This document shows positions 1 through 64,000 of a stretch of 64,000 nucleotides of DNA, one piece after another. The notes below the pieces were generated by a model, which worked only from the letters and a program-made list of their open reading frames with translations, searched no databases and was not told where the DNA came from. The position numbers and the translations under genes were made by a program. Every line of letters starts with the position of its first letter. The first letter of the stretch is position 1. The DNA comes from DHVE2 group archaeon. GTDB taxonomy: Archaea; Thermoplasmatota; Thermoplasmata; Thermoplasmatales; Aciduliprofundaceae. The stretch is taken from assembly GCA_027023265.1 (NCBI GenBank), contig JALVVV010000055.1, positions 19,907-83,906 on the forward strand. Reading direction: 5' to 3'.

Positions 1-945
1 GACGAAAAAGATGTGCTGGTATCCACTGAAAATCTTGACGTGACTTCCATGGAACCATGTGGAAATCGAGGTTACGGGGTGATAGTTCACGACACCAAAA
101 TGGCTACATATTTTGAGGATATCTTTAAAGATGATACAAAAAGGGTTCAGGACATAAAGCAGTACCGTGGGGAGTACAAATATGTTACATGCAATTTCTC
201 ACACAGATTGGAAGCAAAAACCTCACATTTCAAGCCGGTAAATCTAACCGCTGCTCTTGAAACGGTAATAGCTCCAGATTACGCATTGCAGGAATTTGAT
301 AAATTTGCTGATTCGGAAAATGATTTTTACGTGGAGGCCCTGTACATAAAGGACTATGCCCTCTCAAAACTATATCATAAAACAAACGCAATTCTGGCAG
401 AGCATACTATAAAGGGATACAACATGAAAAAATTTCATGTACAGGGATTGAGATTGCTCCACGCCAAGCTGGTGATTGGCACCGAATCTATTTTAGTGGG
501 AAGTATGAATTTAGGGTTATCATCAATGACGAAAAACAGAGAGGCATCGCTTATAATCCATGGAAAAAATGCGGTGAGTTTTTTCAAAAAGGTGTTCCTG
601 CACGATTTAAATGGGGGAAATAATGGATTGAGCATAATAAAGATAAGCAAAAAAAGCAACGGAATATGGGTATCTATAGCGCCCACGGGCAAAAAAGCTA
701 AAGAATACAGAATTTATGTAGATAATAAACTGGTGTACGATGGAAAAAACAGCAAAGTAAAGATAAATGTTAATCCAGGAACCCACACGGTAAAATGTAT
801 CACCACATTTGAAGATGGAACAAAAGATACGTTCATCAGAAAAATAGAAGTGGAAAGCCCTAAGAAAGAGATAAATATAAAATACTTGTTAGTCATTTTA
901 GTCTTTGCAGGATTCCTCTACAAAATTTGGAAGCGCAAAGGCTGA
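1..945 (+). CDS. Phospholipase D / HKD-superfamily protein, 5'-truncated by the window edge, with a C-terminal beta-rich domain and a single TM anchor
   Basis: The frame is open from nt 1 (gac gaa aaa gat gtg...). HKD-like motif HAKLVIGTESILVGSMN, plus an upstream STENLD...NRGYGVIVHD that looks like the tail of a first HKD half. C-terminal hydrophobic YLLVILVFAGFLY followed by KIWKRKG. Confidence 0.6.
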   Translation, partial: DEKDVLVSTENLDVTSMEPCGNRGYGVIVHDTKMATYFEDIFKDDTKRVQDIKQYRGEYKYVTCNFSHRLEAKTSHFKPVNLTAALETVIAPDYALQEFDKFADSENDFYVEALYIKDYALSKLYHKTNAILAEHTIKGYNMKKFHVQGLRLLHAKLVIGTESILVGSMNLGLSSMTKNREASLIIHGKNAVSFFKKVFLHDLNGGNNGLSIIKISKKSNGIWVSIAPTGKKAKEYRIYVDNKLVYDGKNSKVKINVNPGTHTVKCITTFEDGTKDTFIRKIEVESPKKEINIKYLLVILVFAGFLYKIWKRKG

Positions 946-1710
946 TCGATAAATATCCGGGTTGAAGTACTTAGTTCTTAAGCTAATGTTTCTCCGTAGT
1001 TTTATCTCCTCATCACTTGCTATGGAAAATGTCCACATGCCTGAAGGATACGTGGGTATGTACGCGAGGTATGTACGCGCATACTTGAAAGTACCACGTA
1101 GATTTCTCTTAACCTTGCAAAACTCTTCTGGATGGTAAAAAGGTGTGCCACTCTGCTGAGCTACAATACCTTTTGGCGCCAATGCGTTTTTCACGTTCTC
1201 ATAAAACTTTTTCTCAAACAATCCTGCGGCGGGGCCAACGGGATCTGTGGAATCAATTATTATAACATCGAACCCGCCATGTTCCTCAACAAACTTTATA
1301 CCATCTTCCACGTGTAAATGCACCCGGCTGTCCTCGTAAGACTTGGCTATGCCGGGGAGATACTTCCTGCTTAACTCGACAACCTTCTCGTCAATTTCTA
1401 CAACATGCACTTCCTCAGGTTCATGTTTTAGAGCTTCTCTGGCGGCACCTCCATCTCCCCCTCCGATTATAAGAACGCGTTTGGGATTGGGATGCGTGAG
1501 CATAGGAACATGAACGATCATCTCGTGATACACGAACTCATCGCGCTCTGTAGTTTGTACGGTGCCATCAATGACCAGAAGATTGCCGTAGTCATAGGTC
1601 TCGAAAACGTGTATGTCCTGAAATTCAGAACGAACATGCTCTAATTCTCCCTTTATTCTGAATCCCAATCGCACATTGTGGGTGTGCATCTCATCGAACC
1701 AGAGCTCCAT
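898..1710 (-). CDS. speE: Spermidine synthase (aminopropyltransferase)
   Basis: Motifs IIGGGDGGAAREALKH, VVEIDEKVVELSRKYLP and DVIIIDSTDPVGPA. ATG at 1710 gives MELWFDEMH, typical of SpeE N-termini, with an AT-rich TATA-like stretch just upstream. The ORF-track extension to 1830 looks non-proteinaceous. Confidence 0.9.
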   Translation of the reverse strand: MELWFDEMHTHNVRLGFRIKGELEHVRSEFQDIHVFETYDYGNLLVIDGTVQTTERDEFVYHEMIVHVPMLTHPNPKRVLIIGGGDGGAAREALKHEPEEVHVVEIDEKVVELSRKYLPGIAKSYEDSRVHLHVEDGIKFVEEHGGFDVIIIDSTDPVGPAAGLFEKKFYENVKNALAPKGIVAQQSGTPFYHPEEFCKVKRNLRGTFKYARTYLAYIPTYPSGMWTFSIASDEEIKLRRNISLRTKYFNPDIYRSAFALPNFVEESCKD

Positions 1711-2083
1711 GGAGGATAGGGATATATGCTCGATATTTAAATCTCTCCACGATTTTAACCATGTTCTAAATGCACTTGTGAAATTCCCTATGTTTTTAAT
1801 TCTGCATTGTTTATGACGGAATATGTGCATTTTTATGTTTACAGGGTTAGTTGAATTCCTTGAAAAACATGGAAAAGAGAGATAAAAACAGGGTAAAAGT
1901 ATATATAGTAATATAAGCCAGCCCTAAGTAATAGAAATCCTCTGAGATTCCTGCTTGAAATCCGTTCTATTAAAGCGGAATTTCCGTTTTATTTGGTCAT
2001 TTAACCCAATCTTGTTGGATTGCAACGCACCTAAAATCAAGGAAATTCTTAAATATGGGAGCATGTATTACGGTCATGGGCAT

Positions 2084-2158
2084 AGCGGGGTGGGGTAGCC
2101 AGGAAATCCCGCCGGGCTCATAACCCGGAGATCGGTGGTTCAAATCCACCCCCCGCTA
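2084..2158 (+). tRNA. Initiator tRNA-Met (CAU)
   Basis: Cloverleaf folded by hand. Acceptor AGCGGGG/CCCCGCT gives the A1:U72 pair. Anticodon stem CCGGG/CCCGG has three consecutive G:C pairs. Loop CTCATAA. T-loop TTCAAAT. Confidence 0.9.
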
Positions 2159-2205
2159 CTTTTTGCGAGGGATAAGGTAATATACTCCTGCTCTTTTATA
2201 CCATT

Positions 2206-3183
2206 GTGTTCACCAAAATACCAACAGTGCTTAAATCAGAGGAAATAATCGACAAGATGTTCCGCCGAGCTAAAAAAGTAGAGGTGGGGTATTCTAAAAA
2301 TCGTCTTGCTATGGAAAAGAATCTGAGTATTGCCAAGATATACACTGCTCGAGACGTTGCAGTTACAACTTTGAGAAAATATGTCAGTTCTTTTCCCTAT
2401 ATTAACAAGCTTCATCCCTTTTATCGCTCTCTTTTAGATATCCTCATAGATAAGAACATGTACAAAAAGAGCCTTTCGTCGGTGAACTGGGCTGCAAATA
2501 GAATTGAATCTCTGGCTTCAAAGTATGCATCAAAGATAAAAGGTGTTGGAAAAGTAGAAGATGCTCTAAAATTCAGAAGGCAGTTTTACGGGAGAGCCGC
2601 ATCAATTTTAAAAGATATAAGAAAGGAGCTTGATTACCTGAATCATGCAAGAGATGTTATACGCAAGTTGCCTGATGTGAGGGTTGATTTACCCACAATA
2701 GTAATTGCGGGATATCCTAATGTTGGTAAGTCTGAGCTGGTAGCAAGGATAAGCTCCGCGAAACCAGAAATTGCGAGTTATCCATTTACGACTAAGGGGA
2801 TAGTTTTAGGTCATTATGAAGATTCCAATGTTAGAGTTCAGGTTATCGATACACCCGGGCTCTTGGACAGGCCCATTGAAGAAAGAAATAATATAGAAAG
2901 GCAAGGAATCCTTGCTCTCAGATACCTGGCAAATCTGATAGTGTTCCTTTTAGATCCGTCGGAAACATGCGGCTATACTATGGAAGAGCAGGAGCGACTT
3001 TTAAGTGAGGTAAAGAGGGATTTTCATGTTCCCGTGCTTGTGGTTGAGAATAAAGTGGATTTAAAGAATAGCGAATCTTCGAGGTTGAAAATATCTGCAA
3101 AGACTGGAGAAGGAGTAGATGCACTCATTTCTGAGATATTATCCCTTTTAAATAAACATGTTGAGGAAGACTCAAAATCTTAA
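2206..3183 (+). CDS. Nog1-family GTP-binding protein
   Basis: G1 GYPNVGKSELV, G3 DTPGLLDRP, G4 ENKVDL. A long helical N-terminal domain precedes the G domain, as in NOG1. GTG start. Confidence 0.8.
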   Translation: MFTKIPTVLKSEEIIDKMFRRAKKVEVGYSKNRLAMEKNLSIAKIYTARDVAVTTLRKYVSSFPYINKLHPFYRSLLDILIDKNMYKKSLSSVNWAANRIESLASKYASKIKGVGKVEDALKFRRQFYGRAASILKDIRKELDYLNHARDVIRKLPDVRVDLPTIVIAGYPNVGKSELVARISSAKPEIASYPFTTKGIVLGHYEDSNVRVQVIDTPGLLDRPIEERNNIERQGILALRYLANLIVFLLDPSETCGYTMEEQERLLSEVKRDFHVPVLVVENKVDLKNSESSRLKISAKTGEGVDALISEILSLLNKHVEEDSKS

Positions 3184-3429
3184 ACCGAGATTCTTTTTCA
3201 GTTCTATGATTTTTTCTCTTGCTTCATCCATGCTCATAAATGATGGGAGAACCACTTTTTCAATCCTGCTGAGAAGAATTAGAATATCTTTTTCGTTTAG
3301 CTTTTCTTCTAAAGCTCCGGTCATTTTAAGCTGTCTCTTGACTACCAATGGGGCAATATTTTGGGGGTACCACTTTTCCATAAATTTGCTTATCTCTTCA
3401 ATCATATCATGGGGACTCATATGTGACAT
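3172..3429 (-). CDS. Small hypothetical protein (85 aa), directly downstream of the Roadblock-like gene
   Basis: The ORF starts one nt after the stop of the upstream gene (3430). Helical, charged composition. No motif recognised. Confidence 0.45.
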   Translation of the reverse strand: MSHMSPHDMIEEISKFMEKWYPQNIAPLVVKRQLKMTGALEEKLNEKDILILLSRIEKVVLPSFMSMDEAREKIIELKKNLGLRF

Positions 3430-4146
3430 CTAATCACCGGCAGTATTTTCTAGCAAGTATGATAGTATGTTGATCACAGTGTCCACCTTCCCTGTGGTGA
3501 ACATTGCCGCTGCTACCCTGTCTTTGTACGGGAACATCCAGCCGCTAACTTTAGACCAGTCCACTTCCATGTACTTTCCACCTCCAAACCCCGAGTTGCC
3601 CATAAACATGAATTTTTCAAAAATTATCTGTGTGGCTTTTTCAAATATATCCCTTACTTCTTCTTCCGTGTATTCACTATTCCCTAACTCCCTAATCTTC
3701 TCCATATCTATGTATGTGTGTTCGGAATTGCCATTGAAATCGCCTATGCCAAAACCTATTAATCCAGGAATTTGCTCGGTATCTTTCGGGTCAATCTCAG
3801 AAATTATTTTTATGATTAGCGATTCTAAATTCATGCTGGTGGCAAGCATTAACACTTCGTTCTTCAGCTGGAACATGAAAAGATAGTTTTCAAATTCTTC
3901 GTAATTCCAAAGCACCTCCAGATACTTGCCTTTGAGATACGGCATGTTTACCATATCTCCCATGCTCACCATTGTCCAGAAAAAGCTTCTTGTTGCTCTG
4001 AGAAATCGCTCCTCATTTTCTTTATTTTTTGAGCGATACGCTGGAATTTGGCCATCATCTAAAATTATGGCAGCCCACAGCACCTCCTGCTTTTGGACAA
4101 ACATATCTACAAACTTTCTGTAATTTTTTTCGTCCATTTTAAACAT
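3430..4146 (-). CDS. Hypothetical protein, possibly a tandem Roadblock/LC7 (longin-like) domain protein
   Basis: Two segments fit the Roadblock pattern by eye: VLWAAIILDDGQIPAY...NEVLMLATSMNLESLIIKI and GLIGFGIGDFNGN...DRVAAAMFTTGKVDTVINIL. Not verified by profile search. Confidence 0.5.
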   Translation of the reverse strand: MFKMDEKNYRKFVDMFVQKQEVLWAAIILDDGQIPAYRSKNKENEERFLRATRSFFWTMVSMGDMVNMPYLKGKYLEVLWNYEEFENYLFMFQLKNEVLMLATSMNLESLIIKIISEIDPKDTEQIPGLIGFGIGDFNGNSEHTYIDMEKIRELGNSEYTEEEVRDIFEKATQIIFEKFMFMGNSGFGGGKYMEVDWSKVSGWMFPYKDRVAAAMFTTGKVDTVINILSYLLENTAGD

Positions 4147-4243
4147 CTCCCATCTGTGATTTAACTTATTTTATAACTGTAATAGGGAGTTTGATGATAA
4201 AAAGGTAATGGTAAAAATCATCATTTAATACAGGTGATTTCTC

Positions 4244-4861
4244 TTATATTTTGATTTGTCTATGAATTAGCGGATTTATGGCATTTTCCAAGTTTTCGTC
4301 TTTAACCATTATGCCCTTGCAATTTGCAATCATTGCTGCCTCCATGTCTTTATACGAATCACCTATTACGTAGCACTCTTTGCACCCGAGTATTTTCCTA
4401 ATCTCTTTTAGAAGCCCGAGCTTGGGCATATTATTTTCTAAGAATTTATAATCCTGATAGTCCTTGCCGAATATCCCGTCGAATAAATTTGCAATTCCCA
4501 ATTTTTCAAGGACGTATTCCACGCATTCTTTCGATGATGCGCTCCACGCGATTTTTATCCCTCGAAGCTCGGAAATCTTTTCAACTCCGCGATTCTTCTT
4601 CAAACGCCCCTGCGAGAACATCATCTTCCTGTATTCCAGATTTCTCTTATCCACTTCTCTCCAGAATTTTTTCCAGTCCCCCCATTTACCCGGGTATTTT
4701 CGGGATATTTTTCCATCTAGCATGGCGCGCCATGTGTTCAAATTCAAAGGAATGTTCATCTCCCTCGCCACAGGCTCCGCTATGAACTCATACCACTCTT
4801 CGAAATCGAAATCCACGTACTCCACGAGGGTGTCATCCACGTCGAATATCCAGCAGGTCAC
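4244..4861 (-). CDS. HAD-superfamily hydrolase
   Basis: N-terminal DxD motif [12 protein letters not shown] and C-terminal [10 protein letters not shown]. The GTG start overlaps the TGA stop of the upstream gene (GTGA). Confidence 0.8.
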
Positions 4862-5832
4862 AAGGCTGCCATCTCCAAATCCAGAATATCCAGTAACTGT
4901 TTATAGCTATATCCCAAAGACACGTCTAAATTTCGAAATAGATATCTTACAGGTAAAATTTTTGGTTTTGATGGGATATATTTTGGAAAATCCTTGGCTA
5001 TTAATACCCCTCCTATGGCCTCAGAACCGAATTCTTCAATGTATCCTTTTAATTGATCAAAATCTTTTCTTGATGCTTTTCCTGTCTTTACTTCTACTAA
5101 TAAGTACTTATTTTTCCCAATTGGATGTTTTTGTTTTATAAATATATCAACGAACCCTTCTGGCAGAGCTTTCTCACCAAGAACTTCAAAATCATCCACC
5201 GGATTCTCCACCCTAAAATACTCTAAGATTTCGGATAGCGCTTTTGCTTTTATTTTCCTTCTTATAAGTGACTGCAATATCAGTTCCTTAAAATAGAATT
5301 TTTCTGGGATTTTTTGAAAATCTCTTTTGAAGACTATTTTTGGCTCAAAAACTTTACCATCTAAATTAATCTTTTCAGATTTGCCATAAAATGAGTTTCC
5401 CATTTCTGATACCTTATAAAAAGTGAGTGTATCTGCCTGAAAATGTGTTTTACGGTATCCTCCCCTCAATAGTAAATTTTCTGCGACATAGGAAAATTCA
5501 GGTCTTACCATGGGTTCATCCAATTCTCTTTCTTGAGTCAAAAATAATCTAAAAGGGAAATAATAGGTATTTCCAGACATCCTAAATGTAACAGGTGGCC
5601 AAGGGGGAAGATTCTCTGCATTTTTATATGCAACTTTTTTAATTACTCGATATAGATTCTTAGCTCTTGCACCGTATAGAAAGGAGATGTAGTCACCTTC
5701 ACTAATGTCCAAAAATGTCCAGAGTCCATTTACGCTGTTAGTAAACCCAGCCATTGCATATTTTATGCAAAGATTCAAATTTTTTCTATTTGAAACCGAT
5801 ATTAAAAAATAATTGTGGTTTTTCTTCATCAT
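4858..5832 (-). CDS. Fusion protein: N-terminal PUA-like (EVE/ASCH-type) domain plus C-terminal NucS/DUF91-like PD-(D/E)xK nuclease domain
   Basis: C-terminal GFVD(229)IFIKQ...KYLLVE(247)VK(249)[19 protein letters not shown] matches the D...ExK plus QL..Y pattern of NucS-type nucleases. The N-terminal [24 protein letters not shown] resembles EVE/ASCH beta-barrels. Strong SD GAGGAGTGA lies upstream of the ATG. Two 60-nt lines I counted were 25-28% GC. Confidence 0.7.
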
Positions 5833-6078
5833 GTATCACTCCTCTTTATGTTTATTTTAGTGATCCTTTCAAGAATTTTCAATCGATTCTTTAGTGATAT
5901 ATCTCTCTTTTCTCGGGATTTTATTCTCATTTGTATCTCTGTTGGTTAGGATTTTTGAATATTTTAAATCTTCCCATGGTTTTGGTGTGTTGGTCTATCA
6001 TTTATTTGCTGTGGAAATTTACATACTGTGTATTTTTCTGCCAAAAAACTTTATGAGCCACGCGGCATATCCCCGCGC

Positions 6079-7755
6079 ATGGACGAGCTTCGTGAAATCA
6101 TTCTCAAGTACGCCCTCCAGAACGCAATTTTGCACGACGGCAAGGCGAACTACAAGGCGGTTATGGGGAAAATAATGGCTGAGAATCCGGAATACAGGAA
6201 AAGAGCGAAGGAGCTGATTCCTGAGGTGAAAAAGATAGTGGAAGAAATAAATGCGATGAGCGTTGAAAAACAGAGAGAAGAATTGGAGAAGATTGCCCCG
6301 GAACTTTTAGAGCGAAAAAAGAAAGAGGAAAAGAAAGAATTGGAAGATTTGCCAGATGTGCACGGCGAAGTGCGCATGCGCCTCGCTCCGAGCCCGTCGG
6401 GACCCATGCATTTAGGGCAATCGAGAATGGCAATTCTGAACGATGAGTACGTTAAAAGATATGGCGGAAAGTTGTTTTTGAGGATAGAAGACACGAATCC
6501 TCACAATATCCTACCGGAAGCGTACGATATGATTCCCGAGGATTTGGAATGGTTGGGCGTGAAGATTCACGAGCTCGTGATTCAAACGGATAGATTCGAA
6601 ATTTACTATGATTACGCACGCAAACTGTTGGAGATGGGCAAAGCGTACATCACCACAGTGCCCGCGGAAGAATGGCGGAAGTTGAAAAATGAGGGGAAGC
6701 CCACGGTGGACCGAGAATTACCGGTGGAGGAGCAATTAGAGAGATGGGACAAGATGCTCAACGGAGATTACGGGGATGGAGAGGCGGTGTATGTCGTAAA
6801 GACCGATTTGAGCCATCCCAATCCTGCAATTAGAGACTGGGCCGCGTTTAGGATAGTGAAGGATGTGGAGCATCCCCGCGTCGGAAACAAGTACATAGTT
6901 TACCCGCTCATGAATTTCTCGGTGGCGGTGGATGACCACGAATTAGCTCTTACACATGTGCTTCGTGGTAAAGACCATCTCAACAACACGTACCGCCAGG
7001 AGTACATGTTCGATTACTTCAGATGGAAGAAGCCCGTTTATATCCACTATGGCTGGGTCACCATGAAGGACACGATTCTCAAGACTTCGCTGATAAAAGA
7101 GGGAATAAAGAAAGGCGAGTTCACAGGCTGGGACGACCCTCGTTTGGGAACTCTCCGCGCCCTCGCAAAAAGGGGAATACAGCCGGAAGCGATAAGGAGA
7201 TACTGGATCGAAGTCGGTCTGAAATCAGTGGATATCGAGTTCTCGTGGGATAACCTATACGCGTACAATCGCGAAATCGTTGATCCTATTGCGAAGCGCT
7301 ATTTCTTCGTTTGGAACCCGAAAAAAATCGAAATCAAAGGAGTGGATGAATTGCAAGCTAAGGCGCCCTATCATCCAAGCGAGGACATGGGGTTCAGGGA
7401 ATATAATCTGGAAAAGCCGGTGCGCGTGTTCGTTGTGAGCGATGAATGGAATTCGTTAGAGGACGGAAAGTTAATTCGTCTCAAGGACCTGTGCAACGTG
7501 GAAAAGAATGGAGACGAAGGGACATATAAGGGCAACGACGTGTCCGTGATAAAAAGAGGTGCAAAAATCATTCACTGGTGCCCGGAAAATTCGCTGCCGG
7601 GGGAGGTTCGGATGCCAGATGGAACCGTTTTAAAAGGTGTGGTAGAGCCTCTTGCAGGGGAAAGCGCTGGAACCGTGGTACAGTTTGAGCGCTTCGGATT
7701 CTGCAAAATTTACAGGGAAGCGGGGAAAATAGTGGGGTACTTCGCCCACAGGTAA
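6079..7755 (+). CDS. gltX: Glutamyl-tRNA synthetase (archaeal type)
   Basis: Class I signature APSPSGPMHLGQSR and VLRGKDH. The N-terminal region LKYALQNAILHDGKANYKAVMGKIM is typical of archaeal GluRS. ATG at 6079 has a TATA-like ctttatga about 27 nt upstream. The ORF-track start at 6028 is probably too long. Confidence 0.9.
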   Translation: MDELREIILKYALQNAILHDGKANYKAVMGKIMAENPEYRKRAKELIPEVKKIVEEINAMSVEKQREELEKIAPELLERKKKEEKKELEDLPDVHGEVRMRLAPSPSGPMHLGQSRMAILNDEYVKRYGGKLFLRIEDTNPHNILPEAYDMIPEDLEWLGVKIHELVIQTDRFEIYYDYARKLLEMGKAYITTVPAEEWRKLKNEGKPTVDRELPVEEQLERWDKMLNGDYGDGEAVYVVKTDLSHPNPAIRDWAAFRIVKDVEHPRVGNKYIVYPLMNFSVAVDDHELALTHVLRGKDHLNNTYRQEYMFDYFRWKKPVYIHYGWVTMKDTILKTSLIKEGIKKGEFTGWDDPRLGTLRALAKRGIQPEAIRRYWIEVGLKSVDIEFSWDNLYAYNREIVDPIAKRYFFVWNPKKIEIKGVDELQAKAPYHPSEDMGFREYNLEKPVRVFVVSDEWNSLEDGKLIRLKDLCNVEKNGDEGTYKGNDVSVIKRGAKIIHWCPENSLPGEVRMPDGTVLKGVVEPLAGESAGTVVQFERFGFCKIYREAGKIVGYFAHR

Positions 7756-7757
7756 AC

Positions 7758-7765
7758 TTTTTTTT
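7758..7765 (+). terminator. Oligo-T tract (T8) immediately after the gltX stop
   Basis: taaacTTTTTTTTgc follows the stop. Archaeal intrinsic terminators are oligo-T runs. Confidence 0.4.
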
Positions 7766-7808
7766 GCTTAACAATCTCTAAATTTTTAAAGAAAATAAAG
7801 AATAAATA

Positions 7809-8060
7809 TTACGCGCTGGAAATTCCCACGTATGATGGGAACTTTTTGAGGAGAATAACATCGCCTACCGCTTTTACCCATCGATACGGTACAGATACGG
7901 GAACTCCGTCTTCCACCAAGAGCGGATTTGAGCGCTCTATGTACAGCCCGTAAATTTTATGCTCTTCTATATCTATCAAAATATCCTCAACTGTCCCGAG
8001 CAAGTATCCTTTATCCGTATACACTTCAAGACCTATGAGCTCTGTTGATTCCGTCATCAT
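7809..8060 (-). CDS. PRC-barrel domain protein
   Basis: LIGLEVYTDKGYLLGTVEDILIDIEEHKIYGLYIE is the characteristic PRC-barrel pattern. 83 aa. Confidence 0.7.
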   Translation of the reverse strand: MMTESTELIGLEVYTDKGYLLGTVEDILIDIEEHKIYGLYIERSNPLLVEDGVPVSVPYRWVKAVGDVILLKKFPSYVGISSA

Positions 8061-8156
8061 TTTAATCCCCTTGGTGAATTGGCTTACTATTATTTAAAAC
8101 TTACCAGATTGAACTTCGGAGATAATGTTAAATACCCACTTGGTTATTTTGAATCG

Positions 8157-9578
8157 ATGAAATTCTCGCACATCGCCGACGCGCATTTAGGCGCATTCTC
8201 AAAAAATAGGAAGCTCAGCGAGCTTAACTTAAAAGCGTTTAAAATTGCCATTGAAAAAAGTATAGAGGAAAGTGTGGATTTTATAATAATTGCCGGAGAC
8301 CTTTTTCACAATCCTCTTCCAGACATGGATATTGTGAAGAGTACAGTCTCCATACTCCAGAGAGCAAAGGAACAGGGGATAAGGATATACGTTGTTTATG
8401 GCTCTCACGATTTCTCTGCGGGTACAACCTCTCTTTTAGATGTATTGTCTGAGGCAGGAGTGTTCAGGAAGGTAGTTCGCTACGAGATTCACGATGGGAA
8501 GCTAAGGCTCATTCCCATTAAAGACCCTTCTGGGGTGTATCTTGTTGGAATGCCCGGGCTAACTGCTGCTCGGGAAGTCTTTTATTTTCTGGATGAAGAG
8601 CAGGGAATTGACAGGGAATATCTGGAATCGGTACCTAACCCGAAGATTTTCATATTTCACACAACGGTTAATGAGCTAAAGCCGGAGTACATAGCGGATA
8701 AAAACGCGGTCCCTCTTTCTCGTTTCCCCAGAGGTTTTGACTACTATGCTGGAGGACACCTGCACGAGAGAATAGAGCACAAACTTGACTCGGGATACCT
8801 CACATATCCCGGAGCTCTTTTTGGGTCAAATTACAGCGATTTAGATGTGTTAACAGACAAGCAGCGTGGTTTTTACATAGTCGAAGATTTCAAGCCAAGA
8901 TTTGTGCCGGTAAAAGTATGCGAATTTGAAAAGGTTGTGTTCAAGGCTGATGGGAATAGTGCAACGGAGCTCCAGAAAAAACTCATGGAGTTTGCTTCAA
9001 GAAATCACGAGGGTCGCGTTGTGATATTGAAAGTACGCGGTGAACTGAAAAGCGGCAAGGTGGCGGATATCAATTTCAGGGCAATCCGCGATAAAATTCT
9101 CGAAAGCGCAATAGATGTGCTTGTGAACACGTACGCGCTTCGCAGTGTTGAAAGCGGAAGAATGAGCGTGCCTGTGGAAGAACAGGAAGAGATAGAGAGA
9201 CGGGTTTTTGAGGAGATATCTGAATACGGTTTAAATTTCACTGTATCCCTTTTTAATTTGTTGCGCCAGGAGAAGAAAGATGAAGAGACCAAAAGCGATT
9301 TTGAAAGGCGGATAACTCAGGCTGCAATGGATATGATTGAGCATGCCGTGAAAAATTATATAAAATCCGGAGAAAAATCGGATAAGGGTGAGTTGATAGC
9401 CCGAAGTGAACCTGAAATTGAAACCGTGGATGAGAATGCTGAAGATGAAGTGAGTGAGAATTGCGATAAAAAATCAGAGGATATCGAAGAAAGCAGTCCA
9501 AAAGAAAAAACTCCGGAGGATGAGAAACGAAGAAAGGTGAAAGCTGGGAGGGTCGCCACGCTTTTTGATTTCGGGTGA
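8157..9578 (+). CDS. mre11: DNA double-strand break repair nuclease Mre11
   Basis: Phosphoesterase motifs FSHIADAHLG, IIAGDLFH, YGSHD and GGHLHE. ATG at 8157 has gttaaatac about 27 nt upstream. Acidic C-terminal tail ending ...RVATLFDFG. Confidence 0.9.
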   Translation: MKFSHIADAHLGAFSKNRKLSELNLKAFKIAIEKSIEESVDFIIIAGDLFHNPLPDMDIVKSTVSILQRAKEQGIRIYVVYGSHDFSAGTTSLLDVLSEAGVFRKVVRYEIHDGKLRLIPIKDPSGVYLVGMPGLTAAREVFYFLDEEQGIDREYLESVPNPKIFIFHTTVNELKPEYIADKNAVPLSRFPRGFDYYAGGHLHERIEHKLDSGYLTYPGALFGSNYSDLDVLTDKQRGFYIVEDFKPRFVPVKVCEFEKVVFKADGNSATELQKKLMEFASRNHEGRVVILKVRGELKSGKVADINFRAIRDKILESAIDVLVNTYALRSVESGRMSVPVEEQEEIERRVFEEISEYGLNFTVSLFNLLRQEKKDEETKSDFERRITQAAMDMIEHAVKNYIKSGEKSDKGELIARSEPEIETVDENAEDEVSENCDKKSEDIEESSPKEKTPEDEKRRKVKAGRVATLFDFG

Positions 9579-9583
9579 TAATC

Positions 9584-11992
9584 ATGATCATACGAGAGGT
9601 GGAGATGAAGAATATACGTAGTTACGAGCATGTAACAATTCGCTTTCCAGAAGGAACGGTGTTGTTTGAGGGAGATATAGGAAGCGGGAAAACCAGCATA
9701 TTGATGGCTATAGAGTTTGCACTTTTTGGTAATTCTACATCTGCCATGTATCAAAAGCTTCTCAGAAAGGGTGCGACATCAGGATATGTAAGGGTAGTTT
9801 TTGAAGAAGGTGGAGCTAAATACGAGATATTTCGCTCTCTTTCTAAAAAGGGCAGGGGTATTAAAAACGACGAGTCCTACGTGCTTGCCCCCGATGGCAA
9901 GAAGATACTTAGTGCAACGGAGATTCGTACATATTTCCTTGATTTGATGGGAATATCCGTTAGTGAAAAAAAGAGGCGCAGCCTTCCAATAGTCACCTAT
10001 GCGATATATACCCCGCAGGAGACCATGAAGGGCATCTTAGAAGGGGGAGATGAAGAACGTGTTGAGGTAATTCGCAAGATTTTCAAGCTTGACGAGTACC
10101 GCGTTGCCCGGGATAATGCAGGTGTTGTGATTGACCACCTCAAATACAGAACGGGCGCCCTCGAACAGTACAGAGAGAATATAGAAAGAATAGACGACGA
10201 GATATCTATTATCGAAGCGGATATAAAATCAAAAAACGAAGAAATAGAAAAATTGAAAAAGAATTTGGAGATTTTAAAAAGAGATGAGAAAGAACTTGCC
10301 AGGCTTGTTGAAGATATGGTTAGAAAGAGAAAAGCCTACGAGAATTTATCAAGAAAACTCGCGGCGTTGGATTCCAGCATAAACCATGTTCGTGATAGCT
10401 TAAACGCGCGCTCTCGTGAGATTAAAGAACTGGAAATGGAAAGAGATAAGTTGAGAACGTTGAGCCAGGATGCTGAGAAATACGAGCGCGTTAAAAAGGA
10501 AATTGAAACTCTTTTTTCTAAAGTGAAATATGCAGAAAAACTCAGGGGAAAGATTAACGTTATAAAAGCAAAAATAGAGAAAATAGAGGAGGATATTAAA
10601 AAACTGAAAAAAGCTGAAGAACAGGTTGAGAAACTGAAAGATGAGGAAAAGAACATACAGGATTCCCTGAACTCTCTTGTTTCCATAGATTCTAAAATTG
10701 AGGACATTGATGCTCGAATTCGCAGTCTCCAGTTTGCAGTTAGAAGCAACAAAGAAAAGATAGAGGCAAAGCGGGAGGAATTGGAAGAATTTTCAAAGTT
10801 AGGTGCAGTTTGCCCCACTTGTAAGAGGGAGTTGCCAGAAGAGCATAAGTTAAATCTGGTTAATCAAACTAAAGAAGAAATACAGAAATTAGAGAGGGTG
10901 CTTAACTCCGTGAGAAACAAGCTTGACGCATCTTTGAAAGAGCGAGAAGAGCTTAAAAAACTTGAGAAGAAGAGGAGGAATTTGGAACTCAGACTTACGA
11001 AGGTTAAAACTGAAATAGAAAATCTAAATTCTGCAATTTCTGAGGCCGGCCAAAAGAATGATGAGATGCAAAGGTTAAGGGAAGAAATGACGGACGTGGA
11101 GAAAGAGCTCACTGCTCTGGGAGATGTTGAAACGGTGTACAGGAAAAGGGAAGAGGAATTGAAAATACTCGAGAAAAAGTGGAGGGAATACCTTAGAGTG
11201 AAAGAGAGGTTTTCCCGTATAGTGAATCTTAAAAAGGAACTGGAGTTGCTGAAATCCGAGTTGGAAAAACTTGAAGAACGGAGAAAAGAGATTCACGATA
11301 ATATTTCTTCTCTGGGATACAGCGAGAAGGAATACGATGAGTTGAAGAAAAAACACGATGAGCTTCGCCTTGAATTAGTCACTTACCATGAGCGATTAAA
11401 ATCCTTCACGGAGGCAATTTCCGATTTAAAGGATAGAATGGAAGAAAAGAAAAGGTATCGCAGGGAGTTGCAGGAGAAGATATTGATGACGGAGAGACTT
11501 GAAGACATGAAGAACTGGCTTGAAGAAAAGTTCAGGGTGGCACTTGATAACATAGAAAAGATGAGGTTATCTGCCATTAACGAGGAGTTTAGAATGCTTT
11601 TTGAGATGTGGTTCAACCAGCTTTTGGAGGGTCGTAATTACACCGCCACCGTTGATGAGAATTTCAAGCCCGTGGTAAGATATGAACAGTACGATATGCC
11701 GCTGGATACTCTGAGTGGAGGAGAACGAACAGCGGTTGCTCTTGCATACAGGTTAGCATTAAACACGATGGTTAAACGAGCTCTCGGATTGAAGAGCAAT
11801 ATCCTTATTTTGGACGAGCCCACGGACGGATTCAGCAAAGACCAGCTTTACAGGTTGAAGGATATCTTTGACAAAATGGGGACTGATCAGATTATCATAG
11901 TGAGCCACGAAAAAGAGCTTAGAAACCTTGCAGATGTCATATTTCACGTGGAAAAAATTGGAGGCAAGTCTAAAATCACCGCGGTTAGTTGA
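9584..11992 (+). CDS. rad50: DNA double-strand break repair ATPase Rad50
   Basis: Walker A GDIGSGKTSIL, long K/E-rich coiled coil, zinc hook GAVCPTCKREL, signature LSGGERTAVALAYRLAL, Walker B/D-loop ILILDEPTDGF. SD GGTGAT lies 4 nt before the ATG at 9584. An alternative GTG is at 9575. Confidence 0.93.
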   Translation: MIIREVEMKNIRSYEHVTIRFPEGTVLFEGDIGSGKTSILMAIEFALFGNSTSAMYQKLLRKGATSGYVRVVFEEGGAKYEIFRSLSKKGRGIKNDESYVLAPDGKKILSATEIRTYFLDLMGISVSEKKRRSLPIVTYAIYTPQETMKGILEGGDEERVEVIRKIFKLDEYRVARDNAGVVIDHLKYRTGALEQYRENIERIDDEISIIEADIKSKNEEIEKLKKNLEILKRDEKELARLVEDMVRKRKAYENLSRKLAALDSSINHVRDSLNARSREIKELEMERDKLRTLSQDAEKYERVKKEIETLFSKVKYAEKLRGKINVIKAKIEKIEEDIKKLKKAEEQVEKLKDEEKNIQDSLNSLVSIDSKIEDIDARIRSLQFAVRSNKEKIEAKREELEEFSKLGAVCPTCKRELPEEHKLNLVNQTKEEIQKLERVLNSVRNKLDASLKEREELKKLEKKRRNLELRLTKVKTEIENLNSAISEAGQKNDEMQRLREEMTDVEKELTALGDVETVYRKREEELKILEKKWREYLRVKERFSRIVNLKKELELLKSELEKLEERRKEIHDNISSLGYSEKEYDELKKKHDELRLELVTYHERLKSFTEAISDLKDRMEEKKRYRRELQEKILMTERLEDMKNWLEEKFRVALDNIEKMRLSAINEEFRMLFEMWFNQLLEGRNYTATVDENFKPVVRYEQYDMPLDTLSGGERTAVALAYRLALNTMVKRALGLKSNILILDEPTDGFSKDQLYRLKDIFDKMGTDQIIIVSHEKELRNLADVIFHVEKIGGKSKITAVS

Positions 11993-12067
11993 AGATATTT
12001 GCGCTCGTTTGCAACTGAATGTCATAAGTGGATTTCAAAATGCAGTTTTACCGTCATGTTAGAAAGG

Positions 12068-12077
12068 TATATATTTG
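12068..12077 (+). promoter_or_regulatory. TATA-box-like element about 25 nt upstream of the aminotransferase ATG (leaderless-type promoter)
   Basis: gtatatattt is centred about 25 nt before the ATG at 12097, and there is no SD in between. Confidence 0.4.
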
Positions 12078-12096
12078 CGACACTCATGCCCTAACT

Positions 12097-13410
12097 ATGA
12101 TATCGCCAAAGGAAGTTCATAAGGTTTTAGGGGAACGCATTTTGACTGATGGCTTGGATATGGTTCTGGATATTGACAAGAGCCATGGTATGTGGCTTTA
12201 CGATGCTAGGCATAGCAAGTACTATCTTGACTTCTTTGGATTCTTTGCAACGAGCGCTCTGGGAATGAATCATCCAGGAATGTTCGACCCGGAGTTCTTG
12301 AAGAAATTGCAGAGAACTGCAATAAATAAAATAACAAACAGTGACATCTATACCGTGGAGTATGCGGAGTTCGTGGACACACTCTCAAAGTATGCTACAC
12401 CCTCGTATTTCCGCTATTTCTTCTTTGTATCCGGTGGGGCTTTGGCCGTGGAAAACGCACTTAAAACCGCTTTTGACTGGAAAGTGCGCAAGAACATAGC
12501 TGCTGGAAAAGGAGAGAAGGGTTACAAGGTAATACATCTCAAGGAAGCGTTCCACGGTAGAAGCGGGTACACCATAGCTCTCACAAACACCTTTGATCCA
12601 AACAAGACAAAGTATTTCCCCAAGTTTGACTGGCCTCGCGTTACAAATCCGAAAATCACGTTTCCTCTCGAAGGAGAGAACCTGGAGAAAGTTAAAGAGA
12701 TGGAGAAGAAAAGCCTTGAGGAAATACAGGAGGCTATAGACAAGTATCAGGACGACATCGCCGCGTTCATAATAGAACCAATACAGGGTGAGGGCGGCGA
12801 CAATCATTTCCGCAAGGAGTACTTCAAGGCAGTTGAGGAGATTACCAAGAAGAATGATATAATGTTCATCGTTGACGAAGTGCAGACCGGTGTTGGTTCT
12901 ACAGGCAAATGGTGGGCCCACGAGCATTTTGACGTGCAGCCGGACATAATGTCATTCGGCAAGAAGATGAAGGTCTGCGGCATAATGGTGGGAGCCAAGG
13001 TTGACGAAGTCGAGGACAATGTGTTCCACGTATCCAGCAGAATCAACTCCACTTGGGGTGGGAACATAGTGGATATGGTTAAGGCACAGAGAATTATTGA
13101 AATAATACACGAAGACAAGCTCGTGGATAACGCCGCGAAAATGGGCGAAGTGATGATGAAGATTCTTCACGAGTTAGAGGAGAAATTCCCAGAGAAAGTA
13201 AGCAACGTGCGTGGCCGTGGAATATTTGATGCGTTTGATCTTGCCACTACAGAGATGAGGGACAAGTTCTTCTCCGAGGCGTACCGCAATGGATTGCTTA
13301 CCCTGAAGAGCGGAGCTCGTGGCATTCGATTCAGGCCTCCTTTGATAATAACAGAAGACGAGATAAACCTCGCCCACGATATAATGGAGAGAACTATCCG
13401 TGAGCTGTAA
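12097..13410 (+). CDS. Class III PLP-dependent aminotransferase, L-lysine 6-aminotransferase-like
   Basis: DGLDMVLDIDKSHGMWLYDA...YLDFFGFFATSALGMNHPGM and FFFVSGGALAVENALKTAFDWK resemble LAT-type transaminases as I remember them. The N-terminal SPKEVHKVLGERILTDG aligns near residue 3 if translation starts at 12097. Confidence 0.8.
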   Translation: MISPKEVHKVLGERILTDGLDMVLDIDKSHGMWLYDARHSKYYLDFFGFFATSALGMNHPGMFDPEFLKKLQRTAINKITNSDIYTVEYAEFVDTLSKYATPSYFRYFFFVSGGALAVENALKTAFDWKVRKNIAAGKGEKGYKVIHLKEAFHGRSGYTIALTNTFDPNKTKYFPKFDWPRVTNPKITFPLEGENLEKVKEMEKKSLEEIQEAIDKYQDDIAAFIIEPIQGEGGDNHFRKEYFKAVEEITKKNDIMFIVDEVQTGVGSTGKWWAHEHFDVQPDIMSFGKKMKVCGIMVGAKVDEVEDNVFHVSSRINSTWGGNIVDMVKAQRIIEIIHEDKLVDNAAKMGEVMMKILHELEEKFPEKVSNVRGRGIFDAFDLATTEMRDKFFSEAYRNGLLTLKSGARGIRFRPPLIITEDEINLAHDIMERTIREL

Positions 13411-13427
13411 ATTTTTCTATTTTTTAT

Positions 13428-14648
13428 TTACCTGTTTTTCATCTCTTGCGCCCAGCGAAGGTAGAAGTCAATGTTGCCTATGATATTTTTCAACACGTGC
13501 ATCTCCCAGTTCGGATGTATTATTGCCCGTTCCTCCATAAATTTTGGTTTTGCTTTTGCAACAGGAGAATTAATTTTTTCATTGCTTTTAATGATTTTCT
13601 CAGGAACGTACAATCCAAGTGTCCAGTAGCTGTCCTCGCTCAGATATAAATCTCCGATTCCAAAAAACATTTGCGGTGCAGCAAATTTTATGAGATCTTC
13701 GTTTTCCATGTTGATTGCTCCAGTACCCATGTCAGCCACAACTGTGTTCTCCACATTGAACTCCTCTATGGATTTTAAAACTATCTCAGCAAACAAAAAG
13801 CTTTCTTCATCTACGCCAGAGACATGTTTTGACAGTCCTGTTTGCATATATGCTCTTATTACCTCTCTCTTAGTGTCTTTTATATACCTTTTGAGAAGAT
13901 TTTCACCAGTGTATTTTGATAAAATGGACCACATTTCCACGGACGAGTTCCACCACCTCTCTTCAAGATTCATTCCAAACATAATTTTTAAAGTCTGAGC
14001 GATACTTCTCCATGGCTCTGAATTGAACGAGTATATTTGCCAATCCTCTGAAATATTTTTCCAGCTGGTAATTCTATTCCAGTTAAGGAACTCTGGAAGA
14101 TTGGATATATCGTACATAGTTTCCGCGTATTTTTTTGGAATGCCGGCAAGGGATATTACAAAAAACACCTTTCTGTTCGTCTCCGGATATAATTTTACAA
14201 TTCTTTTTAACAGAGATTCTGCAATATTAATTAATTTCTCTTCGCTTGGATAGTCTTCCAGGTGGGCATTGGAATTGAATCCCGCTGAGGTTAGAATTTT
14301 GTGAATTTCCCTCATCACATTATAAAATGAATTGCAATTATAATCTCCAAGAGTTTCGTTTACAATCCTTGCCTGTTCTTGAGGTCCATTGTCGTCAACT
14401 TCTATTATTGCCGTTCCGTATAAGTCTCGCATGAATTCTTGCCATGCTTTCTCTGTTCTTATGTTAAAAAACGCATCAGTTTTTGCGCTGCCGTAAGTGA
14501 TATCCACACCGTTCAGTGATCTAAGGTATGCCATACTTTCTATATAGAGTGTTAACGCATCGTAAAGCTTCCCCATCTGATTCTTTAATTCCAACCATTC
14601 GCTTTCCTCGTTCCAATCAAATCCCATTATGCTCTTATTTATTTCCAT
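13428..14648 (-). CDS. Hypothetical protein (406 aa), no recognisable motif
   Basis: Long uninterrupted ORF with protein-like composition. No family recognised by eye. Confidence 0.6.
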   Translation of the reverse strand: MEINKSIMGFDWNEESEWLELKNQMGKLYDALTLYIESMAYLRSLNGVDITYGSAKTDAFFNIRTEKAWQEFMRDLYGTAIIEVDDNGPQEQARIVNETLGDYNCNSFYNVMREIHKILTSAGFNSNAHLEDYPSEEKLINIAESLLKRIVKLYPETNRKVFFVISLAGIPKKYAETMYDISNLPEFLNWNRITSWKNISEDWQIYSFNSEPWRSIAQTLKIMFGMNLEERWWNSSVEMWSILSKYTGENLLKRYIKDTKREVIRAYMQTGLSKHVSGVDEESFLFAEIVLKSIEEFNVENTVVADMGTGAINMENEDLIKFAAPQMFFGIGDLYLSEDSYWTLGLYVPEKIIKSNEKINSPVAKAKPKFMEERAIIHPNWEMHVLKNIIGNIDFYLRWAQEMKNR

Positions 14649-14892
14649 GTTTTCACCTCACAAATTGTTCTATACCATTATGGCATATACTTAAATGTTT
14701 TTTCGAAGGTTCTATAACTGGTATTTTAGTGGATTTGAGTGTGCGTTTTTCTGGCGTTTTTCCTGCCAAAGCTTTAATAGAATTGCATGGCAAAACATAC
14801 ATGCTGAAAAATCCCAAACTTTAAAAACTAAATGATTAGTGACGGGATGAGCATTTTAAATGCGATGCTGACTATTCACAAGCATAGCGCAG

Positions 14893-14977
14893 TGCGGGGG
14901 GCCGGATTCGAACCGGCGAACCCCTACGGGAACAGATCTTGAGTCTGTCGCCTTTGACCTAGCTCGGCAACCCCCGC
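14893..14977 (-). tRNA. tRNA-Leu (CAA)
   Basis: Minus-strand cloverleaf. Acceptor GCGGGGG/CCCCCGC plus A, anticodon stem ACAGA/TCTGT with loop CTCAAGA, long variable arm (TCCCGTAGGGGTT), T-loop TTCGAAT. Confidence 0.9.
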
Positions 14978-15040
14978 TCACGATGGGAATTATTCGGGAA
15001 TATAAAATCTTTTTCTCTATAAGGGACATTCAATTATGGT

Positions 15041-15871
15041 TCAACAGTAAATTGGTTCAAATTTTTCGTTTCTCACCAGAGTATATTTTAACTTGCCGCC
15101 CTTCCATGATATTCTATACTCGCTAATGCTTGGGTTGAACTCCTCTATTTTCATTACCACGTGCCTCGGCGTGTGCTCTCCTATTATGTTCATTGCCACA
15201 TCTACGGGAATCCAATTACCTGATGGTAGATATACCTCGCTCCACGCGTGTGGTTCTTCCACTTTATTTACGTAAAATCCGGTGACTCTTCTTGCTGGGA
15301 GCCCTCTTATTCTTGCGAGGGTGATGAACAAATCTGTGAATTCATCGCAATCTCCCCTTCCCAGCCGGTATGCCTTCTCTGCTCCAAGTCTCTCGTTTTG
15401 TGGTTCTGCATTTTTTATTTTTGACCACAGAAACTCTCCTGCTTTTTTAACCCACATTTCTATGTGATTCTCTTTGAACCATGGCTCATGGGATACGGAT
15501 TTTATAGCTTCTGAATATACCGGCCAGTATTTCTCGTTAGTTTGATATTTTTTTGATAAAGTTTTGGGTATTTCGCTCATGTATCCCCATGATTTTTGCT
15601 CCACCATTTTGAATGCATAGGGATATATGCGGTACTTCCTGTAAATTTCAAGTATCCCTCTTTTATTTATCAGGCCAGAGTGCACCAAAAACCTGTTTTC
15701 TCCTTTTTTAATCGTTCTGAAAGATTCTGGTTTTTCTTCAATTATCACTTTCTGATAGTGCTCTGCATAGCTCTGTACCTTTACAGTGATTCTCACGTTT
15801 CCCGTGGATTCATATCTCAGATTATCCAGATGCTCAATACTCCACCCACAAAGATATCTCACATTCTTCAA
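15041..15871 (-). CDS. Transglutaminase-like cysteine protease-fold protein
   Basis: Core GRGDCDEFTDLFITLARIRGLPARRVTGFYV...PHAWSEVYLPSGNWIPVDV contains the Cys-His-Asp triad pattern. Confidence 0.8.
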   Translation of the reverse strand: MKNVRYLCGWSIEHLDNLRYESTGNVRITVKVQSYAEHYQKVIIEEKPESFRTIKKGENRFLVHSGLINKRGILEIYRKYRIYPYAFKMVEQKSWGYMSEIPKTLSKKYQTNEKYWPVYSEAIKSVSHEPWFKENHIEMWVKKAGEFLWSKIKNAEPQNERLGAEKAYRLGRGDCDEFTDLFITLARIRGLPARRVTGFYVNKVEEPHAWSEVYLPSGNWIPVDVAMNIIGEHTPRHVVMKIEEFNPSISEYRISWKGGKLKYTLVRNEKFEPIYC

Positions 15872-15891
15872 AAAGAGAGGTTTAATTTAAA

Positions 15892-16911
15892 CTATTCCCT
15901 TTTTGCTTCTATGCTGTAATCCCAGAACAGGGGCCCATACTTTACGATTTTCGCCCATCTCTCTCTGCATTTGCAGTTCAGGTTAGCAAGGTAAGAAATG
16001 TCCTGGTGCAGCGAGAAATCATATATGGCTTTCACTACAAGCTCGTCACACTTGCCGCAGTTATGTGCTCCTCTTTTTGTCCCTCCAGCAGTTGGGTACG
16101 ACACTATCTCTCCAAGCTCGTGCGTTCTTTTTAGAACCTCCACGATGCTCCACAGCCACGGGGGGCTGTACTCCCCGCGTTGCCACAGGTACTCTACCAG
16201 TGTATTTCTCTGTATGTTCATTGGATTTAGCGAAACCACTTCAGAGTATCGTGTAGCCAGCTTTATTGTCATAATTGCCTCTTCTATTGCCTCCCTTTCG
16301 GTCATAAAAGGTGGTTTTAGCAAGGCGTAGCTCTTTACAGGAATTTTTGCGTCGTTTAGCAGTTTAGCGGCGTTTACGTAATGTCTCACCAGAAATCCCT
16401 TGTTTATGCGAAATAAAAGTGTTTCATCGTTGGCGCTTTCTAAGCCAAGAGCGATCATGACTTTCTCCTTTGATTTGAGCCACTCTATTTTCTTCTTTAC
16501 AAATTCTGGTCTGGTCTCTACAATTATTCTCTCCGCAGATGAAAATGAATCTATAATTTCATTTTGAATTTCAGTGGGGACCTCATCATCGTCCAAAAAG
16601 CTTCCCGAGGTGTATATCTTCACTAATTTCTCTCCGCGGTACTTTTCAAGTGCGTCCTCTATCTGCTGTTTCAAATCTTCTTTTTTTATTGCTGAGCTTG
16701 TATCGTTGTAGTACCCGCACATGGAACATCCCGATACTTTTGCCCACCTGCACCCTGTAGTTCTCAAAATAACAACAAAAGAATCTATAATCTCTCCATT
16801 GAGCCGGTCCTTCTCCCTCCACGCGCCTATCAATCCTTTTTTTTCGGGCCTTCTATTTTGCCTTCTCAGCTCCCTTATCTTTCTTACTATTTCCACGTGT
16901 TCCTCATGCAT
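15892..16911 (-). CDS. Radical SAM protein, possibly the RaSEA-type (TIGR01210-like) archaeosine-synthesis enzyme
   Basis: Cys cluster TTGCRWAKVSGCSMCGYY near the N-terminus and a second Cys cluster (CGKCDE...CKC) at the C-terminus. The family-level assignment is from memory only. Confidence 0.7.
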   Translation of the reverse strand: MHEEHVEIVRKIRELRRQNRRPEKKGLIGAWREKDRLNGEIIDSFVVILRTTGCRWAKVSGCSMCGYYNDTSSAIKKEDLKQQIEDALEKYRGEKLVKIYTSGSFLDDDEVPTEIQNEIIDSFSSAERIIVETRPEFVKKKIEWLKSKEKVMIALGLESANDETLLFRINKGFLVRHYVNAAKLLNDAKIPVKSYALLKPPFMTEREAIEEAIMTIKLATRYSEVVSLNPMNIQRNTLVEYLWQRGEYSPPWLWSIVEVLKRTHELGEIVSYPTAGGTKRGAHNCGKCDELVVKAIYDFSLHQDISYLANLNCKCRERWAKIVKYGPLFWDYSIEAKRE

Positions 16912-18670
16912 AGTAGTACTCTCCTTTGCTTTTCTGCTCCCGGTCGTTGTAGCTATCCGGCTTGTTAATCCTTGGGCGATTAGTGTCCCCGTCCCTTCTG
17001 AATGTTATATTTACATTTTTCAAGAACATATTCATTCCCTCACGCATGGAAAATGGTCCCTTTGCGATACCATGCTTTCCGGGCTCCCCGCTGAATACCA
17101 TTATGCTATCTGCAATTATGTCTATAAAATACACATCGTGATCAACAATCATTGCACTTCTTCCGAGGTTCTCCATGTACCTGCGTATCACTTTGGCTGC
17201 AACCATTCTCTCGTTAGAATCTAAATAAGCGGAGGGCTCGTCCAGCAGGTACAAATCTGCGTCCAGACCCAGAGATATTGCAATGGCCAGTCTCTGCATT
17301 TCTCCACCGGATAGATTTTTCACCTCTTTGTTGTAGAGGTATTTCAAGCGGAGGGGATGCAGCACCTCAGCCCTGTAAAAATTGTTGAGCATCTTGTCTT
17401 TTAAAGTGATGTTTAAAAGCTCCTCCACCGTGCCATCGTAGTCAGTCTTTATGTACTGGGGTTTGTAACTTACTTTTATCTCAGAATTTACTTCTCCGGA
17501 GTCTGCCTTTATCGCTCCTGCTAATATTTTCACAAAAGTCGTCTTGCCTGTGGCGTTTGAGCCCACTACACCCACAACCTCACCTGTTCGTATCTCGCCA
17601 GGATAAACATCAAGCTGGAAATTAGTGTATTTTTTAGATATGGCACCCCAGGATATCAGCACTGGCAACTCACTCTTCCTTTTTGGCGGGTGCATTATGA
17701 ACTCTATTTTCCAGTCCCTGAACCTTATATTCTCGTCCCTTAAATACCCTTCCAGATATGCGTTTATAGCATTTCTCGTGTTTCTAACGTTTGCCACAAT
17801 TCCGTACGCGCCCTCACTTCCGTACATGATGTGAATTGCGTCGGCTATGAAATCCATTATGGCAAGGTCATGCTCTACCACGAAAACTATCTTTTGTGAT
17901 GCGAGGCTTTTTATAACCTTTGCCACGTTGAGTCTTTGGTAGATGTCCAGATAACTTGAAGGCTCGTCAAAGAAATAAACATCGCCGTCTTTTAGCAGCG
18001 CTGCCGCGATTGCCACAGTTTGCAGTTCCCCTCCACTTATTTTTCCCACGTCCCTGTCTAACGCGTTTTCAATTTCCAGCATGGCCGCTATCTCATCTAA
18101 CTGTCCCTGCTTATCGGCGGATTTTAGCAACTCTCTAACCTTGCCCTTGAAAACCATGGGTATCTTATCCACGTATTGCGGTTTTACCACGGTACTGAAC
18201 TCTCCATCTCTCAATTTAGCGAAGTAATCTGACATTTCCGTGCCAGAGAAAAAATCCACGACCCTGTCCCATGAGGGTGTTTCGTTGTAATTGCCAAGGT
18301 TTGGTATTAAGTTGCCTGATAAAATCTTGATTGCTGTGGATTTTCCTATTCCGTTAGGGCCGAGTATGCCAACCACCTTGTCCTTTTGAATCCTTGGAAG
18401 CCGGTATATCCTGAACCCGTTTTCTCCGTACTGGTGTATTAGATTCTCGTTGAGCTCTTCGGGTAAACCTATTATTTTCACCGCCTCAAATGGACATTTG
18501 TGAACGCAAATACCGCAGCCTTCGCAGAGCTCTTCTATTATTTTGGGATATCCTTTTTCCGTGATGACTACTGTGTCTATTCCCATCCTAACTGGCGGAC
18601 AATATGTCCTGCACTCATAGTTGCACTTTTTAAACTGGCATCTGTCATGGATAACAACAGCTATGTGCAT
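16904..18670 (-). CDS. abcE1: ABCE1 / RNase L inhibitor-type ribosome-recycling ATPase
   Basis: N-terminal 4Fe-4S ferredoxin cysteines (CNYECRTYCPP, CEGCGICVHKCP) and two ABC cassettes (GPNGIGKST / GSNATGKTT, LSGGELQ / LSGGEMQ). Confidence 0.93.
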   Translation of the reverse strand: MHIAVVIHDRCQFKKCNYECRTYCPPVRMGIDTVVITEKGYPKIIEELCEGCGICVHKCPFEAVKIIGLPEELNENLIHQYGENGFRIYRLPRIQKDKVVGILGPNGIGKSTAIKILSGNLIPNLGNYNETPSWDRVVDFFSGTEMSDYFAKLRDGEFSTVVKPQYVDKIPMVFKGKVRELLKSADKQGQLDEIAAMLEIENALDRDVGKISGGELQTVAIAAALLKDGDVYFFDEPSSYLDIYQRLNVAKVIKSLASQKIVFVVEHDLAIMDFIADAIHIMYGSEGAYGIVANVRNTRNAINAYLEGYLRDENIRFRDWKIEFIMHPPKRKSELPVLISWGAISKKYTNFQLDVYPGEIRTGEVVGVVGSNATGKTTFVKILAGAIKADSGEVNSEIKVSYKPQYIKTDYDGTVEELLNITLKDKMLNNFYRAEVLHPLRLKYLYNKEVKNLSGGEMQRLAIAISLGLDADLYLLDEPSAYLDSNERMVAAKVIRRYMENLGRSAMIVDHDVYFIDIIADSIMVFSGEPGKHGIAKGPFSMREGMNMFLKNVNITFRRDGDTNRPRINKPDSYNDREQKSKGEYYYA

Positions 18671-18679
18671 AAAAACACC

Positions 18680-19087
18680 TCAGTTTCTGGCCCATATTTC
18701 ATCGGGGAGCTCTCCGTAGATGTCTTCAATGTCCTCTTCCACAACTACCTCCTGTGGTTTGCTTTCCGACAGCTGCACAATTTTTTCCTTGTTGAGAATC
18801 CAGTAATGAATTCTCCATTCTCTGCCGTCCCACAGCGTGGTTTCTTCTCTCTCCGTTTCCAATAAATCCAGGTCTTCCAGCATATAGAATGTATCTCGAT
18901 CCTCGGGCTCAAGCATGTTGTCGATTATCCTGTCTCCAAATCCGAAAAAGTTAAGCACGTGAATTGCAGTCATTTTAGCCTCTTCTAAACTGAGCCTTCT
19001 CTTTGGTCTGCTAAGACCATTTTGAATTGCCTTGGCAAGCGTGTCTATCGTAATTATCCTATTTTCATATATCTCTTCCACAATCAT
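18680..19087 (-). CDS. Hypothetical acidic protein (135 aa), 9 nt upstream of abcE1
   Basis: ORF with a TATA-like tttatatata about 30 nt upstream on the minus strand. No motif recognised. Confidence 0.55.
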   Translation of the reverse strand: MIVEEIYENRIITIDTLAKAIQNGLSRPKRRLSLEEAKMTAIHVLNFFGFGDRIIDNMLEPEDRDTFYMLEDLDLLETEREETTLWDGREWRIHYWILNKEKIVQLSESKPQEVVVEEDIEDIYGELPDEIWARN

Positions 19088-19247
19088 TCACTCCCGGCTA
19101 ATTGTGATATTACGGAAAGGGTATATATAAACGTTTCGTAGATGCGATGGGTAATCGCTCCGTATTAAAAAAATTTTCTTCTGGATTGGTAAGCGGTGCG
19201 TTAAAAAGCCGCTGGATTGTAGTAAATATGAAAAATTGCGTTGGGAA

Positions 19248-20630
19248 TCAAAAATTATTTTTGCTTGTTTTTAAGTTCATGTATTTGATTTTACCGTCCA
19301 CCATTGTTAGCAAAATTTTTTCATCTTTTACAACCACTATATCCGCAATGTTACCCTGATTTAGTTTGCCAAGGTGCGTACTCATGTAATATGAGCCCAG
19401 GGTATATGCTTGTATTGCCTCTTTTAAGCTTGTTCTCTGCTGCAAGAACTCGGATTCTGTTGACATTTTTATTCCAAACAGGGGGTCAAGGGGCATGCAG
19501 TCAGAGCCGAATAGCATTTCAATGCCTCTTTCATTTATTTTTTTGAAAGGATTGTTGTTTTCCAGCCAGGAGTCTCCCAGCATGCGATGGTACAATCCGC
19601 CGCGTTTTGCCCATTTCAAGAAATTTGGCTGCACGGACACTGAAAAATTGTCATTGTTTAAGAATTCCTCCCTTGCAAGCTCAAAATGCTCGATCCTGTT
19701 TCCCTTCGTGTCTTTATATGCATTGATTACCGTTTCTATTGCAAAATCTCCAATGGCATGGGTGAAAACCCGAATTCCGGAGGTGTTTGCGTCTTTTACC
19801 AGTGCCCTTAACTTTTTGGACGAAATCAGTGGTTTGGCCCTGAAGCCATCTCTGTACTCCGTGGCTGCGGTCTTTGCACCTATGGAACCATCTGAAAAAA
19901 GTTTCAAAGAGCCTATTTTTAAAAAAGAATCACCGAATCCAGAGTACAATCCTATGGATTTTATTTTTGGAAAGTCTTCAATGTAGAAACTCGCATAAAT
20001 TCTTATATCCAGCTTGCCGCTTCTGTGCATGTTGAAATATGTAGAAATTGCGTTCATGTCTCCGAAGTCGTGAACGCATGTAACTCCTCTGGAGAGTGCG
20101 TATCTCTGCGCAAAATCAAAATCCAGATTTTTAAAAGCGTCCAGCATGTTTGACATCTTCCAAACCTCGTTTTCGAGGAGAATTCCCTCCTCATCGCCCA
20201 GACTGTACTTTCTGCGCGTTAGTGAATTTACCACTGCCAGGTGCCCGTCCTCGCGTACCAAAAAAACCTCAGAATCCGGGCAAATCTCGTCCAGTTCTTC
20301 CGAGCTGAGATATTCTTTGCGCTCCCAGAAACTCTCGTCCCAGCCTCTCCCTACAACTCGTTTTTTTCTGCGGCACTCTTCCCGAACTGCTTGGAGCACA
20401 TCTTTTCTGCTCTTATTGGTTAAATCGAGGGTTCCGTGCATCAATGCAATGTTTGACAGGTGCGTGTGCGAGTCGCAAAATCCAGGGTATATTTCGGCAC
20501 CGTTCAAGTCGTAGCTTCTCGTTGCATCTGGAAGAGTTCCATTGCCTATTTTTGCAATTCTGTTTCCATTAATCAGAATGTAGGTGTGTTCCGTGTTAAA
20601 AACCCTGCCGTTGTAGAGTAGAATGGACAT
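19248..20630 (-). CDS. Metal-dependent amidohydrolase (amidohydrolase-3 type)
   Basis: GFCDSHTHL metal-binding motif, later HAIGD and GSDCMP. ATG at 20630 gives MSILLYNGRVF. The track start at 20648 is a TTG. Confidence 0.8.
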   Translation of the reverse strand: MSILLYNGRVFNTEHTYILINGNRIAKIGNGTLPDATRSYDLNGAEIYPGFCDSHTHLSNIALMHGTLDLTNKSRKDVLQAVREECRRKKRVVGRGWDESFWERKEYLSSEELDEICPDSEVFLVREDGHLAVVNSLTRRKYSLGDEEGILLENEVWKMSNMLDAFKNLDFDFAQRYALSRGVTCVHDFGDMNAISTYFNMHRSGKLDIRIYASFYIEDFPKIKSIGLYSGFGDSFLKIGSLKLFSDGSIGAKTAATEYRDGFRAKPLISSKKLRALVKDANTSGIRVFTHAIGDFAIETVINAYKDTKGNRIEHFELAREEFLNNDNFSVSVQPNFLKWAKRGGLYHRMLGDSWLENNNPFKKINERGIEMLFGSDCMPLDPLFGIKMSTESEFLQQRTSLKEAIQAYTLGSYYMSTHLGKLNQGNIADIVVVKDEKILLTMVDGKIKYMNLKTSKNNF

Positions 20631-20671
20631 AAAAAGGAAATGAAACAAAAAATTAAAAAGATTTTCAGTGG

Positions 20672-21115
20672 TTAGTTCTTAAAGTAGTCTTTCACTTTGA
20701 ACAGGTACACGAGTATAACTATGCTTATTATTGTACCTATTGGCACGTTGAACAGGCCAATTATCGCAAATATGAGTGCCCATACCCAGGCACCTTTCAT
20801 TCCCTTAATCAGACCACCGGCTATTCCAAAGTAAAGGCTGGCCATTATCAGAGCGCCAATCCAGCAGCATACCATCTGAGATGCCCACTGGTAGAAAGGC
20901 ATATCATGCGGTGTGAAAACCAGCAGGTACGAGACGTACAGCGGGTACACCAGCCATAGAATTCCTCCTATGGCAAACAGCACCGCAAGTATTTTCACCC
21001 CTGCAGGTGCTTTTTCAATTTCCTCCTTCGTTGGTTTTGGATTTGGAGGTGGCGGAGGAACATTTTCCTGCTCCACTTTTTCTTCTTTGTTTTCGTCCTC
21101 GGTCATTTTTAACAC
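20672..21115 (-). CDS. Membrane protein with an acidic, Pro-rich N-terminus
   Basis: N-terminal ENKEEKVEQENVPPPPPNPKP followed by about 4 hydrophobic helices. Confidence 0.6.
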   Translation of the reverse strand: MLKMTEDENKEEKVEQENVPPPPPNPKPTKEEIEKAPAGVKILAVLFAIGGILWLVYPLYVSYLLVFTPHDMPFYQWASQMVCCWIGALIMASLYFGIAGGLIKGMKGAWVWALIFAIIGLFNVPIGTIISIVILVYLFKVKDYFKN

Positions 21116-21217
21116 CCAATTGATATAACCGAGAATAATATATATAGTTTTTGTTAGTTGAATGGTAAATGCTTGCGAACAAAAGATTTATTAAATTCTT
21201 ACACATCCCCATATTTG

Positions 21218-21290
21218 CGGGGCCGTAGGGTAGCTTGGCATCCTACCACCCTGGGGCGGTGGCGACCCGAGTTCAAATCTCGGCGGCCCC
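21218..21290 (+). tRNA. tRNA-Pro (GGG)
   Basis: Acceptor GGGGCCG/CGGCCCC plus A, anticodon stem CCACC/GGTGG with loop CTGGGGC (U33, G37), T-arm CCGAG-TTCAAAT-CTCGG. Confidence 0.88.
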
Positions 21291-21450
21291 ACTCCCCGCG
21301 AGGATGCCATTTTCTTCCAATGTTTTAGGTGATGTTATTTACTATTTCCCAATGTGCGTTTCTCGCTGAAAAATGCATTGAATCCTAGAAAATATATGGA
21401 TATTGCACAAGTATTAACCTTTTAGGTCTAAAAATATAATGGGGGCGAGT

Positions 21451-22131
21451 TTAAAACTCGTAGCTCTCTCCGGGGTTGAGTACCACCAACTTTATGTTCT
21501 CTTTCTCCAGCTCACCGCGCATTAGTTCTGGATTTGCGTTTATCGGTGGCCATGTGTTGTAGTGCATGGGAATAACAACCTTTGGTTTAATCCACTTTGC
21601 CGCGATGGCTGCGAGACGTGTGTCCATGGTGAACAGTCCTCCAATGGGAAGAAGTGCCACGTCGGGCTTGTAAATCTCTCCAATTATTTTCATATCTCCA
21701 AACAAACCGGTGTCCCCGGCGTGGTAAACGACCTTTCCGTCCATCTCTATTATGAATCCAGCAGGTAAGCCACCTGAGTGCGAAAACCCGGTTTCTGTTA
21801 TTCCCGACGAGTGCATGGCTGGGACCATAGTTATTTTGGCACCCTCGTAATCGTAGGTTCCGCTAAAATTCATACCCACCGCTTTTGCTCCCTTTGAGTT
21901 TATGTACTCTGCAATTTCGTATATTGCCAGAACAGGCACATCTTTACGCTTGGATATGAAAATTGCATCCCCCAAGTGGTCCCCGTGCCCGTGCGTGACG
22001 GCAATAATGTCGCAATCCAAGTCATCGGGCTTTACCGGCGCCTTGTCATTGCCCGTTATGAATGGGTCAACGAGCACCTTCTTCGTGCCCTCAATCATAA
22101 ACGCAGAATGGCCAAGCCACGTGATTTTCAT
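21451..22131 (-). CDS. Metallo-beta-lactamase-fold hydrolase (UPF0173-like)
   Basis: MKITWLGHSAFMIEG start and HGHGDH metal motif. SD GGAGGTGA upstream of the ATG at 22131. Confidence 0.85.
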   Translation of the reverse strand: MKITWLGHSAFMIEGTKKVLVDPFITGNDKAPVKPDDLDCDIIAVTHGHGDHLGDAIFISKRKDVPVLAIYEIAEYINSKGAKAVGMNFSGTYDYEGAKITMVPAMHSSGITETGFSHSGGLPAGFIIEMDGKVVYHAGDTGLFGDMKIIGEIYKPDVALLPIGGLFTMDTRLAAIAAKWIKPKVVIPMHYNTWPPINANPELMRGELEKENIKLVVLNPGESYEF

Positions 22132-22186
22132 CTCTATCACCTCCAGTTTGCATGCCATTATCCTCTTTAAAATTTTCCCCGCTTCT

Positions 22187-22834
22187 TTATTTTTTGAAAT
22201 CAGAGATGTTCCTTACAATGTTCCCTCCAAATATGGCGCTTGCAGCTACAATTATGTCCGCTCCCGCGTCCACAACCCGTTTGAAGTTGTTGTGCTTTAT
22301 CCCTCCATCTACGGAGATTTTCACGCTTAAACCTTCGCGGTCTATGAATTCCCTTGCCTCTTTGATTTTTGGTATCACCTCGTCTATGAATCTCTGTCCA
22401 GAAAAGCCGGGATACACGGACATTATGAGCAAATAATCCACATCATCTATGAAGTCAATTACCTTGGAAAAAGGTGTATCCGGATTTATTGCTATTCCCA
22501 CTTCTGCACCGTAATTTCTGATTTTTCGAAGTATGGTTTCTATATCCACTTTTATCTCACGATGCACTGTTATAATGTCCACCCCTGCTTTCATAAAATC
22601 CTTTATATACTTATCAGGTCTCTCAATCATAAGATGTGCGTCGAATGGAATTTTTGTGCATTTCCTTATGCTTTTTATCACCACCGGCCCGAAGGATATA
22701 TTGGGTACAAAGTGCCCGTCCATAACATCAAGGTGGATGTAATCGGCTTTTCCTCTTTCACACTCTCTTACTTCGTGGCATAACTGTGAGAAATCCGCTG
22801 AGAGAATTGAAGGTGCAACCTTAACCTCACTCAT
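22187..22834 (-). CDS. rpe: Ribulose-phosphate 3-epimerase
   Basis: APSILSADF, HLDVMDGHFVPNISFG and VDGGI motifs. SD GGTGAT upstream. Confidence 0.92.
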   Translation of the reverse strand: MSEVKVAPSILSADFSQLCHEVRECERGKADYIHLDVMDGHFVPNISFGPVVIKSIRKCTKIPFDAHLMIERPDKYIKDFMKAGVDIITVHREIKVDIETILRKIRNYGAEVGIAINPDTPFSKVIDFIDDVDYLLIMSVYPGFSGQRFIDEVIPKIKEAREFIDREGLSVKISVDGGIKHNNFKRVVDAGADIIVAASAIFGGNIVRNISDFKK

Positions 22835-22885
22835 ATTATCACCACGGCGGCATGCAACATACAGTATATAGATTTTAGTCGTGCT

Positions 22886-23404
22886 TTAGCTTCCCCCGGT
22901 GATTTCCCGGAACACGTTCTCCACGTTCTCTCCCGTTTTTGCACTCGTGAAATAAAACGGGGAAGAGTACTCATCTGCAAGTTTTTTCAATTCGTCCTTC
23001 CAGAATTCTGCCTGGTACTTCAAATCGCTTTTGTTACCAATAAATATCATAATTCCATTGTAGCCGTCCAAAAATCGGGCTATTTCGTGCATTGTGTTTA
23101 GTGTATTTTTTCTAGTTATGTCCCCTACCACGAGTATGGCTTTTGAACCTCTAAGAATCTTATCCACATGCTCTTCGTATATGCTAACATCCCATACCAT
23201 TAGCGTGATTCCATCTACTTTCCTTTTGTATGCTTTGCTTTCCACGGTGCTTTCCGTGTCATCTTTAAACGTATCGTAAACAAACCGGTTCACAAGCGAA
23301 GTTTTACCAACTTCTGAATCTCCGAGCACACTGATTTTCCATATCTTAGGAGCTTTCATCCAACTTCCAATGACATTAGCTATATAAAGATTTTTCAAGG
23401 CCAT
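22886..23404 (-). CDS. Ras/Rab-like small GTPase paralog with a degenerate switch II (G3) motif
   Basis: G1 GDSEVGKTSLV, G4 GNKSDL, G5 TSAKTGENVE. The G3 position reads WDVSIYEE instead of DxxGQ. An alternative start is at 23359 (MKAPKIWKISVLGD). Confidence 0.8.
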   Translation of the reverse strand: MALKNLYIANVIGSWMKAPKIWKISVLGDSEVGKTSLVNRFVYDTFKDDTESTVESKAYKRKVDGITLMVWDVSIYEEHVDKILRGSKAILVVGDITRKNTLNTMHEIARFLDGYNGIMIFIGNKSDLKYQAEFWKDELKKLADEYSSPFYFTSAKTGENVENVFREITGGS

Positions 23405-23533
23405 GGTGTTTTTCGGCTGTTGATACCATGGCTTTTTTGAAATTTTGTAAGGAAAATATACTTAAATACTTTGATGAGCGGATTATCGGGAAATAGTTAA
23501 ATAAAATAAGAATATAAGATTGAATGAGAGGCC

Positions 23534-24337
23534 ATGGAAATCAAGAGGAAGGTGGTTCTTTTAGGCGATGCTGCGGTGGGAAAAACATCACTTGTAAGAA
23601 GGTTCGTTTTTGACTCCTTTGACGACAAGTACATAATGACCATTGGAACGAAGGTCAGCAAAAAGAAGATGAAAATGAGGGTTGAAGGCATTGATGTTGA
23701 CCTTACGCTAATGGTTTGGGACGTGTTGGGCCAGCAAGGATTTACACAGGTTCAGGAAGCAGCATTCAGGGGTAGTGACGGTGCTTTGATTGTTTGCGAT
23801 CTCACGAGAAAGGAGACTCTTTACAGCATATCTCATTACTGGTTGCCCATTCTTGAGAGAGTTGCAGGTGTCCCAGCCGTGCTTTTGGCAAACAAAAGTG
23901 ATCTGAATAACTGGGAGCTATCAACGGGGGAAATTGAAAGCTTTACAAATAATATAGGCGTTCCATATTTTTTGACCAGCGCAAAAACTGGTGAAAACGT
24001 GGAAGAGGCGTTTAAAAAACTCGCGGAAATGACGTTTGTATTCTATCCAATTAATGTGAATATTGAGAAAGAGAAAAATATGGAGAGTCTCAAAGACGTG
24101 CTTGATTACATAATGAATGATTTTGCATCGCAGTACGGAAGCTACGATGATGGAATGGCCGTGCTCACCGCTAACTTGAAGCTGGTAGGCATAAAAATTG
24201 ATAAACCCGGGCCATTGCAAATGGTTACCTTAATTGACAAACTTTATGCAATAGAAAAGGATTATCTGCCTGTAGAAAAGGCTAAAGAGAACCGCATCAA
24301 AAGGCTTGGATTGATGAAGAGGGTCAGGTGGTTATAA
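23534..24337 (+). CDS. Ras/Rab-like small GTPase with a C-terminal extension of about 95 aa
   Basis: G1 GDAAVGKTSLV, switch I MTIGTK, G3 WDVLGQQ, G4 ANKSDL, G5 TSAKTGENVE. A non-GTPase tail of roughly 95 aa follows. Confidence 0.88.
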   Translation: MEIKRKVVLLGDAAVGKTSLVRRFVFDSFDDKYIMTIGTKVSKKKMKMRVEGIDVDLTLMVWDVLGQQGFTQVQEAAFRGSDGALIVCDLTRKETLYSISHYWLPILERVAGVPAVLLANKSDLNNWELSTGEIESFTNNIGVPYFLTSAKTGENVEEAFKKLAEMTFVFYPINVNIEKEKNMESLKDVLDYIMNDFASQYGSYDDGMAVLTANLKLVGIKIDKPGPLQMVTLIDKLYAIEKDYLPVEKAKENRIKRLGLMKRVRWL

Positions 24338-24891
24338 TGTCAGAAGAGAAAGAAATTGAGGAAAAAGCAAGGGATTTGATGAAAAAAATAACGAGCAAAA
24401 ACCCATGTGGTTCCGGAGAGATAGACCTTATGGGGCGAAGGTACGTGCTTCTGTCAACGGAGTATTTCCCGTACGAGCTCACGAAGGACCTGGAAGAGAT
24501 TTTTGGAACTGCCGGGGATGCTGTCCTCTACAAAGGGGGAGAGCGAGTGGGCAGGGACTTGTACGGGCACTACATACATCTTGCAAGAGAATACGGAATA
24601 GAAATATGGGACATAATATCTGCAGTAGGCTGGTACTTTGGATGGGGTCTTGGAGAGGTCATAGAAAGGGGACACAACAACGGGAAATACGTTATCAGGG
24701 TTTACAACTCTTTTGAGTCAGAGAGTTTTATTGACAGGGAGAAAAAAGTGAAAAAGCCAGTATGTCATTTTATGAAAGGAGTGCTGAACGGAATAGTGGA
24801 GAGCATAGAGGTTGTGAAGTACAAGGCTGAGGAGACTAAGTGCAGGGCAAAGGGAGATGAATACTGCGAATTCGTCTTTACTCCTCTATAA
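24337..24891 (+). CDS. V4R (4-vinyl reductase) domain protein
   Basis: GRRYVLLSTEYF...EEIFGTAGDAVLYKGGERVG...CHFMKGVLNGIVE...EETKCRAKGDEYCEFVF matches the V4R pattern. The ATG overlaps the upstream TAA (TAATG), with AGGTGG 5 nt upstream. The track's GTG at 24328 is an alternative start. Confidence 0.85.
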   Translation: MSEEKEIEEKARDLMKKITSKNPCGSGEIDLMGRRYVLLSTEYFPYELTKDLEEIFGTAGDAVLYKGGERVGRDLYGHYIHLAREYGIEIWDIISAVGWYFGWGLGEVIERGHNNGKYVIRVYNSFESESFIDREKKVKKPVCHFMKGVLNGIVESIEVVKYKAEETKCRAKGDEYCEFVFTPL

Positions 24892-26458
24892 ATTCTTTTA
24901 GTTCTGGATAACTATTAACTGCATCTTCCGTTTTTCTGTAAGGTCTATTTCGTATTATGGATACTGCTTTTTTCTCTCCAATTCCGGGTATCGCCATGAG
25001 AGCCCGGTAACTTGCAGAGTTTATATTCAGAGGATACTCAACCCCTGTTACGCTTCTTTTGCCGTATCCGACAACTTTAACGTCAACGAATTTGCCAGTA
25101 TTATCTGGATATGGTAGAACAATTACGAGTGGGTATGAGCCTATTTGCCTTCCGTAGGTGTAATTCCCCTTTTTAACTTCCAGATACACGTCTTTTAAGA
25201 TGGTCATCTCTGGAACTATCCTTCTGAGCATCGGTGCGTCTATTTTTTCCCTGACTTCTTTTCTGAACTTCCAGCACTCGTGTTTGTACTTGAACTTGAA
25301 CTTTCCCCGAATCTCCGCTATCTGCCTTACATTTATTCTTCTTAATAGATATCCCCGGCTAAGTACTTCTTCTAAAAATTTAAAGCTCATTGCGTAGCTT
25401 TCCTTTCTCTCGCATCTCAAACCGCATATGAAATTCAATCCCGGTAAAAGTCGTGGCATGCCGTTTTCCCCTCGCTCTGAGCCCAGCTCGTTTACTATGC
25501 GAATTGCATCCATTACCTGTGATGGAGAGGTGTTAAGGTTGTTGCATTTTCTAACTTCAGGGTCTGCGGATTCCATTCCAAAAGATACTACGTTTCCAGG
25601 GGTAGTGTACTTTACCAGAACTTCAGTAATCTTCTCACTTTCATCTTGGTACGTAGCTATCACTGCGGGGTTTGCATTGTCCACATGCAGCACCTTGGGA
25701 TTTAATTTGTGTAATCTTGAAAAGAGAGAGCGTATTGCCCCGACATTTGGTTGCACAATATCTTTCTCTCCAACACCAAAACCCTTGTATGAGTATATGC
25801 AGCTTTGTCCACCAACCCTGAAATTCAGAACTCCCAGTTTCCTTAGTGTCTCTACTTCTTTTACTATATCATCAACGTCCCTGAACACCGGTTTTCCATA
25901 AAGGGGTTCTATGCAGAAAGAACAACCACCGGTTATGTATCTGGGGCAGCCTCTGAAAGTTTCTATTTCTGCAATTATGCTGTAGGGGAAGTCAGGATGC
26001 TGCTCCACAATATATGAGCCATTCAAAAGCCAGCGATTCCACTCATTTAGGCTATGAAACCTGTGTCCATCAAAATTATCTGTCAGTACATCATATAGAA
26101 GAGCATCCACATCTTTTTTTGCGATGTAATCAAAGCCATCTTTTATTATCCCGAATCTTGCCAGTCCACCTCCCAGAATTTTCAATCCTTTGAAGCTCCG
26201 AGCAATGTCCATAACTTCTCTTATTGATGCAGGGTATGTTCGGAGGTACTTTCCGGGGACAACGGCGCCTCCAATGAATATCAGCAGTTCTCCGGGAACA
26301 CTTTCACCTTTTCTCCACCGGTCAATGCTCATGTACCTGCAATCCACGCCCAGTTCCCTGCAAACACCCGCAACCTGTCTTATGTACGGAGATATATATG
26401 GGGGCACGCCCAGCATTGACGGTTCGTCCACGTACCCGTCCAGAATTGTTGCTAACAT
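24878..26458 (-). CDS. Radical SAM protein with a C-terminal helix-hairpin-helix motif (COG1031-like)
   Basis: ETFRGCPRYITGGCSFCIEP Cys cluster and C-terminal ALMAIPGIGEKKAVSIIRNRPY (HhH). Confidence 0.75.
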   Translation of the reverse strand: MLATILDGYVDEPSMLGVPPYISPYIRQVAGVCRELGVDCRYMSIDRWRKGESVPGELLIFIGGAVVPGKYLRTYPASIREVMDIARSFKGLKILGGGLARFGIIKDGFDYIAKKDVDALLYDVLTDNFDGHRFHSLNEWNRWLLNGSYIVEQHPDFPYSIIAEIETFRGCPRYITGGCSFCIEPLYGKPVFRDVDDIVKEVETLRKLGVLNFRVGGQSCIYSYKGFGVGEKDIVQPNVGAIRSLFSRLHKLNPKVLHVDNANPAVIATYQDESEKITEVLVKYTTPGNVVSFGMESADPEVRKCNNLNTSPSQVMDAIRIVNELGSERGENGMPRLLPGLNFICGLRCERKESYAMSFKFLEEVLSRGYLLRRINVRQIAEIRGKFKFKYKHECWKFRKEVREKIDAPMLRRIVPEMTILKDVYLEVKKGNYTYGRQIGSYPLVIVLPYPDNTGKFVDVKVVGYGKRSVTGVEYPLNINSASYRALMAIPGIGEKKAVSIIRNRPYRKTEDAVNSYPELKEFIEE

Positions 26459-27558
26459 TTTACCAGTAACTCGTTTGCCTTTCTCATTATTCTAAACTCG
26501 CCTATGCTCTCTGCTACCTTCTTTGCCTCTTCCAGGTGAAATCTGGCCGCTTCTTTCATGTTGCTTTCAAGGAGAACTCGGCCAATGGCAAGCTCGCACT
26601 CGCTCAGAAATACCCTGTGGTTAATTTTCACAAAAATTGAACGAGCATCGTTATAAGTTCTCATGGCTTTCCTGTAATCTCCACTTTTCTCATATACGTA
26701 GCCAAGGTTTAGCAAAGACTCTCCTATTGTGCTTTTATTTTTAACTTCTTTGGATAGCTCCACCGCCTCGTTTGCAAGTTTCATGGCTTCATCGTATTTT
26801 CCCCTGTCTGCAAGAATTACAGCTAAGTATCCAAGCGTGGACGATTCTATTTCCTTGTCTTCGTGATTTTTGTAGAGTTCCACAGCTTCCCTCAAATATC
26901 TCTCTGCATCATCTAACTCTCCAGATTCTCTTGCCATGTCGCCCATGTTTAGCAGATTTATAGACATGCCCCGGTAATCGTTTCCCCTTTTCGAATGTTC
27001 GTAAGCATGCTTGTAGTGCTCGATGGCGTTTCGGTACTCTCCTCTAACTCTGAATACTTCCCCCATGTTGTTATAGGCTATTGCTATTAACTCGTCATCT
27101 CCTATCTTTTTTGAGATTTCTAGGCACCGCTCCCAGCTTTTCTTTGCATATCCTATCCTGCCCCTGTCAAAAGAGTATATGCCAACTAAGTTGTAAAAAT
27201 TGAACATTGTCTCCGGCTTTGATTTCTCAGCGTGCTTGAACCCTAACTTTATCAAATGCTCACATGTATCTATATTCCCAAGGCTCATGTTTATTTCTAT
27301 TGCAGAAGTGTATATCTTGGTTAATGTATCGTCATCACCTGAAGATTCTGCAAATTTAATAGCATCGTTAACGTGTTCCCTCGCAAGTATTGATTCGCCA
27401 ATCCTTATATATACCCTTGATAAACCGTAATGGATGAGTGCTTTATCTATGTCCCTGCTTGCTTCACCGAGAGCGTTTTCGTACAATTTCCGAGCCTCTT
27501 CGTAATTTCCATTTCTGCGGAGTTCTTCTCCTTTCTTAAGAACATCCTGTATATTCAT
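26452..27558 (-). CDS. TPR-repeat protein (stand-alone)
   Basis: Repeated 34-40 aa units such as AYNNMGEVFRVRGEYRNAIEHYKHAYEH. Its stop overlaps the downstream radical SAM start by 7 nt (ATGTTAG). Confidence 0.8.
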   Translation of the reverse strand: MNIQDVLKKGEELRRNGNYEEARKLYENALGEASRDIDKALIHYGLSRVYIRIGESILAREHVNDAIKFAESSGDDDTLTKIYTSAIEINMSLGNIDTCEHLIKLGFKHAEKSKPETMFNFYNLVGIYSFDRGRIGYAKKSWERCLEISKKIGDDELIAIAYNNMGEVFRVRGEYRNAIEHYKHAYEHSKRGNDYRGMSINLLNMGDMARESGELDDAERYLREAVELYKNHEDKEIESSTLGYLAVILADRGKYDEAMKLANEAVELSKEVKNKSTIGESLLNLGYVYEKSGDYRKAMRTYNDARSIFVKINHRVFLSECELAIGRVLLESNMKEAARFHLEEAKKVAESIGEFRIMRKANELLVKC

Positions 27559-27762
27559 TGCACTGAGGATTAATGTGCCTTATATTAATATCTTTTGTAA
27601 AGTCCATCCAAAAATTTAAAGTGTGGAGATTTAACAAGTGAATTAACAGGCTGAAAAAAGCAATTTATAATTTTTAAAACTGTACTTTAACAATTTTTCT
27701 GAAGATATAATCTAATCGTGGCCGTGGCATAAGGTTATATATATGTATGCTTTTATATCTCT

Positions 27763-28200
27763 ATGTTCTGGACGGGAGTGGCGCTGGTGATAATTGGCCT
27801 TATTCTTCTTTTAGCAGAGGTCCATGTTCCCGGATTTTTTATGGCCATTCCAGGAACCATACTTCTGATTCTGGGGCTTGCCATAATGTTCGTAGGGAAT
27901 GTGGATATCGTAACCGCATCGGTTTTGATAATAGTTGCAGCTATTGGCTCATCTCTATTTACGCTATGGTTTTACAGAAAACTGGGTGAGCCGGAACTTC
28001 CAAGCACAACAACTCCTGATCAGCTGGTTGGAAAAACAGGTGTGGTAATCAGGGAAATAGAGCCCAATACCATCAAAGGAAAAATCAGGATTGGAACTGA
28101 GATTTGGAGCGCCACTGCGGATAGCAAGATAGATGAAGGTAAAAAAGTTATTGTGAAAAAAGCGGAAGGAGTGCATCTTGTAGTTGAGGAGGTGAAATAA
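27763..28200 (+). CDS. NfeD-family membrane protein (short form)
   Basis: N-terminal TM helices and a C-terminal OB-like segment, GKTGVVIREIEPNTIKGKIRIGTEIWSA. Immediately precedes the SPFH gene. Confidence 0.8.
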   Translation: MFWTGVALVIIGLILLLAEVHVPGFFMAIPGTILLILGLAIMFVGNVDIVTASVLIIVAAIGSSLFTLWFYRKLGEPELPSTTTPDQLVGKTGVVIREIEPNTIKGKIRIGTEIWSATADSKIDEGKKVIVKKAEGVHLVVEEVK

Positions 28201-28202
28201 AA

Positions 28203-29297
28203 ATGGATTTGTGGATAATTGGCGGTATAGTGTTTTTGATAGTGATACTGGTTGTAATATTCTTCTCCACGGCGGTTAGGATAGTGAAGCCATGGGAACG
28301 GGGTATATACATATTCCTTGGAAAACATCGCGGGGTTTTGAATCCCGGGTTTCACGTGGTTTACCCGTTTGCCCAGGTTTACCCAATAGACATGAGGACC
28401 CAGACATGGGATGTTCCTAAGCAAGAGGTAATTACGAAAGATAATTCTCCAACCGGTGTGGATGCTGTGATATACATACGCGTGGTAGATGCATATAAAG
28501 CATTTTACGAGGTACAGGATTACAAGCTGGCCACGATAAATCTTGCAAGAACTACTTTGAGGTCAGTTATAGGTAACATGTCTCTGGATGAGGTGCTTTA
28601 CAACAGAGAGCAGATTAACGCCCATCTCCGAGATGTTCTGGACGAAGCAACGGACCAGTGGGGAGTTAAAGTAGAGGCAGTTGAAATCAAAGAGGTTGAC
28701 CCATCTAAGAAGGTAAAGCAGGCAATGGAAGAGCAAACTTCGGCAGAGAGAGAAAGAAGAGCGGCAATACTCCGCGCGGATGGTGTCAAGCGCTCCCAGA
28801 TCCTTGAAGCGGAAGGTAAGAAGCAATCTGCAATTCTTGAAGCGGAAGGTAAGAGACAGGCAAATATCTTGGAAGCAGAAGGTATGAGGATAGCCACAAT
28901 CTTGAAAGCGCAGGGCGAAGCCCAGAGGTATCGTATAATCTCATTAGGTTCTGCAACGCTCACTTCTAAGGCTCTAAGCGTTCTTTCGCTGGATACTTTA
29001 ACGAGAATGGCCGACGGGCAGGCAACAAAGATAATATTCCCGTTCGAGATTACAAAGCTAATTGAGACCACTGCCAACTACCTTGGAGTTCCTGTAAAAG
29101 AAGCGGTTAGCGAAGATACGAATTACGAGGACATAGAGCGTGTGGTGGGCAAAGCCGATGAAATACTTGGACCAATACCTTCGTACGAGGAAATAGAAAA
29201 GGAAACAAAGGAGGCAAAAGAGAGCATTGACGAAAAAAAGGTTGATTTGTCAAGTACCGATGAGAAAAAGCTGTTTACGGGCTCATCGGATGCTTGA
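28203..29297 (+). CDS. SPFH/Band 7 (stomatin/prohibitin-like) protein
   Basis: N-terminal TM, SPFH core (VITKDNSPTGVDAVIYIRVVD...LRSVIGNMSLDEVL) and a coiled-coil tail with ILEAEG repeats. Confidence 0.9.
   Translation: MDLWIIGGIVFLIVILVVIFFSTAVRIVKPWERGIYIFLGKHRGVLNPGFHVVYPFAQVYPIDMRTQTWDVPKQEVITKDNSPTGVDAVIYIRVVDAYKAFYEVQDYKLATINLARTTLRSVIGNMSLDEVLYNREQINAHLRDVLDEATDQWGVKVEAVEIKEVDPSKKVKQAMEEQTSAERERRAAILRADGVKRSQILEAEGKKQSAILEAEGKRQANILEAEGMRIATILKAQGEAQRYRIISLGSATLTSKALSVLSLDTLTRMADGQATKIIFPFEITKLIETTANYLGVPVKEAVSEDTNYEDIERVVGKADEILGPIPSYEEIEKETKEAKESIDEKKVDLSSTDEKKLFTGSSDA
28800..28931 (+). repeat. Four tandem 33-nt (11-aa) units inside the SPFH gene
   Basis: ILEAEGKKQSA / ILEAEGKRQAN / ILEAEGMRIAT / ILKAQGEAQRY, read directly from the DNA. 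Confidence 0.8.
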
Positions 29298-29312
29298 GCT
29301 TGCGACTCTTTA

Positions 29313-29319
29313 TTTTTTT
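29313..29319 (+). terminator. Oligo-T tract (T7) after the SPFH stop
   Basis: tgagcttgcgactctttaTTTTTTTaatt. Confidence 0.35.
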
Positions 29320-29512
29320 AATTAATTCTTATTGGCCATCTTTTTTAACTCTTGATTTTATTTGAACATTGCTTAGGATAATAAATCAATTTCCATTGTG
29401 TGTTTTTTCGCAGACTATAATGGGAATTTACCGGTGTTTTAAAAGCGATAATGTATCTGAAGGGAATATAAGGACACAAAAAAGAATGGGAGCAAAGATA
29501 AGTACTTTCTTT

Positions 29513-29743
29513 TTAGAACCAGGCGTCCAGCGGTTTTATATGGTCTCTCTCTTCCATTACAGGGGGAGATATGTTCTGGGACTTCATGCGCTCCATCCAT
29601 TCTTCTACCGTTTCCTCGTCGGCCAGGCGCACCCTCTTAAGTTCAAACTCGCATTCCGGGCAGTAAAGTGCAAGGGGATCATTGAGTTTTTTACCACAAA
29701 TAATACATCTGTTTTCCTCCATCGATGCCGCCATGAGCTCCAT
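29513..29743 (-). CDS. Small zinc-ribbon protein (76 aa)
   Basis: CIICGKK...CPECEF gives the CxxC-x11-CxxC pattern. Acidic, protein-like composition, preferred over the overlapping + strand ORF. Confidence 0.5.
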   Translation of the reverse strand: MELMAASMEENRCIICGKKLNDPLALYCPECEFELKRVRLADEETVEEWMERMKSQNISPPVMEERDHIKPLDAWF

Positions 29744-29850
29744 AGAAATAAAGATTTGCGTTATAAAAAGGGGTAAGGGTAATAGTGGACATCTTCGTTC
29801 CGAGAAGTTTAAATATGGGATTGGGATTTTCGCCAGAGAGGTGAAAACTC

Positions 29851-30777
29851 ATGAAAAAGGATCTCATTTCCATCGTGGACATAAAAGAAGAATTGCCAGA
29901 GATAATAGACCTTGCCCTTGAAATGAAGAGAAGGCAAAAGATGGGCGAGAGGGAAATGCAGCAGGTGCTCAAAAATAGGAGCTTGGCCATGATATTTGAA
30001 AAACCAAGTACACGGACACGCGTAAGCTTTGAAGTGGCCATGACCCAGCTTGGGGGACATGCTCTTTACCTGTCGCCTCGGGATATGCAGCTTGGAAGGG
30101 GAGAGACGATTGCCGACACTGCAAAGGTTCTTTCAAGGTATGTGGATGCCATAGTTTACCGTGCGTACAAGCATGAGATGATGATGGAACTTGCGGAGAA
30201 TGCTACAGTTCCCGTGATAAACGCTCTTGATGATCTGGAGCATCCCTGTCAGATAGTTGCTGACTTGATGACAATAAAAGAGAAGAAGGGTGAGCTTGCA
30301 GGCCTTAAATTAGCTTATGTTGGTGATGGAAACAACGTGGCAAACTCGCTGATGTTGGGTGCGGCTATAATGGGAATGGATTTCTATATTGCATGTCCTG
30401 AAGGTTACGAGCCAAATAAGGATCTCACAGGCCTCGCAAAGAAGATAGCAAACGAGACAGGCGCAAAGGTAGTTATCACACACGATCCAGTAGAAGCTGT
30501 TAAAAACGCTGATGTGGTGTACACAGATGTGTGGGTTAGCATGGGTGACGAGGCAGAAAAGGAGAAAAGAATGAAAATATTCAAACCGTACCAGGTAAAC
30601 GAGGAACTTGTGAAGAATGCAAAATCTAACTACATATTCATGCACTGCTTGCCTGCCCATCGCGGTCTCGAAGTCACCGCTGAAGTCATTGATTCAAGGA
30701 ACAGCGTGGTATTTGATGAGGCTGAAAATAGACTTCATGCACAGAAAGCAATACTCGCGCGCATAATTAAACACTAA
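29851..30777 (+). CDS. argF: Ornithine carbamoyltransferase
   Basis: STRTRVSFE, HPCQ, DVWVSMG and HCLPAHRG motifs. Confidence 0.93.
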   Translation: MKKDLISIVDIKEELPEIIDLALEMKRRQKMGEREMQQVLKNRSLAMIFEKPSTRTRVSFEVAMTQLGGHALYLSPRDMQLGRGETIADTAKVLSRYVDAIVYRAYKHEMMMELAENATVPVINALDDLEHPCQIVADLMTIKEKKGELAGLKLAYVGDGNNVANSLMLGAAIMGMDFYIACPEGYEPNKDLTGLAKKIANETGAKVVITHDPVEAVKNADVVYTDVWVSMGDEAEKEKRMKIFKPYQVNEELVKNAKSNYIFMHCLPAHRGLEVTAEVIDSRNSVVFDEAENRLHAQKAILARIIKH

Positions 30778-30786
30778 CCCAATTAA

Positions 30787-32478
30787 TCATTCTTTTCTTT
30801 TGAACATTTTTTCAAGATCATTGGGGGTGAACTTTATCATTGTTGGACGTCCGTGGGGACACGTGTATGGATTTTCGCATTTTAGAAGTTGGCCTATTAA
30901 GTCTTCCATCTCGTAGATGGATAACTTGTCGTGGGCCTTTATTGCTCCTTTGCAGGAGATTAATTTTATTATCTCATCTCTCTTCTTCTCTATATACTCC
31001 TTTCCTATAGCAATTATTCCCCTTATCACTTCAACCACATCATCCCTTTTCAAAATGGGGGGAATACCTCTAACAATAATGGCGCCATCTCCAAAGTCAT
31101 CTATTAGAAGGCAAAAATCCCTGAGTTTGTCTTTCATAGCTATGAGCTCTTGATAGTCCCGCACACCCAAATTTATTACAACAGGTTCTATTAGCTCCTG
31201 AATTTTATGCTCTCTCATCTCTGCTAAAAATTTCTCGTACCTTATGCGCTCGTGGGCTGCATGCTGGTCCACTATTATCAGTGAGTCACTTGATTTGGCA
31301 ATGATGTATGTGTCATCGAACTGGCCGAGTACCTCTATACCGGGAACTCTTGCGCGGGACAGGTAGTCAAACAGGCTCTTTTTCTTTCCTTTGTCCTCTA
31401 CATTGAATACCATCTGCCTTTCCTTTTTAACCTCTCCATATACCGGTTCTGAGACTTTTTTCGCATCTGTGTCTTTCTCCACGGGGATATTATCAGAGGC
31501 AGTTAGCTCTTCCCAGATTGCGTCTTCTATAACCTTCTTAATTGATTCTTCGTCCCTGAATTTAATAACGAATTTTGAAGGATGCACATTTACATCTATT
31601 TCCTCAGGCGGAACGTTCAAAATAAGCACCGCATAAGGATAAACGTCCCTGAACAGGAGCGTTCGGTATCCTTCTATTATGTAATGCGTAAGTGTGTAAT
31701 TTTTGACGTATCTTCCGTTGACGAAAGTTACTATCCTGTTTTTATCCTTTCTGGTCATGTATGGCTTGGAAAAAAATCCCCTGAAACTCACCTTTCCCTC
31801 TCTTTTGATTTCGACCATGCTTCTGGCAACGTCCTTGCCCCACAGGGTAGATATCCTGTTGATAAGGGGGCCTGGCGGCACGTCAAATACCTTGCGTCCG
31901 TTGTGATATAGGGAGAAATGAATGTTCTCGTATAATAGTGCGTATTTCTCCATAATACCCATGATTTGCCCGAACTCGTATCTCTCCCCTTTTAAAAATT
32001 TAAGTCTGGCAGGGGTATTGTAAAAAAGTGAGCGCACAGCAATGCTTGTTCCAGGAGGGCATCCGGCGGGCTCTACTTTCAAAACAGTGCCACCATTTAT
32101 TATTATGTGCGTGCCCACAGGCGATTCATATGGTCTGGTAAGAAGCTCTACTTTTGAAACGGCCGCTATGCTGGGCAATGCCTCTCCCCTGAATCCCAGA
32201 GTACGTATGTTGCACAGATCTTTTTCATCTTGTATTTTGCTGGTGGCATGTCTTTCAAATGCCAGTTTTGCCTCTTCTTCTGTCATTCCTATTCCATTAT
32301 CAACAACTCGTATCTCCTCTAATCCTCCTTTCTTGATGTATACAGATATCTTTGTAGCGCGGGCATCTATGCTATTTTCGACAAGTTCCTTTACCACGCT
32401 TGCAGGGCGCTCCACAACTTCCCCTGCTGCTATCTTTTCTACCAGTGTTCTTGGGAGAATTTTTATTTTAGAGCTCAC
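30787..32478 (-). CDS. mutL: DNA mismatch repair protein MutL, endonuclease-type
   Basis: GHKL motifs ELVENSIDA, DNGIGM and GFRGEAL. C-terminal DQHAAHERIRYE (31234-31269) and CPHGRP motifs. Confidence 0.9.
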   Translation of the reverse strand: MSSKIKILPRTLVEKIAAGEVVERPASVVKELVENSIDARATKISVYIKKGGLEEIRVVDNGIGMTEEEAKLAFERHATSKIQDEKDLCNIRTLGFRGEALPSIAAVSKVELLTRPYESPVGTHIIINGGTVLKVEPAGCPPGTSIAVRSLFYNTPARLKFLKGERYEFGQIMGIMEKYALLYENIHFSLYHNGRKVFDVPPGPLINRISTLWGKDVARSMVEIKREGKVSFRGFFSKPYMTRKDKNRIVTFVNGRYVKNYTLTHYIIEGYRTLLFRDVYPYAVLILNVPPEEIDVNVHPSKFVIKFRDEESIKKVIEDAIWEELTASDNIPVEKDTDAKKVSEPVYGEVKKERQMVFNVEDKGKKKSLFDYLSRARVPGIEVLGQFDDTYIIAKSSDSLIIVDQHAAHERIRYEKFLAEMREHKIQELIEPVVINLGVRDYQELIAMKDKLRDFCLLIDDFGDGAIIVRGIPPILKRDDVVEVIRGIIAIGKEYIEKKRDEIIKLISCKGAIKAHDKLSIYEMEDLIGQLLKCENPYTCPHGRPTMIKFTPNDLEKMFKRKE

Positions 32479-32522
32479 AGCCTCATATCACCTCCAACAA
32501 TAAATATGTTTTCTAAGTGCCA

Positions 32523-33332
32523 TTATTTCATCTCCTTTCTCGCAAATATCACAGTACCTAATATTGCCGATGCAATGAAGTACACGAACATAATTGCGAT
32601 ACCTTCCCATATGTATGGGTTATAAACAGTAAGAGTCATAGCATTTCCTGCGTGTATTATCTGTTTGTGAGGGTAATCTCCAATATAACTTCCCCGTAAT
32701 ACCAGTGTTATTATGCTGGCACCATAGGTCAGTGAAAACCAGGGCTCCACACCGGCCACCTGCGAGAGCCCATTTATTATATTGAATACAAAAAAGTATA
32801 TTATGGCAACTATTGTTATGGAGACGGCTCCGTTTTTAAAGAATGTAGAGAATAGATATGTGAAAGCCATTAAGCTTAATAGAAATATGAAAGAGTACAT
32901 TACTGAATAAATATATTCTGAGGGAACTTTCCCGTGAAAATAAGCGGTGTATATCGCACCGGATATGAAATAGAGTATGAGCACCAGTGAACTGGCCACT
33001 ATGGATGCTACGAACTTTCCCCAGTATATTACATGGCGTTTTATGGGATTTGGAAACAGCAAATATCCAGTTTTGTTCTGAAACTCTGATGATATGGCGT
33101 CACCTCCGAAGAAAAGGGCAGTTAAGACAACAAGTATTTCCGAAAAGCTAGCAAAGTTATTTGCTGTGTTCTTTGGAGTCTCAAATGATGGATTGCCAAA
33201 ATATGCATTGATACTCACTATCAATGCAATTACTATAACTGTGATTAAAAGGATTATGTAAATTCTCCTTGACCTGATGTAGTTTTTGAAATGGTACCTG
33301 CTCATTATAATCATTTGACGCAAATCACTCAT
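32523..33332 (-). CDS. ABC-2-type transporter permease
   Basis: Six predicted hydrophobic helices. 8-nt overlap with the upstream ATPase gene. Confidence 0.75.
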   Translation of the reverse strand: MSDLRQMIIMSRYHFKNYIRSRRIYIILLITVIVIALIVSINAYFGNPSFETPKNTANNFASFSEILVVLTALFFGGDAISSEFQNKTGYLLFPNPIKRHVIYWGKFVASIVASSLVLILYFISGAIYTAYFHGKVPSEYIYSVMYSFIFLLSLMAFTYLFSTFFKNGAVSITIVAIIYFFVFNIINGLSQVAGVEPWFSLTYGASIITLVLRGSYIGDYPHKQIIHAGNAMTLTVYNPYIWEGIAIMFVYFIASAILGTVIFARKEMK

Positions 33333-34239
33333 TTATTTCCCCACCTATCATCTCGAGATATGCTTTTTCCAGGGGCATTCCCGAAAGGCGATAATCCACA
33401 ACTTTTACGCCGGAAGAAAGCAGCTTTGATAAAAGAAGATAACGGGTATTGTCATCTCCCTCAAATTCTATTTTTATCTTTTTAGGTGAGAGCTTTTCCA
33501 CGGATTTTACCATGTCAATGGCTCTCACTCTTTCCTCGTCAATGTCATTGAGCGCTGTAACCATTACAGAGTTTTCTCTAAATTTATTGTTGAGATTATC
33601 AATGCTTTCGTAGAGCAATAACTTGCCATGGTTAATCATGGCTACCTCCTCGCATACATCTGTAACTTCTGGGAGAAGATGTGAAGACATTAGTATCATT
33701 CTTTTTTCCTTCTTAAGAGATTTTATTACTTCTCTGATTTCCGCCATTCCTCGCGGGTCCATGCCAGATGTGGGTTCATCAAGAATAAGAATTTCTGGAT
33801 TTGTTATGAGTGCAGCGGCAAGAGCAACTCTTTGCTTCATGCCCTTTGAAAATTTACCAGTCTTTTTGTTTCTCCACTCGTACATGCCTACTTCTTCAAG
33901 TGCAGACTTTATATCGCAATTACTGGCCATTCTGAGTTCACATAACATTTGCAGAAGTTCCGAAGGTGTAAGGTACGGATACAGACCCGGGGTTTCTATT
34001 AAAGTTCCAACATTGCTCAATGCTTTTGTTGATTCATCTTTCACGCTGTACCCGTTTATTATGGCTTTTCCACTGGTGGGGTTTAGCAAGTTGGTAAAAA
34101 GTTTCAATGTTGTGGTTTTCCCAGCGCCATTTGGCCCCAGGTATCCTATGCACTTTGCACCTTCAAATTTCACATTCAATTCCTTGAGTGCAAAGAAATT
34201 ACCGTATTTTTTTGTAAGGTTAATTGCTTCTATGTACAA
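33325..34239 (-). CDS. ABC transporter ATP-binding protein
   Basis: Walker A GPNGAGKTT, signature FSKGMKQR, Walker B ILILDEPTSGMD. A TTG start at 34239 has GAGGTGAT 4 nt upstream and avoids overlap with the upstream gene, giving MYIEAINLTKKYG. Confidence 0.88.
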   Translation of the reverse strand: MYIEAINLTKKYGNFFALKELNVKFEGAKCIGYLGPNGAGKTTTLKLFTNLLNPTSGKAIINGYSVKDESTKALSNVGTLIETPGLYPYLTPSELLQMLCELRMASNCDIKSALEEVGMYEWRNKKTGKFSKGMKQRVALAAALITNPEILILDEPTSGMDPRGMAEIREVIKSLKKEKRMILMSSHLLPEVTDVCEEVAMINHGKLLLYESIDNLNNKFRENSVMVTALNDIDEERVRAIDMVKSVEKLSPKKIKIEFEGDDNTRYLLLSKLLSSGVKVVDYRLSGMPLEKAYLEMIGGEINE

Positions 34240-34243
34240 TGTA

Positions 34244-34711
34244 TCACCTCTTCTTTCTCTCCCTGAGCAAAAGTATGATACCTGCCACAATCACTATTAT
34301 TCCGGTGATGCAAACTCCTGAGCTCTCCAAGAGTGTTTTTCCAAGAGATAACAGCTTCTCCTGACTCTCAAATACCACCGCCACTTGAGCTGTGGAATTT
34401 TCAGGGTTCTCTATTTTCAGGGTGTAATTTCCTTGAAGGTTGCCGAGAACGTGGGTATCTTCCGTTACATTGTTTTCTTGGAGAATGTTTCCAGAAGAAT
34501 TTGAGAGGAAATAATTAATTTTAATATTTGACTTGATAACCAGCGTATAGTTTCCCCCATGTATGTTGTATTTCAGCACTTTTGTTTGATTAGGTTCCAC
34601 ACTCACATTTTTCTCAATCGTTTCCATGCCCTTCATGGAAAAGGCCAAAATACCCACCGCCGCCATCACTATTATAAAGCCAATTAGCAGTATAACCACA
34701 CCCATTCTCAT
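34244..34711 (-). CDS. Bitopic membrane protein with an extracytoplasmic beta-rich domain
   Basis: N- and C-terminal TM helices. Internal repeat GGNYTLVIKSN / QGNYTLKIENP. Confidence 0.6.
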   Translation of the reverse strand: MRMGVVILLIGFIIVMAAVGILAFSMKGMETIEKNVSVEPNQTKVLKYNIHGGNYTLVIKSNIKINYFLSNSSGNILQENNVTEDTHVLGNLQGNYTLKIENPENSTAQVAVVFESQEKLLSLGKTLLESSGVCITGIIVIVAGIILLLRERKKR

Positions 34712-34712
34712 C

Positions 34713-35537
34713 TCAAATCACCTCCTTTTTTTTATTCCATTTGTATATCATATACCCTATGGGTAGGAAAATGAGGAATAGCATTAAGGCCATGAACCAT
34801 GTCCAGGGGACAATGGTTTTTCTCAAAGCGTAAATGTATATGGAATAATACACAAAAATTAGAATCACTGACATGATGTTCATAGAAAGAACAGTGGCCT
34901 TCAAGAGGGTATCCTTGGGAAATCTCATTTTGCCGGGATGAATGTACATGGGATATTTTTTCCCCAAGTAAATGAACAGGTATGAAACGCCCGGGGATAT
35001 TAGGGAGAAAAGAGAATACGAGACTATAAATGATGATTTTGTGCTCCATCCGTTTGGATTACCGTACGAGTCAAAATGCACTGCTATAATTTCTGGTAAA
35101 GAGGGATATGTCATAATCTCGAATATTATTAATACAAGGTAAAAAATGAGAGGGGATAGCACCCACACGTATCCCAGCTCTATGCTTTCTATTTTTTTAT
35201 ATGACACGTTTTCTGATTTTGCGCCCTTCATTTCAAGGTGTATTGAAGCGTATCTTATCCCAAAGGGTATGAATGCTATCAGGGGTATGGTGAGAAGTAA
35301 GGTATATGGTAACAGGAAATTCGGGAGCAATGCTGCAGGAAGTAGAAGGAGAGAGTGCGCAATGATGAATTTTCCCATGAGCCTGTTTGTCCCGTTCCAC
35401 ACATCTTTGTCTGCGAAGGTGTATCCTATTTTAAATCCAAAATATGGGTTTGGCCCCACTTTCGGGGCAAGCCAGAATTCCATAATTCCGGTTATTAAGT
35501 ATAGTGAATTAATAATCAAAATTAGTATGTTAACCAA
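34713..35537 (-). CDS. Polytopic membrane protein, DUF1648/SdpI-like
   Basis: HFDSYGNPNGWSTKSSF resembles the DUF1648 motif. Multiple TM helices. TTG start abuts the PadR stop (TGATTG). Confidence 0.6.
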   Translation of the reverse strand: MVNILILIINSLYLITGIMEFWLAPKVGPNPYFGFKIGYTFADKDVWNGTNRLMGKFIIAHSLLLLPAALLPNFLLPYTLLLTIPLIAFIPFGIRYASIHLEMKGAKSENVSYKKIESIELGYVWVLSPLIFYLVLIIFEIMTYPSLPEIIAVHFDSYGNPNGWSTKSSFIVSYSLFSLISPGVSYLFIYLGKKYPMYIHPGKMRFPKDTLLKATVLSMNIMSVILIFVYYSIYIYALRKTIVPWTWFMALMLFLIFLPIGYMIYKWNKKKEVI

Positions 35538-35879
35538 TCAATCACCCCTTATTATTCTATTTGCTGCTCTCATTAATTTTTTGTAGTCTTCAATTAAATT
35601 AATCAACAGGAGCCTTCCCTCTTCTGTGAGTGTGTAATACTTGCGCGGCACTCCCGTGTTAGGCTCTGTCCAGTATGCTTTGAGAACTCTTTTTTTGACT
35701 AAATATCTCAATACCGGGTAAATTGTAGCGTCTTTGAGCTCTATTCCAGCTATGTTGTTAACGTACTTTTGTATTTCGTATCCGTACGTTTCTCCAAGTT
35801 CATCAATTACTTTAAGAATGAGTAGTGCGTATATCCCAGAGCGCATTTCTCTGTTGATTTTCTCTCTTACTTTCTCCAT
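35538..35879 (-). CDS. PadR-family transcriptional regulator
   Basis: LLILKVIDELGETYGYEIQKYV...ATIYPVLRYLVKKRVLKAYW winged-helix pattern. ATG at 35879 gives MEKVREKI. The track extension to 35966 is unlikely. Confidence 0.85.
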   Translation of the reverse strand: MEKVREKINREMRSGIYALLILKVIDELGETYGYEIQKYVNNIAGIELKDATIYPVLRYLVKKRVLKAYWTEPNTGVPRKYYTLTEEGRLLLINLIEDYKKLMRAANRIIRGD

Positions 35880-35896
35880 ACATAACACCGTTATGT
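35880..35896 (-). promoter_or_regulatory. Perfect 7-bp inverted repeat (ACATAAC-N3-GTTATGT) abutting the PadR start codon, a candidate autoregulatory operator
   Basis: The + strand reads acataacaccgttatgt, a palindrome with ACAT/ATGT half-sites reminiscent of PadR boxes. A TATA-like cttaaataaa lies about 45 nt upstream of the ATG. Confidence 0.35.
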
Positions 35897-36044
35897 ATGT
35901 TCTATCGTTATAGATGCCTTTATTTAAGTTTTTTGTAAAGCACATCCGTGAGGCTTTGCTTGACAATTTATGGGCGGTATTGAGTAACTCTTCTTTCTTG
36001 AGAGGTAGACGAATAATTTATAAGGAGAATGTCATGGGGGTAAC

Positions 36045-36119
36045 GGGCGCGTGGCCTAGCCAGGACATGGCGGCAGCCTCCTAAGCTGCAAGTCGCGGGT
36101 TCGAATCCCGCCGCGCCCG
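36045..36119 (+). tRNA. tRNA-Arg (CCU)
   Basis: Acceptor GGGCGCG/CGCGCCC plus G, anticodon stem GCAGC/GCTGC with loop CTCCTAA, T-arm GCGGG-TTCGAAT-CCCGC. Confidence 0.9.
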
Positions 36120-36132
36120 CTGGGTGGCAATT

Positions 36133-36456
36133 ATGGCCGAGTTGAATATTGGTGTGGAAGAGAAAATAAAGCTTGAAAAGTTGTTTCCAAAGGCTGACGT
36201 TGTGAGGATGGTTTCGAAGCATTCACCCCTGTACTACGGGAATATATATCCTATTGATGCAAAATACAAGCCGCTTTTAGGGGTGTTTTTTTACTTTGAT
36301 AACGAGAAGGTATATACATACCACGATGGTTTTGTGTGGATTGCTCCCGAAGACAGAATTTATATGAAAATAATGAACGTGCTAACTCTGACGGGAGATG
36401 GAAGAATAAGGATTGAGGGCGGAATGGAGTATTACTTTGGTGTGGAAAAGATTTAG
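36133..36456 (+). CDS. Hypothetical protein (about 107 aa)
   Basis: ORF beginning 14 nt after tRNA-Arg (ATG at 36133, or GTG at 36124). No motif recognised. Confidence 0.45.
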   Translation: MAELNIGVEEKIKLEKLFPKADVVRMVSKHSPLYYGNIYPIDAKYKPLLGVFFYFDNEKVYTYHDGFVWIAPEDRIYMKIMNVLTLTGDGRIRIEGGMEYYFGVEKI

Positions 36457-37322
36457 ACATCCACTCCAAAAACTGCCCTTATGACCACACCAATTAGAAA
36501 TGATACTGCAGCTATACCGAAGCTTATTGCCACCATTTCCATAAACAGTCTCTTGAAAGAGAGCTCTTTTACGACCGATACGAAAAATGTGAACAGCGAT
36601 ATGGCAAATACTCCCGCGAGAAGCGTGCCAAATAGCGCGTAGTAGTAGTTTTCAAGCAAAAAATATGGAAGAATGAGAATTACCACCGTTAGAAAATATG
36701 CCACTCCCGTATATGTGGCGGCCTTGCCTGGTTTCTCAAATTTTTCTGATTTTCTTGATAGGTACTCTGATGATGCCATTGACATTGCTGCCGCTAACCC
36801 GGTGATTAACCCAACAACACCGGTAAGCTTTGTGTTTTGAAGTGCAAAAGTTAATCCTGCAAGAGCACCGGTGAGTTCAACAAGCGCATCGTTTAGTCCT
36901 AAAACCATAGAACCTACGTAATCTATTTTTTCTTCTTTAATCATGGATATCAAGGCACGCTCGTGTTCTACTTCATCATCAATTATTTCGTCAATTCCAT
37001 CTATTATACCTTTGAGGGAACTGTACGCTTCCTGGGCTTCTTCTTCACCTGTCTCCATCATCTTTATGGCAAAGGTAACTCCAAATATTCTGGAGAGAAA
37101 TATGTACTTTTTTATCTTCCAGTGATCTGGTTCAATATCTTCTCCGGTGTATTTGCGCCAGAATCTGTAATGCCCAAGTTCTTCGTTTGCAATTTTTTCT
37201 AACAGTTTTCTATTTTTTCTGTCAATATTTGCAAGTTTTTTATAAACTTCGTACTCCGTTATCTCGTTTCTCTGAAAAGTACGAATCTTACTTTCAATCG
37301 ATGAGTCCAGAGACCCTAACAT
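36453..37322 (-). CDS. VIT1/CCC1-family iron transporter with an N-terminal ferritin/rubrerythrin-like domain
   Basis: ExxH pairs EELGHYRFW and EVEHERAL. VIT1 core GLNDALVELTGALAGL plus C-terminal TM helices. ATG at 37322 avoids overlap with rps10. Confidence 0.8.
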   Translation of the reverse strand: MLGSLDSSIESKIRTFQRNEITEYEVYKKLANIDRKNRKLLEKIANEELGHYRFWRKYTGEDIEPDHWKIKKYIFLSRIFGVTFAIKMMETGEEEAQEAYSSLKGIIDGIDEIIDDEVEHERALISMIKEEKIDYVGSMVLGLNDALVELTGALAGLTFALQNTKLTGVVGLITGLAAAMSMASSEYLSRKSEKFEKPGKAATYTGVAYFLTVVILILPYFLLENYYYALFGTLLAGVFAISLFTFFVSVVKELSFKRLFMEMVAISFGIAAVSFLIGVVIRAVFGVDV

Positions 37323-37362
37323 ATACTTAAAACGGAAAGTAAATATAAATAGATTGCGAGGC

Positions 37363-37677
37363 TCAGGACTTGAGCTCAATTTCTATATGTATTCCATCAG
37401 GAATCTGGATGCGCATTAACTGCCTCAGAGCACGCTCATCGGCATCAATATCTATCAACCTTTTATGTACGCGCATCTCCCAGCGCTCCCATGTCTCAGA
37501 ACCCTCTCCGTCGGGAGCCTTTCTTATGGGCACCACAAGCCTCTTCGTGGGAAGCGGTATTGGGCCATGCATCTCCACACCTGTTCTCTTGGCTATGGTG
37601 CGAATCTGGTCGCATACCTCATCAACCCTTTTGTGGTCGATGCCGCTTAGTTTTATTCTTGCTCTGTAGACAGCCAT
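37363..37677 (-). CDS. rps10: 30S ribosomal protein S10 (uS10)
   Basis: [49 protein letters not shown] before the ATG at 37677. Confidence 0.93.
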
Positions 37678-37703
37678 AAAAATCACCAAAAATAAAAAGG
37701 GGT

Positions 37704-38975
37704 TTAGAATTCTTTCTTCTCGACCTCAATGCACTGCCCTGCAGCTACGGTCTGGCCCATATCTCTAACGGCAAACCTGCCAAGCTGTGGAATTTCCTTT
37801 ACGGGCTCTATGACCATTGGTCTGGTGGGGCGAATCTTCACTATTGCTATGTCTCCGGTCTTTATGAAATCTGGGTGGTCCTGTTTGGTAGAGCCAGTTC
37901 TCGGATCGAGGGTCTTTATGATTTCTTCAAATGTGCATGCAACCTGTGCGGTATGGGCGTGGAACACAGGTGTGTATCCCGGTGCGATAACGCTTGGATG
38001 GTTCAGCACGACTATCTGCGCGGTGAACGTCTTGGCCACTGTGGGCGGGTTGTTGCTGTGTCCTGCCACGTCTCCTCTCCTTATGTCCTTCTTGCCCACG
38101 CCTCTTACGTTGAACCCAACGTTGTCTCCAGGATACGCTTCTTTCATTGCCTGGTGGTGCATCTCTATGCTTTTAACTTCTCCACCTACATTTGCAGGCA
38201 TGAATGTTACCTTATCACCCACCTTGAGAACTCCTGTCTCAACGCGGCCCACCGGCACGGTTCCTATTCCTGTTATGCTGTAAACGTCCTGTACAGGTAG
38301 GCGAAGTGGCTTGTCAGTTGGCTTCGGCGGAAGCTTCAATCCATTCAGGAGCTCTATGAGCGTGGGGCCATTCCACCATGGCATGTTCTCGCTCTTCTTC
38401 ATTACGTTATCTCCCTTGTAACCGCTAATCGGAATGATGGGCACGTCCTTCCATCCTATCATGGCCAGCAGCTTCTCCACCTGCTTCTTAACTTCCTCAA
38501 ATCTCTCCTTGCTGTAGGGTGGCTTTGTTGCATCCATCTTGTTTATGGCAACTATGAGCTGTGGAACGCCCAGTGTCCTGGCGAGGAACAGGTGCTCTTT
38601 GGTCTGCTCCATAACACCCTCAGGTGCAGCTACTATGAGTATGGCCGCATCTGCCTGAGATGTACCTGTAATCATGTTCTTCACGAAATCCCTGTGCCCC
38701 GGGGCATCGATTATCGTGAAATAGTACTTGTCCGTAACGAACTTGCGGTGTGCTACATCTATTGTCACACCTCTCTCTCTCTCCTCCTTCAGGCGGTCCA
38801 TAACCCATGCGAACTCGAAAGTAGCCTTACCCTTCTCTTCAGCTTCCTTTCTGTAGTTCTCTATTATTCTCTGGTCAATTTCGCCATGCTCGTACAGCAG
38901 TCTTCCCACAGTGGTTGACTTGCCGTGGTCCACATGTCCGATGAACACGATATTCATATGTGGTTTTTCTGCCAT
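37704..38975 (-). CDS. tuf: Translation elongation factor aEF-1alpha
   Basis: [17 protein letters not shown] and NKMD motifs. Full-length, 423 aa. Confidence 0.97.
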
Positions 38976-39020
38976 TTTTAATACCTCCTATTCGGTTTTC
39001 GCACTCCCATATACTCATTG

Positions 39021-39028
39021 TATATAAA
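39021..39028 (-). promoter_or_regulatory. TATA-box-like element (tttatata on the minus strand) upstream of tuf
   Basis: Lies about 46-53 nt upstream of the tuf ATG, with SD AGGAGGT in between. Confidence 0.4.
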
Positions 39029-39098
39029 TGCTTTTGCCATACATTACTTGTGAATCTCTGGAACAACTTAAAGAATGTTTATCGGTTATTGTTGGTTG

Positions 39099-42000
39099 TT
39101 ATTTATTAAACGTACTGTTTCCATTGCTTTGATTATCAAATTTGCCGAGCAATTTAGTGATTTTACTGACGTAGTACTCGAATCCCAGTTCTTTAAATAT
39201 GGTTTTGGCAGATTTTAAAAGATTTATGCCCTCTTCTATTGAGGAATCCAGTTTTATTAGTCCCATGTCCATCAGGGAAAGGGCATAGTTTCTCCTTATA
39301 TCTGTTTTCTCAGATAATTTTATTGCCTCTTTTATGTATTTCTCTCCGTTTTCAACATCCCCTGTTAATCCCATGACCTTTCCAATGAGTCGCAGTGGAT
39401 TTATTTTCATTATTTTGGATTTTTCCTCTTCTGCTATTTCCAAGGCGGCTTTTGCATGTGCCATCGCTTCATTGTAATTTTTCGTTTCTACCATGATCTC
39501 TGCCATGGTGATGTGGCTCTCATACAGACACTCTTTACAGTTTATATCACTGAGGATTTTTAAGCTTTCGTTAATATCCTCCACTGCTTCTTTCTCGTTT
39601 CCAGATGCAAACATGAGGGTAGCGATATCTCTTTTTGTCTCGCCTATCCCAATATCTGAATTTATGGATTCATATAATTCCATGGCTTTCATGTAAAATT
39701 CGTATGCATCGTCAAATTTACCCCTGAAATAGTGAATGTTGCCAATATACCTGTAGAGATCCGCTATGCTTTCTTTATCGTCCTGCTCTTTAGCAATATT
39801 CAAGGCTTTTTTAAAGTAATCCATTGCTTCGTTTAACATTCCCCATGTTGCATATATCACACCTATGTTCATATATGCAAGCATAGTGGAGAACCAGTCA
39901 TTAATCATCTCGCTTATTGATAAGCTCATTAGATAGTACTCCACTGCCTTGTGCAGGTTCTCTCTCTTTGCGTATATGTTTCCTATATTTGTAAGCACTA
40001 TGGGCCTGCTACTGTACACATACCCTATTTTGTCAAGTATTTTAAGTGCGTTTTTGTAATTTTCCAGCGCATCATCTAACTTTCCCATCGCATCGCAGGT
40101 TGCTCCCAGATTGTTATAATCAGTGGCAAGACCGTATAGGTCATTTATTTTCTCTCTTATCTTCATGGCCTTCATAAAATACTTATATGCGCTTTCAAAA
40201 TCCATCATATGCTCGTATATCGTTCCTAACACGTGATACGCATCTGCCTCTTCTTTGGTGAAGCCTTTTGATATCGCTATATCTGCTCCTTTTTTTGCAT
40301 ATTTTATTGCGTCATTTAGCTTGCTTCGCCGGATATACATCCATGCAATATCCAGATATATCTTTGCAGCTATGGAATTTTCATCACTTAGCATTGATAA
40401 AGCATTATAATACATGTCCTTTGCCTCGTCCCATTTTCCCATGCTGTCCATAGTTCTACCCATTCTTTCAAGGTACTCTGCGGCGTTATTTTTATTGCCC
40501 GTTGCTCTTGCTATTTTTAGTGCATTTTCAAGGTCACTTATACTTTTAGCGTACTCCCCCATGATTCTGTGCAATTCCCCTAATTCTGAATAAAGAAATT
40601 CCAGCTTCTCATCGTCTATGTTAAGTTCCTTTGCTTCCATGTATATTTCCAACGCGTCTTCATATGCGTAGATGTCCTTGGCACGTGCTGCGCCATTTAT
40701 GAAATACTCGTATGCTTTTTCTGGCACCTCACCCAGCTTGTAATGCCTGGCAATGTTTACCAGATACTTCTCATCATGTCCTTTTTCTTTCTCCATTACT
40801 TTTGCAATTTTTCGGTGAAGTAATTTTCTCTTTATTATTGACATTTCAGCGTATATTTCCTCTCTGACTATTCTTTCTTTAAATATATAGAAACCCGTAT
40901 CGGGGTCTTCCTCCCAAATGCCGACGGAGCTTATCCTTTCAAGCGCATCTATTAAATCAATCTCGTCTATTCCTACGGCTTTACCGAGTATTTCCGGGTC
41001 GATTCTGTATCCATATACAGTACCCACTTCCAGAACTCTTTTTTCAAGGGGTGTTAACATATCATATTTTCTGCTAACTATTGATTTTACAAGCTCTGGA
41101 ATACTTATACCGCCTCCCAAATTCTCATCGATGGATTCCATCATGTTCAGAGCCAATTCTCTAACAAAGAGAGGGTTGCCGCCACTGTATTCGTAAATCA
41201 TCTTTTTTACTTTTTCGTCAACGTTTCTTCCCGCAATTTTGTCTATCATTTCACTAACATCTTTGTATTTAAGTTCTCTCAGTTTTATCTCCTTATACAG
41301 TTTTTCTCTCATCATTTTGGATAGTACATCTCGAAGCGTATCGGTGATTTCCTCTCTTCTGAATGTGCATACAAATAGAATTCTCCTATCTTTTAGATTT
41401 CGTATTAGATAATGAAGAAGTTTAAGTGATGAGGAATCCATCCATTGAATATCGTCAAAAAAGATGAAAAGCTTGTTATTTTCCGTAAGTTGCTTTATTT
41501 TTTCCGTAAATTGATAAAACATTGCATTTCTCTGGTACTCTATATTCTCATTTTCACCGTGTTTTTGGGTATTTTTCAATACAGTACCTATCTCATCTCC
41601 GAATGCTTCTACAATGGGTAGATACGGAACTGTGGAATCATAATACGCCTTTGAATATAGAAATTTAAAGCCCCGTGACAGTGCATAGTTTTTAGCTTTC
41701 ATTACAAGGGTGGTTTTACCAATTCCAACTTCCCCAGATATCACCAGTGCATTTCCTTCTTTCTCAGAGGCTTCAATCATCTCAATAATTTCTTTCAGTT
41801 CTTTTTCTCTTCCCACAAAAACATCATCTTCTTCAATTCCGAGAGAATCAAAGAGAGATATTGCTGTAGAGGAAAATATCCTGTCACTATATTTAACGTA
41901 AACTTTTCTACCATTTGGAACTACGATATCTATCAGGTTCTTAAGGAACTCTACAAACGACTTTTCAGAAGCCATTTCTATCATGTACTCTGTGCATTCT

Positions 42001-42617
42001 ATATAGACATCTTTTTCTTTTATATCTTTTAACATTTCCAAACCAATTTCAAGAAAACGTTCCACCGAGCCGAACTCTCCGACGTACACTCCGTTTACAC
42101 CCTTATTAGATGTTATAATTACTGCAGTATTCCCTGAATATTCTTTTACCATAATCACTTTCGGATTCTCCATCTTTGTGTGTTTCTCATATGTGAAATC
42201 CGAAATAGAGCTCCAGCTTTTGGGATTTCCATTAACTCCCAAAACCAAGGTTAGGTTTTTATTTAGCGATTTGACTCTTTTTATCCAGTCAATTACGCGC
42301 TCCTTGCCATTAATTATGCTCAAATAATCTATTCCGTCCACCATAATACATTTTCCACCGGAGTTAACGTATTCTTCGACGATTTCCATCATCTCAAAAT
42401 CAAGACGTTCTGGATACACGGTGCCTTTTTTCCCATTACGGGTTATCCATACTACCTTTTTCACTCCGTATCTTTCTTTCAAAACTACATTGGGTTTTAT
42501 GCTCAAAATGAGGGAATCTGGGCACTGATTTAAAGCTAAATACGCAGAATGCACATTGGCTATAACATTAATCTTACCTTTTACAAGAGGTATCATACAG
42601 CTATCCATCATTTCCAC
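39099..42617 (-). CDS. Large STAND-type NTPase: N-terminal DUF835-like module(s), AAA_16/ORC-like P-loop NTPase, winged-helix-like segment, and a long TPR array
   Basis: aa 40-130, SLILSIKPNVVLKERYGVKKVVWITR...IMVDGIDYLSIINGKERVIDWIKRV, resembles DUF835. Walker A GEVGIGKTT (41709-41735). Walker B LFIFFDDIQWMD. About 500 aa of TPR units, e.g. DYNNLGATCDAMGKLDDALENYKNALKIL. Start is ambiguous (GTG 42617, ATG 42611 or 42608). Confidence 0.85.
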   Translation of the reverse strand: MEMMDSCMIPLVKGKINVIANVHSAYLALNQCPDSLILSIKPNVVLKERYGVKKVVWITRNGKKGTVYPERLDFEMMEIVEEYVNSGGKCIMVDGIDYLSIINGKERVIDWIKRVKSLNKNLTLVLGVNGNPKSWSSISDFTYEKHTKMENPKVIMVKEYSGNTAVIITSNKGVNGVYVGEFGSVERFLEIGLEMLKDIKEKDVYIECTEYMIEMASEKSFVEFLKNLIDIVVPNGRKVYVKYSDRIFSSTAISLFDSLGIEEDDVFVGREKELKEIIEMIEASEKEGNALVISGEVGIGKTTLVMKAKNYALSRGFKFLYSKAYYDSTVPYLPIVEAFGDEIGTVLKNTQKHGENENIEYQRNAMFYQFTEKIKQLTENNKLFIFFDDIQWMDSSSLKLLHYLIRNLKDRRILFVCTFRREEITDTLRDVLSKMMREKLYKEIKLRELKYKDVSEMIDKIAGRNVDEKVKKMIYEYSGGNPLFVRELALNMMESIDENLGGGISIPELVKSIVSRKYDMLTPLEKRVLEVGTVYGYRIDPEILGKAVGIDEIDLIDALERISSVGIWEEDPDTGFYIFKERIVREEIYAEMSIIKRKLLHRKIAKVMEKEKGHDEKYLVNIARHYKLGEVPEKAYEYFINGAARAKDIYAYEDALEIYMEAKELNIDDEKLEFLYSELGELHRIMGEYAKSISDLENALKIARATGNKNNAAEYLERMGRTMDSMGKWDEAKDMYYNALSMLSDENSIAAKIYLDIAWMYIRRSKLNDAIKYAKKGADIAISKGFTKEEADAYHVLGTIYEHMMDFESAYKYFMKAMKIREKINDLYGLATDYNNLGATCDAMGKLDDALENYKNALKILDKIGYVYSSRPIVLTNIGNIYAKRENLHKAVEYYLMSLSISEMINDWFSTMLAYMNIGVIYATWGMLNEAMDYFKKALNIAKEQDDKESIADLYRYIGNIHYFRGKFDDAYEFYMKAMELYESINSDIGIGETKRDIATLMFASGNEKEAVEDINESLKILSDINCKECLYESHITMAEIMVETKNYNEAMAHAKAALEIAEEEKSKIMKINPLRLIGKVMGLTGDVENGEKYIKEAIKLSEKTDIRRNYALSLMDMGLIKLDSSIEEGINLLKSAKTIFKELGFEYYVSKITKLLGKFDNQSNGNSTFNK

Positions 42618-42658
42618 ATTGTTTCAAAAATAATAAACTTTCTCAAAAAGAAGATAGA

Positions 42659-44863
42659 TTAGAGGCCTGCGTAATATGCCTCGTCATAGGGTTCTGGTTT
42701 CAAACCCTTTCTTTCGCGGATCTTGCGAACTATCTGCGGCTGCAGGTCCCTCGGCACGCGCTCGTATCCGGAGTTCTCAGTGCTCCAGAGGACTCTTCCA
42801 CCCGTGGCGCTTCTGATTGCGGAAGCGAAGCCGAACATCTCTGCCACCGGCGCCTTCGCGTGGATTATCGTCTGGTAGTCTTCCTGCTCCATGTCCTCTA
42901 TGATACCTCTTCTCTGCTGCAACTCCCTTGTTACTGCACCCACAAGCTCCGTGGGCACATTGACGTATACCTTTTGCATGGGCTCCAGGAGAACGCGGGT
43001 TGCCTGACACATCGCACCGTATATTGCATTGCGCACGGCAGGTATTACCTGCGCAGGACCGCGATGGATACTGTCTTCGTGGAGCTTTGCATCCACCAGC
43101 CTTACCTTTACTCCATATAGCTTCTCATTTGCCAGAGGTCCCTTTTCCACAGCTTCAAAGAATGCCTGTTTTACCAATTCCATGGTCTCATTCAAATACT
43201 GGACACCCCAGGTCATGTCCAAGAGTATGTTCGGGCCGCGGATTGCTTCAATTTTCTTAGCTTCATCTCTTGATAATCCAGCCTCTTCCAGCTTCTTGGT
43301 TATTGCTTTCCTATCCTTTATCCTATCCATTTCGGGAATTTCTCCGCTTTCAATTGCCTCTACAACTCCTTTTTCCAGGGGCTCAACTTCAATGTAGAAC
43401 TTGTTGTGCTTGTTCGGTGACTTACCTTCAAATGGCCCCGCCTTGTGGTCCACAGTTTCTCTATAAACCACGATTGGGGGAGAGGTTATCACTTCAACCT
43501 TGTACTCGTTAACTATGCGATAAACGGTGACCTCTAAATGCAATTCTCCCATTCCGCTAAGGAGGTGCTCACCCGTTTCCTGGTTTATTTCTACTCTCAG
43601 GCTCGGATCCGCTTTGGATACCGTGCGCAAAACTTCTATTAAACGAGGCAAGTCCTTGGTGTGCTTTGCTTCAATTGCCACGGTGACCACCGGTTCGCTG
43701 TAGTGTTTCATCGGTTCAAATGGCTCTATGTCCGGCTCGGTGGATACGGTTGAACCCGCAATCGCATCTTTAAGGCCGATAATGGCAGGGATATTTCCTG
43801 CATCCAGCTCGTCAACGGGTATTCTATCAGGCCCCACCATCATCGAAAGTTGCTGAATCCTGTACTTTTTCTTGCCTGCACCTATTATGTAGAGTTCTTG
43901 TCCTTTTCTGAGTGTGCCGCTGAAAAGACGGCCCACAGCAACCTCGCCAGCGTGCGGGTCCATGACTATTTTGGTTACCATCATTGCCACAGGTCCCTTC
44001 GGGTCACAGGTGAGCATAGCCTTCCCTATGGGACTCTCTAAGTCCCCATGCCATATTTTTGGAATTCTATATTTTTGAGCCTCCTTGGGGTTTGGCAGGT
44101 GCTTGACCACCATATCAAGAACGACCTGATGAAGGGGTGCCTTCTTTGCAAGTTCCTTTTGCTTATCTTGCTGAAGGTGCTCGAACACGTCTTTGAAGGA
44201 TATCCCAGATTTCTTCATGAACGGTACGCTTATTGCCCAGTTGTGATAAGCTGAGCCGAAAGCCACGCTGCCATCCTCCACGCGAACCATCCACTTGTCC
44301 CTGTATTCTTCTTCCGCGTATCTCCTTATCAACTTGTTAATTTCCTTAATTATCTTCTCAAATCGAGCCATCATTTGCTGACCGTCTAACTTGAGCTCGT
44401 TGATGAGACGGTCAACTTTGTTTATGAAAAGCACAGGCTTTACCCTCTCCCTGAGCGCCTGGCGAACTACAGTCTCGGTCTGAGGCATGATTCCTTCCAC
44501 GGCACAAACCACTACCACTGCACCATCAACAGCCCTCATGGCTCGAGTCACATCACCTCCGAAATCGACGTGGCCGGGAGTATCCAGTAGATTAATCAAA
44601 TACTCATTTCCCTCGTACTCGTGAACCATGCTGGCAGATGCAGTGTTAATTGTTATGCCGCGAGCCTGCTCCTGCTCATCGTAATCCAGAACCAGCTGCT
44701 TGCCGGCAAGTTCTTCTGACATCATACCCGCGCCAGCTATCAGATTATCGCTGAGCGTGGTCTTTCCGTGATCTATGTGAGCAGCAATACCTATGTTTCT
44801 TATGTGCTCAACGTCACCCATTATTTTCATTGCTTTTTTGATATTATCCTCTTTCCTTCCCAT
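42659..44863 (-). CDS. fusA: Translation elongation factor aEF-2
   Basis: [18 protein letters not shown] and NKVDR. Diphthamide-site context [11 protein letters not shown]. Confidence 0.97.
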
Positions 44864-44873
44864 CTAAATCACC

Positions 44874-45440
44874 TTATCTTGCAGATGCCGCCACGCGCTC
44901 AATCTCTTCTTTCTTGGAGACTGCGTAGCTCGAAACGTCATTTTTCGAGGCCTTGATAATCTCGTCGGCAAGGCACTCTGCGGCGGATTTTGTATTTCGG
45001 AACGTGGAATTTACTGCTCCAAGCGCAATGTTGCGGAGAGCAATGTCCACCCTTCTTGATGGGGCCACGTCCACCGCCTTTGGCACGGCTATACCTGCCA
45101 TCTTCAACCTCGTAACTTCTTCTCGGGGTGCTGCGTTTATTATGGCATTAACCAGTACCTGCACCGGATTCTGCTTTGTTCTTTTTTCTATTATTTCAAA
45201 TGCGCCTTTTACAACGCCGTAAGCACTCATCTTTTTCCCAGTATATTTCTCCGTACGCATCATGTGGTTTATGAGCCTCTCAACTATGTTTACCTTGGAT
45301 TTCCCCAGGTGCCTCAGAACATGCCTCCCGTGGGTATGAAGCACCATTCTGGGCTCAAGGTTAATGTACCTTACCAGCCCAGGGTCTTTGACAACTACAT
45401 CATCCGTGGAGTATTTTCCAAATATAAGAAAGTCCACCAT
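44874..45440 (-). CDS. rps7: 30S ribosomal protein S7 (uS7)
   Basis: Position between S12 and EF-2, plus [41 protein letters not shown] upstream. Confidence 0.93.
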
Positions 45441-45444
45441 ACAA

Positions 45445-45873
45445 TCACCTCACAGGTTTCTCCTTTCTACCGCGAACAAGTTCGTTCAGGGATATCCCGT
45501 TTACTTTTATAACTTTATAACGCACTCCGGGGATATCTCCTTTGGAGCGCCCCAGCCTTCCGCCTATTCCTTCAATAACAACCTCATCGTGCTCATCTAT
45601 GAAATTTATGGCACCGTTGCCAGGTGCAAAAGCAGTTACAACCCTTCCGTTCTTTATGAGCTGCACCTTCACGCACTTTCTTATGGCGGAGTTGGGCTGC
45701 TTTGCCTCAATACCTACTTTTTCAATAACTATGCCGCGAGCCTGAGGCGAGCCCTCCAGCGGGTCGCTCTTTTCTTTCAAATGAAGAACTCTCCTCTTGT
45801 GATACTTATCACTCCACCTGAGCTTTTGCCTATCTTCACGCAGTTTTCTTGCATTGTAAAGTCCATTTCCCAT
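45445..45873 (-). CDS. rps12: 30S ribosomal protein S12 (uS12)
   Basis: [19 protein letters not shown]...[19 protein letters not shown] before the ATG at 45873. The track's N-terminal extension is implausible. Confidence 0.93.
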
Positions 45874-45948
45874 GGGAATCACCCTTTTGAAGCACCTAAA
45901 TAACCATGCATATAAAAATTTTATTACGTTTGAGCGCATTATTCCTCT

Positions 45949-46620
45949 ATGAAGGCAATAGCCCTGTTCTCGGGTGGAAAGGATTCCACTTATTCAATTT
46001 ACCTGGCAATGCAGCAGGGATTTGAGATAACCAGACTTGTGACAATCTATCCGAAAAACAGAGAATCTTACATGTATCACATACCCCAGATTGAAAGGAC
46101 GGAGTATCAGGCAGTTGCCATGGGTATCCCGAGGGATGTGTATAGAATTGACGATGATATGAACTCTCTAAAAAAAGTACTGGAAATGTATGATACTCAG
46201 GCGGTGGTTAGCGGAGCAATAGCTTCCAATTACCAGAAAACTAAAATTGAAGAAGTGTGCACCGATTTGGGTTTTTTATCGTACGCACCACTGTGGTACA
46301 AGAACCAGGAACAGATATTGTGGGATATGCTATCTGCAGGGTTGAAGATAATGATAGTGGGAGTGTATGCTTACGGGCTTGACTCCGAGTACCTTGGAAG
46401 AATAATCGATTCTACCCTAATTAAACGTTTAAAATTGGTTGAAGCAAAATACAAAATTAATTTGGCAGGTGAAGGTGGTGAATACGAGACATTCGTAATA
46501 GATGCTCCGTTTTTCCGTAAGAAAATAGTGGTGGAGGATACGGAGAAGACATGGGATGGGCTCCGGGGGGAATTGAAAATAGGAAAAATGAAGCTTGAGG
46601 ATAAGCCGAGAGATAGGTAA
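45949..46620 (+). CDS. PP-loop ATP-binding protein of the MJ0570/Dph6 (diphthine-ammonia ligase) family
   Basis: N-terminal [12 protein letters not shown]-loop and C-terminal [14 protein letters not shown]. Confidence 0.8.
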
Positions 46621-46652
46621 AGGTGAAATATTAGAGAAGATTATACCGATGC

Positions 46653-47603
46653 ATGGAGCTGGGGAATAAATACGTTAAGGATTTGAGGGATGGCGATTAT
46701 GCTCATTTGCAATTGGTAGTGCGGAGAAAATATGGAATTAGAGATTACAATAACAAGTTCGGTAAGTTTTTCGTTCTGGAGGCGGGGGACAAAACGGGTA
46801 ACTTGATTGTGAAGTACTGGGGTAGAGATGTGGAAAACACTGAAAAACTATACAATTCCATAAAAGAGGGCGATGTTATCGAGGTTGCCGGAACTTACAA
46901 GAAAGACAGAACACCTCAAATTTCCGTAGATGGCGAATACGACAAGTTTGTCAGGGTGACTAATTACGATGTGAGCAGGTTCATAAATTCAGCGGATAAT
47001 ATAGATGACGCGATGAATGAGGTTATGGAGTATGTTGAATCTGTGGAAGAGGAGCACCTCAAGAAGCTCCTTGAACTTTTTTTCAAATCAGATAGATTTG
47101 TTGAAGAGTTTAAGATTGCTCCAGGGTATCCTGCGGGGGCATACGCTTACATAGGTGGCCTGGTTGACCACACCTTAAACGTTACAAAAACTTGTGAGCG
47201 TCTTGCAGAGGTATATGGGCTTGATAGAGATTTTCTCGTAACTTCGGGTTTGCTCCACGATGTTGGAAAGGTGAAGAGCTACGAGGTGGATACGAGCATA
47301 AAGGTCAGGTCACGGGCAAAGCTTCTTGGACACACAGTGATGTCTTATCAGATGGTAGAGGAAAAGATAAGGGAAATAGTGGATTTTCCAGAGGATGTGC
47401 GGGATAACCTGCTTCATGCAATACTTTCCCATCATTCACCCATTGTGGACAATGTACCGCAGAGAATAAAAACACGGGAGGCATACATATTATTCTATGC
47501 GGATATGCTGGATTTGTCATTGGTGGAATTCGAACAGGAAGGTGATGAGGAATGGATGTACTCGCGGAGGCTGGGAAGGGAGATATACACGGGCTCGATG
47601 TAA
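46653..47603 (+). CDS. OB-fold plus HD-domain phosphohydrolase (YhaM-like)
   Basis: N-terminal OB-like region (FVLEAGDKTGNLIVKYWG). HD motifs GGLVDHTL and LLHDVGK. Confidence 0.7.
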   Translation: MELGNKYVKDLRDGDYAHLQLVVRRKYGIRDYNNKFGKFFVLEAGDKTGNLIVKYWGRDVENTEKLYNSIKEGDVIEVAGTYKKDRTPQISVDGEYDKFVRVTNYDVSRFINSADNIDDAMNEVMEYVESVEEEHLKKLLELFFKSDRFVEEFKIAPGYPAGAYAYIGGLVDHTLNVTKTCERLAEVYGLDRDFLVTSGLLHDVGKVKSYEVDTSIKVRSRAKLLGHTVMSYQMVEEKIREIVDFPEDVRDNLLHAILSHHSPIVDNVPQRIKTREAYILFYADMLDLSLVEFEQEGDEEWMYSRRLGREIYTGSM

Positions 47604-47812
47604 GCATAACTTTGGAATACGAAACCGAGGACATGGCTATGGGCGTCTTTGAAAGCATAAAAGTGGATAATTACGAATACGTAAAATGCAGTAGAGATGG
47701 AAAAATAATAAAGTGTCATGTGGTTGGGAAAAGCATAGGTTCCATTCTCCACACAATAGATGATTTTCTTGCTTGTGTAATCACCGCCGAAAATGTGTAT
47801 CTAAATATCTGA
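47552..47812 (+). CDS. Small protein, possibly KEOPS subunit Pcc1
   Basis: LDVSITLEYETEDMAMGVFESIKVDN...IIKCHVVGKSIGSILHTIDDFLACV fits the Pcc1/CTAG pattern by eye. Overlaps the upstream gene by 52 nt. Confidence 0.45.
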   Translation: MDVLAEAGKGDIHGLDVSITLEYETEDMAMGVFESIKVDNYEYVKCSRDGKIIKCHVVGKSIGSILHTIDDFLACVITAENVYLNI

Positions 47813-48539
47813 TTTTTTTGCGAATGTACCTGAAAGCAAGACCGCCATATATTATTGCGATTACCAGCGGTACAAGATAAACCAGTGTGCTATGGAATCC
47901 CGCAAGAAATATAGGTATGGATGCTATTATGTTGAAAGATGAGTGCATGGCCACCGCCACGCCGTATCCGTGGAGCATACTTCCTTTTCCTCTAATCTTC
48001 TTGGACGAGTACCCGTATCCTGTCATTGCAGTGGCGCTACCGTGCAATAATGCCGAAGCGATGGAGCGTATTAATGCTATGGTTGCCCAGGAAATAATGC
48101 CTCCCGATAGAAGGGCTGAGATTTCGTATAACAGGTTTTCCGTTGCAGCAAATCCAAATCCAGATGATGAGCCGTATATTATGCCGTCTTCCACCTCGTC
48201 GATGTATCCTTTGGAAGTGAGCACTCCGTATGCCTTGGCGCCTTCCTCTACAAAAGGTGCGATTATCCCCGCGAGCATTATTGCGTCAATGCTTTCCTTG
48301 TGCTTTGCTATGAATTCATATCCTCTGAATAGCTCAAATGTGTTTGTGTAGAAAAATGTTAGTAGAATTTCTACAACCAGAGAAATCAGGATTGCAAATG
48401 TGGCACCCCAGAGAAAAGAGCGCATAACCGCTCGCCATGGCTCTCTCTTGTACTTTTCCGTATTCCGAACCCATATCACATAGATGAGTGATGGTAGAAA
48501 TGCCACAGTTATGACAATTGCTAACAAAAGGAGTTTCAT
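47781..48539 (-). CDS. PrsW-family intramembrane metalloprotease
   Basis: APFVEEGAKAYG, ALLHGSATAMTGYG and AMHSSFN motifs within a polytopic membrane protein. Confidence 0.8.
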   Translation of the reverse strand: MKLLLLAIVITVAFLPSLIYVIWVRNTEKYKREPWRAVMRSFLWGATFAILISLVVEILLTFFYTNTFELFRGYEFIAKHKESIDAIMLAGIIAPFVEEGAKAYGVLTSKGYIDEVEDGIIYGSSSGFGFAATENLLYEISALLSGGIISWATIALIRSIASALLHGSATAMTGYGYSSKKIRGKGSMLHGYGVAVAMHSSFNIIASIPIFLAGFHSTLVYLVPLVIAIIYGGLAFRYIRKKIRYLDTHFRR

Positions 48540-48625
48540 GTGCGTAAATTACTTTTGATATATATAATCATCTCCTCAATTGATGAGGCAGGTAATTTTA
48601 TAGCTGTTGTTTACATGCCAAGACT

Positions 48626-49414
48626 ATGTTAATGTTGGCCGCGGTGGTGCCGCATGGGGATGAGATAGTGGAGCCAAAAACAGAAGAGATGAAAAAGCTG
48701 AACATAAAAATGAGAGAATTGGGAAAGAGATGTGAAGCTTGCGATTTGTACATTATAATTTCCCCCCACAATCTAAGGGTTGATACACATATGGCAGTGA
48801 TTCTTACGGAGTATTTAAGTGGAGTGTGGACGTGCGGAAACACGAAAATAGAGAAAGAACTCAGGTCTGACAGGGACTTGGCTAAAAAAATATATGGTAT
48901 TGCCATGGATAATTCTTTACCCGTGATTGGAGTGAATTTTGGTGCACTTGAAGGAAAATATTCTTGCATGCCGCTTGATTGGGGAACGTTGATACCCCTT
49001 CATTTTCTCCCGGATCGAAAAACGGTTCTGATAACTCCTGCAAGAAATGTGAAAAGGGAGGAACTGGTGAAATTTGGAGAATTGCTGGGTGATATTATTC
49101 AGAAAGACCGGAGAAAAATATGCTTGCTTGTGAGCGCGGACCAGGCCCATGCACATGCTTTGGATGGTCCATACGGATTTAGCGATGCTGCAGAGAAATA
49201 CGATGAAGTGATTGTGGATATTCTAAGAACTTCAGATTTTGAAAAGCTGCTTGACATCCCAGATGAATTGGTGGAGAATGCTTTGCCAGATAGCTACTGG
49301 CAACTGCTCATTCTCTTAGGGGTTACTAAAAAGGTGAGGGTGAAGTCGGAATTTGTGGAGTACGGGGTGGCCCACTACTTTGGAATGGCAGTATCTATTT
49401 TATCGCCGGTATGA
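48626..49414 (+). CDS. Class III extradiol dioxygenase-like (LigB-family) protein
   Basis: N-terminal AAVVPHGDEIV and later LLVSADQAHAH. Family assignment is by eye only. Confidence 0.6.
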   Translation: MLMLAAVVPHGDEIVEPKTEEMKKLNIKMRELGKRCEACDLYIIISPHNLRVDTHMAVILTEYLSGVWTCGNTKIEKELRSDRDLAKKIYGIAMDNSLPVIGVNFGALEGKYSCMPLDWGTLIPLHFLPDRKTVLITPARNVKREELVKFGELLGDIIQKDRRKICLLVSADQAHAHALDGPYGFSDAAEKYDEVIVDILRTSDFEKLLDIPDELVENALPDSYWQLLILLGVTKKVRVKSEFVEYGVAHYFGMAVSILSPV

Positions 49415-49634
49415 GCTATCAATGCAGGGTAATCATAGCAAATCAAAATTTTGTGTGTTGTCATTTTTTATTCTATTATGGCGTTTTGATGTTTGTACAT
49501 ATTGCTTTTGTTATTTATGAAAAATTGGATTTGTTAAGGGGATAATTTTTATTTTTAAATAGCTTCAAAATCTATGGTGACTCCAGGTGAGTTGCAACTC
49601 TGCAGAAAAATAAAATGGAGTAGATTAATAAAGT

Positions 49635-49765
49635 ATGAGCACGGAATTAGATATATACAAAATTGTAAAGATAGGGCTCAAAGCAATGAAGAGAGCTAAA
49701 ATTCCACTTTACTGGAGCAAATATTCAAGAAAAGATTACACGATACATCAGTATCTCATGCTAAC
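49635..49765 (+). pseudogene. Remnant resembling the N-terminus of an IS4/IS5-type DDE transposase
   Basis: KIPLYWSKYSRKDYTIHQYLMLT resembles the YS.H.(F/Y)T..Q.L.L segment of IS5-family transposases. The frame collapses after about 45 aa, and no DDE domain follows. Confidence 0.35.
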
Positions 49766-50029
49766 GTGCTGGTGCAGTATGTTGGATGCACAAGCAGTTA
49801 TGCATGGGTGTCATCAAAGACTTTGCTGAGAATAAACTGTGACCTGAGTGGATGGGCTGGAAATGTGATTTTGATAAGATTTAGAGTTGTTACCAACGCA
49901 ACTTCCACGGAGACATGGGACCCAAGCCATCCTAACGATCCTCATGGCATATACTTGGATGATGTATATGTATCTGGTGAAAGCTATGCTAAAAGAATTG
50001 AAGAGCACTACCTATGGATGACAACTTAG
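49766..50029 (+). pseudogene. C-terminal fragment of a secreted or surface protein (gene remnant)
   Basis: LSGWAGNVILIRFRVVTNATS...GIYLDDVYVSG resembles the terminal beta-sandwich of secreted protease or surface proteins. No plausible N-terminus or signal peptide. AT-rich non-coding DNA on both sides. Confidence 0.35.
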
Positions 50030-50065
50030 GTAAATATTTATTTTTCTTTAATCTTTTACGGACTT

Positions 50066-51223
50066 ATGATGCTGTATTATCTTGAGCCATATTTGAAAGA
50101 GGTAGAAACAAGAGTAATTGGAAGTGAAGAAAATAAAATTTTACTTGAGAGAACCGTACTTTACCCGGGTGGGGGTGGGCAACCACCAGATAGAGGATGG
50201 ATTTTATGCGATGGGGAAAAAATTTCAGCGCAGCATCTTGGAAATGGCTGGCATTATATTGACGGGAAATGTGCCGAAAAAAATGTTAGAGTTGTGCTTG
50301 ACTGGGAGTTTAGATACAAGATGATGAAAATGCACACTGCAGAGCATGCTTTTTTCAGGTTTCTTCAAAATAAAGGAGCGGTGCTTGGCAAGGCAAATTT
50401 TGGGGAATACGGTGTAATAGTGTTCAAGGGGAATATTACCAGAAACGATGTGTTAGATGCTGAAAAAAGAGTTATTGATATGATTGGACAGGGTAGAGAA
50501 GTCAGGTCTTTCTGGATCGACAGGTCTCAAATGAAAGAGATGGAAAATCTGAGAATACGCGTTGACCGAATAAAAGATGAGAGAATAAGGGTGGTAGAGA
50601 TTGTTGGCCACGATGTAACAGCATGCAAGGGCATTCATGTGAAAAACATGAGTGAGATTGAAGATTTTGCGGTGGTTAAATTTAGAGATGGTAAAAATAA
50701 AGAAGTTAAGTTCGTTGTGGGAGATAGAGCAAGAGAGAGTCACTATTTATTTTCGTTACATATCAGGAGGATGGCTTGGAAGTATGGAATAGAGTTAGAT
50801 AAAATGGAGAGCCATTTGGAGAATCTCATAACTGAAATTGAAAAATTGAAATATTCGCTTAAAGAAGCGAGTCAAAGCATACCATTTGAAACATTTGAAT
50901 GCTCTGAGTTGAAAATGAAATATCTGCTCATGCACGGCGGGTTCAGAAAGATTATAGTGAAGAGATTGCTTGAAGAAGTGAATAATGGAGTGGATGTTGC
51001 AATATACGGTGATTTGCAGAGCAACTCTTTTTCTTGTGCCTGCAACGATACCCTTGTTAAAAGTATGGTTATTCAAGAAATGAAAAATCATAGTGGAAAG
51101 GGTGGAGGAAGGGATAATTTTGTGAGTGGTACTGTGAATGACGTTAAATCTTTTGTAAATTCCCTGCAAAAAGTTATATGCTCATCGGATATACTCTTGC
51201 ACGGTGATGAAAATGGAAATTGA
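50066..51223 (+). CDS. alaX: AlaX-type alanyl-tRNA editing protein (long form with a C-Ala/DHHA1-like tail)
   Basis: Zinc motifs HTAEHAFF (HxxxH) and ACKGIHV (CxxxH). C-terminal GKGGGRDNFVSG. Confidence 0.85.
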   Translation: MMLYYLEPYLKEVETRVIGSEENKILLERTVLYPGGGGQPPDRGWILCDGEKISAQHLGNGWHYIDGKCAEKNVRVVLDWEFRYKMMKMHTAEHAFFRFLQNKGAVLGKANFGEYGVIVFKGNITRNDVLDAEKRVIDMIGQGREVRSFWIDRSQMKEMENLRIRVDRIKDERIRVVEIVGHDVTACKGIHVKNMSEIEDFAVVKFRDGKNKEVKFVVGDRARESHYLFSLHIRRMAWKYGIELDKMESHLENLITEIEKLKYSLKEASQSIPFETFECSELKMKYLLMHGGFRKIIVKRLLEEVNNGVDVAIYGDLQSNSFSCACNDTLVKSMVIQEMKNHSGKGGGRDNFVSGTVNDVKSFVNSLQKVICSSDILLHGDENGN

Positions 51224-52223
51224 GAAGCTCCTTGAAGAGATGGTTATGGTGCCAGGAGTTAGCGGTTTTGAAGAACCCTTCAGGAAGTACCTGCTTGAAA
51301 AGCTTGCGGGTTATAATCCGTATGTGGATAGTATGGGGAATGTCATAGTAAAAATTGGGGGTGGAGATAAAAAAGTTGCATTAGTGGCTCATATGGACGA
51401 GATTGGACTGGTGACGACCCACGTGGAGAAAGATGGATACATTAGATTTGCTTATCTTGGAGGTATAGATGATCGCATGATGTACGGAAGAGTAGTGGAG
51501 ATATTTACTGACAGTGGGATAGTGTACGGTGTGGTTGGGCTTATTCCCCCTCATTTGAGTACGAGTACTGATAAGAACAAAATGCCAACTTGGAAAGAAC
51601 TGGCAATTGATATAGGTGCAAAATCGAGGGATGAAGCAATAAGTATGGGCGTCAGGGAGATGCTTCCAGCTCGCTGGAAGAAGGATTTTTTAGTGATGGG
51701 TAAATACGTAGTAACTCGTGGGTTAGATGATAGAGCAGGTTGTGCTGTTCTTTATTATCTTCTGGAAAATCTTAAAGAGGAAAAACTGGATAAAGAAGTT
51801 TACTTTATATGGACGGTGCAAGAGGAAACTGGACTACGAGGTGCCAGCGGGCTTGCAAGCGACATGAAATTTGATGAGGTATATATAGTGGATTCTATGA
51901 CCTCCGGGCTTATGCCAGGCGTGGCGTTTCATTTAAGCACTGCTAAAATTGGTGAAGGCCCTGCTATAAGGGTGGTGGACAGAAAAGGAGTCGCGCCACA
52001 GTTATTGAGGGCGAAGGTTAAGAGAATTGCAAGGGAGAACGGTATACCTGTGCAGGAGGCAATAACTGGTGGAACAACTGATGCTGCAACGATATACGAA
52101 CACGGTATGCTGGCTTTGCCCATTTGTATACCTATAAAATACACACACAGCCCGGTGGAAATGATGCATTTGGCGGATATTAAAAATACAATAGATTTGC
52201 TGGAAAAAATAGTAAAGTCATGA
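51213..52223 (+). CDS. M42-family (TET/FrvX-like) aminopeptidase
   Basis: VPGVSGFE, VAHMDEIG, LDDRAG and QEETGLRGA motifs. SD GGTGAT 4 nt before the ATG at 51213. Confidence 0.88.
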   Translation: MEIEKLLEEMVMVPGVSGFEEPFRKYLLEKLAGYNPYVDSMGNVIVKIGGGDKKVALVAHMDEIGLVTTHVEKDGYIRFAYLGGIDDRMMYGRVVEIFTDSGIVYGVVGLIPPHLSTSTDKNKMPTWKELAIDIGAKSRDEAISMGVREMLPARWKKDFLVMGKYVVTRGLDDRAGCAVLYYLLENLKEEKLDKEVYFIWTVQEETGLRGASGLASDMKFDEVYIVDSMTSGLMPGVAFHLSTAKIGEGPAIRVVDRKGVAPQLLRAKVKRIARENGIPVQEAITGGTTDAATIYEHGMLALPICIPIKYTHSPVEMMHLADIKNTIDLLEKIVKS

Positions 52224-53432
52224 AATTTCTTCTTTTATCACCTCAGCCAGCCTTTTTATTCCCTCTTTTATTTGTTCCTCGGTGGAGTAAGTGAAGTTCA
52301 GCCGCATTGTGTTCTTGTGGTCTCTATTTGGGAAGAACGCCGAGCCAATAACGTACGCGACTTTGTGTGCTATAGCCTTTTTGAACATCATCTCTGCGTC
52401 TATTTTTGGAGGCAGGGTTACCCACAGGAACATTCCCCCATCTGGATGTGTCCATCTTACATTCTCAGGGAATTCGTCTTCCATCATATCCAGCATCAAA
52501 TCCCTGTGACCTTTGTATAGCCTGATTATGTTTGGTAGGTGTTCAATCAAGTATCCTCCTTTTATGTAGTCTCTTGCGATGTACTGGCCAAGAGTATTGG
52601 TGCACAGGTCAATGCCCTGCTTTGCAAGTACTGCTTTGTGAATGATTTCCTCGTTAGCGATCATATGTGCCAATCTCAATCCAGGGGCAAGAATCTTTGA
52701 AAAAGTCCCTAAATATATCACCTGCCCGTTTTTGTCCATGGATTTTAGAATGGGTAGCGATTCACCGGAGTACCTGAGCTCCCCATACGGGTCATCTTCT
52801 ATAACTAACAAGTTAAACTCTTCTGCAAGTTCCAACAAGTGCTTTCTTCTATCCAAGCTCATTGTCACTCCCGCAGGGTTTTGGAATGTTGGTATTGTGT
52901 ATAACAACTTTGGCTTGATTCCATCTTTTTTAAGTTCTTTTAATTTTTCCTCTAACAGGTGAGTGTCCATTCCGTTATCGTCCATTTCTATGGCAATGTA
53001 CTTTGGAGAATATGATTGAAACGCAGTTAGAACGCCTATGTAGGTAGGGGCCTCCACGATTACATGGTCCCCAGGGTTTATGAATATCTTCGCAAGAAGG
53101 TATAGAGCCTGTTGGGAGCCTGCAGTTATCAAAATATTTTCTCTTTTAGTTTTTATATTATACCTCTCATTAACAAACTCAGAAAGGGTATCTCTAAAAC
53201 TGTTAACTCCTTCTGTGGAGCCGTACTGAAGAACAGATGCCCCTTCTTTTTTAAGAAGGTTCTCTACTATCGAGTTTATTTTTTCCACGGGGAAGGATTT
53301 TGGATTTGGCAATCCTCCTGCAAAAGATATAATATCTGGCTGCTGGGTAAACTTCAGTAGCTCTCTAATCTCGGAGGCTTTCAGGTTTTTTGCTATTTCG
53401 GAAAACTCTTCTTCATAGTTCAAAGATATCAC
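52218..53432 (-). CDS. Class I/II PLP-dependent aminotransferase (2-aminoadipate/aromatic aminotransferase-like)
   Basis: ISFAGGLPNP, and the GTFSKILAPGLRLA lysine motif. Confidence 0.85.
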   Translation of the reverse strand: MISLNYEEEFSEIAKNLKASEIRELLKFTQQPDIISFAGGLPNPKSFPVEKINSIVENLLKKEGASVLQYGSTEGVNSFRDTLSEFVNERYNIKTKRENILITAGSQQALYLLAKIFINPGDHVIVEAPTYIGVLTAFQSYSPKYIAIEMDDNGMDTHLLEEKLKELKKDGIKPKLLYTIPTFQNPAGVTMSLDRRKHLLELAEEFNLLVIEDDPYGELRYSGESLPILKSMDKNGQVIYLGTFSKILAPGLRLAHMIANEEIIHKAVLAKQGIDLCTNTLGQYIARDYIKGGYLIEHLPNIIRLYKGHRDLMLDMMEDEFPENVRWTHPDGGMFLWVTLPPKIDAEMMFKKAIAHKVAYVIGSAFFPNRDHKNTMRLNFTYSTEEQIKEGIKRLAEVIKEEIS

Positions 53433-53470
53433 CGGAGAGGAGAATGTTAAATTAGGATATTAATGTTACC

Positions 53471-54244
53471 TTACTCTTCCTCTCCTCCGTACTTCTTCAT
53501 GCGCTCTCTTTCCCTCTCCAATTTTTTCTCCCTTCTTCTCTTTTCTTCCTCAATCTTCTCCAGTTCCTCAGGGGGGAGTTCTACCTCTCTCTTTTCAGCG
53601 ACTTTTATAAACTCGGGGGGTATTTCGTTTGATATGAATACTTTGGGGGAGGATACATATATTGGATTTCCATTTTCTATTGCCCCTTTCGCGTCTATCT
53701 CCAGTATAACAGGATCTTCAACTCTGTGTCTCCCTGCAATGTATGCATCTTCGTAGGTCTTGCTTAAATGTACCCATTTTCTATCTCCGGGCTTTAGACC
53801 CATTTCTTGGATAAACTCCAGTTCTTCCTGAGTGGTAGGGTAGTATAGAATATCAGGTACTCCCTCAGTTGGGAGGTCACTCAGATCTACTTTTATAGAA
53901 TGTCCGTATGTTGCCCTTATTCTCTTATTCTCCATATCCAACTGGTATCTTCCCTTATCGTCAGTGAGAACGATGGCCTCTATGTGCTTTATTTTTAGCC
54001 ATCTAAAGCGCCTGTGTCTGCGCTTTATTCCTTTTACAATGTCATATAAATTTGCCCATCCATGCTCATCTAAACGCACTCCAAACTTTTCAGGAAAGTG
54101 CCTTAATATCCCAGTGAGCATTCTGCTCAGAGCAACTAATTCCCAATCGTTTAGCATGAATGTGCCCTCTTCCCCGCATATTGGGCAAGTATCCCCCCGA
54201 AACGGACCATGCTTTTCACACCATCTTACCTGCACCATATTCAT
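53471..54244 (-). CDS. kptA: RNA 2'-phosphotransferase (Tpt1/KptA) with an N-terminal zinc ribbon and a K/E-rich tail
   Basis: LSRMLTGILRHFPEKFGVRLDEHGWA, RYQL...IRATYGHS and WVHLS motifs. N-terminal CEKHG...CPICG. ATG at 54244 has tttatatt about 26 nt upstream. Confidence 0.85.
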   Translation of the reverse strand: MNMVQVRWCEKHGPFRGDTCPICGEEGTFMLNDWELVALSRMLTGILRHFPEKFGVRLDEHGWANLYDIVKGIKRRHRRFRWLKIKHIEAIVLTDDKGRYQLDMENKRIRATYGHSIKVDLSDLPTEGVPDILYYPTTQEELEFIQEMGLKPGDRKWVHLSKTYEDAYIAGRHRVEDPVILEIDAKGAIENGNPIYVSSPKVFISNEIPPEFIKVAEKREVELPPEELEKIEEEKRRREKKLERERERMKKYGGEEE

Positions 54245-54317
54245 CACGGTGAGGAATGACATTCTCAATATAAAGATTACCCATACTCTTAAATACGTAC
54301 TGTAGTATTCCGCACAC

Positions 54318-54617
54318 ATGCTCACGGAAGATGATGTAAAAAGGGTCCTCAAAACGGCTGTTGATCCAGAATTTGGAGTTAGCGTTGTTGATTTGGGATT
54401 GATATACGACCTGAAAATTTATGACAATAATAAAGTGTACATCAAAATGACCCTTACCACGCCCACTTGTCCGTTGGCAAATGTAATAGTAGCCGATGTG
54501 TACCAGAAGGTAAAAGAGATTCCAGAAGTGGAAGATGTTGATATAGAATTAACATTTGACCCACTATGGAGTCCGGATATGATGACTCCCGAAGCCAGAA
54601 AACTTCTGGGATTATAA
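54318..54617 (+). CDS. DUF59/MIP18-family Fe-S assembly protein (SufT-like)
   Basis: VDPEFGVSVVDLGLIYD and TLTTPTCPL motifs. Confidence 0.85.
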   Translation: MLTEDDVKRVLKTAVDPEFGVSVVDLGLIYDLKIYDNNKVYIKMTLTTPTCPLANVIVADVYQKVKEIPEVEDVDIELTFDPLWSPDMMTPEARKLLGL

Positions 54618-55271
54618 TCATTTATTTGCAAGGGCAAACGTGGATACTATTCCGAAAATCATGAGCGATGTTTCCACTATGGGAAATATACGACCGATAA
54701 ATATTATAGTCACTGCATTGATGAATCCTCCAATTACAACTATTGAGAGTGCAATTATGAATATAGCAATTTTTGCGCGGGTTGTACCACTATTTAATTT
54801 TCTGTAGATGTATATAAATATCCCAAGTGCAGCTGTAACGTAAGATAGTGCGTAAATAGAGTATATTAAGTGATATGTCTCGTGATAAACTCCTGTCCAG
54901 CCGTAGGGGCCCATGGAAACATCTATAATCATTACGGTAAATACTATGTATATTATGAAAATCACAGGTATGAAGGACAAAATAATGAACCGTTTATTGA
55001 AACCTTCCCGGAAATAATCTGCAAAAATCAGGAGAAAATATGCACCTATTGCAAGGGAACTTAGATCATATTTTAGCAGGTGATACGCACGATATGCGCT
55101 TCCGGTGAATTCAAAAAACGCCATGGTTTCTGAAAATCCGAGAGAGACAAGAGCGCCTATAAATAGAAAGTGTGATACATTTTTATTTTTACGAGTAGCT
55201 ATGTACGTTGCGAGTATGTAATATATTATCGCACCTCCTATGCTGAAAGCTGCCCCGAAATCACTGTTCAT
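54618..55271 (-). CDS. Polytopic membrane protein (about 7 TM), unknown function
   Basis: Consistently hydrophobic 217-aa ORF with no catalytic motif. Confidence 0.6.
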   Translation of the reverse strand: MNSDFGAAFSIGGAIIYYILATYIATRKNKNVSHFLFIGALVSLGFSETMAFFEFTGSAYRAYHLLKYDLSSLAIGAYFLLIFADYFREGFNKRFIILSFIPVIFIIYIVFTVMIIDVSMGPYGWTGVYHETYHLIYSIYALSYVTAALGIFIYIYRKLNSGTTRAKIAIFIIALSIVVIGGFINAVTIIFIGRIFPIVETSLMIFGIVSTFALANK

Positions 55272-55309
55272 TTTACCCCCTGCGCGTACATGATAATAAG
55301 GATAAAAGT

Positions 55310-56089
55310 TTATCTACTTTTCGCTTCATTTATTTGCTTGAATAACGACCTGAAAATGTAGTACCCGTCACCGATATTCCTTGGATTTCTTGTCCAGTCT
55401 GGATGCTGAAATGGGAAATACGCGCGCTCTGGATGTGGCATTATTCCAAATACATTCCCGTATGAATTTACAATGGCTGCTATGTTGTTGATGCTACCGT
55501 TTGGGTTCCACGGGTACTCTGGTTCTGTCCCATCTGGAGAAATGTATCGGAATACCACCTGGCCGTTATCTTCTATTTTTTTAATAATATTCTGCGTTGC
55601 AAAAAACTTACCTTCTGCGTGGGCCACAGGAAGCATTATTTTATTGGGGACATCTCTTGAAAACATGGTATCGTTAATCTTCTCTAAGTGTACCCATCTG
55701 CACTCAAATCGGTTACTGTTGTTGGTCATGAGCGCTGCTTGGGGGACTTCACTTATTCCTTCAGTTCCTGGCAAAAGTCCCAGTTCAATAAGTACCTGAA
55801 ATCCGTTGCACACACCCATCACGGGCTTTCCAGATTCTACAAAATCAACTATGTCTTTCCATACCTTTGCCTTTAGCCTTGCGGCGAATACTGCGCCTGC
55901 TCTTATATAATCTCCTGATGAAAAACCCCCGGGTATGAAAATCATATCGTAGGATTCAAGCATACCCTCGGTTAGATTGTTTATGTGTAAATACTCTGGA
56001 TTTGCTCCTGTTTCTTTGAATGCAATGTATGATTCTTCCTCGCAGTTTGTGCCCTCCATTTGCAGTATTGCAACTCGCACCTGTATCAC
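55310..56089 (-). CDS. purQ: Phosphoribosylformylglycinamidine synthase, glutaminase subunit
   Basis: GVCNGFQ nucleophile elbow and MPHPER. Confidence 0.93.
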   Translation of the reverse strand: MIQVRVAILQMEGTNCEEESYIAFKETGANPEYLHINNLTEGMLESYDMIFIPGGFSSGDYIRAGAVFAARLKAKVWKDIVDFVESGKPVMGVCNGFQVLIELGLLPGTEGISEVPQAALMTNNSNRFECRWVHLEKINDTMFSRDVPNKIMLPVAHAEGKFFATQNIIKKIEDNGQVVFRYISPDGTEPEYPWNPNGSINNIAAIVNSYGNVFGIMPHPERAYFPFQHPDWTRNPRNIGDGYYIFRSLFKQINEAKSR

Positions 56090-58389
56090 CTCAAATATTT
56101 TTTAAGGGAACCTTTCCAAATGTCCCTCATGTTGTCTACATTCACATTAAATAGCCAGCGTTCGCCGTCTTTAACTCTGAGACGGTCACCATCAACTACC
56201 CCTATACTCTTTCCATCAACAAGGGATTCAAATTTTCCTGTGTTCTCCGGTTTAACTTCGCAAACCCATCTGGTTGGGCTCTCTGAGAACAGTTTTATGT
56301 CCGGCCTGAAATGCTCCATGTTCTTCAAATCAATCTCAGCTCCAAGGTTTCCACCAATGGACATCTCCGCGAGAGTTACTCCTAAACCCCCATGGGAAAT
56401 ATCATGGCAGGATTCTACAAGTCCTTTTGAAATGGCAGAATGCAGCTGTTCACTCAATAATTTTGTTTTTTCTATATTTACATTTGGAACGATTGTACTG
56501 GATGCGTTAAGTAGTGAGTAGTATTCGCTGCCACCCATTTCACCGGTGGTTTTTCCTATCAGATATATGTGGTTTCCCTCCTTTTTAAAATCGGAAGTTA
56601 TGGCATTTCTGATATCGTCGATTATGCCTACTGCCATTAACACGGGAGTTGGAGGTATATTTTTTCCAAATGCCTCATTGTAAAAACTCACGTTGCCCGA
56701 CACGTAAGGTATGCCCAGTGTGCGGGCAGCATCGCCTAGACCCCTGCAAGTTTCCACAAACTCACCCATTATTTCAGGGCGCTCAGGATTCCCAAAATTG
56801 AGTCCGTCGGACATGCTGCTTGGCATGGCACCAACAGCTACGAGGTTTCTAACGGCTTCATCAACGGTGTACAATGCCCCGAGGTATGGATTTAATTTGG
56901 ATATGTGAGGGTTGGATACGGTTGTTATTGCTATGCCTTTCCATGAATCATGCAATGGTTTTAATACCGCTGCATCGCCGTGGCTTTCATACCCCACAAT
57001 CCCATGCATGGGTTTTATTACTGTTCTGCCCTGTACCTCGTGGTCGTACTGTCTTATTACCCATTCCTTGCTAGCAATGTTGTATGTGGATAATAATTTA
57101 AGAAAAACGCGCCGGTAATTTGGCTCTGGGGGTATCTCTTGCATTTCTTGCACTCTGCGCACGGTGTAATCTCTCTCGTATTCTACTCCTGCGGTTATGA
57201 ACTCAAGGGGCATATCAAGAATTTTGTTTCCGTGCCAGAATATTCGCAGATTTTTCTGCTCAATAGTTTCTCCTATAACACTCATTTCAATGTCCCACTT
57301 TTTGCACAATTTTTCAAGATCTGGTAGATTTTTATCTTCAATTGCCAAGAGCATACGCTCTTGAGACTCGCTAACCCATATTTCCCAGGGTACCATATCT
57401 CCCTCTTTCAACAGCACCCTATCAAGATACACGTTCGCTCCAACGCCTCCTGCATGGCACATCTCCCCAACCACGCTTCCTAAACCACCCCCTCCAAGAT
57501 CTTTCATTCCGTGAATTATGCCAAGTTCGTTAGCTTCCAAAACAAGGTGAATTAAGGGCTCTTTCAGTATCGGATTTCCAAGCTGAACCGCCTGCCGCTC
57601 TTCTTCGCTTTTTTCATCTAAAATTTTTGAGGCAAAATTTACCCCATGAATACCGTCTCTCCCCGTTCTACCTCCTACCATTACCAGTTTTACACCTGCC
57701 TTGTCAACGGCACTCCTTACAATTTTATCTTTTTTTACTACTCCGAGACAACCTGCGTTTACGAGAACGTTGTTGACGTAATCTTCATGGAAATATGTGA
57801 TTCCTGCTACGGTTGGAATTCCCACTCTGTTACCATAATCGCGAATACCGGAAATCACTCCGTTGATTAAAAACAATGGATGTTTTATGCCTTTGTTTAA
57901 CTTACCTCTGTAATCTGGTGGTCCAAAGAATAGGGGGTCCACGAGAGCAATGGGTTTTGCCCCCATGTTAAGAACGTCCCTTATTATGCCCCCGACTCCC
58001 GTCGCTGCACCCCCATATGGCTCAACTGCACTTGGGTGGTTGTGGCTCTCTATTTTGAACACGTAGGCATATTCATCATCAAGTTCCACAACTCCTGCAT
58101 CGTCTTGCATCACGATCATAGCGTGTTCGGAGGGTATTCCAAATATGTATTTTCTCAGAATGGGTTTGGATGATTTGTAGGAGCAATGCTCGCTCCAGCC
58201 CTGAGCAATTGCATGAATCTCCAAATCTGTGGGATTCCTTCCCATTTTCCTGAAAAAATCCCTTATCTTTTTCATCTCATCCATGCTTAGAGCGAGGCCC
58301 ATGGTGTTGTTGATTTCATCTAATTCCTCATCGGTAGCATCAATTATGTTCACTTCATAAACACCGGTTGCTATTTTTTTCAATTTCAT
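56086..58389 (-). CDS. purL: Phosphoribosylformylglycinamidine synthase subunit II
   Basis: ESHNHPSAVEPYGGAATGVGG and other PurL motifs. 4-nt overlaps with purS and purQ. Confidence 0.95.
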   Translation of the reverse strand: MKLKKIATGVYEVNIIDATDEELDEINNTMGLALSMDEMKKIRDFFRKMGRNPTDLEIHAIAQGWSEHCSYKSSKPILRKYIFGIPSEHAMIVMQDDAGVVELDDEYAYVFKIESHNHPSAVEPYGGAATGVGGIIRDVLNMGAKPIALVDPLFFGPPDYRGKLNKGIKHPLFLINGVISGIRDYGNRVGIPTVAGITYFHEDYVNNVLVNAGCLGVVKKDKIVRSAVDKAGVKLVMVGGRTGRDGIHGVNFASKILDEKSEEERQAVQLGNPILKEPLIHLVLEANELGIIHGMKDLGGGGLGSVVGEMCHAGGVGANVYLDRVLLKEGDMVPWEIWVSESQERMLLAIEDKNLPDLEKLCKKWDIEMSVIGETIEQKNLRIFWHGNKILDMPLEFITAGVEYERDYTVRRVQEMQEIPPEPNYRRVFLKLLSTYNIASKEWVIRQYDHEVQGRTVIKPMHGIVGYESHGDAAVLKPLHDSWKGIAITTVSNPHISKLNPYLGALYTVDEAVRNLVAVGAMPSSMSDGLNFGNPERPEIMGEFVETCRGLGDAARTLGIPYVSGNVSFYNEAFGKNIPPTPVLMAVGIIDDIRNAITSDFKKEGNHIYLIGKTTGEMGGSEYYSLLNASSTIVPNVNIEKTKLLSEQLHSAISKGLVESCHDISHGGLGVTLAEMSIGGNLGAEIDLKNMEHFRPDIKLFSESPTRWVCEVKPENTGKFESLVDGKSIGVVDGDRLRVKDGERWLFNVNVDNMRDIWKGSLKKYLR

Positions 58390-58631
58390 ATCTCCTCAAC
58401 CCGTATGTCGTAGGAGTGGATTACCGGGTTTACAAATAGCTTTTTAACCATCTCTTCTGCCATATTTTTTCCATCTTGTGGATTGTAGTTCATATATATT
58501 ATATACTGCTTGACGACTTTTACTTCAGAGATGCTCTCAAAGCCCAAAAGCTCCAACGACCTCCTTATGCTTTTTCCCTCTGGATCGTCTATGCCGTCTT
58601 TCAATCTAACCGTAATTGTTGCTTTAAGCAT
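58386..58631 (-). CDS. purS: Phosphoribosylformylglycinamidine synthase subunit PurS
   Basis: 81 aa, VRLKDGIDDPEGKSIRRSLELLGF. Position upstream of purL. Confidence 0.9.
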   Translation of the reverse strand: MLKATITVRLKDGIDDPEGKSIRRSLELLGFESISEVKVVKQYIIYMNYNPQDGKNMAEEMVKKLFVNPVIHSYDIRVEEI

Positions 58632-58683
58632 GGGTAGATATGGATTTAATACTTAACCTTTTAATCCGTGAAAAACTTTAAAA

Positions 58684-59559
58684 GTGATGAGTATATATTA
58701 TCTCCCAATGTCCGAGTTTGAAGAAACAAAGCGAATGATTGATGCTATGTTTGCTGAAAGGGATTATGCGTCTGTTATTGAATTTATAAATAAAAAAATG
58801 GCCGAGACCACGGACAAGGCTTTGCTATCTCTTCTATTGTACGAAAAGGGGAAAGTGTTGTATTACATGGGTAAAATAAAAGAATCACAGGGACTTTTAG
58901 ATGAATCACTTTCCCTTCTTGATAACCTGAGTAATGATTTGCAGGGGGTTATTCTCTTCAGTATAGCAAGCGTGTATCTTGTTATGGGTGAGGTTCACAA
59001 CGCCGAGATGCTGTTTAGGAAAACCCTCGAGATTCTTCCAGAGACAGATCACCATTATATTGCTGCTCTTAACAATCTTGGAGACATGTACAAGAGGCAA
59101 GAAAAATACGGTGAGGCCGAGGACTATTTTAAAAAGTGTTACAAGCTATCAATGGCTACAGGTAATAATTTTATGGCTGCGTATTCCAGCGAGGGTCTCG
59201 CAGGGGTCTATGCTGTGCGCGGGATGAAAAGCGAGACAATGGAATGGCTGGATAGAGCATTGAAATATTCGCGGGATGCAGGAGACACGAGGCTTGTAAG
59301 GCTTGTAGAAATAATCCTAAAAATGTTAAATGGAATCCCTATTGACGTCGTTAAGAGAGAATCACTGGATTTTATGAAGCTGGGTACTTACCGGTCGCAC
59401 GATATTGCTGATGCGTTTATGATTTATTCATCTCTACTTCCTGCCAATGAGCAGGAGGAGTACTTGAAGGAAGCAATAAATATCTATTCTAATGTTGGAG
59501 ACGCATACATGGAGGGGAAAGCCATCAAAAGGTTGGAGAGTTTGAATCGAAGGCTATAA
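58684..59559 (+). CDS. TPR-repeat protein (stand-alone)
   Basis: Units such as ALNNLGDMYKRQEKYGEAEDYFKKCYKLS. Confidence 0.75.
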   Translation: MMSIYYLPMSEFEETKRMIDAMFAERDYASVIEFINKKMAETTDKALLSLLLYEKGKVLYYMGKIKESQGLLDESLSLLDNLSNDLQGVILFSIASVYLVMGEVHNAEMLFRKTLEILPETDHHYIAALNNLGDMYKRQEKYGEAEDYFKKCYKLSMATGNNFMAAYSSEGLAGVYAVRGMKSETMEWLDRALKYSRDAGDTRLVRLVEIILKMLNGIPIDVVKRESLDFMKLGTYRSHDIADAFMIYSSLLPANEQEEYLKEAINIYSNVGDAYMEGKAIKRLESLNRRL

Positions 59560-59627
59560 ATATTCTTACTCTTTTACGCCAACGGGGGAGATGTCCCGCG
59601 GAGGAGAATCCCCAGGAGGAATGATGT

Positions 59628-60227
59628 ATGTACAAGCTTCCGAAAAAGAAAGCTAAAAATATGTACGGTTATGTGAAGAACTCATGGAAAGAGATGGATA
59701 AGACGTACGTTCGCGATATACAGTGGGAAAGAATGATTGAGTGGCGAAAGGGCCCTGCAATTGTGAGGGTTAATAGGCCAACAAGGATTGATAGAGCAAG
59801 AGAATTGGGTTATAAAGCGAAGCAGGGATACGTGGTTGCAAGGATTAGGGTGCGCCGCGGGAATCTCCAAAGGCGCAGAATCAAAGGTGGAAGAAGGCCT
59901 AAGAGAAAGGGTATGCTGAGGATACCTATGAGAAAGAGCATTCAAAGGATTGCTGAAGAGAGAGTTGCCCGCAAGTATCCGAATCTGGAAGTTCTGAATT
60001 CATATTATGTTGGTGAAGATGGCAAACACAAATACTATGAAGTAATACTCGTTGACCCGCATCACCCTGCGATTATGAATGACCCGAAGATAAACTGGAT
60101 TTCAAGTGGTAAGCACAAGGGAAGAGCATTCCGTGGCTTGACAAGTGCTGGCAAGAAAGGAAGAGGATTGAGGAATAAAGGAATGGGTGCTGAAAAAGCT
60201 AGGCCCTCAAGAAGGGCAAATCTTTAA
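59628..60227 (+). CDS. rpl15e: 50S ribosomal protein L15e (eL15)
   Basis: [11 protein letters not shown]...[13 protein letters not shown]...[21 protein letters not shown] 8 nt before the ATG at 59628. An alternative start is at 59661. Confidence 0.92.
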
Positions 60228-60236
60228 TTTTTTATT

Positions 60237-60680
60237 ATGAAAAAGGTAATTGATGGCATCTATTTGAGGTGCCTTGTTCATTCCACAGAGGATGCTGAGA
60301 AAGTAAAAAAGGCGATGCAATTTATTTCAGGGTATGAAAAATTTAGTGAGGAGGCTCTTAAGGGTTACCACGGGAATGTTATAGTCGTTTTATCTTTAAC
60401 TCTGACTAAAAATCGGGATATATTACGATTTATGAAAAGATTGAATGAGCTTGGTATAACAGTGCTTATTGTGGAAAATATAAATTCCCTTATGGACGAT
60501 GACGGTGAAATACACATACGATTTGACAAGCAGGAAGCGTATATGGAACGCGTTGCACTCACTTCAGGAGGAGATGCCATTACCCTGAAAATAAAAGTGG
60601 TTAGTTATCCAAAAAGAAGAGAAACAGCTATCAAAAATTTTAAAGAATTTATTGAGATGATTCAATCTTCACAACAGTAA
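60237..60680 (+). CDS. DUF54/UPF0201-family RNA-binding protein
   Basis: RCLVHSTEDAEKVKKAMQFI...GYHGNVIVVL pattern, and position next to rpl15e. Confidence 0.6.
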   Translation: MKKVIDGIYLRCLVHSTEDAEKVKKAMQFISGYEKFSEEALKGYHGNVIVVLSLTLTKNRDILRFMKRLNELGITVLIVENINSLMDDDGEIHIRFDKQEAYMERVALTSGGDAITLKIKVVSYPKRRETAIKNFKEFIEMIQSSQQ

Positions 60681-61491
60681 CAACGAAGAACAGGGTTTTT
60701 CCTGCAACTTCTCTGTTAAAGTTAATCCTGAAATGGTCCTTGTACACTGCATCAATTAGGCCCCCGCTTGGTAGCAGTATAGGTATGCTCTTTATTATGT
60801 AATGAAAGTATATTCGTCCATTTTTTATGCTTTCTACGTGTATTATGAGCGATTGCGTCTTAAATGGCTGGTAATCCGCATTCACGTCTGGATTGTTCTG
60901 TATGGTAACTATATTTTTGGAAGGATTCACGTATAGCACGAGGACTTTCCATCCATACATTTTATCTGTGTAAACGGAATTAATGGTTGGATTTGCATGT
61001 GCGAATCTTTGATAGAATTCGTTTATAGTTAGGTTCTCTACGATTGAGACACTCTGATAATATGATTCGTTGGTTACTTTCTTCCATGAAAACGGATAAC
61101 CCTCATCAGGGGGTACGACAATTGTCTTTGTTTCGTTTAGTTTCATTCCCTGTACTCCCTTATCAAATCCTTTGATCATGGACCCGGACCCCACCGTGAA
61201 AGTGAGTGGTTTAAAGTTACCTGTCCACTTGTATGTGAGGGTCTTGGGGTACGTGACATTGTCATCTGCAACTTCCTTAATATTCGTGTCAAATACTCTT
61301 CTCTCTCCCCCGTAATATATGTACCCGTAATATTTGACAGAAATCTTATCTCCTATTTTTACCACGGGCACGCTCTTACTTGGCCCGCTGGTGTATGCGA
61401 AATACTCGTAAGCTCCGACAGAGACCCCTACCATTATTAGGAGTAGCACTGTCGCATATACCCACAACTTCATAATCCGGCGAATACTCAC
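60649..61491 (-). CDS. Membrane-anchored FKBP-type peptidyl-prolyl isomerase
   Basis: N-terminal TM helix. GDKISVKYYGY...FDTN and TFTVGSGSMIKGFDKGVQGMKLNETKTIVVPPDEGY. Confidence 0.8.
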   Translation of the reverse strand: MSIRRIMKLWVYATVLLLIMVGVSVGAYEYFAYTSGPSKSVPVVKIGDKISVKYYGYIYYGGERRVFDTNIKEVADDNVTYPKTLTYKWTGNFKPLTFTVGSGSMIKGFDKGVQGMKLNETKTIVVPPDEGYPFSWKKVTNESYYQSVSIVENLTINEFYQRFAHANPTINSVYTDKMYGWKVLVLYVNPSKNIVTIQNNPDVNADYQPFKTQSLIIHVESIKNGRIYFHYIIKSIPILLPSGGLIDAVYKDHFRINFNREVAGKTLFFVVTVVKIESSQ

Positions 61492-61505
61492 GTTAGATAT
61501 ATAAC

Positions 61506-62030
61506 TTACGCTTTTTTAAGCTGGTACACATATATCTCGTGGAAGGCAAGTTTTAGTGAGGCCAATCTCCTGAATTTGTATGGGTGAGATATTATAAGGG
61601 ATTTTCTGTTATGCGAAGATAAAATAATATATATCTCGCCATTTTTTTTGAGGTGACGATGAGCCTCCTTTAGAAATTTTATTATTATTTCATCTCCATA
61701 GTCGCCTCCTCCTGCCCACTGCAAGTCCTTGATATCTATTGCATTTCCCGGCAAATATGGTGGATTAAATATAATGGTGTCAAAGGTACCCTCAACTTTC
61801 TCGAACAAGTTGGACTTTTTGAAAATAACGGATACTCCTTCTTCTTCTGCTCTTTTTTTTGCATAGTTTATGGCATCATCGTCTATGTCTACAGCAACCA
61901 CCCTGCTACCTCTTTTTGCACATTCTATTGCGATGTACCCGCTGCCTGTTCCCACCTCCAAAACAGAATCACCGCATTTTAGGTTATCAAGTAAAAGAAG
62001 AGTGTCTTCTGCAGGAGTGTACACATCCAT
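61506..62030 (-). CDS. HemK/Mtq2-like N5-glutamine (release factor) methyltransferase
   Basis: MDVYTPAEDT start, SAM motif VLEVGTGSGYIA and catalytic NPPY. The ORF-track extension to 62309 is a Ser/Phe-rich mirror of the + strand K/E gene. Confidence 0.8.
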   Translation of the reverse strand: MDVYTPAEDTLLLLDNLKCGDSVLEVGTGSGYIAIECAKRGSRVVAVDIDDDAINYAKKRAEEEGVSVIFKKSNLFEKVEGTFDTIIFNPPYLPGNAIDIKDLQWAGGGDYGDEIIIKFLKEAHRHLKKNGEIYIILSSHNRKSLIISHPYKFRRLASLKLAFHEIYVYQLKKA

Positions 62031-62076
62031 GAAAAAAGTTATATGTATGTAGTACATTATAATTTCGGGGAGAAAT

Positions 62077-62664
62077 ATGCCCGAAGATAACATCATTGAA
62101 GAACTAGAGGAAATTTCGCAGTTAGTTGAAGAGTCAGGCGGAAGTGAGAAACCAGAAGATGTTAAGAAGGAGCTTGAGGAGATAGAAAAAATTGCTGCTT
62201 CCGCTGAAGATAAAAAAGATGAAAACAAAGGCTCTGTAGCTGCGTCTGCTACGGTGGCCACTGCAACAGCAAAGAAGGCACCTGAAAAGAAGGAAGAAAA
62301 GAAGAGCAAAGAGGAGCAGAAACCGGAGAAAGAGGAGGAAAAGAAGAAAGAAGAGAAAAAGGAGGAGAAGCCTTCGGAAAAGCAGTTAGAGGAAAAGAAA
62401 TCAGAAGGGCAGAAACCGGAAGTAAAACCAGCCCCTGAGATTAAGCAGGTGAAGGCCCCGGAAAAAGCAATTCATGGAAGCGGGTTCAAGTTCGGTGCAG
62501 GGGTTCTGGTTGTCATAGGTATAATTATCTATGCTGCGGCCTTCTACCTTCGCTGGGAAGGCTGGCATATAATTTCTCATCCCCCGTCATCTGTGATTGC
62601 TCTCACAGGCACTTTGCTAATACTTGCAGGGGGAGAAGTCTACTACCGCGGTAAAGTAAGGTAA
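62077..62664 (+). CDS. K/E-rich low-complexity protein with two C-terminal TM helices
   Basis: Acidic N-terminus, EKKEEKKSKEEQKPEKEEEKKKEEKKEEKP tract, then hydrophobic GAGVLVVIGIIIYAAAF and VIALTGTLLILAGG. Confidence 0.6.
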   Translation: MPEDNIIEELEEISQLVEESGGSEKPEDVKKELEEIEKIAASAEDKKDENKGSVAASATVATATAKKAPEKKEEKKSKEEQKPEKEEEKKKEEKKEEKPSEKQLEEKKSEGQKPEVKPAPEIKQVKAPEKAIHGSGFKFGAGVLVVIGIIIYAAAFYLRWEGWHIISHPPSSVIALTGTLLILAGGEVYYRGKVR

Positions 62665-62796
62665 TGCTAATGCTTTATGCTGAAAGGTATAATTTCCAAA
62701 CCCTTTAAATTTTTAGTTGTTTCGATGAGAATGAAAATCTCGAAATTATTGAGATACGTATTTTAAAAGAAATAGTGAATTTAATAGTATTATCTT

Positions 62797-63459
62797 TTAA
62801 TCAATAATGTCTAACCCGTTTTCAATTCTGTCTATTTCTACAGAGCTCGTGTTCTCACCTACAACGGCTCCGTAATCGTTGGCAACCACCCCTGCTCCCA
62901 CATACTTGCTTCCGTAGTTGGCAGTGGTAAGATACACCGGCACTCCAAATAGGTTCTTTAAGAAATTCACCTCGCTTTCATTTGTCTCTGGATGTACGAG
63001 CATACCTTTGTTGGTGAGAACTGCGGCAGTGCCCACAGTCTTTATTCCCCCTATTTTACCTTTGACTACTTCCACATCCAGAGCATCTTCTATCATTTTT
63101 ACTGTTTCTCTATCAAAGTCCACATGAACCAAAGCAGCTTTATCGTTAGCTATAATGTCGTTTCCCACTGCGTTAATTTTGTCCTCTATGAACAGCACGT
63201 TTAGTTTATCTTTCAGAAATGATATATCCTTCTCATCTGCAAAGTTGGTTATTATTGCACCCTTATTGTTCATGACCATCAAGCTGCCTATTAGCGTGCT
63301 TCCGTCGAGCATGGTCTCAAAAATATCAACGCGTAGGGTTTTCTCAATTTTCCTTTTTTTATCTTGAGAGATACCCTTAGGCACAACGGCACATGAGTTG
63401 TTGACTGCAACATAAACGCCAATATACGGGCTTCCAAAAATTGAGAGTTTGGATATCAT
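62797..63459 (-). CDS. eif6: Translation initiation factor aIF6
   Basis: SIFGSPYIGVY..., pentein-like repeats, and position downstream of rpl31e. Confidence 0.9.
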   Translation of the reverse strand: MISKLSIFGSPYIGVYVAVNNSCAVVPKGISQDKKRKIEKTLRVDIFETMLDGSTLIGSLMVMNNKGAIITNFADEKDISFLKDKLNVLFIEDKINAVGNDIIANDKAALVHVDFDRETVKMIEDALDVEVVKGKIGGIKTVGTAAVLTNKGMLVHPETNESEVNFLKNLFGVPVYLTTANYGSKYVGAGVVANDYGAVVGENTSSVEIDRIENGLDIID

Positions 63460-63461
63460 TA

Positions 63462-63725
63462 TTACTCAGGCATAAGAACCTCTACGCTTTCTTCCTCTTC
63501 AAACCTGACCGCTTTTACGGTTATTTTGCTCGGTGGTTTCTCTATCCCGCGTTTCCAAATCTCCTCGTTTACCCTGTTGTCTATCCACACGTTCTCTTCT
63601 GGAACGTTCATATGCCGTGCTACAAAATTCCGTACCAATTTCACTGCATAGTTCGCTCGCCTGCTGCGAGATATGTTCTTGACTTTACCGAGCGGTATGT
63701 TGAATATCATCTCTCTCTCTGCCAT
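63462..63725 (-). CDS. rpl31e: 50S ribosomal protein L31e (eL31)
   Basis: RANYAVKLVRNFVARHM...VWIDNRVNEEIWKRG. Confidence 0.9.
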   Translation of the reverse strand: MAEREMIFNIPLGKVKNISRSRRANYAVKLVRNFVARHMNVPEENVWIDNRVNEEIWKRGIEKPPSKITVKAVRFEEEESVEVLMPE

Positions 63726-63735
63726 CTAAATCACC

Positions 63736-63891
63736 TCACACCTTTAGCTTACTTCTGCGCCAGTTCCTTCTGTGTGGATGCATCTGGAATTTCCTCTGAG
63801 TACGCATAACGACCCACGCAGGAACCCTCCTGTTCTGCTTTACTTTCTGCATCAAACGATACTTTCTTGCAACATGCTTGTTTCTCGACAT
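63736..63891 (-). CDS. rpl39e: 50S ribosomal protein L39e (eL39), not in the ORF track (51 aa)
   Basis: Hand translation of the minus strand gives [55 protein letters not shown] upstream of the ATG. Confidence 0.88.
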
Positions 63892-63893
63892 GT

Positions 63894-64000
63894 TTATCGC
63901 CTCACAATTCTTATCTCCCTTTTTTGAGATGTTAACCTTCTTAATATTTCTTTAAGTTCACCATCACTAATTTTTTTGTAAATCCTGCCACTTTGAGCAA
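63894..64000 (-). CDS. C-terminal fragment of a PDCD5/TFAR19-like DNA-binding protein, cut by the window edge
   Basis: Hand translation gives ...[34 protein letters not shown]. Resembles the C-terminus of archaeal PDCD5 homologs, which commonly lie upstream of rpl39e. Confidence 0.45.

What the first reader, a model, noticed from the sequence alone, without database searches (positions are those of the whole stretch)
22886..24891. Divergent Ras/Rab-like GTPase paralogs, one translationally coupled to a V4R (Bet3/TRAPP-fold) protein
Seen in sequence:
- Two small GTPase genes face away from each other across a 129-bp AT-rich spacer.
- They share near-identical G1 (GD..VGKTSLV), G4 (NKSDL) and G5 (TSAKTGENVE) segments, so they are paralogs.
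- The + copy carries a non-GTPase tail of about 95 aa.
- Its TAA stop overlaps the ATG of a V4R-domain gene (TAATG at 24335-24339), with AGGTGG 5 nt upstream. That is classic translational coupling.

Established knowledge:
- The V4R fold has been reported as the prokaryotic relative of the Bet3-type subunits of TRAPP, the eukaryotic Rab GEF complex.
- Characterised prokaryotic small GTPases (MglA) pair instead with Roadblock/MglB.

Inference: this could be a minimal GTPase plus V4R regulator or sensor module, a possible prokaryotic counterpart of the Rab-TRAPP relationship. I know of no experimental characterisation of this pairing outside Asgard-focused surveys.
Basis: partly seen in the sequence, partly recalled or inferred. 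Interest (0 to 1): 0.75.

Follow-up and report, generated by a model that had tools for sequence, protein, structure and literature searches.

The report
Ras-like GTPase paired with V4R sensor
In this archaeal genome a Rab/Ras-like switch protein is co-translated with a small V4R sensor-fold protein, and this is a local version of a gene pairing that is near-obligatory in related archaea and that I did not find described, linking Rab-like GTPases to the protein fold eukaryotes use in their Rab-activating TRAPP complex.

Summary
Two divergent Ras-family genes lie at 22886-23404(-) and 23534-24337(+). A 184-aa V4R gene (24337-24891) overlaps the stop of the second by TAATG, with AGGTGG 5 nt upstream.

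- GTPase-1 is a conserved degenerate GTPase that lacks the G3 DxxGQ motif. It most likely starts at 23359 (157 aa).
- The GTPase-2 tail is a family-specific four-helix domain with no match in the PDB.

The V4R model matches the zinc-site aromatic sensors MopR/PoxR best (TM 0.65-0.69). Bet3/TRAPPC3 matches only at fold level (TM about 0.5).

In Thermoplasmatota, 72 of 72 evaluable V4R-DUF835 genes have a Ras gene directly upstream, usually with a 4-nt or 1-nt overlap. Some operons contain Ras followed by a stand-alone V4R, as here. In the window's own DHVE2 lineage, however, the linkage is seen only in a near relative; orthologues of all three genes are dispersed in other genomes.

Best reading: a GTPase/V4R signalling pair in which V4R is a ligand or redox sensor. 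A TRAPP-like GEF role is possible but unsupported. I found no published description of this pairing.

The parts
22886..23359 (-). GTPase-1: a 157-aa degenerate Ras-family GTPase. G1, G4 and G5 are intact, G3 DxxGQ is deleted and the interswitch is shortened. The longest ORF extends to 23404.
   Evidence: Pfam Ras 6e-27. The G3 deletion is conserved in all 16 family clusters, which are 155-158 aa long. pN/pS is 0.26 against L007, with synonymous sites saturated.
23360..23533 (.). AT-rich divergent intergenic region (31-32% GC). It has TATA-like boxes about 20-25 nt upstream of each start codon and an inverted repeat, AAGGCCATGGT/ACCATGGCTTT, at 23397-23435.
   Evidence: Composition. Inverted repeat (1 match in the window, 0 in 100 shuffles). 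The promoter reading is inference from the sequence.
23534..24037 (+). GTPase-2 G domain: Rab/Ras-like with canonical G1-G5, including DVLGQ.
   Evidence: Pfam Ras 2e-36. Best PDB sequence hits are Thorarchaeota Rab 7ezb (5e-29) and Rab1B (4e-25). Alignment A1.
24038..24334 (+). GTPase-2 C-terminal tail: a conserved four-helix domain specific to this GTPase family.
   Evidence: AF2 gives pLDDT above 90 over residues 21-100 of the fragment, with four helices. No PDB match has E below 1. Only 226 hits in 1.84 billion representatives, mostly at the C-terminus of 265-300-aa proteins. No Pfam hit.
24326..24339 (+). Coupling junction: AGGTGG Shine-Dalgarno-like motif, 5 nt, then ATG overlapping the TAA stop (TAATG).
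   Evidence: The same GGTGG...TAATG junction is present in L007. 10 of 71 Ras-to-V4R junctions elsewhere have the same 1-nt overlap and 29 of 71 have a 4-nt overlap.
24337..24891 (+). Stand-alone V4R-domain protein of 184 aa with a conserved Cys/Glu/Cys/Cys zinc-site signature (C143, E166, C169, C177).
   Evidence: Pfam V4R 3.7e-14. AF2 pLDDT 82, pTM 0.81. Foldseek finds MopR/PoxR/DmpR at 1e-8 and Bet3/TRAPPC3 at 2e-5. Invariant ligand columns in A3. hhalign to the V4R part of V4R-DUF835 gives 98.4% probability, E 4.6e-15.
39099..42617 (-). Possibly related in trans (speculative): a 1172-aa DUF835 (iKaiC-like) + AAA_16 STAND NTPase + TPR protein. DUF835 is the domain fused to V4R in the modules of other Thermoplasmatota.
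   Evidence: Pfam DUF835 2e-13, AAA_16 2e-21, TPR. Any link to the locus is inference only.

Best explanation
GTPase-2 and the V4R protein are made from one transcript in coupled fashion and act as a pair. Together they are a lineage-specific version of a Thermoplasmatota-wide signalling module in which each V4R gene is immediately preceded by a Ras-family GTPase gene.

Proposed mechanism (inferred, not shown):
- The V4R protein carries a zinc-stabilised pocket like the aromatic sensors MopR/PoxR and the redox sensor MsvR. It senses a small hydrophobic ligand or a thiol/redox state.
- It binds its cognate GTPase roughly 1:1, probably as a V4R dimer.
- In doing so it sets, or reads, the GTPase's nucleotide state.
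- The GTPase passes the signal on through its family-specific four-helix tail. In other lineages the signal would pass through the DUF835 (inactivated KaiC-like) domain fused to V4R.

GTPase-1 is a conserved switch-II-defective small GTPase. Its membership of the module is uncertain.
For: Shown:
- Stop/start overlap plus SD motif, conserved in L007.
- All three genes are under purifying selection, with pN/pS 0.20-0.28 and pS saturated.
- Seeding on V4R-DUF835 in metagenomes, 72 of 72 evaluable loci have a same-strand Ras gene directly upstream. Junctions are -4 nt in 29 cases, -1 nt in 10, and mostly 20 nt or less otherwise. No Ras or V4R gene occurs in 134 kb of flanks more than 2.5 kb away. 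Pfam confirms the domain classes.
- 16 four-gene operons have the order Ras, V4R-DUF835, Ras, stand-alone V4R (162-192 aa). That mirrors the window's Ras followed by stand-alone V4R.
- Operons combining tail-Ras, short Ras and V4R-DUF835 occur in several Thermoplasmatota genomes.
- V4R-linked tail-Ras proteins fall in three separate clades of an NJ tree. The window's linkage therefore looks independently derived, which argues for selection for co-expression.
- The window V4R is homologous to the module V4R with the Zn ligands aligned.
- The fold is closest to ligand-sensor V4Rs, and there is a sub-threshold MsvR V4R hit.
Against: - There is no direct evidence of physical interaction. No multimer prediction was possible.
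- Within DHVE2 the linkage is limited to near relatives. P0012 (67%), P0015 (64%) and P0029 (57%) have no V4R neighbour.
- V4R orthologues P0131 (61%), P0135/P0137 (about 50%) and P0140 (38%) have no GTPase neighbour. P0131 keeps the downstream radical-SAM/TPR synteny only.
- GTPase-1 orthologues sit beside the tRNA-splicing endonuclease gene instead.
- The window V4R lacks DUF835, and it is not shown to derive from the module V4R rather than from another V4R family.
- The NJ tree has no support values.
- The ligand is unknown.
Confidence: 0.55

Rival explanations
1. TRAPP-like exchange factor. The V4R protein, as a Bet3-like dimer, is the GEF for GTPase-2, making this a minimal prokaryotic forerunner of the Rab-TRAPP relationship.
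For: - V4R and Bet3/TRAPPC3 share a fold: Foldseek E 2e-5 to 1e-3, TM about 0.5, including Thor TRAPPC3 7yh3 and TRAPP-Rab complex chains 7kmt and 7u05.
- V4R/Bet3 homology was proposed by Podar et al. 2008 (PMC2253512).
- GTPase-2 is most similar to Thorarchaeota Rab and Rab1.
- Ras-V4R gene pairing is obligatory in the wider module.
Against: - From established knowledge, the GEF surface of TRAPP is built mainly by the longin subunits Bet5/Trs23 with a Bet3 C-terminal segment (as summarised in PMC10933270).
- No longin or Roadblock gene was found among the genes scanned near the locus.
- The window V4R keeps the Zn/Cys site typical of sensor V4Rs and is structurally nearer to MopR/PoxR.
- There is no Pfam TRAPP hit.
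- The GTPase lacks a prenylatable C-terminus.
Confidence: 0.1
2. Effector or scaffold. GTP-bound GTPase-2 recruits V4R (V4R-DUF835 in other lineages) as its downstream effector or assembly platform. V4R does not control the nucleotide state.
For: - The gene order is always Ras first, then V4R.
- According to Galperin et al. 2018 (PMC5847659), DUF835 is an output-type domain in archaeal response regulators (REC-DUF835).
- Solved V4R/Bet3-fold proteins (PoxR, TRAPPC3/C6, Thor-TRAPPC3) are dimers that scaffold larger assemblies (PMC10933270).
Against: - The conserved Zn/ligand-pocket signature suggests input sensing rather than passive scaffolding.
- The available data do not discriminate this reading from the best explanation.
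Confidence: 0.2
3. Coincidental or merely co-expressed neighbours in this DHVE2 sub-lineage. On this reading the stand-alone V4R is an independent small-molecule sensor or carrier, perhaps tied to the downstream radical-SAM/TPR genes or to carbon metabolism, and the GTPase pair was inserted next to it.
For: - The V4R, radical-SAM and TPR synteny is kept in L088 without any GTPase.
- V4R orthologues follow an FGGY sugar kinase gene in L087 and L090.
- GTPase-2 and GTPase-1 orthologues are elsewhere in related genomes.
Against: - A 1-nt stop/start overlap with an SD motif, conserved in L007, is not expected for unrelated genes.
- Chance adjacency of one particular gene to one of a few V4R genes in a genome of about 1,500 genes is below 1% (inference).
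- The same Ras-to-V4R pairing is universal in the sister module.
Confidence: 0.13

Closest known systems
MglA/MglB and related prokaryotic small-GTPase modules (conservon CvnA-D, Rup group 1 neighbourhoods; Wuichet & Sogaard-Andersen 2015, PMC4316618)
   Same: A Ras-superfamily small GTPase is encoded in an operon with a small dimer-forming alpha/beta regulatory protein, often inside a signal-transduction context.
   Different: The partner here has the V4R fold, not Roadblock/LC7. The GTPase has a canonical DxxGQ and is Rab/Ras-like rather than MglA-like. That survey has no occurrence of the term V4R and describes no such partner.
Eukaryotic TRAPP (Bet3/TRAPPC3) with Rab1/Ypt1, and Asgard TRAPPC3-like proteins (Tran et al. 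2024, PMC10933270)
   Same: A Rab-like GTPase together with a V4R/Bet3-fold protein. Foldseek matches Bet3, TRAPPC3 and Thor TRAPPC3 at E 2e-5 to 6e-4.
   Different: The match is at fold level only (TM about 0.5) and there is no Pfam TRAPP hit. No longin subunits were found. The Zn/Cys site is retained. Tran et al. report that MK-D1 GTPase genes are generally not in operons with TRAPPC3, Roadblock or longin genes, whereas here the operon link is tight.
V4R sensor domains of MopR/PoxR/DmpR (phenol-responsive activators) and of MsvR (methanogen redox regulator)
   Same: These are the best structural matches (E 1e-8, TM 0.65-0.69). The Cys/Glu/Cys/Cys zinc-site pattern aligns. There is a sub-threshold NCBIfam MsvR hit over the V4R part.
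   Different: In those proteins V4R is fused to a AAA+/HTH or wHTH DNA-binding output. Here it stands alone (or is fused to DUF835 in relatives) and is coupled to a GTPase gene. There is no DNA-binding domain.
Archaeal Rab-like GTPases (Surkont & Pereira-Leal 2016, PMC4915359; Thor-Rab PDB 7ezb)
   Same: GTPase-2's best PDB sequence hit is Thor-Rab (5e-29). That survey already reported single Rab-like proteins in Aciduliprofundum and a Thermoplasmatales archaeon.
   Different: Those authors noted the absence of an extended C-terminal region. GTPase-2 carries a structured 100-aa four-helix tail. There is no C-terminal Cys. Rab family membership was not tested phylogenetically.

Membership tests
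Ras-superfamily small GTPase (Pfam PF00071) | Profile match above the curated threshold | tested here: met
   GTPase-1 scores 94.6 bits and GTPase-2 125.4 bits against a cutoff of 21.6.
Ras-superfamily small GTPase (Pfam PF00071) | Complete G1-G5 nucleotide-binding and switch motifs, including G3 DxxGQ | tested here: met
   GTPase-2 has GDAAVGKT, T36, DVLGQ, NKSD and SAK.
Ras-superfamily small GTPase (functional switch), applied to GTPase-1 | G3 DxxGQ / switch II | tested here: not met
   GTPase-1 reads WDV---SIYEE. The deletion is conserved in all 16 family clusters. G1, G4 and G5 are intact, so nucleotide binding is plausible but the canonical switch is not.
Rab family | C-terminal prenylatable cysteine(s) and a hypervariable tail | tested here: not met
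   GTPase-2 ends ...KRVRWL and GTPase-1 ends ...ITGGS, with no C-terminal Cys. The tail is a folded four-helix domain.
Rab family | RabF/RabSF motifs and phylogenetic placement within Rabs | not tested
   Only similarity ranking is available: the best PDB hits are Thor-Rab and Rab1.
V4R domain (Pfam PF02830) | Profile match above the curated threshold | tested here: met
   53 bits against a cutoff of 31, over residues 125-183.
V4R domain (Pfam PF02830) | V4R/Bet3-type alpha/beta fold | tested here: met
   The AF2 model (pLDDT 82) matches MopR, PoxR, DmpR, MJ1460 and Bet3 with probability 1.00.
Sensor-type V4R (MopR/PoxR-like) | Cys/Glu/Cys/Cys zinc-site residues | tested here: met
   C143, E166, C169 and C177 are invariant in A3 and align with the MopR C...E..C.......C pattern. 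Metal binding itself is not testable here.
Sensor-type V4R (MopR/PoxR-like) | Binding of a small ligand in the pocket | not testable with these tools
   Needs biochemistry.
TRAPP Bet3/TRAPPC3 family | Sequence-profile membership (Pfam TRAPP) | tested here: not met
   V4R was the only Pfam family reported at E 0.01 or better. The structural match is at fold level only, TM about 0.5.
TRAPP Bet3/TRAPPC3 family | Association with longin-domain subunits and GEF activity on a Rab | tested here: not met
   No longin or Roadblock domain was found among the genes scanned around the locus. GEF activity is not testable here.
MglA/MglB-type module | Roadblock/LC7 partner gene adjacent to the GTPase | tested here: not met
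   The neighbours are ribulose-phosphate 3-epimerase, V4R, radical SAM and TPR genes.
Thermoplasmatota Ras + V4R-DUF835 module (defined here) | A V4R gene immediately downstream of a same-strand Ras gene with an overlapping or near-overlapping junction | tested here: met
   The window has a TAATG junction.
Thermoplasmatota Ras + V4R-DUF835 module (defined here) | DUF835 domain fused to V4R | tested here: not met
   The window V4R is 184 aa with no DUF835. It resembles the second, stand-alone V4R of the four-gene operons in architecture only.
Translationally coupled gene pair | Stop/start overlap with an upstream SD-like motif inside the upstream gene | tested here: met
   AGGTGG, 5 nt, then ATG overlapping TAA. 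The junction is conserved in L007. Actual coupling is not testable here.

The most novel reading that the evidence does not exclude
V4R/Bet3-fold proteins are ancient, direct, stoichiometric partners of Rab/Ras-like GTPases in archaea outside Asgard. On this reading the eukaryotic Rab-TRAPP relationship descends from a pre-existing archaeal 'GTPase + V4R' two-protein switch, and was not assembled de novo from an unrelated ligand-binding domain.
Probability: 0.12. Interest if true: 0.85.

Novelty: new variant of a known kind. Interest (0 to 1): 0.62.

Why it matters
Small Ras-like GTPases in prokaryotes are known to pair with Roadblock/MglB-type regulators. What V4R proteins do in archaea has been open since they were proposed as the ancestors of the TRAPP subunit Bet3 (Podar et al. 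2008).

A tight, recurrent Ras-to-V4R operon gives both families a concrete and testable partner. It defines a GTPase-based signalling module, V4R sensor plus Ras switch plus DUF835/iKaiC, that appears common in Thermoplasmatota.

It also offers a non-Asgard system for asking whether the Bet3 fold contacted Rab-like GTPases before eukaryotes arose. In Asgard genomes the lack of operon linkage was reported to make GTPase-regulator matching hard (Tran et al. 2024).

Tried and rejected
- Tail domain related to V4R or DUF835 (for example mimicking the Bet3 dimerisation helices): hhalign gave nothing, with probability below 1%.
- Tail fold against the PDB: no match with E below 1. No Pfam hit.
- The 181-aa protein after the tail-Ras in L093 as a cryptic V4R: hhalign probability 0.7% and no Pfam hit.
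- Anti-phage defence system: no PADLOC hits for the three proteins or for V4R-DUF835. Only generic TPR hits appeared for the TPR proteins.
- GTPase-1 as the orthologue of the module's short Ras: BLAST shows about 40% identity to everything and no specific affinity. Its orthologues sit next to the tRNA-splicing endonuclease gene.
- Ancestral, vertically kept linkage in DHVE2: contradicted by the unlinked orthologues and by the NJ tree.
- A first metagenome scan using a nine-sequence V4R-DUF835 alignment failed because no stretch was conserved enough. It was repeated with six sequences.
- Profile search of V4R-DUF835 against the PDB found only V4R structures and nothing for the DUF835 half.
- Literature searches for V4R or vinyl reductase together with GTPase, and for DUF835, found no description of the pairing.
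- No multimer structure prediction could be run.
Full report
OBSERVATION

- GTPase-1 is 22886-23404(-), 172 aa from the most upstream ATG.
- GTPase-2 is 23534-24337(+), 267 aa.
- The V4R gene is 24337-24891(+), 184 aa.
- Pfam gives Ras for both GTPases (6e-27 and 2e-36) and V4R for the third protein (53 bits against a cutoff of 31).
- The TAA stop of GTPase-2 (24335-24337) shares its last A with the ATG of V4R. AGGTGG lies 5 nt upstream.
- The spacer is 129 bp at 31% GC, compared with 42% for the window.
- The G1, G4 and G5 segments are nearly identical in the two GTPases, although the G domains are only 40% identical overall.

GTPase-1 is not a normal switch. It has lost the G3 DxxGQ motif (WDV---SIYEE) and about ten residues of the interswitch hairpin. 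This is a family trait, not decay:

- 16 protein clusters of 155-158 aa at 57-69% identity all carry the same deletion.
- Against the relative L007, pN/pS is 0.26 with synonymous sites saturated.

The family lengths, together with a TATA-like box about 20 nt upstream, place the true start at the ATG at 23359, giving 157 aa.

GTPase-2 has all five G motifs. Its closest solved relatives by sequence are Thorarchaeota Rab (7ezb, 5e-29) and Rab1.

The 100-aa tail of GTPase-2 is conserved across a large Thermoplasmatota family.
- It is predicted with pLDDT above 90 as a four-helix domain.
- It has no structural match in the PDB.
- In 1.84 billion representative proteins it is found only 226 times, mostly at the C-terminus of proteins of 265-300 aa.

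THE V4R PROTEIN

The AF2 model (pLDDT 82, pTM 0.81) is a complete V4R/Bet3-type domain. Foldseek ranks the matches as follows:

- The aromatic-sensor domains of MopR, PoxR and DmpR come first (E 1e-8 to 7e-6, TM 0.57-0.69).
- Bet3/TRAPPC3, MJ1460, YslB, H-NOX and Thor TRAPPC3 follow (E 2e-5 to 1e-3, TM about 0.5).

The residues Cys143, Glu166, Cys169 and Cys177 are invariant in the family and align with the MopR zinc ligands. NCBIfam gives a sub-threshold hit to the V4R half of the redox regulator MsvR. That MsvR is a redox sensor rests on my own knowledge, not on a result here. The protein is therefore a V4R of the sensor type. Its relation to TRAPP holds at the level of fold only.

COMPARATIVE GENOMICS: THE WIDER PICTURE

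The organism is close to DHVE2-group Thermoplasmatota. The best genome match, L007, is 74% identical for GTPase-2 and is fully syntenic, including the TAATG junction.

In more distant Thermoplasmatota the GTPase-2 family member lies in operons of three genes: tail-Ras, short Ras and V4R-DUF835.

I then ran the reverse test and seeded a metagenome scan with V4R-DUF835:

- 72 of 72 evaluable loci have a same-strand Ras gene directly upstream.
- The junctions overlap by 4 nt in 29 cases and by 1 nt in 10 cases, the latter as in the window. Most of the rest are within 20 nt.
- The 134 kb of flanking DNA more than 2.5 kb away contain no Ras gene and no V4R gene.
- Pfam confirms the domain classes.

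The architectures seen are:

- Ras, then V4R-DUF835 (the minimal form).
- Tail-Ras, Ras, then V4R-DUF835.
- Ras, V4R-DUF835, then tail-Ras.
- Ras, V4R-DUF835, Ras', then a stand-alone V4R of 162-192 aa.

The last pair in the four-gene form has the same architecture as the window's GTPase-2 followed by V4R. The window V4R family aligns to the V4R half of V4R-DUF835 with 98.4% probability and with the zinc ligands in register. DUF835 has been described as an inactivated KaiC-like output domain of archaeal response regulators (PMC5847659).

COMPARATIVE GENOMICS: THE NARROWER PICTURE

Inside the DHVE2 lineage the linkage is shallow.

- GTPase-2 orthologues at 67%, 64% and 57% identity have no V4R neighbour.
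- V4R orthologues at 61%, about 50% and 38% have no GTPase neighbour. The 61% one keeps only the downstream radical-SAM/TPR synteny.
- GTPase-1 orthologues at 57-62% lie directly upstream of the tRNA-splicing endonuclease gene.
- One assembly (GCA_054041575.1) has both a GTPase-1 orthologue and a V4R orthologue on different contigs.

An NJ tree of tail-Ras proteins places the V4R-linked ones in three separate clades. The window and L007 are nested among unlinked DHVE2 sequences (the tree has no support values). The most economical reading is that the linkage here arose secondarily. If so, that is itself evidence that co-expression of a tail-Ras with a V4R is advantageous.

MECHANISM

Shown:
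- Operon anatomy and coupling signals.
- Purifying selection on all three genes.
- A near-obligatory Ras-V4R gene pairing in the phylum.
- A sensor-type V4R fold with a zinc-site signature.
- A family-specific helical tail.
- A degenerate second GTPase.

Inferred:
- V4R binds its cognate GTPase. The one-V4R-per-Ras gene pattern suggests 1:1 stoichiometry, probably on a V4R dimer, as in solved PoxR and TRAPPC3 structures (PMC10933270).
- V4R couples a ligand or redox signal to the nucleotide state.
- Output goes through the tail, or through DUF835 in other lineages.

Whether V4R acts as GEF, GAP, GDI or effector cannot be decided here. A TRAPP-like GEF role is the least supported of these. From established knowledge, TRAPP's catalytic surface needs longin subunits, and none was found among the scanned neighbours. 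GTPase-1's participation is doubtful given its different context in other genomes.

COMPARISON WITH WHAT IS KNOWN, AND NOVELTY

- Prokaryotic small GTPases are documented with Roadblock/MglB partners and with various signalling neighbours. The term V4R does not occur in that survey (PMC4316618).
- The paper proposing V4R as the Bet3 ancestor does not mention GTPases (PMC2253512).
- The structural study of Asgard Rab, Roadblock and TRAPPC3 proteins states that GTPase genes are generally not in operons with TRAPPC3 genes (PMC10933270).
- Rab-like proteins in Aciduliprofundum and a Thermoplasmatales archaeon were already noted, described as lacking C-terminal extensions (PMC4915359).
- Searches for the pairing found nothing. 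The library covers open-access papers only.

I therefore rate this as a new variant of a known kind: a prokaryotic small-GTPase module with a new class of partner.

VERDICT

The interpretation as a GTPase/V4R module is well supported at phylum level and plausible for this locus. The TRAPP-counterpart reading is a fold-level analogy with low probability.

Interest is 0.62. It gives two poorly understood archaeal protein families a testable partnership, and it bears on the origin of Rab regulation. There is no interaction evidence yet, and the linkage in this particular lineage is recent.

Noticed in passing
window 39099-42617 (-): A 1172-aa protein with an N-terminal DUF835 (iKaiC-like) domain, an AAA_16 STAND NTPase and TPR repeats. 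It sits between the EF-1alpha gene (37704-38975) and the EF-2, S7 and S12 genes (42659-45939). DUF835 is the domain fused to V4R in the Ras/V4R modules of other Thermoplasmatota.
   Followed up: partly
window 23397-23435: An inverted repeat, AAGGCCATGGT/ACCATGGCTTT (core 8/8 bases, 17-nt spacer), in the divergent GTPase-1/GTPase-2 intergenic region. It is unique in the window and absent from 100 shuffles. It may be an operator site.
   Followed up: partly
L174 5001-6340 and L175 5001-6348: Orthologues of the degenerate GTPase-1 lie immediately upstream of the tRNA-splicing endonuclease gene, overlapping it or 1 nt away. In L174 they lie downstream of archaeosine tRNA-guanine transglycosylase. 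This hints at a tRNA-processing link for this pseudo-GTPase family.
   Followed up: partly
L012 3-6828: One uncultured Thermoplasmata contig carries seven complete tandem, same-strand tail-Ras paralogues plus a tail fragment at the contig start, with no V4R gene nearby.
   Followed up: no
L008 4525-7560, L009 2582-5617, L001 1484-2596, L091 2-1948: In the closest unlinked DHVE2/Thermoplasmata relatives, the tail-Ras gene is flanked by a large TPR protein. Pfam, scanned for L008 and L091 only, finds AAA_16 (STAND NTPase) plus TPR in L008 and TPR alone in L091. L009 and L001 were grouped with these by BLAST clustering. This is a second recurrent neighbour family.
   Followed up: partly
L104 5962-6519, L116 5961-6536: In the two second Ras proteins read from four-gene operons (L104, L116), G3 is DxxGH: the catalytic Gln is replaced by His.
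   Followed up: no
L024 344-1291, L026 1073-2005, L036 483-1418, L078 6612-7520: Some V4R-DUF835 proteins have lost all the zinc-site cysteines of the V4R domain, so the metal site is not universal in the module.
   Followed up: no
window 24878-27558 (-) and L088 5554-8228: The V4R gene keeps a convergent radical-SAM + HHH gene (526 aa) and a 368-aa gene (a TPR protein in the window) as downstream neighbours even in a relative that has no GTPases at the locus.
   Followed up: partly
window 27763-29297 (+): An NfeD and SPFH/Band-7 (stomatin-like) gene pair lies two genes beyond the locus.
   Followed up: no
L093 5835-6380: A 181-aa protein with no Pfam hit directly follows a tail-Ras (49% identical to GTPase-2). 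hhalign does not detect it as V4R.
   Followed up: partly

Follow-up and report, generated by a model that had tools for sequence, protein, structure and literature searches.

The gene at 39099..42611 on the minus strand of the window, a 64,000-nt stretch of DNA from a deep-sea vent archaeon of the DHVE2 group (Thermoplasmatota) that was analyzed as a whole, encodes a protein of 1170 aa in which a tandem DUF835 pair is followed by a STAND NTPase, an arm, and TPRs. In the joint best reading, to which we give a probability of about 0.55, this protein would be a self-contained STAND switch with a DUF835 output, and its location between the genes for EF2 and EF1α would be an accident of recent insertion. 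Signal transduction in archaea is poorly understood, with KaiC-like ATPases as the proposed hubs; several “dead KaiC” domains, DUF835 among them, lie where archaeal receptors deliver their output, and to our knowledge no DUF835 protein has been studied experimentally. The STAND switch is a well-understood chassis in which output is driven by oligomerization, and a DUF835 pair mounted on it is a soluble, single-polypeptide system suited to probing the role of DUF835. As a clean example from nature, the locus also shows a large gene placed between two highly conserved archaeal neighbors, neither of which is disturbed.

The STAND core and TPR arm

The open reading frame spans 39099..42617 on the minus strand and encodes 1172 aa, as the preliminary description of this DNA had it, when read from the GTG at 42617. 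The likely translation start is the ATG at 42611 (MMDS…), because both this codon and the MMDS sequence are retained in a close relative (L007); an identical protein in GCA_027081835.1 (P0001) is annotated as 1165 aa, and the Met used there is Ile in L007.

The gene product matched the Pfam families AAA_16 (aa 267-416, 77 bits) and NB-ARC (aa 271-490, 35 bits), both above their cut-offs, together with ATPase_2, TPR_12 (five matches), and TPR_MalT. The nucleotide-binding domain (NBD; aa 263-445, 41277..41825, minus strand), delimited by the NTPase profiles and by the strands and helices of an AF2 model, contains an FVGRE motif, a Walker A motif GEVGIGKT (G293-T300, 41712-41735), a Walker B motif FIFFDD (F382-D387, 41451-41468), and R418 as sensor-1. 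Residues R268, G293, G296, G298, K299, D387, and R418 are invariant in an alignment of 36 relatives, and the GxP motif (G478-N-P480) is invariant or nearly so. The P-loop (GEVGIGKTT) and Walker B noted earlier by eye thus fall on invariant columns. The helical domain (HD), which carries the GxP motif, and the winged-helix domain (WHD) occupy aa 446-590 (40842..41276, minus strand); the AF2 model places the HD at 449-492 and the WHD at 504-590, with a β-hairpin wing at 566-577. The remainder, aa 591-1162 (39126..40841, minus strand), consists of an arm (~592-660) and ~12 TPRs that extend to aa 1162, modeled as helix pairs over 592-1162 and also matching LGN TPR; it is presumed to be the sensor and autoinhibitory domain. 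What had been described as a wHTH-like segment and ~500 aa of TPR therefore corresponds, by Pfam and AF2, to the STAND WHD and the TPRs.

The nucleotide-binding oligomerization domain (NOD) of STAND proteins is defined as an NBD, a helical domain, and a STAND-specific winged-helix domain, and the mechanism of the class has been described (PMC6468293). The gene product has a complete NOD, with a P-loop NBD bearing Walker A GxxxxGK[ST] and Walker B hhhhD[DE], a GxP-containing HD, and a WHD; the arm and repeat sensor follow the NOD, and the DUF835 pair occupies the effector position at the N-terminus. An Orc1/Cdc6 identity, raised as an alternative in the preliminary description, was considered and ruled out: the NOD continues into ~570 aa of arm and TPRs, the best 25 of 29 Pfam and the best 25 of 27 NCBIfam matches included neither a Cdc6 nor an ORC family, and the listed matches on the NTPase were AAA_16, NB-ARC, ATPase_2, and nSTAND.

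In the full-length AF2 model (pLDDT 85), a disordered linker (250-262) joins the DUF835 pair to the NBD, HD, and WHD, after which come the arm and the TPRs. The model's best Foldseek match in the PDB was PH0952 of Pyrococcus horikoshii (6mfv_A; E 1.4e-15, TMt 0.56, 743 aligned columns), the closest structure, yet with a sequence identity of just 17%. PH0952 and MalT share with the gene product the NBD-HD-WHD core, the arm, a TPR sensor at the C-terminus, and an accessory domain at the N-terminus, and the AAA_16 and TPR_MalT matches agree with this likeness; however, their effectors bind DNA (an ArsR-like wHTH and a LuxR HTH, respectively), whereas two P-loop-less KaiC-like modules stand in that place here, and PH0952 has 6 TPRs rather than ~12. 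After the DUF835-bearing homologs, the closest NTPase-TPR relatives (21-29% identity, E down to 1e-67) carry Ser/Thr kinase, adenylate cyclase, SARP (SARP/AfsR), or LuxR domains at their N-termini. In these AAA_16-TPR fusions, as in the gene product, an N-terminal effector precedes the NTPase and TPRs, but theirs is an enzyme or HTH of known output, whereas DUF835 is without a catalytic motif.

The DUF835 pair and its distribution

The preliminary description had seen one or two DUF835-like modules, and there are two. Module 1 (aa 1-135, 42207..42611, minus strand), a KaiC/RecA-like core without a P-loop, matched PF05763 at aa 48-129 (E 2e-13, 50.6 bits against a cut-off of 33.1). Module 2 (aa 136-250, 41862..42206, minus strand) matched the same region of the profile weakly (E 0.0027, 17.9 bits), but hhalign aligned the two modules at 97.4% (E 1e-11), which identifies them as homologous and module 2 as a diverged duplicate. 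The AF2 model of aa 1-263 (pLDDT 91.4) gave full-length KaiC structures as all of its top 50 Foldseek matches in the PDB (probability 1.0, spanning both modules), so that the pair resembles KaiC, the clock ATPase with two RecA-like domains, in module fold and in tandem arrangement and is alignable to CI+CII; identity is 8-10%, however, the modules are oriented differently to each other (TMq 0.34-0.40, rmsd about 15 Å), and KaiC has ~240 aa per module as opposed to ~130 aa here. The best profile match among PDB sequences was likewise to a KaiC-like protein, FlaH (FlaH/ArlH), at a marginal E of 0.011. The pattern GxxxxGK[ST] is absent from aa 1-262, and the acidic residue at the Walker-B-like position is not conserved, varying between D, E, H, and Q in the DUF835 family alignment. 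Judged from the modeled fold, DUF835 is a P-loop-less KaiC-like domain, a putative inactivated ATPase, present here in tandem. It had been called unexplored in the preliminary description, which is not entirely so: the literature places DUF835 among the inactivated KaiC-like (iKaiC) domains that serve archaeal response regulators as outputs, and also lists REC-DUF835 and REC-PAS-PAS-DUF835 proteins and a further iKaiC, MEDS (PMC5847659).

The DUF835 pairs closest to that of the gene product (E 1e-51 to 1e-38) lie C-terminal to 6-7TM (HisKA_7TM) receptors of ~500 aa, and others come after NHL propellers or Zn-ribbons; tandem pairs are common. The module here belongs to the same Pfam family, above cut-off, as those of receptors and response regulators, but in those proteins the domain is C-terminal, behind a membrane or phospho-receiver sensor, whereas here it precedes a STAND NTPase. 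Fusions to STAND account for ~25 of the top 150 DUF835 clusters and occur in at least two topologies, with the pair either N-terminal or inserted in a surface loop of the NBD between Walker A and Walker B (~15 clusters). As far as can be read from these sequences, the coupling of DUF835 to STAND is recurrent in this clade, and its two topologies argue that it is functional; the combination is rare, but is made of known parts.

Proposed mechanism and alternative readings

The gene product would be a cytoplasmic one-protein signaling switch that belongs to the STAND class and most resembles PH0952 and MalT. Its arm and ~12 TPRs would hold the NTPase closed on ADP and bind an inducer, upon which the NBD-HD-WHD core would open, ADP would be exchanged for ATP, and the protein would multimerize; such ligand-triggered oligomerization is carried over from the established mechanism of the STAND family. 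Multimerization would cluster the flexibly tethered N-terminal DUF835 modules, which, without catalytic residues, would pass the signal on by protein-protein contact. We infer from domain position that DUF835 is the output module, because the kinase, cyclase, SARP, and LuxR effectors of the relatives occupy the same N-terminal position, and because elsewhere DUF835 follows 7TM, REC, or NHL sensors, as expected of a transmitter. The target of the signal would most plausibly be the archaeal KaiC-family ATPase network. KaiC-like neighbors were found in one of eight family contexts examined, that of L043, which has KaiC-like ATPase genes and a stand-alone DUF835 gene on its flanks; the 64-kb window holds neither a KaiC-like gene nor another DUF835 gene. 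A bolder and rather doubtful extension is that STAND oligomerization serves as a third, cytoplasmic input into a KaiC-centered network, beside 7TM and REC, with the tandem iKaiC modules of the activated multimer assembled as a platform or KaiC-like ring that switches ATPases of the KaiC/RadA/ArlH type, either by docking onto them or by mimicking their protomers. If true, the fusion of DUF835 to STAND in two or more arrangements would point to a functional partnership that is obligatory and so far undescribed.

The same architectures may also be read the other way, in that the DUF835 pair could be an additional input, autoinhibitory, or oligomerization module, with output through DNA binding by the WHD or, as in relatives, by a wHTH, or else through recruitment by the TPRs, as in a transcription-type regulator like PH0952 or MalT. 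In one homolog (P0130), a TrmB/MarR-type wHTH lies N-terminal to the DUF835 pair, and another (P0073) has an additional N-terminal segment; in the ~15 clusters with the pair in the NBD loop, it would sit at the tip that in PH0952 touches the TPR sensor, and hence at a natural site for a regulatory module. A wHTH ahead of the pair, or a pair within the NBD, may fit a regulatory or co-sensor role equally well, and MEDS, the related iKaiC domain, was originally proposed to be sensory. The window protein, however, has no HTH ahead of DUF835 among the Pfam matches listed, the domain takes the transmitter position in REC-DUF835 and 7TM-DUF835 proteins, and homologous STANDs have their effectors at exactly this N-terminal position; we therefore regard the input role as unlikely and retain DUF835 as the predicted output.

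A defensive role of the Avs type, offered as an option in the preliminary description, fared worse and is improbable. In such a system the TPRs would recognize a viral protein, and the DUF835 pair, once clustered, would be toxic, for example by poisoning rings of the RecA/RadA/KaiC type. The window protein does share the tripartite Avs layout of N-terminal effector, STAND, and C-terminal TPR-like sensor; the family is non-syntenic, with 30-46% identity between genomes whose EF2 is ≥90% identical, which implies a turnover of the kind typical for defense genes, and each cluster is rare. Nevertheless, PADLOC returned generic TPR models (PDLC01169 and PDLC01171) and no match on the NTPase or N-terminus, Avs/STAND defense models included; the Pfam and NCBIfam matches listed contained no nuclease, protease, TIR, SIR2, or transmembrane effector, and, in agreement with what had been noted by eye, no LuxR effector was seen there or by PADLOC. 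Translation or housekeeping genes were the neighbors in every context examined, with no defense island seen, and viral contigs yielded no close relative. Two positive findings also speak against defense: the nearest relatives of the NTPase are signaling proteins, and the TPR region is under purifying selection.

A recent insertion between the EF2 and EF1α genes

Pfam matches confirmed the gene order S12-S7-EF2-[gene]-EF1α-S10, all on the minus strand, with S12 at 45445-45939, S7 at 44874-45440, EF2 (aEF-2/fusA) upstream of the gene at 42659..44863, EF1α (tuf) downstream at 37704..38975, and S10 at 37363-37689. The spacers given previously were also reproduced, with 41 nt from the EF2 stop to the GTG (47 nt to the ATG) and 123 nt from the stop of the gene to the tuf ATG. 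Among loci that keep EF2 and EF1α together, the gene occurs between them only in a twin contig (L001) and in L007, whose EF2 is 99% identical; in 16 DHVE2/Thermoplasmatota relatives, EF1α directly follows EF2 and the gene is absent. It is thus not a conserved member of the str-type cluster, nor is it found at this position throughout the order, and its earlier description as a lineage-specific insertion holds. The insertion is recent, being confined to a pair of genomes that are very closely related, and no terminal repeats surround it. The dS of the gene (0.49) resembles that of its neighbors (0.23-0.63) and its dN/dS is 0.12 (0.04 in the NTPase domain and 0.11 in the TPR region); the gene is therefore functional and its insertion older than the split of the two genomes, and purifying selection extends to the TPRs.

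The gene probably has its own promoter, as proposed earlier. A TATA-like box, TTTATTAT (42630..42637, minus strand), has its first T 26 nt upstream of the ATG, so that a leaderless or short-leader mRNA is predicted, and it lies in a 19-nt block, gagaaagtttattattttt, that is identical in L007 although the surrounding spacer differs. Directly after the EF2 stop is a T-rich tract (42645..42658, minus strand, with T5 at 42645-42649), presumed to terminate transcription of the S12-S7-EF2 unit in the archaeal manner; all relatives likewise have T-tracts behind their EF2 stop. The tuf promoter and SD (38983..39037, minus strand) comprise a BRE-like gcaaaagc (39030-39037), a TATA box, TTTATATA (39021-39028), and an SD, GGAGGT (38983-38988). 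This block, aaaagcATTTATATAc..atgagtatatggg..aggaggtattaaaaATG, is conserved in all relatives regardless of the insert, among them the insert-less L008, L009, L010, L012, L025, L034, L035, and L039, which bears out the TATA-like box and SD reported earlier for tuf. The promoter and terminator calls come only from sequence reading and conservation among close relatives. Together, the conserved tuf block and the T-tracts after EF2 indicate that EF2 and EF1α are separate transcription units, and the gene would not lie inside a translation operon, as had been claimed, but in the spacer between a putative terminator and a putative promoter, where its own TATA box would drive it as a low-expression, resident-type gene.

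Base composition had been contrasted earlier between the gene and fusA; the contrast stands (37.1% GC in the gene and 49.2% in EF2), but the 62% taken from a single line of fusA was overstated. The gene lies at −1.5 sd of the 51 ORFs in the window, the translation genes being the GC-rich outliers (about +2 sd), and its CAI (0.680, against 0.689 ± 0.029 in the window) is average. Low GC is therefore not a foreign signature, since the gene uses codons as an average resident gene does.

That the position itself is functional, the protein sensing or regulating translation (e.g., elongation-factor supply) through co-expression with fusA and tuf, is highly improbable: the gene is co-oriented, 41-47 nt after EF2 and 123 nt before tuf, its stop lacks a strong T-tract, so that some read-through toward tuf is possible, and several relatives adjoin information-processing genes (TFIIB/Gar1, RNase PH, MetRS/SRP54, SUI1/TmcA), but the placement is limited to two very close genomes as against 16 relatives without it, other family members reside at unrelated loci with no neighbor in common, tuf retains its conserved promoter and EF2 its T-tract, codon adaptation is unlike that of translation genes, housekeeping neighbors are expected anyway in small genomes, and the spacer has taken up other DNA elsewhere. 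The preferred reading, in which location is incidental, treats this spacer as a landing site that has received other DNA in sister lineages. In those lineages, the unrelated DNA held by the EF2-EF1α spacer is an STT3-like giant ORF and an IS607-like element.

Gene start and domain anatomy

The large gene, an ORF of 1172 codons on the reverse strand (39099-42617; ORF call and translation), lies in a same-strand cluster whose other members were assigned by Pfam as S12 (45445-45939), S7 (44874-45440), EF2 (42659-44863), EF1-alpha (37704-38975), S10 (37363-37689), and a VIT1/rubrerythrin-like gene (36453-37379). Checked by ORF translation and Pfam, the preliminary description proved right in its coordinates, its gene order, and the motifs it read; the spacers are 41 nt from the EF2 stop to the GTG of the large gene, and 123 nt from its own stop to the tuf ATG. 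Translation most likely begins with the ATG at 42611 (MMDS...), predicting 1170 aa, and this start is kept in L007, the close relative that supplies the sole orthologous locus at hand. P0001, the identical protein in the database, is 1165 aa long and begins with the Met at position 8 of the ORF (window 42596-42617), which is Ile in L007; its deposited start is probably five codons too short. Residues are numbered here from the ATG at 42611, and Pfam coordinates, taken from the 1172-aa GTG translation, are 2 higher.

Pfam placed DUF835 above cut-off at aa 48-129 and AAA_16 at aa 267-416 (Pfam numbering), with further matches to NB-ARC, ATPase_2, TPR_12 (five times), and TPR_MalT, whereas the NCBIfam matches listed were just partial and sub-threshold, to TPR/STAND regulators (TOMM kinase/cyclase, AfsR, and MalT). 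These matches, among those listed, and the STAND anatomy of the model excluded Orc1/Cdc6 as the identity of the NTPase. The second N-terminal module matched the DUF835 profile weakly (E 0.0027); profile-profile comparison of modules 1 and 2 gave a probability of 97.4% (E 1e-11), and the modules are thus considered a tandem duplication. An AlphaFold2 model of aa 1-263 built with 18 homologues (pLDDT 91.4, pTM 0.89) retrieved full-length KaiC, spanning both modules, as each of its best 50 PDB structure matches (E 2e-7, probability 1.0, identity 8-10%), and the top PDB match of the pair by sequence profile was the KaiC-like FlaH, though marginal. A P-loop is absent from the translation of aa 1-262, and the Walker-B-like acidic position of the modules is variable in the family alignment. 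A KaiC-like fold without a P-loop agrees with the class of inactivated KaiC-like (“iKaiC”) domains in which DUF835 is placed by Galperin et al. 2018 (PMC5847659).

The full-length AlphaFold2 model (pLDDT 85.4, 36-sequence alignment) was resolved into a disordered linker after the DUF835 pair (aa 250-262), a nucleotide-binding domain (NBD, aa 269-445), a helical domain (HD, aa 449-492) with the invariant GxP motif G478-N-P480, a winged-helix domain with its wing (WHD, aa 504-590), an arm (about aa 592-660), and about 12 TPRs extending to residue 1162. Its top PDB match was the archaeal STAND protein PH0952 (6mfv_A; E 1.4e-15, TMt 0.56), and Walker A, Walker B, the sensor-1 Arg, and GxP were invariant over 36 relatives. 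The earlier by-eye reading of a DUF835-like N-terminus, a STAND P-loop, a wHTH-like segment, and TPRs was therefore borne out by Pfam, profile-profile comparison, and the models. As modeled, the product is a STAND switch like PH0952 and MalT, but differs from them in its accessory module, a tandem pair of dead-KaiC (DUF835) domains.

DUF835 fusions and a possible link to KaiC

The DUF835-pair profile, run exhaustively with HMMER, recruited 456 clusters, of which 96 reached E <= 1e-10. The closest pairs in non-STAND proteins were the C-terminal halves of ~500-aa 6-7TM (HisKA_7TM) receptors, and others occurred after NHL propellers, after Zn-ribbons, or alone; REC-DUF835 and REC-PAS-PAS-DUF835 architectures are described in PMC5847659. 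By these architectures, DUF835 occupies a transmitter or output position. In a full-protein search, the nearest NTPase-TPR relatives outside the DUF835 group had a Ser/Thr kinase, adenylate cyclase, SARP, or LuxR domain in front, marking the N-terminus as the effector position of the clade. A metagenome scan with the TPR pattern yielded almost only TPR proteins.

STAND fusions made up about 25 of the best 150 DUF835 clusters (456 in all) and fell into several layouts: (i) DUF835x2-NTPase-TPR, in the window protein and its homologues P0002, P0003, and P0122; (ii) wHTH-DUF835x2-NTPase-TPR, in P0130; (iii) a DUF835 pair within the NBD, between Walker A and Walker B, in P0007 and about 15 clusters; and (iv) DUF835-NACHT/ATPase_2-TPR, in P0180. 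The insertion point in layout (iii), whose members include P0007, P0131, P0134-P0137, P0141, P0196, and P0230 and have Walker A at about aa 31-47, corresponds to a low-confidence loop of the window protein (about aa 346-360). Two layout-(iii) paralogues lie ~2.3 kb apart amid MetRS, primase, and SRP54 genes (L040:8001-11483 and L040:13765-17193). Fusion in such differing topologies argues for a functional partnership of DUF835 pairs with the STAND clade; DUF835 and STAND were not found named together in the one literature collection searched, in which DUF835 itself occurs in a single paper. Members of layout (i) share just 30-46% identity, and each occurs alone, at a distinct locus, amid housekeeping genes; no conserved partner gene was found across the loci examined, nor were the neighbors of P0002 and P0003 present in the window, and the absence of such a partner fits a self-contained single-protein system. 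At another locus, P0133 (L127:8001-11174) matches the second DUF835 module only; the 88-aa ORF before it (L127:7690-7956) may represent module 1, split off or frameshifted. Another STAND gene of the ATPase_2/AAA_16-TPR type (L127:2301-4829) lies 3 kb upstream, adjoining SUI1 and TmcA genes.

Because the DUF835 modules carry no catalytic motifs, they most likely offer partner proteins a surface for docking or mimicry, and KaiC-family ATPases are the leading candidates. This candidacy follows from the fold, from the role of hubs that KaiC proteins reportedly are proposed to play in archaea, and from the neighborhood of one homologue, P0073 from a Thermoplasmatota MAG (L043), among the family contexts examined the only one with KaiC-like ATPase genes (PF06745) on both sides. 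Also on this 10-kb contig are a DUF835 gene standing by itself and another AAA_16-TPR gene (genes surrounding P0073 at L043:1-2175, 5008-5451, 8564-9280, and 9691-10153); neither KaiC-like genes nor further DUF835 genes were found within the 64-kb window. Taking the established STAND mechanism (PMC6468293) as a template, the TPRs and arm would keep the NBD-HD-WHD core (NOD) closed on ADP until an inducer frees it from their hold; ATP binding would then lead to multimerization, which would gather the flexibly linked DUF835 pairs. The value of the window protein is as a practical way into the function of DUF835/iKaiC and into a signaling link that may run from STAND to KaiC.

The DUF835 pair could instead be a regulatory or co-sensor module with the output located elsewhere, which agrees with the wHTH-first layout (ii) and the NBD-inserted layout (iii); however, the REC and 7TM architectures and the N-terminal effector position oppose this. 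The preliminary description had also left room for defense. An Avs-like antiviral receptor would agree with the protein layout and with the turnover of the family, but PADLOC matched no Avs or other STAND defense model, a known effector and a defense context are both absent, the TPR region is under purifying selection, and a scan of viral contigs returned only ~20%-identical NTPase fragments and no close relative; the defensive option is therefore unlikely.

Insertion between EF2 and EF1-alpha

A contig identical to that of the window is present in GCA_027081835.1 (L001). EF2 was used to scan one genome per species, which assigned the window to the DHVE2 group (kin of Aciduliprofundum, Thermoplasmatota) and gave 33 EF2 loci; all seven local proteins were compared with these by tBLASTn. 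The large gene was found between EF2 and EF1-alpha only in L001 and in L007, whose contig stops within the gene (EF2 99% and large gene 88% identical to the window), whereas EF2, EF1-alpha, and S10 were uninterrupted in 16 other DHVE2/Thermoplasmatota loci (EF2 67-94% identical). Two MAGs with an intact EF2-EF1-alpha junction encode DUF835-STAND-TPR proteins elsewhere (P0003 in JALWEL and P0002 in JAADDK), just 35-37% identical to the window protein. As had been proposed, the gene is a lineage-specific arrival, and on this comparison the insertion is real, recent, and limited to two very close genomes. EF2 matches of ~2.7-2.9 kb, which suggested an intein, proved by tBLASTn to be EF2-to-EF1-alpha GTPase cross-hits.

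Between the window and L007, dS was 0.49 for the large gene and 0.63, 0.52, and 0.23 for EF2, S7, and S12, so that the gene was already present in their common ancestor. Its dN/dS was 0.12 overall (0.04 for the NTPase, 0.14-0.18 for the DUF835 modules, and 0.11 for the TPRs; 0.011 for EF2), which indicates a functional gene under purifying selection. Its GC content (37.1%; GC3 38.3%) lies -1.5 sd from the mean of 51 window ORFs (42.3%), and its CAI, calculated against five translation genes, was 0.680 vs 0.689 +/- 0.029 across the remaining 46 ORFs (rank 16/46). A foreign origin on compositional grounds was therefore rejected, and the codon usage is what a common resident gene with low expression would show. 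The GC contrast with fusA noted previously exists, but is mainly due to the translation genes, since EF2, EF1-alpha, and S10 are the GC outliers of the window at about +2 sd.

The EF2-EF1-alpha spacers of eight relatives without the insert were aligned. A block comprising a BRE-like element, a TATA box, and a Shine-Dalgarno sequence (aaaagcATTTATATAc..atgagtatatggg..aggaggtattaaaaATG) was kept in all eight, even in the 56-nt spacer, and the same block precedes tuf in the window (38983-39037, reverse strand); T-tracts follow the EF2 stop codon in 8/8 as well, and in the window by sequence and conservation (42645-42658, reverse strand). From this conservation and the archaeal promoter and terminator consensus, we infer that EF2 and tuf are separate transcription units in this lineage, which speaks against the earlier view of an insertion into a translation operon. 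The large gene is placed between the EF2 T-tract and the tuf promoter. Its own promoter, suspected previously, gained support from a TATA-like box, TTTATTAT (42630-42637, reverse strand), around which 19 nt are identical in L007 amid an otherwise changed spacer; with its first T 26 nt before the ATG, a leaderless mRNA is predicted. The insertion polymorphism, independent promoters, and average CAI contradict a functional link to translation; the place of the gene between fusA and tuf goes back to a recent, probably neutral insertion in the spacer that separates the presumed terminator from the promoter.

A search around the gene for terminal repeats, direct or inverted, and for target duplications gave just short chance matches, and no integrase or transposase adjoined it among the window ORFs scanned. 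The same spacer is taken by other DNA in sister lineages. In L019, whose EF2 is 85% identical, EF2 is followed in the same orientation by an STT3/AglB-like ORF of 2075 aa with CarboxypepD_reg (L019:9278-15505, forward strand), and EF1-alpha is absent within 7 kb; in L027 (EF2 76% identical), EF2 is followed by an IS607-like pair, a MerR-HTH serine resolvase and a TnpB/Cas12f-like protein (L027:9408-11247, forward strand). EF1-alpha is also missing after EF2 in L020, L022, L028, L029, L031, and L033, and together these loci point to the spacer 3′ of EF2 as a recurrent landing or rearrangement site.

Other genes in the window

The VIT1/rubrerythrin-like (CCC1/ferritin-like) gene shares 17 nt with the end of S10, and a VIT1-type gene also follows S10 in the closest relatives (L008, L009, L010, L025, and L035), so that in this lineage it appears to be an appendage of the translation cluster. 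The 368-aa TPR_12/TPR_MalT protein encoded on its own at 26452-27558 (reverse strand), whose gene has 7 nt in common with a radical-SAM gene, was rejected as specific kin of the STAND protein, its similarity to the TPR part being just generic (25% identity). Additionally, the window encodes a bacterial-type MutL homologue (HATPase_c_3, DNA_mis_repair, and MutL_C; 30787-32478, reverse strand), with no MutS-like gene among the neighboring ORFs scanned, and a pair formed by a Mre11-like phosphoesterase and Rad50 with its zinc hook (8079-11992, forward strand). Past the VIT1 gene, at a distance of about 1 kb, a PadR-family regulator adjoins an SdpI/DUF1648 membrane protein (34713-35966, reverse strand) and an ABC-2 exporter pair (32523-34290), an arrangement reminiscent of a small cassette of the toxin- or peptide-immunity type.
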